From: Paecilomyces variotii
Taxonomy: Eukaryota
DNA: 32,603 bases
Assembly (NCBI GenBank): GCA_004022145.1
Contig: RCNU01000037.1
Reading direction: 5' to 3' (one strand)
Made by a program: the position numbers and the translations under genes. This document shows, one piece after another, positions 1 to 32,603 of the stretch (position 1 is the first letter of the stretch; each line of letters begins with the position of its first letter). Below the pieces are notes generated by a model. The model was not told the origin of the DNA and made no database searches. It worked only from the letters and a program-made list of their open reading frames with translations.

Positions 1-856
1 AAAGAGAGGCCTTAGTAGTAGAATCTTAAAGGAAGATTTTCTTAAAATTTTTATCTACTTATTAAGCACTTTACCTAATTATTTAAATAGGCTTAGTTAT
101 ATTTAGAATTACTTTAAATCGGGCCTTTTTCTCTATAATTATCGCTATAAACTCTTACTCTCTCTTCTTTCTTAATAGCGTATAATTAGTCTTTACTTAC
201 TAGATAATTCTTTAAAGAATAGCCTTATATTTTAGGTAAGACTATAAAGTGCAGTAAAAAAGCTTACTCTTATTGCTAATATTCTTAATATAGAGGTAGA
301 ATAATAATTAGGCAGTAAAATTAATACTAGTCTATACTATAGTATTTAGGTTAAGTTATTAATACTTATTATTACTAGCTGCTTCTATAGTAGTAATAAT
401 ATATTAAATAATTCTAAGGTCTTTACCTTAGGTTTTTATATCTTATTATTATAAAGGCAGTAAATAGTTTTTATAATAGCAGATTTAATATAGCTTAAAT
501 AGTAGAGACTTAATTTACTATTTTAGCTCTTTTATATTACTTATAGTATTAATAATTACTATAATCTCTATAAATAACTTTAAGCCCTTAATAGTTATAA
601 TACTATTATAGTTAGTTAATTCTTTAATATTATTATTAGTACTTTCCTTAAACTTGCTATAAAAGTATAAAAGAATATTTTCTTTATTAGAAGATATAAT
701 AGCGCTATATACTTAATTAACGCACTATATTATCTTCTTTTAGAGTAACTCTAGAATAGCCTTTTAAGATATAAAAAACTAGTCTATATAATAGAAGCTA
801 CTATTGCGTTATATTTTAGAGTTACTTTACTTTAGTCTCTTCTATCTCGGGGCTAT
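1..856 (-). pseudogene. Unidentified RIP-degenerated ORF running off the left edge of the window
   Basis: One minus-strand frame from ATA(ATG?) GCC CCG AGA at 856 reads as a basic N-terminus (MAPRxKR), an acidic stretch, then a coiled-coil-like segment (..RKEREQEFMAMIAEKEARF.. after de-RIP). Its stops are all TAA/TAG. No family recognised. Confidence 0.3.
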
Positions 857-2049
857 TTCAGTAGCTAAAAAAATTAGCTAACTGGTCTTATAGTATAAAA
901 CAATAGTTCTTATATAAACAGAGAGTTTTATACTATAGTTTTATACTATAGTTTAGGCGACTAAAGAGTAATACTATTTATTAAGAAAATAGAAGTAAGG
1001 TAAAAAAGAGAGAGTTTAAAGAGCAGAGAATTAAAAATATAAAGATAAGAGATTAGGCGTTATTTATTAAATTAATATTTACTTTATCTTATTAGTAAAT
1101 TCTATCTAGAAGGCTTTCTTAAAGTAGCCTATTAATACTTATTAGATAACTAGAATTTAGACCTCTTAGCCTATAGATTACTAGTCTTTAATAATTTATC
1201 GCTAGTATATATCTTAGCAGTATTATTTTCTATATAATAAATAGCTATTTATTAGCTTTAATACTAGATATTAAGAAGCATCTATATAAACTAACCTTAG
1301 TCTTCCTTTCTCTATTTAAGAAAAAGTCTTTTATCTTCTATTATAAAGTTAGAAGCTAAAGAAGAGTTTAATAAGGCTTATATAATTGCTTATAGATTTT
1401 GCGGGTATTATTTATTAAATAAAATACATTATTATAGACTTACTTTAGCCTCTAATTATTAAGAGATACTTCTGCAGTAAATTATCTTTTTCCTATATAT
1501 AACTATACTATAACTAGATTAAATTATAATAGCTTCTACGCTAAAGACTTTAAGATATTAAATATATTATAGATTAAATATATAATAATATAGTAATAAA
1601 GTAAATAATATTATTATTTAGTATAAATTATTTATAAAGGCTCTAGCGCTATATAATAAGGCTTTATTAAGCTTACTATAGAGTATAAGGCTAATAACTT
1701 AATTTTAATCTTTATCTTTATTACTTTTCTCACTATAGTTATAACTATTTATATATATATTTCTTTAACTCTTAGGTTTATATAAGGTTTATATTATATT
1801 TCTATAATACTATATATAATACGCGAAAATTTTCGTATTTCTATATATCTTTATATATATTTAACCCTAATACTAAATATCCGCCTAATAACTATAGATT
1901 TACCTATATAATAATGCGTTAATTCTATTAAAAAACCTAATATCTATTACAGAAAAAGATAAGCTTAGCTTATAAGTTTAGCTTAAGGTAATATGCTAAT
2001 TATTAATTAATTATAACACATATTAAAGGTCTATTAAAGAATTATTATA

Positions 2050-4850
2050 AAGATAAAAAATTTAGAAATAATCTCTTTTTAGCCGGCTCGCGCTTTTATT
2101 CTTATATAGAATATAGTAAAATAAGTTTTTTTAGCCGCTTATTCTCGCAGCAATAATTATACTTATCTAGTATTATTAATAATAATATAAGTTTTACTAT
2201 AGAAATATTAACTATATTTTACTAACTTAAGAATAAGAAAATATCCTTTATTTAAAATGCGCTTAAACCGCTATTATAGCTAACTTATATTTATAACTAA
2301 TATATTCTCTAAATAAAAAAAGATACTTAAGTATTTAATAGCTAGTTTTAAATAACTCTCTTCTATAATACTATTATTAATATATTAGGGACTAATCTTA
2401 AATATTCTAGATAAAATAGTAAGCAATATAAATAATCTAAGTCTCTATAAGAGTACTATTAAGAAGTTACTATAATTTGCAGTAGTAAACTAATACTTCT
2501 ATATACTTTATACTATACTATAATTCTATATCTTATTACTTACTTAATAAGTACTATAATAATAACGCGATATTTTATTACTTAAGTATATAATAAGGTA
2601 TAATAAAAGAGGCCTACGCTTAATTAATTTTCCTTAAATACTTTTATTAAAAAAGTAAGTAATTTCTAATATTATCCTATAAAAGGCTTCCCTAGTATAG
2701 CTCTATTATACTAACTAGTATATTACTTATTATAGAGTTAAATTAAGCATTTAAATCTTACTCTCTCCTTTAGCAATAAGTATTTTTAAGAGGCTTTACT
2801 TTAATATATAATTACTTCTAATATATTATTTTAATATATAAAAATACTTAAGTTTATTAATCTTTTAAACCTTTATTATTTAAAATTACTAATACTTAGC
2901 TATAAAGCTCTTAAAGCTAGTATTAATCGCAAATATCTATAAGTTTAGGCAGAGATTACAGATAGTATATTCTTGCAATATTAAGTTTTTCTTATATTAA
3001 ATATATAGTCGAGTCTTAACTATTTATTATTTTTATTAATTATTATATATTATATTAATAATAAGTAGTAATACTATAAGATCTTATTTATCTTTTACCT
3101 ATTATTAAATTTATATATAGGGTAAAATTTATTATAAGTTATATATTCTATGCTAAAAGACTTTAATATAGATTTTAAGCTTTTTACTATAACTGCAGAT
3201 AATATATTTAATAATATGCGCATAGCTTTTTTCCTTAAAAAGGAACTATATAAATATAGAATTAAATAAGAGTATAAGGCTAAATCTATTAATTATCTTA
3301 TATATATAATTTAATTAGCTATTAATAAGCTCTTAAAGGTTTTAAGAATAGTTGCTAAGAATAAATTAGTTAATACTTACTTAAAAAAGTCCTAACTAAT
3401 AAAGATTACTAATAAAGTTAGTTTTAAAAATATATTTCGCAAGGTATAATCTAATATTTCTGCTATAGCCTATATTAATATTAATAAACTTAGGCGCTTA
3501 CTATTACTGTTAATTTATCTCTGCAATAATTTAAATAGTTTAAATATTATTAAAATTCTAATAAATAGAACTATTATAACTTAGAAATACTACGCAGCTA
3601 TATTTATATTAGTTTAATTTAAGATATTAAAACCCGCTAGGGTAATACTTATAATATGCTTAAATATATCTAGGAGATAAAGTATACTATCTTCCGCTAA
3701 TTAAGCATATTATATTAAAGCTTAAGAATAAGAAATAGTAATATATAGATATTTTACTAAATATTCTAAAACCTTTTTCTATAATTACTTAATATATTAA
3801 TATATTCTAGGCGCTAAGTATCTATAAGGTATTTTATTTATATAACTATTTCTTTAAATATCTTAAGATAGTAAAAAAGTAATAGAATACTCTTTATCGC
3901 AATAGGTATACTATAGCGCTTATTGCTGCTATTAATATAATAAAAGATAAATTATCTAATTATTATAGCTAGACAAAGAGTTAATATAGAAAGTTCTATG
4001 CTATTAGTATAATCTTTAATCTTATAAAGAAACTAACGTTTTATTAAGTAAGTATTATATTCCTAATACTATATATATTACTAATAACTTATATAGTTTA
4101 GTTAATAGAGGCCTAAATATAAGGATCTATATTATAAAGAGTTTCTTACTTATTATAATATATATTATAGGTATTTAAAGCCTATCTTTCTAAGTCTAGA
4201 ATCTATTAGTATATAGATAATATAGTAAAATAAGGTAGCTAATATATTATTCTTTATCGGTTAAGATATTCTTATATAATCTTAATCTTATAATAAGCTA
4301 AAGATATTAAAGGCTAAGTAATATTTATAAGATCTCTTATAATAATTTAATATAGATAACTTAGCCGCTAGAGATATTCTTAAAATATAGTTTTCTTTTA
4401 AATATAACTATCTAACTCTTATAAAAATAGCTTAAGATATTTTATTTATTCTAGTATTTAAAGTTAATATAGAGTATATCTTTAATACTTATTATAATAT
4501 CTGCTATTATCGGCGTAATTAACTCTATAATCCTATTATTAAAAAAGTTATAATTCTTAAATTCTAGAGCTTTAAGAAAGATCCTCTATCTACCCCTATT
4601 ACTCTTTATATACAGGGAGATATATAGCCTAATATTCTACTTAACGATAATTAGACAGTTATTAATAATGCTAGCGATACTAAGAATAATAAAAGATATC
4701 TTCTTCTTAATATACTTTCTAATAACTAAGATCTTACTATTATAATCCTAGAGAATTCTTATAATAGCGCGACAGATAATAAAGATAATAATCTTCCTTC
4801 TCCTAGAGTATTGCTTTAAGTATTTTAGGAAAAGCTTCCTTAGAATTTAT
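2050..4850 (+). pseudogene. hAT transposase (RIP-inactivated)
   Basis: De-RIP motifs in hAT order: DxWSS..H (~3000), SHTGxNL (~3110), TADNASNN (~3190), QDVKTRWGSTYDML (~3620) and the dimerisation domain MARDVLSIPASGVGVERIFNTCRDICHYRRNRL (~4428-4530). Ends approximate. Confidence 0.88.
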
Positions 4851-5017
4851 ATTATTTAGTTATTTTATATATAGCTAAATAGTCTTTTTTATTATCTAAT
4901 TAAACTTATATCTTAATAGAGATATCTTATTAATATAATATTTAACTTATTAACTATATAATAGTATAAAATTTTATAATATATACTAACTTAAAAAGGA
5001 AAGTAAATTATATATAG

Positions 5018-5181
5018 AGCTTATTAAGCTAAGCTTATAAGCTAAGCTAAGCTAAGACTCTTAACTTAACTTAAGGAGCTAAGCTAAAACTCTTAGCTTA
5101 ACTTAACGAGCTAAGCTAAGACTCTCGGCTTAACTTAACGAGTTAAGCTAAGATTTTTAGCTTAACTTAGCTTATCTCTTA
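5018..5181. repeat. Subterminal GAGCC/GGCTC-type repeat array and right end of hAT-1
   Basis: Tandem gctaa/cttaa units (RIP form of gccga/ctcgg) with a ~31-bp higher-order unit, e.g. gagctaagctaagactctcggcttaacttaa. Confidence 0.8.
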
Positions 5182-5182
5182 C

Positions 5183-5255
5183 TCTATTAAAATTAATAGT
5201 TATAAGAAAGTATAAAATATTATAGTAAATAGTAGAGCTAAAATTAATATAATAT
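5183..5255 (+). pseudogene. Gypsy aspartic protease, 5' fragment
   Basis: ata gta aat agt aga gct aaa att aat ata ata reads as (M)VDSGAEINMM after de-RIP; the frame continues at 14136. Confidence 0.8.
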
Positions 5256-5470
5256 TAGAGTAGTTATAGAAAACTAAAAAAACCGAATTAAACTAAACTA
5301 AACTGCCTATAATTTAGTTTAGTTTATAATTTTATAAACTGGAACAGTTTATAGACTTTATAAACCGAACTAATAATTTATAGTGCATTATATAATTTTT
5401 TTAGATTTAGTTTTTTTAGATTTTTTAATTTAATTTAGTTTTTTAGTTTTTTTTAGTTACTTTAAATTAA
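5256..5470. repeat. hAT-2 TIR and AACCG/CGGTT subterminal repeats
   Basis: aaccgaatta, aactaaactaaactgcc and tttagtttagttt (RIP forms of aaccgaaccg / ttcggttcgg). Confidence 0.75.
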
Positions 5471-5799
5471 TCTAAATTTTTATATAAATCTTATTAATCT
5501 TTAAGAATTATTTAGATTTTTATTTCTTTATAATATCTATTACTAAATATTAACTAAAAATTAATAAAATAATATTAGAATATAATATTAGAGTCTAACT
5601 TAAGTTAAATTCTTAACATTTATATTAGCCTTTAATATAGTTAATCTAGCATAAGTAATAATTAGAAAATTTAAGTCTATCTATAATTACTGCATTTCTC
5701 TAAGAAATTAGTAAGAATATATAAAAACTCTAAATATAGGCAATTTATCTAATTATTCTCTTTTATTATAAGTAGACTTAATAATAAGTTAATCTATTT

Positions 5800-8620
5800 A
5801 AATACTTAAAAAACCTTAACCCCTAAATTGCTCTATTTAATAATCTTTATTATCTATATTTATCTCTCCTTTTAATATATTATCTATATCCTTATTATTA
5901 CTAATTAAATTTAGTAATTTAATCTTCTCTCTTTTAGATTATTAATTATTAAGTATTATATTTATATTATTAGTTATTACCTTAAACTCTTACTAAATAG
6001 TGAAATTTTTAATATATATAAGAAATATTAAAGCATAGATTATATTAAGAAATAGTTAGCTATATTAGTAATAATAAATATCTCAGGTACTATTAAATAA
6101 TTATTCTATACTAATACTACTTAATAGGATTATAAAAAAATCTTAGGCTATTATTATAAGAATTAAGAATTAGTATTTATTAATTCTCTAATAATTAAAG
6201 ATATTATCTAATTCTAATAAACTTAATCTAACTTAAGTTAAAATAATACTATATAATTTAGGTATAATATTAAATAGAATATTACCTTTAATAAGATAAG
6301 TCTAAATTTCTTAATAAGTACTAGTAGTACTTAAAGGGAGATAATAATATTTAGATTATATAAGCGCATAATCTAAGATTAAGACTAATAAATAGATTCT
6401 TAATTATATCTTAATATTTAGATTTTAATTACTATAGTATTAAAATACCTTATAAAAAATCTTTTTATAAATATTATATTAGTTTTTTATTATATCTTAT
6501 TAGACCTAAGTTTTAAAATATTTAAATTTTATACTAGGGTAAAGGATTATTATAATTATATATATAAATCCTTAAGATTTATATATTTTAGTATAATAAG
6601 TTTATAACTTATTATAAGCTTTAAATAAAGTATCTTAGAGTTATATCTTCTATATAGCTCTTTTTAATTTTAAATGCTCTATATAGTTATTAAGATAATT
6701 AAAGATAGTATTATAGATTTTAAAAACCCTATAAACTAATAGACTATTTATCTTTAATATAGTAAGAATAAGATTATAGAATAGCCAGGTTAACTTAATA
6801 AAATATTTAACCTAACGCTATTTAATAGGGGATAATATTAAAAAATAAATATCTTCATTAGCCTATAATATAATAAATCGTCTAATTACTATATATAGTT
6901 TAAGGGCATATATAAATATAAGATATATTAAATTCTATTATATCTAGTAATTAAAAAGTAATAATTTTAGCTAACTAGTATTCGATTATTATAGTATTAA
7001 GAAATATTCCTAATACTAAGGGCTTATATTAATAAATCTAATAATCTTGCGAACCTATATAGAAATCTATTAGTATTAATCTAACTTAAGTTAGATAAAA
7101 AATACCTTTTCTAATAATATTAGAATACCCTAAGAATATAATAAGCCTCTATTCTTTTTTATATCCTAACTAATACTATTATTAATAAGAGTATTAATAT
7201 AAAATTTACCTAGTAAAGCATTAACTGCAAGTTATAAAATATATACTAAATATAGAATATAATAGCGATTTAAAATAAGTTAACTTAATATTATATCTTA
7301 GAAATCTTCTAATAATAAATCTGTTTTAAGCTTATTCCTTAAGCTTTTATCTAGCTCCGCTATTAAAATAATATTATTATTTATATTATCTATAATAATA
7401 GTAAGAATCTAATATTATAAATTATATTAATAAAGATTCTTTAACAGTATTTTAGCTAAGTTTTTCTTAGTATATAATCTATAAATAGGATTAAAGGCTA
7501 AGAATACTTCTTTATATACCTATTTTATATTAATGAAATACTTAATTATAATAAGAAAAAAATATTAACTTTAATTAGTTTAATAATCTAATATTAAAAA
7601 AATCTTTCTTTACTCTAGTAAATATAATAGCATTTTAATATAATTAATCTCCTTAAGTTTAAAAAGGCGTGCTTAAATCTAATATTAGTTAAATAACTCT
7701 AGATATAAATTACCAGTAGCTATATATAATATATAGTAGAACTAAATATATTTAACTATTTAAAATAATTAGCAATATCCTATAATAAAATACAGGATTT
7801 AATTATATAATATATCTAATATATATATTAAATTAAAAGTTTTCTAAAGAAAATATTAGTAATAAAATCTATATTAATTACTTAGTTCTTACCTTTACAA
7901 TTAATAAATTTTTAATTATTGCTATTTTTTTAAGTCTTATCTCTAGATTAATATATAGCCCTTTTTATATAAGCGGCTATTAAGCTAATATTATTTCCTC
8001 CTTTATAAAGATATTAAAGAAATATAGAGTAATATAAATATTATATATAAAGAATACTAGAAATATTATCTATAATTTCTTAATAATATTGCTATATATA
8101 TAATTAAGTCTTTATTTTTATCTATTAAAACTTAGACTATTATTTTATAAACTTTATTTTACTTTATTAAGATTTAAAAATCTAAACTTATTCTAGAAGA
8201 GCTAGATAGACAATAGCCTTTTCTTAATTATATCTTACTGTCTTAAGTTTAGTTAAGTTAAAAATATTAGCTTTAGATTAGGGCTTATATTATTTAATAA
8301 GATTATAATTAAAATTTATATCCTAGATATTAGTATTTAAAGATAAAGGAGTCTTATAAGTCTTTATAGGAATATAAATAATATAATTCTAAAACTATAA
8401 TAAAGGACTTAATAATCTTAATATATCTCTATTAAAATAAAATAAGAAGGAAAAGAAATTTAAAGATAATAATATCGGCAGCAGTATAATATTTATAGCA
8501 TTTTAACTTAAATTAAATTCCTGCTTAGATATATTTATATCTTAGATTATTATAGAGCTAGCCTAGATTATTAAGATATACTATTTTTTTCTTCTATTCT
8601 ATAGTCTCTATCTTTATAGT
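5800..8620 (-). pseudogene. hAT-2 transposase (intron-containing, RIP-inactivated)
   Basis: Minus-strand de-RIP motifs: ALDCWT (~7580), SHTGENLA (~7465), TTDNASNN (~7385), VRKIVRFINASPQ (~7035, after intron 7055-7105), WNSTYLM (~6920) and YW..N...FPILATMARDFFAIPSSGVGVERLFNSARDICHYRR (~6060-6200). N-terminus approximate. Confidence 0.9.
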
Positions 8621-9019
8621 TCTACTCTTTTATCTTTAATTATTATTCTAAAATAAAAATAAGAAGTAATAGCTATACTAACTTAAATTAAATCCTTAAA
8701 AACTAATTTCTATCCTATTAATAGAATTTACTCTAACTTAAGTTAGAGATAAAGCTTCTAAATAATATAAGTTTTTATTACTAGAGGAAAACTACTCTTA
8801 GATAATTTAATTTAAAAGTAGAGATTATATTATTAGTTTAAAAAAAAACCTAATTATTTTATTTTTAACTTAAGTTAGTTTCTTATATATTAAGCAAATA
8901 TTATTAAGATAGCTTACTTAGAGCTAAATTAAAAAACTTAAACTTAAACTAAAAACTTAGCTTTACTCTTATATTTATAATAATAGTATTATTATAATTA
9001 TTTAATAATATAATTAGTA

Positions 9020-12000
9020 AGAAAAATAATTTATCTTTATTATTATTATCTATATTATTCCTTTAAGGTATATTATTTACCCTATTAATCTCTATATCTT
9101 AATCTAGAATTTTAATTAAATCTTATTTTAACTTTAGTTAGAATAAATATACTAATTTATTTATCTATAAAATCCTTTAATACTTTTTATTTCTTCCTTA
9201 AGGAGTTAAAAATAATAGCTTAAAGCTATTTCTAATTCTCTAATTTATATTATTCCTTATTATTATTATAAGGGTATTTATTTATTAGCAGTTAGTTTAA
9301 TAAGATTAAAAGAGGTATATATAACTTTTTTTAAGCAGTATATTTATTCTTAATTTTAAGATTATAGTCTAGCGTAAAATACCGCAGATATTTATTTATA
9401 TTATTTATATCTAAAGCTTAATCTTACTTAATTAAAAGATTAGCAATCTCTCTTAGTGCCTATAAGTACTAATATTATTTCTCTTAAATTAGGTTAATTT
9501 CTAACTTAAATTAGATTAGTAGTATATATACCTTAGTCTTAATAAAATTCTTAGAATTCTTCTTATAATTATTAGTCTTAAAAAAGCTAAGCTTTATAAT
9601 ATAAACTATACTTCTCTTAATAAATTAGTATATCTATAAAGCCTTAGCAATATTAGATTAGGTCTTTAAATTATCCTTATATTAATTAACTTTTAAAATT
9701 CTTAGATTCTTTACTATATTATTATATTAGAATTAGGCTTATTATATAATACTGCTAAAGGCAGTAAAGATAAAAAATTATTTACCTTATATTATAATAG
9801 TTTTAACTTAAGTTAGAATAGTTTAAACTTATAATCTTACTCTTATTATTAAATTAACTTATAATATTCTTAAAATTAAGTAAAACTGCTTTAGAAATTA
9901 TATAAAAGATATAGGCCTAATAGTATTACTTAAAATAGGAAAGATATATATACTATTAGTTATAACTATCTTATTCCTTAATATCTTAAAAGTAGAGATT
10001 ACTAAGTAATTCTAGCAGCTAAAAGATATTAATATTAATTCTAATTATAGTTAAGTAAGGTTATTATATAATGCTTTAAATTTGCCTAAGTCTATAGAGA
10101 ATTTTTATAAAGCTTATTAATAAGTTTTTCTATAAAGTCCTTAGCAGTATATATATTATTAGACTTATAAAAGAGAGAATATTAAAATTTATTTATCTAC
10201 TAAAATTCTTAGAGATATTTAAAGGCTATAATAAGATACTGCTACTCTAGATTATACCAGAATATAATATATTTTAATATAGATTTTAATAAAAGACTAA
10301 TTTTATTATTAAGATTAATTTATAAACTCCTATAATAATTAGTTTATAATTAATTTTTATATTTAACTTAAGTTAAAACTTATTATAAGAGGAACTTAAG
10401 TTCCTTATTCTTTAAAATATTCTTCTATATTTATATATATACTTTATCTAATAGGGCTATAAGGAAAAACAGTTATTAAATAGGGTTCTTAAGAAATAGT
10501 ATAAGAATCTTTAAGCAAGATAATAACTATTTATTAAACTACCTGTAATCTAGAGATAATTTAAGTTTATTATTTTTATAATCTGCCTATAAAAAAAAGA
10601 ATAATATATATAAGGTATAATTACTTGCACTATAATAATACTTAGTAATTAATTTTTAATCTTCTGCTAATATTATTCTATTCTACTTATTTATAAAAAT
10701 TGTTTTAATAAAGCTAAAAAACTTCTTAAATTCTATAAATTAAAATTAGATTCTTAAATATACTTAATTTAGCTTTATATTTATAATTATCTCTCTTAAT
10801 ATATAATTCTAATAAGAGCAACTATAAGCTATCTATAAATACTCCTATAAATATTATAATTAAATATTATTATATAAAGAGGCTATAGCATAAGCTATAT
10901 AATTAAATAATATACTAATAATAGAGCGCGCCTAATTTTTAAACTCTTTATAGTTTTTTAGCAGTTCTTTATATTAATCTATAAATTTCTTCTCCTACTC
11001 CTTAATAAATAAGAGTATATATTCTCTATTAATATTAATATAAGTAATATCCTTATAATTAGATTATAATGCTGTAAGAACTTCTAATAATATTACCTTA
11101 TTATAGAGGTTAATAGCCTAAAGATATACCTATAGATTAATTAGCTAAATTCTAACTTAAGTTAAAATAGGGATATATATTAGCCTATAGTCTCTTAATT
11201 ATCTTTTTTTTATAATTAATAGCTTTAGTAGCAGCTACTTCTTTCTACTTAATTAGTAGCTCTAGAAGAGCTATATAATAATATTACCCGGCTTATAATA
11301 CTAGTAATATAAACTTTTCCGGCTACTTCTTTAAGTAGATAAAAAAGTTATTATCTTTATCTTACTACTGCCTTAAGAGACTATAAATATTACTAATATC
11401 TATTAGTTCTAATAGTTCTGTTATATATACCTATAATACTAGGTTAAAGTCCTTAATATTTAGAGTTACTTTTATTTATATATTAATATTAAATCTCTAT
11501 ATATTAGTGCAGAACTTATTCTTTAAGTTCTTAATATAATTAATATTAATATCTTAATTGCGTTCTATATCTTTCTAAGATATTTTAAGCTTTCTTATAT
11601 CTATATATAATATTCTTAAATATTTATTCTTAAGCTCTATATAGATTATATTATCTCTTATTATTAAGAAGACTCTAGCTTTAGCTATATAGGCCTTCGG
11701 CCTATATAGTATATTAATCTCAATAGGCTTAAAATTTAAATAGAGTTCTATAGAATTTCTATAATTATAAGCCTTAAATTTCTTTTATTAATACTTCTAG
11801 CTAGATTCTCTATACTAAAATCCTAGAGAGTTTGCCTTATTATCTAATAGATATTTTTATTATTTATACTATTTCTCTAATAGATAAAGTTATAGAGTCT
11901 TTAACTTAAGTTAGAATTTTAATTATAATAGGGTTAGTAACTTATAATAGTATATAATAATCTTCTCTTATATCCTTAAAAATAATCTAACTTAAGTTAG

Positions 12001-13440
12001 ATTATTATCTAGTCTATGCGCTATTTCTTACCTAGAGTAAGTTAGAATTTACTCTTTTTACTAAAGAGTATATTTAATAAAAGAAGTAAATACAATAAAA
12101 GAAAAAATAATATAATATATATACTCTTAATATAGACTATACCTAATTAAGAAATTATATATATATAGGTATATAATATTAGAGACTCCTTAAGCTCTCT
12201 TATTAATTATTCTATTATTACTTTAATTAACTATTACTAGTAAAATTACCGCTAATTAAATAAATAAGCCTTACTTACTTTTTAGAGACTAAACTTATAA
12301 ATTCTAACTTAAGTTAAATTATAAGTAGGTCTATTATATATTTAATTTATTATTATCTCTACTATTAGTAATATCTTATAATAACTTACTGCTTATATTT
12401 CTTTCTTAATAGCTTATAATAGTATCTTAAAGATACTTTAAATTCCTAGGTTTTAATTAAATATACTTAATTAAAAGATTAGTATACAATATTTATTATT
12501 TATCTTATTCCTCTATAGGCTAAGTTATATATAGGCAATAGTCAGTTTATTTAGTAATATAGCTAAAGTAGCGCTAAATACTTTAAGTATAACCTTCTAG
12601 TATATTTTAACTTAAGTTAAAATGCTCTTTTCTAGCTTAGATTATCTATTTAAACTACTTTCTATACTTAGAGCTACTATAATAATAAATAACTTATAAT
12701 TTCTCTTAACTATTGCTTTATAAAATCTCAATATTTCTCTTTTAAAACTACCTCATTTGATTTGCCTTTAGAAAAGAAAGATATTAACCCTAGGTTATAA
12801 TAATTACCGTTAAGATTAATTTAATTATTCCTAAGGATATCTTTACTAATCCTAAAGCTACTTTATCTGAAATTACTATATTTCTTATTTAGCTTAATAA
12901 GATTAAGGGATACCCTTATATTTATTCTTGCCTTCTTTCTTTTCTTAATATTACTTAAAAGATAAATTAGTAAACTTTATTACCTAATATTAATATGCGA
13001 GATATATATTTTTACTTATAGTCTACCGCAAAAAAGCACTAAATAACCTAGTTTACTATATTTAATATGCTAATAAAAATATAAGTAGCTAATTTAATTT
13101 AAGATAAATAATTCTAGTATATTTAAGGAATTGCTTTAATTACTTCCTTAAATAATAAGAGAAAATATCTTATAATTTAAGATTGTAATCTATAAGATCC
13201 TAGCTAAAAATAACTATATTAATTTCTTCTTCTAGCACAGAATTATTTCTTAAAATTAGTAAAAAAAAAGACCTTAGTTTTATTATTATAGTATTATATT
13301 AATAGAGCTAAATTAAGGTAAAATAAGTATCTGCAATTTACAATAGAATAGCTATATTAAATAGCTTAATTAGGGGATTATCTATTATAAGAGAATAATA
13401 TTTAACTTAAAAACTATATCTAGATAAAAAAGAAATAGCT
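9020..13440 (-). pseudogene. Large multi-intron accessory gene of hAT-2, unknown function
   Basis: Long minus-strand exon-like frames with only TAA/TAG stops (e.g. ~9190-9460, 10000-10325, 10620-11120, 11200-11400) separated by short GT..AG introns (e.g. ~9460-9531, donors at ~9840 and ~12031). Ends approximate; no domain recognised. Confidence 0.6.
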
Positions 13441-13899
13441 ATAAGAATAATATAATCTTAGTAGTTTAAACTTAAGTTAGAATTTTAGTAAGCTTTATAA
13501 GTATATAGAATTTATATATTTTCTGTAGAAGTTATAACTTACTAATTATATATAGATTTTATTATTAACTTATTAAAAGAATAATTTAGAAATTACTTTC
13601 TATTAAGAATAATAATAGTAAATAAAATCTATTCTTTAGTTTAATAACTTTAGCTTTTATAATAAATTATATATATTATTTAATAGTACTTTATTAGTAC
13701 TATAGTTTATAAATATATATATATATTTCTATAATAATTATTTTAAAGTCTATATTAATATTTAATAATATCTTAAAAGACTATCTTTATACTTTTAGAT
13801 TTAATATAATAATATTATATTTAAACTATTTTTTAGCTATAGATTTAAAAGGATATAAATTTAATAATAATATAAAATAATATAGAATATTAATACCTT

Positions 13900-14127
13900 T
13901 AATACTATAAACTGTATAAACTATTTAAACTGAACCGTTTAAGAAAAATCTAACTTAAGTTAGTTTAGCGCCTAGTCTTAGCGAATATTTTAGTTTTTTT
14001 TAGTTTTAAACTAAACTGCCAGAATATAGTTCGGTTTAAGTATAGTCTTTTTACCCTAAACTAAAACCCGCTATAGGCAGTTTAACTTTCCCTTAAATTA
14101 AACCGAATTACCTATATAACTAGTCTA
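13900..14127. repeat. hAT-2 opposite-end subterminal repeats and TIR
   Basis: aactgaaccgttt, ttcggttt and aaccgaatta, ending ...tataactagtcta. Confidence 0.75.
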
Positions 14128-14135
14128 TATAATAT

Positions 14136-17100
14136 ATAAAGATATAGTAAATTACTATAAACTTATTATAAGCTAAAAATTTAAAAATAATATAATATTA
14201 GTAAATAGCAGGCAGATCTCTTTTATAAGTCTCTATAAAGAGATATTTATATAAATAAAATCTTTTTATTATAAAGTCTCTTTTTTTATAATAAATAATA
14301 AGATTAACTATAATTATATTCTAGGATAGCCTTTTAAGTATTAAATATATTTATAGCATATTATTCTATTAAATAAAATAATAAATAGTATAATTTACTC
14401 TATAGACTAAAAGAATTAAGCTATTATTTAAGTATTCTTAATAAATAATTTATAAAATAAATTAAGAAAAAAAGTTTTATAAGACCTTTTATTAAAGGTA
14501 TAAGAGTTATTAAATTAAAATTAAGAAAAAATAATAAATATTAGACTAAGAAAAGAAAAGATTTATAAGAAGTATACTTAATAAATAATATTAACTTTAG
14601 ATTAAGTAAAAGAATTAAAGGAAAAAATATAAGAGTATTTAAACCTACTAAATTATAAGAAAGAAAAAGAAATTTATAGGAATATAAGTTATTTAAAAGA
14701 TATAATCTTTTTATTATAAAAGTAAATTATATTATTAATATTTAATATAAGAGAAAGTATAAAAAAGTTTATTTAATAAATATAGTAAATAAACCTATAG
14801 TAGTATTAGAAAGATTATTAAGATAAAAAGAGATTATTTAAGAGTATTATTACTTAAACCCTTAAAGAAATATAAAAGAAATATAGGGAGAATTTACTGA
14901 ATATATTTAGCTAAAGATATTAAATATAATAAAAAAAATAAAGCTAATCTTAAAATGCTTAAAAAATCTTATTATAGGGGAAGCCTTATAGCTTAAAGAG
15001 AAAGAATTATTAATAGAAATATTTTTTACTAGAAAAGCTACCCTTATATAGACTTTTAAGGAGATTAAATAAATATACCTAGAAATAGTATCTTTAGTTA
15101 TTATCTAGACTATATAATATAAGCTATAGTAAGTAAAGAACTTTTTAATATTAAAGGTATTTTATAGTATAATATAAATAATAGTAAAGAAGAGAATAAA
15201 AATTAATATCTTTAAATAAAGTTAGAGGCCTTATAAGAACTTATAGTTTCTTATAAAAAAGAAAAATAGTAAATATTAATTAATTAATATTATAATAAAG
15301 GTTAACTAGATAATAATAAAAGATATTAATTTACTCTCTTTAGCTAATAAATTCTTAGAGAAGTTTAATAGAATATTAATATCTATATTAATAGATTTAT
15401 TCTCTAGATATAATTAGTTAAAATTAATAGAAGAATTATATAATTTAATAATTTTCTATATATTTAAAATTAGTTTAATTTGCTAAGCTAGACTACTATA
15501 AGAATAAACTAATATAGTATTAGAATTTATATATAGACTTATAAGGGCGCTTATTAATAATATCCTTAATATCTATAATATATTTTTAAATAATACTCTA
15601 ATATAAGGTTTTAAGACTAATTATAGAGAAGAAAAAGTACTGTTTAAAATTAAAAGGTTTATATTTAAATATATCTAAAATATTAATAAAGTACTATATA
15701 GTTTTAAACTTACTAGTTTAACTATTATTAGAGAGAAGTTATAATTTATAGTCTTAAGGATTAAAGTAATAAGATATATATATAATATAAAAAAGAAGTA
15801 CTTAAAATCTATAAAAGTAATTAAGATTTTAAAATAATTACTCTGTTAAAACTTATAAGAAGTAAGAGAATTTCTAGGGGTTATAGTCTACTATTAGATA
15901 TAGATTAAAGGATATATTATTAAAGCTAAGCTAATATATTTAATATTAAAGAAAGGATAAGATTTTTTTTAAGGACTAAAATAGTAAGACTTAATAAATA
16001 TTTTAAAAATAGCCTTAATAATAGCTCTAGTACTTAAGTTAATTAATTATAAAAAAGGAGGAATAATTATTATTAATATAGATACTAATAATAATAAATA
16101 AGAGGTATAACTTATTTAAGAAGAAAAAAAATCTAATAAAAGATACTTAGCTAAATATAAAAATAAAGTATAAATATAAGCAGAGAGATAATATAATAGA
16201 GAAAAGCTAAAATATAAAATAATATTAAAGGCTTTTTATAAGTTTTAAATATATTTATATAATATATACTTTTAGCTAAAAATAAATATAAAAACTTTAA
16301 TTATATAATTAAATAAAATAGCTATTAATCTTTTAAGATTAATAATTATTTATTAAATTACTTAAATCTAGCTATTTAACTTTAATATTATCTATATAGT
16401 AAGAAGAAAGAACTTAGTTATAGATAAGTTATCTTAAAAACTAATAATAAAGTAAAACTTAGAGAAAGCTAAAGATAATAATATAGAGAAATTCTTAAAC
16501 CTATAGTTTTATACAGTCTATTATATTAATATATAAGAAATAAAATTAAATAATATCTCTTAATTAATACCTATACTATATTAATTAAATAAATCTTTAC
16601 TAATTATAGAATAGCTATAAACTATAATAAAACTAGATAATATAGACTAAGAATAATATATTAAGTTTAAGAAAGAGGCTATAAAGTATATAGTATAAGA
16701 TAGTATTCTTTTCTAGAAAGTATAGTAAAATTAGCCTTATTAAATAATTATTAATAATAAAGAAAAGTAAAAAAAGATTCTTATTATTTTTTATAAAGAA
16801 TATAGATATTAAAAATATAAAGTAAAATATAGGAAAATAGCTAATTAATATTAATAAAAAGGCCTATATAAATATATTATTAAATAGGTAAAGATATATA
16901 ATAAATACTAAAAAGCTAATAAAGAATATATAGAAAAAGCTTTATAATTAATATTTATTCTATTAGGAAAATTAAAGCTATATTTAAATATCTATAAGAT
17001 TATACTACTTAGTAAGAGAAAGACTTATATTATTATACTTTAAGATAACTTTAGCTAAGTTAAATATAGAGCGCTTAGTAGCTTTATTTTAAGAGCTATT

Positions 17101-17830
17101 ATTAAGTTCTTATAAGAAGACTAAATTTATTATTAAGAAGTAATAGAGACTCTTATTAATAATAAAGAACTAAAGAATAAAGCTATAATTAATATATTAG
17201 TATAGAAGTATAAGATTAATTATATTAAAGTCTTATTATATAACTTATAAGTAAATAAAATAATTAAAGTTATATATAAGTCTTTTATATATAATATTAA
17301 GAAACTTATAAAAGAAATAGGGGTAAATTAAATAAACTACTTACTAGCTATAATTTAGGTAAATAAGAATATAGTTAAGATCTCTATTAATTTAATATTA
17401 TTTAGAGTAATTATAGAATATAATATAGTGCTATTAATTAAACTAAAAATACTTACTTAGGAGATATTAATATAGGATAAAGTTAAAACTATAGAAAACT
17501 TTCTCCTTCTTTATATAAGGCAGATAGAACTTAAGGATTAGAATATAGAAGAAGTATAGCTTTATATTTAGTATATAAGAGAAGCTAGTAAAAAAGGCTT
17601 TAATAATAAAAAATAACTTTATAAGAAGCAGCTAATTAAAGGATAATTTATTCTATTCTATAATATAAAACTTAAGATATCTTATTTTATTAAACTAGTA
17701 TATTATTAGCTTAAACTATATTAAATTAAGGAAGTTCTTTAGAAAGATTCTTATAAGCTTAAGAAGTTAAATAATATAGCTTTTTAAGATTTAATCTATA
17801 AAAATTACTTAAAAGGCTATTATTTATAAG
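14136..17830 (+). pseudogene. Gypsy pol (rest of protease, RT, RNase H, integrase), RIP-inactivated
   Basis: De-RIP motifs: ILGRPF (~14320), GPYRNPWFLVxKK (~15230), DLFSGYDQ (~15395), LPQGWTN (~15495), RT FLDD (15583), VDASGxGWGG (~16080), ADGLSR (~16420), HHCC (~16790-16910), YNPQANGMIE (~17240), WLGPY (~17708). No chromodomain recognised. Confidence 0.93.
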
Positions 17831-18704
17831 AGAATTAAAATAAAATACTAATTATAAGTAATAATATAATACTTAAATAAGAAAATTAATAATTAAGTAA
17901 TAATAATAATAATACTAACTAAATACTACTTAAATTAAAATATATAGTTATTATTCTAATACTCTCCTTTTAAAAATATTAGCTTAAAAAGAAGAAAATA
18001 AAAAGCTAGTAATAAAATAAGTTTAATATTAAATAAAAAATTAGTTTAAAAGAAGAAAAATAAAAGAATAATAATAAAATAAGTACTAGTACTATAATAG
18101 GAAGAGAAGGAGAATAAACTTAAGATAAGAATATCTTCTTTAAGGGAAGAAAAGAATTTAAAAATACCTAATAATAATTAAGAAAGAAGAAAAAGAGAGA
18201 TAATTAAAAAATATATAATATTCGCTTAAATATCTTAAAAAAGTCTATAAATAAAGCTAAAAATAAAAAATATCAAATAAAGAATATAAGTAATAAATAA
18301 AGAATTCTTATCTTATTATAAAAACCTTATTTTTTATATTATATAATATTATAGCAGAAGTAACTAAAGACTAAATTAAGCTAAACTTAACCTTATCTTA
18401 TCTTTTAAGCATATCTTTTTACTTAAAAACTATTTTAAAGAGTTACTCTATAAAGATATATATTAAAAATAGAAAAAAATATACTAGAAATATAAAATAT
18501 TATTTATTAAAATAAAGCTCTTTAACTTAAAATATATATATATACTATAGTTAGTAAAATTTATAAGCTTATAAAAGAGATAATAAATAAGGCTAATAAT
18601 AAAAAAGAGAAAGTTTAATTTATAAGTAATATAGTAGTAATTATTTTAAATTTTTAAAGTAGGCATAATAAAATAGCTAGTAATTTTTATAATTTCTTAA
18701 ACTA

Positions 18705-21194
18705 ATAGAAGCTATTAGAAAAAGTAAGAAAAAAGAAATACTAGCTATTAATAAACTAAAAGAATTAAAAATATAAATAGAAAAGAATTATAAATATATT
18801 AATAAAGATTATTATAAAGCTATAGAGAAATAAGGCTAAGAGACTATAGACTAAGTCTTATTAATTATTAAATAATTATACTAAACCTTAATAGCTATAG
18901 GAGAATTAGCTTTTAATATTAAAAATTAGAGAATAATAGCTATATATCTAGTAAGAGTATAGATTAATAGACTTTATAATATTAAGAGATAAGGAATACT
19001 AACTAAAAAGAGCCTTTAATTAATTAATATTAGAAAGGCAAGAGATATCTTAAGAAAAGCCCTTAATAAAGAAGGATTAATTTTTTAAAAGCTTATTAAT
19101 AAAGAACTATAAGAGATTAAAATAAGAGTAAGAGAGAATAATCTTCTAAAGGAGATTATAGGAGAAGAGAAAGAATATTAAATAAAAGATTTAGATAAGA
19201 GCTTATTAATAGATTTAATATTAGATAAAAAAGAGAAAAGTATAGAGAAGGAGAAAAAAGAGAAAAAGAGAACTAAGAGTCTTAAGAAGCTAAAAGGGGA
19301 AAAAAAGCTTAAAACTTAAAATAAGGGGAAATAGCTAGAAAAAAGATATAAATATAAAGTTAGTATATCTATATTAATAAAAAAGGCTATTATTAACTTA
19401 AAAGGCGAAGAAGTATTAGAATTTTTAAGAGAAGAAAGAATTAAACCCGCTATTATATACTAAGTTTATATTAAAGAAGTATAAAATATAATAGAACTAA
19501 GAAGTATAAAAGATAATATCTTTAAAGAAAGGTTAAAAATACTTATAGATAATAATAATAATCTTAAATATTAAAATATTAATATAAACTACTAGAAATA
19601 GTTTTAATAGAGATAAAGACTTAATACTAACTTTAAGAATTATTACTGCCTAGATAAGTATAATATTAAAGTATAATCTTAGCTAAGTAGACTAAATATA
19701 AGTATTAAGGAAGTTAAAGAAATCTTATAATAAGTTAATCTTAAAAAGATTAATTTAATTTATAAACTATATATATAATTATTAGCTAATATAATTAATA
19801 TAAGGGAGAATATATTTATAAAAGAAGCTAGAAAAGTATTAAAAGTAATTAAAAATATAAAGCTAGCGGTAGTAAAGTAATAAAAGAAGGGACTATTTAA
19901 AGCAATAAACTATCTTTATAAAAGTTTACTTAAAGAAACTAAATAGTCTATAAGTAAAACCTCTAAAAATAAATAAGCAATAGAATCTCCTAGTAGAGCC
20001 TTAAGAACTAATATAAAGACTTTCTTTTCTGTAGTAAACCTAGAAAACCCCTTTATTAAGAAAGAAACTGGGTATTTAAAAGATATATAGAATACTAGAA
20101 CTATATAATTTAAAGATAACTTAGAGGCTAAGCAGATATTAGGTATACTTAGCAATAGCTAAATTAAAGGAAGAATAAAGAGTTCTATTCTAAGAAGTCT
20201 TAAAAGTATAAAAGATAAAAATAATATAGAAGTTAAAAAAACCTTATCTAAAGACCTTCTCTCTAAAAAATCCCTAATATTAAAGATAGTTTAACTATTT
20301 AAAGATCTTAAGTTAATTAATATAAATACTTCTAGTAATATATCTAGCAGCTTATACTATAAAGCTTAAGATAATCTATATAAGGCTAAAAAGTATCCTA
20401 AATCTAAGTATAAGAATAGAAAATATTTTAACTTAAATAAAGAAGACTTTACCTTAAATAAGATATAGGACTAATATATTTAATTAAATATTATAATAAG
20501 AGAGAACTTTAACTATTAAGAAGTAAATAAGGTTTTTTAAATTATACCCTTTAAAGAGAAACTAGTAAAAAGAATATTATAATATACTATTATAGAAGTA
20601 AAAGCAGCTCTTTATTATAAAAAGAAAGATAAAGAATTAATAAGGCTTAAGAACTTATCTTAAAGTATTCTTTAAAAGGTTATTGCTTAAGATATTTAAG
20701 TCTACTTAATCTAGTTAGTATTATATAGTTATAGTAAATATAGATTATAAATCTAGTATCTTAAGAAATATAAGCTAAAAGTATTAAACTTAGAGATTAT
20801 AATCCCTAAAGGAGTAATAAAATAAGGCTTTATAATCTTAGGGATTAAACTAATTGCTAGAGATAAGTCTAAGAAAACTATAGGCTTAAGAGATATTATA
20901 CTTAAATAGGGAGAAGTAACTTTTATTAGCGATCTATACTAGCTAATATTAAAGAATTAAGGAATAAATCTTAATAGTATTTACTGTTTTAATTATAAAG
21001 AATAAGATAAGATAAGATCTAATTAAGGAAGATCTAGGCCTTTTAATATCTAGGTAAATAGAGTTATAGCTATAAGTAAAGCAATACTTAATTAGCTAAA
21101 CTAAGATTGCTTAGAAGTTAAAGCAGAGCTATATTTTATATTAAAGCAAGATATATTATTAATCTAAGATTATCTACAGAGGAAAGAAACTTAG
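18705..21194 (+). pseudogene. Extra ORF (~830 codons) downstream of Gypsy pol, unknown function
   Basis: One + frame is held for ~2.5 kb, and the stops I read are all TAA/TAG. It has an E/K-rich tract (~19210-19340, including KGKQPE) and a globular-looking C-terminal part. Confidence 0.65.
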
Positions 21195-21348
21195 CTTTAT
21201 AAGTTAGGGGTTTTAAGGTATATATAATACTAGAAATTAAAGCGTTTCTGCTTTAAGAATAATTTATAATATTAAAAAGAGAAGATAGTATAAACTGTAA
21301 TAACTAAAGAAGGTAAATAGAGATATTTACTCTTAAAAAGGAGGAAGC

Positions 21349-21779
21349 TATATAATAAAGAGAATTAGTATAAAGAATATAATTAGTTAAGAGGTTATAT
21401 ACTTTTACTTAAAGTCTTTAAAAGTCTATAAGTAAAGAAAGAGAAGAGAAATAAGAAAATAGATCTTTTAGTTATTTAAAATAAAATAATTAGTTTTATC
21501 TTTCTATTATTATTTAGTATTAGTTTAGTATTAAATTATTATTAATTTATTATATTAGTTCGCAGTTAGAGCTTTTCCTTTAGCTTTACTCTAAGCTCTA
21601 AAGTTAAATACTTTTCTTTTCTTTCTTAATACCTACTTACTTAAAGACTCTATATTAAGTCTTAATATATCTTTTTATAATACTAGCTATCTCTAGCTAA
21701 GTTTATATTAAATTTTTACTATTTTAAGACTATTAGAGTATTATCTTTCTTTACTAACTATAGGTTTTATTTATATATA
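21349..21779 (+). repeat. Putative Gypsy 3' LTR
   Basis: Follows the purine tract aaaaaggaggaag (21335-21347), starts TA (RIP of TG) and contains AATAAA. No 5' LTR is available for comparison, so the end is a guess. Confidence 0.35.
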
Positions 21780-22615
21780 GGATTTAAGCCTATTTAGCCT
21801 ATAAATTAGCTTACTATTAAAAATGTTAAAGCTTTTATTAAAAAGATATAAGATATTATAGATTATATTTATACTTAGATTTATACTACTTAAGCCTATT
21901 ATAAAGAGCAGATTAATTATTATTAAACCTTAGCTTACTATTATTATATATAATAATTTATTTAATTAAATATTTAGAATATTTATATTTAATACTCTTA
22001 AAAAAAAACTCGACTAAAAGAATTTTAGCTTATTTTATATTATTAAGGTTATTAGCTTATATACTTATTAGCTTAACTTACTTACCTTAATATATATTTA
22101 TCTTATATTTAATATTAGCCTACTTTACTCTATTATTAAAGACTTTATATTTAAATAGAGATAATCTTTATTATCGCTTATTAAAGTTAATAGCTTTAAA
22201 GAATAAGTTATTAAAGATATTTTAAACTCTTAATAGAAATACTATAACTATAAAAGCCTTTAACTATAATATACTATTAAGTAATTAAGTTATAATAATT
22301 TAATTAAAGAGCCTATATATTATCTATAGTATACTTAAGAGATTATTATTAACTTTTACTGCTGCTACTTAAATAAGCTAAAGCTAAGAAATAATCTTAA
22401 TAAAGCTTAACTTTAAAGAAGAGAGTATTATTATAATACTAGTATAAGAGATAAGAGAGTTTTAAAGAAAACTACCTTAAAGTATTTTAATAAGATAATT
22501 AACCCGCTGCTTAATACTTATATAAGAAAATATATAATCTTGCGAAAATATTTTTAGCGTATAGCTTAATTTAAATTTAAGCTCTTTAAGCTATATTTTA
22601 TTTACTAAGCTTACT

Positions 22616-22721
22616 TATAATAGCTTCTTTTAATTTAAATTAATTAAATAAAGATTTTATAGCTAGTCCTAGTATTAACTACTTTATTTTATTTATTTTA
22701 ACTTATTTCTTAAGCCTATAC
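22616..22721 (+). repeat. Copy of the 120-bp repeat unit, interrupted by the Copia insertion
   Basis: tataatagcttcttttaatttaaattaattaaa..tatagctagt..tatac aligns with 29541-29646; the match continues (cttaata) after the Copia 3' TSD. Confidence 0.75.
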
Positions 22722-23022
22722 TATTGCAATATAGCAGTTAAGACTAGTAGTTTATAGAGAGAATATATAAGAGATTCTCTTATAAGAGAATTTAAGATAA
22801 TTATATATATAGTTATAGAGAATAGTTAGCCTAGTAAAAGAGTTCTTATACTAAGCATATTAACTTAGAAAAAGAACTTAACTAACTTAATATAATTAAC
22901 TAATAATATTATAAAGATATATTAATATTAATTTTACCCCTTATATTTTATTCTTATTCTAAGTTATACTTTCCTTTAAAGCTAGTATAAAAGTTATTTT
23001 ATATTCTCTATTTTTTTTAACT
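22722..23022 (+). repeat. Copia 5' LTR
   Basis: Direct repeat of 28366-28666; tattgcaat...ttaact. Confidence 0.95.
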
Positions 23023-23034
23023 AGTTATAAGCCT
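23023..23034 (+). other. Copia primer-binding site
   Basis: agttataagcct directly after the LTR is the RIP form of the GGTTATGAGCCC-type PBS typical of copia elements primed by an initiator tRNA-Met half. Confidence 0.7.
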
Positions 23035-23280
23035 AAATTAGTTAAAACTTAAGAAAATAAATACTTAAGTAATATAAAACTCTTTACTAAGATTATAAAA
23101 TTTAAAATAGTAGCTATTAAATACTTTTACGCGAGAGATATTATAATAAGATTACTTTAATACTTATTCTATAGATATTAAATCTAATAAGTATTAAAAC
23201 CTATTAATAGTTAAAGGATTAATTAAATTACTCTATATATAGTTAGAGAATTAACTAAATTACTTTATATATAGACGAGA

Positions 23281-26200
23281 ATATCTCCCGTTAATAATTC
23301 TAATAACTAAAAAGAGAGACTAGTTCTTACTCTTTCTAAAGAAAATTATAAAAAATAGTTTATTTATATAAAAAAATAGCTTATTAGTAAAGACTATTAA
23401 GATATTATTAAATGCTAATAATAAGATAGTAACTTATTATAAAAGAAAAATAATATAATAGTATAATACTAGATTATAAAATGCCTATTTAAGGATAATT
23501 AAGATAAATATATTAAAGATACTACTGTTAAAGTACTATAGAATTATCTTAAGAGATAATTTAAGAAGACTTAGCCTACTTAATAATACTAACTTATTTA
23601 ATTATTTATTAATTTTAAAATAATATCTAGATAGATTATTACTAATATATAGAAGTATTTATAATAAATAAAAAAGAAAGTAATAGCTTATAATAGTACT
23701 ATATTTTCCTTAGCTAAACCTAAAGCTAGAATCTAATACTTACTCTTTAATTTACCTAGTAAATATACTATTACTAGAATAGTAATTAATACTTATAAAT
23801 ATCTAGGAGTAAAAGATATTTTAGCTATTTTTAAGGAGGCGAAAGCTAAATTTTAAGCTTCTCTATTAAGCGCATTCTATGCGAAAAAGTAAGAATTTAT
23901 TAAATACTATATATATAAGAAAAACTATTTTATTAAAGACTGCCTATAATTACCTATAGCTTAATAAGCTACTTAGAATACTTAAAGATAGAGAAAGAAA
24001 TCTTTAAAGAGCTTATCTCTACCTATAGACTAGAAACTAGTAAAGATAATAGCTAAGCTATTCTAGGAAATCCGATCCTTAAAGGAGAAAAGATCTTAGA
24101 GAAAAAAGTAAAAGGCTTATAAGGCAGAGAAAATCTCTAATACTAAGTTATTATATTTAAAGCCTAATTTAATTATATTAAATAATTAAGTCTCTTATAA
24201 GATTACTTACTTATTAAAGAATATAATTAATAAGAATTTACTCTAATAGTATATTAATAGCAGTGCTAATTTATATATAATTAATAAGACTTACTATTTT
24301 AAAGAACTATTAGTAAAGATTAAAAAGAGGTATATTTAAATAGGAGGAGAAATCTTATATATAGAGTATATAGATACTACTGCGCTAAATAGACAGAATA
24401 GAAAAGTTATATATTTAGAGAATATATTACTTATTTTAAAGCTTAGAGTAAATCTATTATTAATTAAGAAATTTTACTAGTAATTTAACTTATATAATTA
24501 CCTTAATACTAGTTTAATATCTATATTAAATAGATCTAATAATATTATAATTTAAGATATATTTAAATATAGAGTTTATATTATAAAGAAAATCTTCCTA
24601 GACTTAATACTAAAGCTATATACCGCTATATATAGCTAGCTTATATATAAGAAAGATTAAGCCTATTGCGCTATAGTTACTTCTTAAGATAATTTTAAAG
24701 AAGCTTTCTCTAAGATTAATAATAATAATTATAGATTAAGATACTTTAATAAACTCCTCTATAAGAGAAATATAAGGGATTAAATTTAAGAGAAGTATTA
24801 GCTTTAATATAGGCGAATTAATTACCTTAAACTTAAAAAGATTAGAAGCCTGCATAAAATAATAATACTAGAGAAATTAATTAACGTTATTAGTAACTAT
24901 TAATATATAATCTATACTATAGCTAATATTAAGAATAAGAGAGATACAATAAGTAAATAGAAAGAAAGCATTCTAGAACTAATCTATATAAATATATGCA
25001 GTTAGATACTAGAGTTAAGAGATAAATATATTTACTTCTTAACTATTATAGATAACTACTTATAGAAAATATAGATATTTTTAATAAGAGCTAAATCTAA
25101 TACTAGTCTTATCTTAAATAAATAGAAAAGAGAGATTAAAACTATTATTAATTTTAAAATACTTAGTATTTAATTAGATAATATATTAGAACTTAAGAAT
25201 ATTTTTAAAATATAGAGAAAGGATTTTAGTATTTACTATAAATCGACAGTTCTATATATATTAACCCAGAATAAAGCGGTTAAGAGAGTATATTAGACTA
25301 TTAAGAGAGGAACCTTGTAAAGAATAAGGGTTCCTAGAAGTTGCTAGCAAATTACTCTACTAGCAATTATAGCGAGAGAAGTAGCAGCTTCGCGTATTTA
25401 GCTCGGAGAAGGGTCTATCGGCGAGATAAAGGGTTAACTATTGTAATAAAGGGTCTAACTAGCGTAGAGAAGGGTTTACGCTAGAGGATTCTAGTAGTAA
25501 AGAGTCTATATAAGTAAGGAAATAGTAGAGTATATATTATATTAAAACGAATTGCTGGCCTCTAGTAAGATAGTAATCTAAAGCCTATTTATATTCTAAA
25601 CCTTAAGTACTTCTTAGCTTTATCTTATATAAATCCTAAAAGTAAGAAGAGCGAGGTTTAATTAATTACCTCAGTATTATATTCAGATTTAGGGCTTTAC
25701 TATAATTCTATAAGCTTATATTTTAGCGAGAAGCTAGGGGTATAATAAACCTATACTATACTTAAAGATATTAATTTTCTAATTAAGCTATAGGTAAAAG
25801 CTACTTAGACTAATATATAGATTAAGAATAAAGTATTAAATAGACTAATAGTTAATAGAATATAAGTAACTCCTAAGAAGGTATTTACTAGAGTAAAACT
25901 ATTTATTAATTACCTAAGAGTATAAGGATACTAGGTAGTATTATATATAAACCCCGATTTACTACTGCTAGAAATATAGAGAGATAAGTTAATAAACTGC
26001 AGATACTTATACGTATTTATTAAATATATTAAAGGCACAGATAAATAGTAGAAAGTTTAAATACCTAATATAAGAAAAGTTATTAAGACTTATTAAGCTA
26101 AATTCTTCGAGAATAAATAAGGAGAAAATATTAATCTCTATATCCTATAAAGGACTATACTAAATATAGCTTTAATAAGGAACTTAAAGGGGCGACTAGC

Positions 26201-28340
26201 TATATAAACTAATGCGTTATTAGCTTAATAATCTAATTAGCTAAGGTTTTATAAGTTTAAACTTATAAGACTACCTAATAAATTAGAACTACAGAATATT
26301 AATATTAATAACTAGGTACTAAGTAATAGAAGATAGATATCTTATACGCTTATATCTTCTAGACTTTCTTAAGACTAGGAGGAAGAGGTTATAGAAGGCT
26401 TTCCTAAGAGTACTAATAACTAAATATTAAAGAATTAGAAGGCGAAGGCTATAGAAAGCTTCTTTAAGATAATTTTAAGGAATAATTATAAGAATATACC
26501 TATCTTAGACTATGCGCAAGAGACTATACTATATATACAGATTTAGATATTATCTTATATTAAGATCCCTGCGATAATAAAGTAAAAGAGAGAGATATAT
26601 AAGCTTATAGAGAACGAACAGAATATAAAGCTCTATAAAGCAATACTTGCTCTAAACCTTATTACTCTAGGAATTATCTTAAATAAAGAGGAGTATATAG
26701 ATTATATATTAAAAGCAGCTCTCGCTGCTAAAGAATATATTCTAATCTCTAACTTTTATACGGCCGCAGTTAATAATCTTATATAAAGTAAATTATAGAA
26801 AGAGGCTTTTAAAGCTAAGATAAATATACTATAAGTAAATAAAACTTTTAAAGTAATTATTCTATTAAAGGAAGCTAATATTATAATTAGCAGATAAGTA
26901 CTAGCTATAAAGTATAATCTAGATAATTTTCTATAAAAGCTAAAGGCCTATCTTATTACTTATAAATTTACCTAGAAGTATAAAATTAACTTTAAATATA
27001 CTTTTACTTTAACCCTGCGCTATAATACGCTATAGGTTTTCTTAGCTATAATAGCTATAGAAGACTATAAGTGCTATATAGTAAATATTAATAATGCCTT
27101 TATTAAGTTAATATTAAAGGAGAAGATTTATATAATAGCTTTACTTAAAATAAATATTTTACTAGGAATAATACTTAAAGTCTTAAAATCTCTATATAGT
27201 TTAAAGTAAGTAGCATAAGATTAAAACTACTCTTATATTAAAATACTGTAGAGAATAAGATTTATTTAAATAGATATAGACCTATGCTTACTATAATACC
27301 TAGAGAAAGAGATTTTAATCTTAGTATATATTAATAATATCTTAATCGGCTTAAAGTAAATAAAGTATATTAACTAGTTTAAATAAGAGTTTAGAATAGT
27401 ATATAAGATTAAGGACTTAGAAGAAGTAGATAAAATACTTAGTATTTAGATTATTTGCAATAAAGCGGAAAGAATATTAATTATAAGTTAATCTTACTAT
27501 ACTTAGAAAATCTTATCGAGATATAGAATAAATAAGGAGAAAGCTTACCCCGTTAGTATTCCGCTAAATAAGTATAATTATTTAAAATTAACTAGTCTAT
27601 AAGATAAAAGGGCTAACTAAAGAGAATATTAAAAGATTATTAAAGTACTTATTTACTTAGCGATTTTAATAAGACTAGATATTATATTTGCAGTAAGATA
27701 ATTAAGTTAATACTTATTTAATCTATTTAAAAGCTATTTTAAGCTATTAAAATCCTTAATAAGATACCTATAGTTAACTATATATTTAAGCCTCTAGTTC
27801 TATAAGAACTAAGATTAAAAACTTATAAGGTATTTTAATTTAAATTACGCGATAAATAAGATAGACTAAATATTAATTCTAAGAAATATTTTTACTATAG
27901 TAAGCTATTTAATTAATTAATTAAGTTAGAAATAGAAGTCTATTATAACTTTAATAATAGAGACTAAGTATATAGCTATATATTAAGCAATAAAGTAATT
28001 ATAATAGCTAGTATTACTTTTACGCGATATAGATTATAGTAAATATATTAGTTTAAACTAATATAAGCTAATTATAAAGGAAGAACTATTTTTTATAATA
28101 AGCTCTTTAATAAAACTCTTTAAGAATAATTAAGTATCGCTATTTTTAATTAGAGATACTTATACTTATAATAAATTAAACTATATTAATATTATATATT
28201 ACTATATATGTAATCTATACTAAAGAAATTAAATTAATATAGAATATATTAGGACTAAGAATATAATAGCTAATAGATTTATTAAACCGCTCTTAAAAAT
28301 AGGCTTCGCTAAGTTTATTAAGTAACTAAGACTTATTAAG
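23281..28340 (+). pseudogene. Copia gag-pol polyprotein (RIP-inactivated, split by solo LTR)
   Basis: De-RIP motifs: gag N-terminus LSKENHExWF (~23335), CCHC knuckle (23905-23943), WYIDSGAxSHM (~24250), LWHRRxGH (~24805), PYTSxQNGAVER (~25250), KARLVARGFTQ (~26945), LYGLKQ (~27195), LVYVDDI (27321), SDSDYA (~27835), STTEAEY (~27955), ADGFTKPL (~28270). Confidence 0.95.
25316..25747. mobile_element. Solo LTR (432 bp) inserted in the Copia integrase
   Basis: Starts TGTAA and ends ..AATA (RIP of AACA). Exact 5-bp TSD AACCT at 25311-25315 and 25748-25752. The integrase frame (..ERGT|xAMLKD) rejoins on removal. Confidence 0.88.
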
Positions 28341-28357
28341 ATAGTAAGTTTAGACTA

Positions 28358-28365
28358 AGGAGAAG
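28358..28365 (+). other. Copia polypurine tract
   Basis: aggagaag purine run immediately before the 3' LTR. Confidence 0.7.
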
Positions 28366-28666
28366 TATTACAATATAGCAGTTAAGACTAGTAGTTTATA
28401 GAGAGAATATATAAGAGATTCTCTTATAAGAGAATCTAGGATAATTATATATATAATTATAGAGAATAGTTAGCCTAATAAAAGAGTTCTTATATTAAGT
28501 ATATTAGCTTAAGAAGAGAACTTAATTAACTTAATATAATTAACTAACTATATTATAAAGATATATTAATATTAGTTTTACCTCTTATACTTTATCTTTA
28601 CTTTAAGTTATACTTTCCTTTAAAGCTAGTGTAAAAGTCGTTTTATATTCTCTATTCTTTTTAACT
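28366..28666 (+). repeat. Copia 3' LTR
   Basis: Direct repeat of 22722-23022, same length, differing almost only by transitions. Confidence 0.95.
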
Positions 28667-29081
28667 TATATCTTAATAATAAGCAGTTAATTTTAATAGG
28701 TTACTATTATATATTAAGCTAAAGTACTATAATAATATTAAAATATTTTTAAATTAAATTATATAAAGTAATAATTTAATCTATAAGCTAATTAATACTT
28801 ATAAATTAAGTTTAAGAAATATTTTAAAAGAGAATAAAGATTAAAAAATAGATTTAGCTAAATAATAAACTTATAGTAAAGAGAGTAAAAAGGAAATAAA
28901 ACCTAAGAATAAGCTTATATAATTAAAATACAGGTAGTAGTAATAGTATACTATTAGTATATAATTAGATTTTTAAATTTATTCTTTAATTTATATAATT
29001 AAAATATTATAATTAGATTTTAAGTTTATTTTTATATATATTTTATTATATATAATAATTATATAATAGTAATATATATAA

Positions 29082-29262
29082 GGTTTAAGCTAAACTTATA
29101 AACTTTTAAGTTTAGCTAAATGTTTTAGCTTAGCTAAATAAATTAAGCTAAACTTTTTAGCTTAGCTTAATAGGTTAAGCTAATATTTTTAATAAAACTT
29201 AAGAGTCTTAATAAGTTAAGCTAAATTAAGCTAAGCTATAACTTAACTTAATATTAATATTA
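29082..29262. mobile_element. Orphan hAT-like terminus with GAGCC-type subterminal repeats
   Basis: ttagcttagc / aagctaagct array like 5018-5181, ending acttaacttaatattaatatta (compatible with a ...CTA hAT end). Partner end not found. Confidence 0.5.
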
Positions 29263-29540
29263 GCTAATACTAGAAGCTAGCTTAAGATAATAATAATTAA
29301 ATAATATAATAAGTTATTATAATAGCCTTTAAAATACTTTTAATAATAATTAAGCCTTAAATAATTTTAATATACTACTAAAATAATATAGTATAGAGAA
29401 TAAAGAAGTTATTCTTCTATTAGCTATATAAGGAAGTAATTATATAGCTAAGTTATTACTTAAAGCTTTTATACTTTATACCTTTATTAAAGTAATAAGT
29501 AAGCGATACTAAAATAATATTATATACTATATTTATATTA

Positions 29541-29780
29541 TATAATAGCTTATTTTAATTTAATTTAATTTAATAAAAATTCTATAGCTAGTTTTAATAT
29601 TAATTACTTTATTTTATTTATTTTAATTTAATTCTTAAGTTTATACCTTAATAGCTTATTTATAATAGCTTATTTTAATTTAAATTAATTAAATTAAAGT
29701 TTTATAGCTAGTTTTAATATTAACTATTTTATTCTATTTATAGTAATCAAATTTCTAGGCTTATATTTTAACACTATATA
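29541..29780 (+). repeat. Two tandem ~120-bp units
   Basis: tataatagcttattttaatttaa starts at both 29541 and 29661, followed in each by tatagctagttttaatattaa. Confidence 0.85.
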
Positions 29781-30149
29781 GCTCTAACCTATTAGGGGGA
29801 ACGATTTAGTATGGGAAAAACGCACCTTGCCATTTTTCCCATACAAAGTGGGCCACTTTTTTTCGCCCACTGAGCATGCCACGAGGGACTTAGTCGTGAG
29901 CGCCGGTCGGGTGGGCCACCAACTGGCGAGCCGCCGCCCACCCGCCCGCAGCCCCCCCCCGGCCTGGATCCGGGCCCGCCGCAGGTTCAGAGCACGCGCT
30001 GTGCCTTATATTGGCCGGGGGAGGGGGTGGGAAGCGAGGAGGGAGGGGAATAGGCGGTGCACCGGGGATGGGGAAGAGAGATATATATTGGTGTACGGAC
30101 CGGTGGTGTGATATATATATATATGTATGGGGTGTATGTACACATGCAC

Positions 30150-30540
30150 CCCCCTTTCACTGCACCTACCCGGAACGGCCCCCCTCCGGGTAAGGCCTTT
30201 AACTGCACTTACCCGGAACGACCCCCCTTCCGGGTAAGACCTTTAACGGTACTTAACGGGAATGACCCCCCCCCGGGGGCGGCACGCCGACCGGTCACGT
30301 GACCTCGCCGGCCACGCCTGCACCGACTCCCTCCCGGTAAGACCTTTACCCGGAGCGACCCCCCGGGGCACCCCCCCCCCCCCCCCCCCCCCCCCTTTAA
30401 CGGTACTTACCCGGAACGACCCCCTTCCGGGTAAGACCTTTAACTGCAACTCCCCCTCCCCGGTAAGACCTTTACCCGGAGTGCCCCCCCCCCGGGGCTA
30501 GGGTTCCGGGGTCTCGCGCCCGGGAGCCCTTACCCGGCGG
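30150..30540. repeat. IGS subrepeat array A
   Basis: Recurrent modules CCCGGTAAGACCTTTA, TTTAACGGTACTTACCCGG and TTTAACTGCAC, with C-runs (C25 at 30371-30395). Confidence 0.9.
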
Positions 30541-31685
30541 GACGCCTGCGCCCCGGCCCCTCTGCCTGCCTGCGCCTCCGGCCTCCCCGCGAACGGTGCC
30601 GCCCAAGGCCGATTCCTCCCGTCCCATTGTCAACTGGCGGAGGCCCACTCCCCGCCAGTCTCTCTCTCCCCCCTCCCCGCGGCCAGGACCCCCAGCCGGC
30701 TGCCCCGGGGGCCCTCCCGCCCCGGGGGCTACTGCACGCAGCTCGCCCCCGGCCTCCCCGTACGGCCCAGTTACCGGCCGCCGGGGCACCTCCTTTCCTC
30801 CCTCTACGCTGCCGGGCTGCGATCGGGACCGACTGCGCTCCAGGGCCGGTCCACTGCCCGCCTGCCCTGAGACCGCCGGCTCCCTGCCCCCGGCCGTGGC
30901 GCCCGGCCACAGTTCCTTCCTCATAGACTCTCCGACCTCAATTGAGCTTGGATCCTGCGTGCAACGGTTCCCCTGTCCCAAAGTCGCTGCCGGGGAACGA
31001 TTTTGTATGGGAAAAACGCACCACATGGGCCATTTCCCCCCATACAAAGTGGGCCACTTTGTCCGCGCGGCCAAGGCCCTGGACCGAGTGGGCCAGCAAC
31101 TGGCCGATCCGGGGTCCCTGCAACGATGGAGTGTCCGGGGGTAGTGCCGGTAAGGACCACGCCTGCACCGATCCCCTCCCGGTAAGACCTTTACCGGGAA
31201 CGACCCCCCCGGGCACCCCCCCGGGGGTACCCCCTTTAACGGTACTTACCCGGAGCGACCCTCCCGGGGCACCCCCCTTTAACTGCACCGACCCCCTTCC
31301 GGGTAAGGCCTTTAACTGCACTTACCCGGAACGCCCCCCTCCCGGTAAAGGTCACGTGACCGTGCCGGCCTCTCCCTCCCGGTAAGACCTTTACCGGGAA
31401 CGACCCCCCCCGGGCACCCCCCCCTTTAACGGTACTTACCCGGAGCGACCCCCCCGGGGCACCCCCCTTTAACGGTACTTACCCGGAACGCCCCCCCCGG
31501 GCACCCCCCCTTTAACTGCACCGACCCCCTCCCGGTAGGACCTTTAGCTGCACTTACCCGGAACGCCCCCCTCCCGGTAAAGGTCACGTGACCGTGCCGG
31601 CCTCGCTGCACCGACCCTCTCCCGGTAAGACCTTTACCCGGAGCGACCCCCCCGGGGGCACCCCCCTTTAACGGTGCTTACCCGG
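30186..31685. promoter_or_regulatory. Cluster of Reb1-consensus sites (TTACCCGG / CCGGGTAA)
   Basis: 16 exact matches counted by eye: 30186, 30209, 30230, 30346, 30407, 30427, 30472, 30530, 31246, 31299, 31322, 31436, 31479, 31554, 31634, 31678. Confidence 0.55.
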
Positions 31686-31770
31686 AGCGACCCCCTTCCG
31701 GTAAAGATCACGTGACCGTGCCGGCCTCGCCGCAGCGACTCCCTCCCGGTAAGACCTTTAACGGCACCGC
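31145..31770. repeat. IGS subrepeat array B
   Basis: Same modules as array A, plus GGTCACGTGACCGTGCCGGCCTC recurring at 31350 and 31582 and as a variant at ~31706. Confidence 0.9.
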
Positions 31771-32144
31771 AGTCATGCCCGGGGTGAACACGACTGCCAC
31801 GTGACCTCCCGCGTACGGCCAGGCACGGGGGCAGAATCCAGCACGGTCCGCCGCCGGCCCCCCGGGGGCCTCACCTTTAACGGCACTGGCCCCCCTCCCG
31901 GCAAGACCACGCCTGCAGTGACCCCCCCGGGGGTCGGATCTTTACCGGCACTGCCCCCCGCCCCTCCCCCCCAGCGCTCACGACCGCGCCGGCCCCTCCA
32001 AGTCGCCGCGCCCGTCGCAGAAACACCAACTGGTTTCGTCCGGCGCACACGGTTCGCGACGCCGCTGCCGGCCCCGCGAACCTCCCGCTGGACCCCCCTC
32101 CAAACGCCCGGCGCTGCCGAACCCTTTGGTGGGGAGGTGTTACA

Positions 32145-32541
32145 ACAAATCGAGCCAAGGATCGGGCTGACGCTCAGCGACTCGTAACAACTAGGCTACT
32201 TGACCGCTTACACGACCCGCTTGGTCACTTCAGTCGTCTGCAGAGGATCTATCCCCGCGCGAGGTGACATTGCAATCCGCCAGCCAGCCCCCGGGGGTTT
32301 CTCCCCGGGGGCCGTCGCCAGCCTGCTGAGGTGCATGGCCCGAAGGCCTATTCGTATCCAACTACGACGTGCGGGGCGAAATCGCCGCGTTCCGGCACGG
32401 ATTCTGACTTAGAGGCGTTCAGCCATAATCCGGCAGATGGTAGCGTCGCGGCACTGCCTGGTCAGACAGCCGCAAAAACCAATTATCTGAATCAACGGTT
32501 CCTCTCGTACTAAATTGAATTACCGTTGCGGCGACCTTCAT

Positions 32542-32596
<55 letters not shown>

Positions 32597-32603
32597 ATTA
32601 GTG
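32145..32603 (-). rRNA. 28S (LSU) rRNA, 3' end (partial)
   Basis: Colinear with the fungal 25S/28S 3' end: sarcin-ricin loop AGTACGAGAGGAAC (reverse complement of ~32498-32511), GATTCTGACTTAGAGGCGTTCAG, and terminal ...GATTTGT at 32145. Confidence 0.98.

Follow-up and report, generated by a model that had tools for sequence, protein, structure and literature searches.

A RIP-mutated hAT element of Paecilomyces variotii carries 19 copies of a short palindrome whose real unit is the 16-bp sequence TCTAACTTAAGTTAGA, with AACTTAAGTT as its invariant core; the total counts the C>T/G>A variants plus three variant copies (Table 1). Judged against ORF fragments of the un-mutated progenitor, the motif is older than RIP and a native 16-bp palindrome of an autonomous hAT transposon, which by the same comparison, covering 3 of the 19 positions, carried it about 19 times. 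Our reading, plausible but tentative, is that a dimeric protein encoded by the element may bind the palindromes, the BED-finger transposase being the probable one. The window analysed is the whole stretch of 32,603 nucleotides.

Table 1. Features of the hAT element, its transposase and candidate upstream gene, and the 19 palindrome copies
Feature	Position	Strand	Basis or remark
RIP-mutated hAT element, 8,872 bp	5256..14127	- (gene direction)	TIRs, TSD, subterminal arrays, transposase homology
Target-site duplication (TSD), left, 8-bp, TATAATAT	5248..5255	.	identical to 14128-14135
Target-site duplication, right, 8-bp, TATAATAT	14128..14135	.	identical to 5248-5255
Terminal inverted repeat (TIR), left, TAGAGTAGTTATAG	5256..5269	+	12/14 bases match reverse complement of 14114-14127
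Terminal inverted repeat, right, reverse complement TAGACTAGTTATAT	14114..14127	-	pairs with TAGAGTAGTTATAG, 12/14 bases
Subterminal AAAC[CT][GA] array, left	5271..5450	.	13 motifs in first 250 bp
Subterminal AAAC[CT][GA] array, right	13909..14105	.	12 motifs in last 250 bp
Approximate N-terminal transposase exon, CxxC...H zinc-finger-like region	8005..8190	-	RIP-aware alignment to P0013 residues 1-61
Probable transposase intron, 49 nt, AAG/GTAAGA...CTTTAG/AAA	7844..7892	-	inferred from sequence and frames; joins f2 to f1
Transposase exon	7106..7732	-	tblastn 7732-7094 to P0008, 55% identical; extends upstream of 7732
Transposase intron A, 51 nt, GTATTT...ATATAG, phase 0	7055..7105	-	progenitor ORF alignment; GT...AG borders
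Transposase exon	6286..7054	-	tblastn 6907-6236 to P0007
Transposase intron B, 72 nt, GTAATA...TATTAG, phase 1	6214..6285	-	progenitor ORF alignment; GT...AG borders
Last transposase exon, with hAT dimerisation domain	5613..6213	-	P0012 alignment; stop TAA at 5615-5613
Candidate second (accessory) gene	8900..11900	-	codon log-likelihood scan; statistical only
Copy 1 (TCTAACTTAAGTTAAA)	5594..5609	.	exact match; begins 4 nt past transposase stop codon; 338 bp from end
Copy 2	6227..6242	.	exact match; within intron B
Copy 3, perfect 16-mer	7080..7095	.	exact match; within intron A
Copy 4, RIP-type variant TTTAACTTAAATTAAA	8502..8517	.	1-mismatch search
Copy 5 (ACTAACTTAAATTAAA)	8677..8692	.	1-mismatch search
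Copy 6, perfect 16-mer	8732..8747	.	exact match; 18-bp palindrome over 8731-8748
Copy 7	8864..8879	.	exact match
Copy 8, variant, centre TTTA	9127..9142	.	1-mismatch search
Copy 9, RIP-type variant	9500..9515	.	1-mismatch search
Copy 10	9802..9817	.	exact match
Copy 11	10362..10377	.	exact match
Copy 12, AGGAACTTAAGTTCCT	10390..10405	.	10-bp core unchanged, outer arms altered on both sides
Copy 13	11151..11166	.	exact match
Copy 14	11900..11915	.	exact match
Copy 15, perfect 16-mer	11986..12001	.	exact match; 26-bp palindrome over 11981-12006
Copy 16	12303..12318	.	exact match
Copy 17	12606..12621	.	exact match; 20-bp palindrome over 12604-12623
Copy 18, variant TTAAACTTAAGTTAGA	13466..13481	.	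1-mismatch search
Copy 19	13949..13964	.	exact match; 164 bp inside right end

The earlier note took the host of these copies to be a hAT element, and the window bears this out: beyond its transposase homology, the element has the 8-bp target-site duplication, the short terminal inverted repeats and the subterminal repeats of the superfamily, with AAAC[CT][GA] motifs dropping to 0–4 per interior 250-bp bin. Since it is AT-only, the duplication is weaker evidence alone than it would be in normal DNA, and the start of the terminal repeat, TAGAG, is presumably the RIP product of CAGAG. The dinucleotide content of the element (CA+TG = 108 versus TA = 1,931 in 8,872 bp) displays the CpA/TpG loss and TpA excess of RIP, and differences from the source are limited to C>T/G>A at all but one aligned residue. 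A protein search recovered three ORF fragments of the un-mutated progenitor, P0007, P0008 and P0012, against which 608 of 609 aligned residues in the window are identical or C>T/G>A-compatible (P0008 213/213, P0007 223/224, P0012 172/172), compared with 46–65% in 8 control alignments. Pfam gave no matches in the window's own frames; on P0012, PF05699 scored 27.2 bits against a cut-off of 21.4, identifying a hAT dimerisation domain, and on the relatives P0014, P0034 and P0109 it scored 53–59 bits. In a search for the RNase-H-like catalytic core with its DDE residues, PF14372 on P0007 reached 22.4 bits, below its cut-off of 27. The last exon shows an indel of about 20 nt relative to P0012 near 5700–5719, a CxxH-like block, YLVYILXLAVNAL, lies near 7252, and the N-terminal alignment to P0013 scored 88 versus about 40 in 4 shuffles.

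Within the window, TAACTTAAGTTA is present in 13 exact copies, all within 5596–13962 and at the positions first listed, whereas over 100 dinucleotide-preserving shuffles the count averaged 0.06 and never rose above 1 (0 of 100 reached 13). The near-copies reported at 8504, 8679, 9129, 9502 and 13468/9 are also there, as is the one at 10391, in the form GGAACTTAAGTTCC. With up to one mismatch, TAACTTAAGTTA has 20 matches, 18 inside 5256–14127 and 2 outside, at 5062 and 29239, both TAACTTAACTTA and of tandem type. As had been proposed, the motif is specific to the element: the 10-mer core has 15 occurrences inside and none outside. For TAACTTAARTTA, which admits RIP-type changes only, at C and G, the corresponding counts are 16 and 0, and for the 16-mer TYTAAYTTAARTTARA they are 13 and 0. 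A Fisher test of 13 versus 0 in 8,872 versus 20,908 AT-rich bases gives p = 1.4e-7. No RIP-equivalent copy was found in these 20.9 kb of neighbouring RIP-mutated DNA, which include other repeats, nor any palindrome copy in the second, related hAT of the window at about 2750–4705. Among the 16 RIP-equivalent copies, the 13 fitting the 16-mer consensus differ solely by C>T/G>A, which points to either recent spread or selection.

An origin of the motif in RIP itself, or simply in AT-rich composition, is suggested by its inner CTTAAG, common in RIP-mutated DNA (62 in the window, 24 inside the element and 38 outside), and by the motif being RIP-proof. This account is refuted, and we give it virtually no weight: the equally mutated 20.9 kb hold 0 copies, shuffles yield 0.06, and progenitor ORFs already stop at the motif. 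P0008 and P0007 terminate exactly at in-frame TAA codons within copies 3 and 2, and therefore the motif predates RIP; the same codons exclude a TCGA centre and CAAC arms, and with them the pre-RIP form CYAACTCGAGTTRG that had been proposed. RIP left the palindrome almost untouched because there is no CpA or TpG within it.

The palindrome occurs solely as whole units. Lone half-sites number 4 in the 8.9 kb of the element versus 18 in the 20.9 kb outside, and copy 12, with three bases changed on both arms, is still a perfect 16-bp palindrome. The three longer palindromes noticed earlier were confirmed (18, 26 and 20 bp, with arms of 9, 13 and 10), but palindromy past the 8-bp arms is on average only weakly above background, 35 of 76 positions being paired versus 33% at 1,064 other TTAA centres. 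The flanks of the 19 copies share no k-mer and nothing beyond a weak A at -2 (26/36 half-flanks). For every assumed unit size of 12–20 bp, target duplications are absent around the copies (direct repeats of at least 3 nt flank 28–39% of copies versus 22–24% of random positions), and the copies lack the duplication that would accompany each MITE-like insertion. Since the flanks are unrelated and there is no target duplication, the 16-mer itself is what is kept.

Identical copies in unrelated flanks would also fit a functionless neutral or selfish unit, a 16–20 bp palindrome spread within the element as a tiny mobile unit or else by repair or conversion, such as templated end-joining or short-patch gene conversion. 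The palindrome has a stop codon in all six frames, and its absence from exons would then reflect selection against copies adding stops to a coding frame; verified exons carry no palindrome, as expected of any six-frame stop. A precedent comes from Hypoxylaceae, in which fungal introns with a central 10-nt palindrome proliferate (PMC8469720). However, target duplications are lacking at every assumed unit size, other repeats, including the related hAT, hold no copy, and the two verified introns lie at positions common to distant relatives, so that they are older than the motif. Nor are we aware of any process in eukaryotic nuclei by which a fixed 16-mer is inserted. A copied unit seems to us rather unlikely.

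Wherever its position can be judged, the motif is confined to non-coding DNA: introns, 4 nt past a stop codon, between coding-like blocks, and flanking DNA. Homology and GT...AG borders place copies 2 and 3, and no others, in introns, and codon statistics suggest such a location for copies 8–13. ORFs of distant relatives break likewise between LEK and V at the position of intron A, and after YLxEG at that of intron B. These are the two introns that the earlier note placed at 7055–7105 and ~6214–6285; its placement proved exactly right, and each contains one exact copy. In the probable intron at 7844–7892 the palindrome is not intact, GAACTAAGTAAT being all that is present; a copy is thus found in 2 of 3 transposase introns. 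An intron formerly placed at ~9460–9531 and donors at 9840 and 12031 could not be confirmed (donor-proximity test p = 0.09). For the accessory gene that had been supposed, codon statistics suggest a second, same-strand gene upstream of the transposase, its coding blocks split by palindromes: the coding-like blocks occupy single minus-strand frames between successive palindromes and shift frame across them. No homologue of this candidate gene was found, and the scan gave no coding signal around the five copies at 11986–13964.

These positions raise the possibility of an RNA-level signal, in which the palindrome in pre-mRNA would form a 6–7 bp hairpin, holding the branch-point-like UCUAAC against its complement and acting as a branch-point decoy or splicing brake. 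CTAAC is a fungal branch-point word, and it is present on both arms, as the earlier note had observed for the two strands. Stops in all frames, which 16-bp palindromes show at a rate of only 0.5% (uniform) or 2.5% (composition-weighted), would immediately end any transcript that retains an intron or reads through, either as a safeguard or as the source of a truncated regulator. Copies in two of the three transposase introns, another just past the stop codon and the frame changes of the upstream blocks at palindromes argue for such a signal, as do the predicted folds of the 20-nt hairpin (-5.4 kcal/mol, z = -3.9) and the 26-nt form (-9.1 kcal/mol, z = -5.7). Yet whole introns are without unusual structure (z = -1.55 and -0.37), a branch site in a better position, TACTAAT (taken to be TACTAAC altered by RIP), lies 15 nt from the 3′ end of intron A, one probable intron is without a copy, five copies lie where coding signal is absent, and in-frame stops are already present in any intron. 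We consider an RNA-level role doubtful.

On the binding-site reading, the palindromes would be recognised in the DNA itself, as symmetric sites, by a protein that the element encodes and that forms dimers or oligomers. The likeliest reader would be the BED-finger transposase, dimerising via its hAT C-terminal domain, and the alternative the upstream gene product. Each copy offers two inverted AAGT cores in AT-rich DNA, and could be of the type to which the Hermes BED domain binds cooperatively as a quasi-palindrome. Arrayed over an element of unusual length, such sites could serve to load transposase oligomers or bridge them, or alternatively could titrate the protein and auto-repress; since the palindrome has a stop in all six frames, the sites would be tolerable only outside exons. 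Multiplicity, element specificity, whole palindromes and the symmetry kept in copy 12 speak for binding sites, as does a transposase with a zinc-finger-like N-terminal exon and a hAT dimerisation domain. Against them, the AAACYG arrays (13 and 12 motifs) already fill both ends, the AAGT likeness amounts to 4 bp shared with a distant insect hAT, one probable intron lacks the motif, and the six-frame stops and CTAAC arms are left unexplained, both fitting an RNA-level role better.

hAT binding repeats are usually subterminal, and the palindrome does not show this concentration at the ends. Apart from copies 1 and 19, no copy comes within 340 bp of an end: 17 are interior, and none of the 19 lies within 160 bp of either tip; spacing averages 464 bp, with a coefficient of variation of 0.76. 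The palindrome is separate from the subterminal arrays, as the earlier note had held: the AAACYG motifs occupy the ends, and the palindrome is spread through the interior.

Since the short palindromes are identical and symmetric about TTAA, and no homologue was found for the candidate upstream gene, that gene might also encode a site-specific recombinase or nuclease for which the copies are the sites, allowing inversion or deletion between them. No such domain was found in any frame, in a search that is weak because of the heavy mutation, and no rearranged copies were seen; we regard these sites as very improbable.

Among the closest known systems, Hermes resembles the present element in that it belongs to the same superfamily and has many copies per element of short AT-rich sites with an AAGT core; its BED site is AAG(T/C) plus AT-rich DNA, two BED domains cooperate in binding a quasi-palindromic pair, and the two ends hold 17 and 14 subterminal repeats (PMC10368747). 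Hermes sites, however, are concentrated at the tips, mostly single and oriented (PMC10368747), whereas here whole 16-bp palindromes extend over all 8.9 kb, with the tips left to a separate array. DREF/ZBED1 is a domesticated hAT protein with a BED finger and hATC domain, and DREF, which self-associates via its hAT C-terminal domain, likewise binds a palindrome, the DRE TATCGATA, but it is a host transcription factor whose 8-bp promoter site has another sequence (PMC7471704).

The symmetrical sister introns and stwintrons of Hypoxylaceae are fungal as well, and many of these spliceosomal introns keep a short perfect palindrome mid-intron, the 10-nt WTTCTAGAAA, which is described as dispensable for splicing and thought to provide microhomology in repair (PMC8469720). 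Those introns are alike over their full length, as 45–55-nt inverted repeats, and occupy new positions in host genes (PMC8469720), unlike the present ones, in which neither whole-intron likeness nor new intron positions were found: the 16-mer alone is shared, the positions of the two verified introns are old and family-wide, and some copies fall outside introns. Introner-like elements of Dothideomycetes are likewise fungal multi-copy intron sequences with predicted secondary structure, but their copies are almost the same from end to end and occur genome-wide in host genes (PMC3609843, PMC4457414), whereas the flanks here are unrelated. The TET/JBP-carrying hAT7 of rust fungi is similarly made larger by a second gene, which lies upstream of the transposase and points the same way, although it has 7-bp target duplications and belongs to Basidiomycota; the available text of that report describes no palindrome array and mentions palindromes solely to deny them at gene borders (PMC12730594).

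Taken further, and more speculatively, the element might have been a two-gene autonomous hAT with, in addition to the usual subterminal repeats, about 19 identical 16-bp palindromic operators in every tolerant gap, whether in introns, directly past the stop codon or between genes, read by its own dimeric BED-finger transposase or accessory protein, such that it would be coated, bridged or auto-repressed lengthwise. If true, this would be a self-addressing system not yet described for eukaryotic cut-and-paste transposons.

The 12-mer TAACTTAAGTTA, the inner part of the palindrome, occurs in 13 exact copies in the window, at the positions listed in the earlier note and all within 5596-13962, inside the RIP-mutated hAT. 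When the motif was counted against a dinucleotide-matched null, 100 shuffles of the window yielded a mean of 0.06 and a maximum of 1 copy. We also looked for a similar density in the other RIP-type DNA of the window and found no copy in 20,908 AT-rich bases, compared with 13 in the 8,872 bases of the element (Fisher test, p = 1.4e-7). The 10-mer AACTTAAGTT gives the same picture, with 15 copies inside and 0 outside, while the inner hexamer CTTAAG is widespread (24 inside, 38 outside). Allowing one mismatch to the 12-mer gives 20 matches, 18 of them inside the element; the two others (5062 and 29239) are both TAACTTAACTTA, in tandem-type sequence. The palindrome is element-specific, strictly kept and native to an autonomous hAT. 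The match at 5062 belongs to a AGCTAAGCTAA / CTTAACTTAAC repeat block directly left of the hAT (5037-5175), which has 67-nt inverted arms that are 78% complementary.

The host element spans 5256-14127, has terminal inverted repeats (TAGAGTAGTTATAG vs TAGACTAGTTATAT) and is flanked on either side by the 8-bp direct repeat TATAATAT. The subterminal arrays described from the sequence alone were recovered: AAAC[CT][GA] is dense only in the terminal 250 bp, with 13 and 12 motifs at the two ends and 0-4 per interior 250-bp bin. Within the element CA+TG dinucleotides number 108 vs 1,931 for TA, and RIP-type DNA of ~18-20% G+C fills the window to ~29.8 kb. No Pfam family was found in six frames of 5201-14202 read with X at stops, RIP having erased the profile signal. 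Neither stop-codon density nor base periodicity separated coding from non-coding DNA in the element. The related hAT to its left lacks the palindrome, nor is any other motif enriched in it. The long low-stop frames at 14.4-20.5 kb had no Pfam match. At the far end, the G+C-rich spacer (with a run of ~25 C near 30370-30395) and the LSU rRNA gene indicate that the RIP-mutated block adjoins the rDNA array. Two metatranscriptome sequencing runs (X19 and X20) were listed as containing fractions of 0.28 and 0.17 of the words sampled from the element, and parts of the mutated element, or a near-identical copy, may be present in RNA libraries.

Features located in the window (a slash marks an intron border; P0007, P0008, P0012 and P0013 are protein-search matches of the transposase frame)
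Feature	Position	Strand	Evidence
Second RIP-mutated hAT transposase gene, same superfamily	~2750-4705	+	tblastn matches of many relatives
P0012 match	6151-5720 and 5699-5616	-	tblastn
Intron B, 72 nt, phase 1, GT...AG	6285-6214	-	progenitor ORF alignment
P0007 match	6907-6236	-	tblastn
Intron A, 51 nt, phase 0, GT...AG	7105-7055	-	progenitor ORF alignment
P0008 match	7732-7094	-	tblastn
Probable third intron, AAG/GTAAGA...CTTTAG/AAA, phase 0, joins frame f2 to f1	7892-7844	-	
N-terminal zinc-finger-like exon	~8190-8005	-	RIP-aware alignment to P0013, score 88 vs ~40 for shuffles
Copia-type reverse transcriptase, RIP-mutated	25338-28322	+	PF07727, 58.9 bits
Spacer, 68% G+C, many short repeats (GGTAAGACCTTTA..., CACGTGAC)	29780-32144		
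LSU rRNA gene 3' end, eukaryotic	32145-32603	-	343 bits

The 12-mer has C or T on its left and G or A on its right, with T...A as the next pair out, and TYTAAYTTAARTTARA fits 13 copies inside the element and 0 outside. Across the 19 copies, arm position 7 is a C-G pair in 9, the other 10 being off by one C>T or G>A, and position 8 is paired in 16. Further out, pairing falls to 35/76, compared with a 33% background at 1,064 other TTAA centres, so the unit is a 16-bp palindrome, TCTAACTTAAGTTAGA. Perfect copies lie at 7080, 8732 and 11986; 16 copies match this sequence save for RIP-type transitions, and three are variants (9127, 13466 and 10390). In the variant at 10390, AGGAACTTAAGTTCCT, both arms are altered at three bases and the palindrome is still perfect. 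Since CpA and TpG are absent from the motif, its core is out of reach of CpA-directed RIP and stays intact amid ruined DNA.

With the minus-strand frame of 5801-9400, phmmer returned 234 matches at E <= 1e-3; the long matches among them are to hAT transposases, which score 53-59 bits on PF05699. When P0007, P0008 and P0012 were compared with the window's codons over 609 aligned residues, 308 were identical, 300 differed by C>T/G>A only, and 1 was incompatible, whereas eight control alignments to other relatives were RIP-compatible at only 46-65%. This near-total compatibility identifies the three as pieces of ORFs that belong to an un-mutated copy of this same element. P0008 is recorded on three Logan contigs from run assemblies, of up to 8,358 bp. 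Among the very few non-RIP differences from these progenitor ORFs is an indel of ~20 nt at 5700-5719 relative to P0012, which causes a frameshift in the final exon of the transposase. In the rest of the element, at 7.8-14.1 kb, a search for transposase homology gave only 10 matches, all with E of 0.02-0.9.

The tblastn matches and GT...AG borders place introns A and B exactly where they had been proposed by eye (7055-7105 and ~6214-6285). In distant relatives, too, the ORF fragments are interrupted at these two positions, after ...LEK/V and ...YLxEG/, which indicates that both introns are old. Each intron holds one palindrome, and a third begins 4 nt beyond the transposase stop codon (5615-5613, minus strand); the probable third intron has no intact palindrome, just GAACTAAGTAAT. 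The progenitor ORFs themselves date the motif. P0008 continues beyond its exon, reading ...EKVFSI into intron A, and terminates at the window's TAA with which the 12-mer begins; P0007 runs into intron B (...SIILT) and ends at the window's central TAA. The un-mutated element therefore carries a stop codon at both places. With a TCGA centre (ACT CGA) or CAAC arms (ATC CAA) these ORFs would stay open, and the pre-RIP form CYAACTCGAGTTRG suggested in the earlier note is thereby ruled out; TGAC arms in the ancestor are formally possible. However, the three TA positions hold no CA, TG or CG in any of the 16 RIP-equivalent copies. Judged by these alignments the motif predates RIP, and the palindrome occurs throughout the element in non-coding DNA, with 3 of the 19 positions anchored by homology.

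For the DNA upstream of the transposase we used a codon log-likelihood model trained on six segments of the window verified as coding, which chose the true frame in 5/6 when each was left out in turn. Minus-strand segments scored 24.8 (11967-11140), 21.9 (11243-10074) and 18.3 (9723-9124), whereas in 40 simulations the 95th percentile was 14.9 and the highest score 20.0; plus-strand segments scored at most 7.5. In the intervals between palindromes at 8866-11902, one minus-strand frame was prominent in 5/6 (f2, f0, f0, unclear, f2, f0), and no frame was prominent in the intervals of 11988-14127. These codon statistics fit a candidate second gene that shares the transposase's strand and lies upstream of it, with coding blocks separated by palindromes, and beyond it ~2 kb of putatively non-coding DNA with five more palindromes. 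A word-based protein search of 11161-11850 and PDB sequence searches found no homologue of the candidate, negatives that are weak because just 0-10 five-letter words outlast RIP per exon; the positive control of the word-based search recovered P0008. A word resembling the hAT dimerisation domain at ~10727 was rejected, as its RIP-aware scores against five relatives' domains (22-37) lay within those of shuffles (21-51). On the minus strand at 12020-12050, ...CTCTAG/GTAAGA comes after a lone half-site TCTAACTT, 30 nt upstream of copy 15 (11986), where an acceptor-like AG stands directly against a donor-like GTAAGA; this could represent two adjoining introns or a nested one. Rust fungi are known to have hATs that are larger because a similarly oriented gene lies upstream (PMC12730594). 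The second gene here is a statistical candidate.

The copies have unrelated flanks, with no co-occurring motif within +/-60 nt and no target duplications around them at unit sizes of 12-20 bp, and lone half-sites are no commoner inside the element than outside. The copies are neither whole-intron copies nor MITE-like insertions, and they are not degenerate tandem repeats. Among fungi, the closest parallel to a palindrome conserved in introns is found in the sister introns of Hypoxylaceae (PMC8469720), which are described there as alike over their full length, unlike the element's copies with their unrelated flanks. Derivation of the arms from the element's terminal inverted repeat was considered and rejected, as no match seen on reading was convincing. 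Each of the three frames of the 16-mer contains one stop codon, and as a palindrome it has stops in all six, a property of 0.5% of all 16-bp palindromes (2.5% when weighted by element composition). It is therefore impossible within an exon of a working gene, and confinement to introns and spacers is expected whatever the motif's origin. The RIP-proof core accounts for the intactness of the motif and not for its high copy number. We regard it as improbable that the palindrome is a copied unit without function.

Outside the element, the 16-mer has 11 single matches in public viral contigs and at least 122 loci in metagenome contigs, with at most two copies each among the matches listed; none of the 133 listed viral and metagenome loci shows hAT homology. 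The two-copy metagenome loci belong to an unrelated repeat family of ~150 nt with the 16-mer at its centre, which is present in L016, L031, L042, L055, L063 and L077. In L016, 152-nt inverted copies (1754-1905 and 9978-10129) flank a bacterial-type gene of 2,402 aa with kinase/AAA/GAF/PAS/histidine-kinase domains. A search of viral contigs and prokaryote genomes for DNA of the relatives found nothing, and among the literature matches listed for AACTTAAGTT, titles and abstracts gave no transposon or fungal-intron context.

CTAAC, the consensus fungal branch-point word, is present on both arms of the palindrome, and RNA folding gives -5.4 kcal/mol for its 20-nt form and -9.1 kcal/mol for its 26-nt form. 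The folded structure of whole introns A and B is not unusual, and a minus-strand [AG]GTA lies 8-80 nt upstream of 16/19 palindromes vs 12.7 expected (p = 0.089, not significant). We consider it unlikely that the palindrome is an RNA-level signal for splicing or termination. The core also contains two inverted AAGT words within AT-rich DNA. PMC10368747 describes the Hermes hAT transposase's BED domain as binding AAG(T/C) beside AT-rich DNA, with cooperative binding of a quasi-palindromic pair, and DREF, a domesticated hAT protein, reads the palindrome TATCGATA according to PMC7471704. Our leading, tentative reading is that a dimeric protein encoded by the element may bind the copies; the likeliest candidate is the BED-finger transposase, and the sites would act alongside the ordinary subterminal repeats.

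In eukaryotic cut-and-paste transposons, cis-acting sites are believed to lie at the ends; here a palindrome is repeated through the introns, gene 3' flank and intergenic DNA of a long fungal hAT. That it is perfectly kept and older than the lethal mutation of this copy points to selection on something besides the end sequences already known. As a protein-binding array, the palindromes would reveal how a long transposon arranges its transposase or brings about its own silencing; as an RNA signal, they would represent a new control element carried in introns. Since public assemblies contain un-mutated ORFs of the element, the case can be tested directly. The ORF fragments of a living progenitor allow base-level annotation of heavily RIP-mutated repeats.
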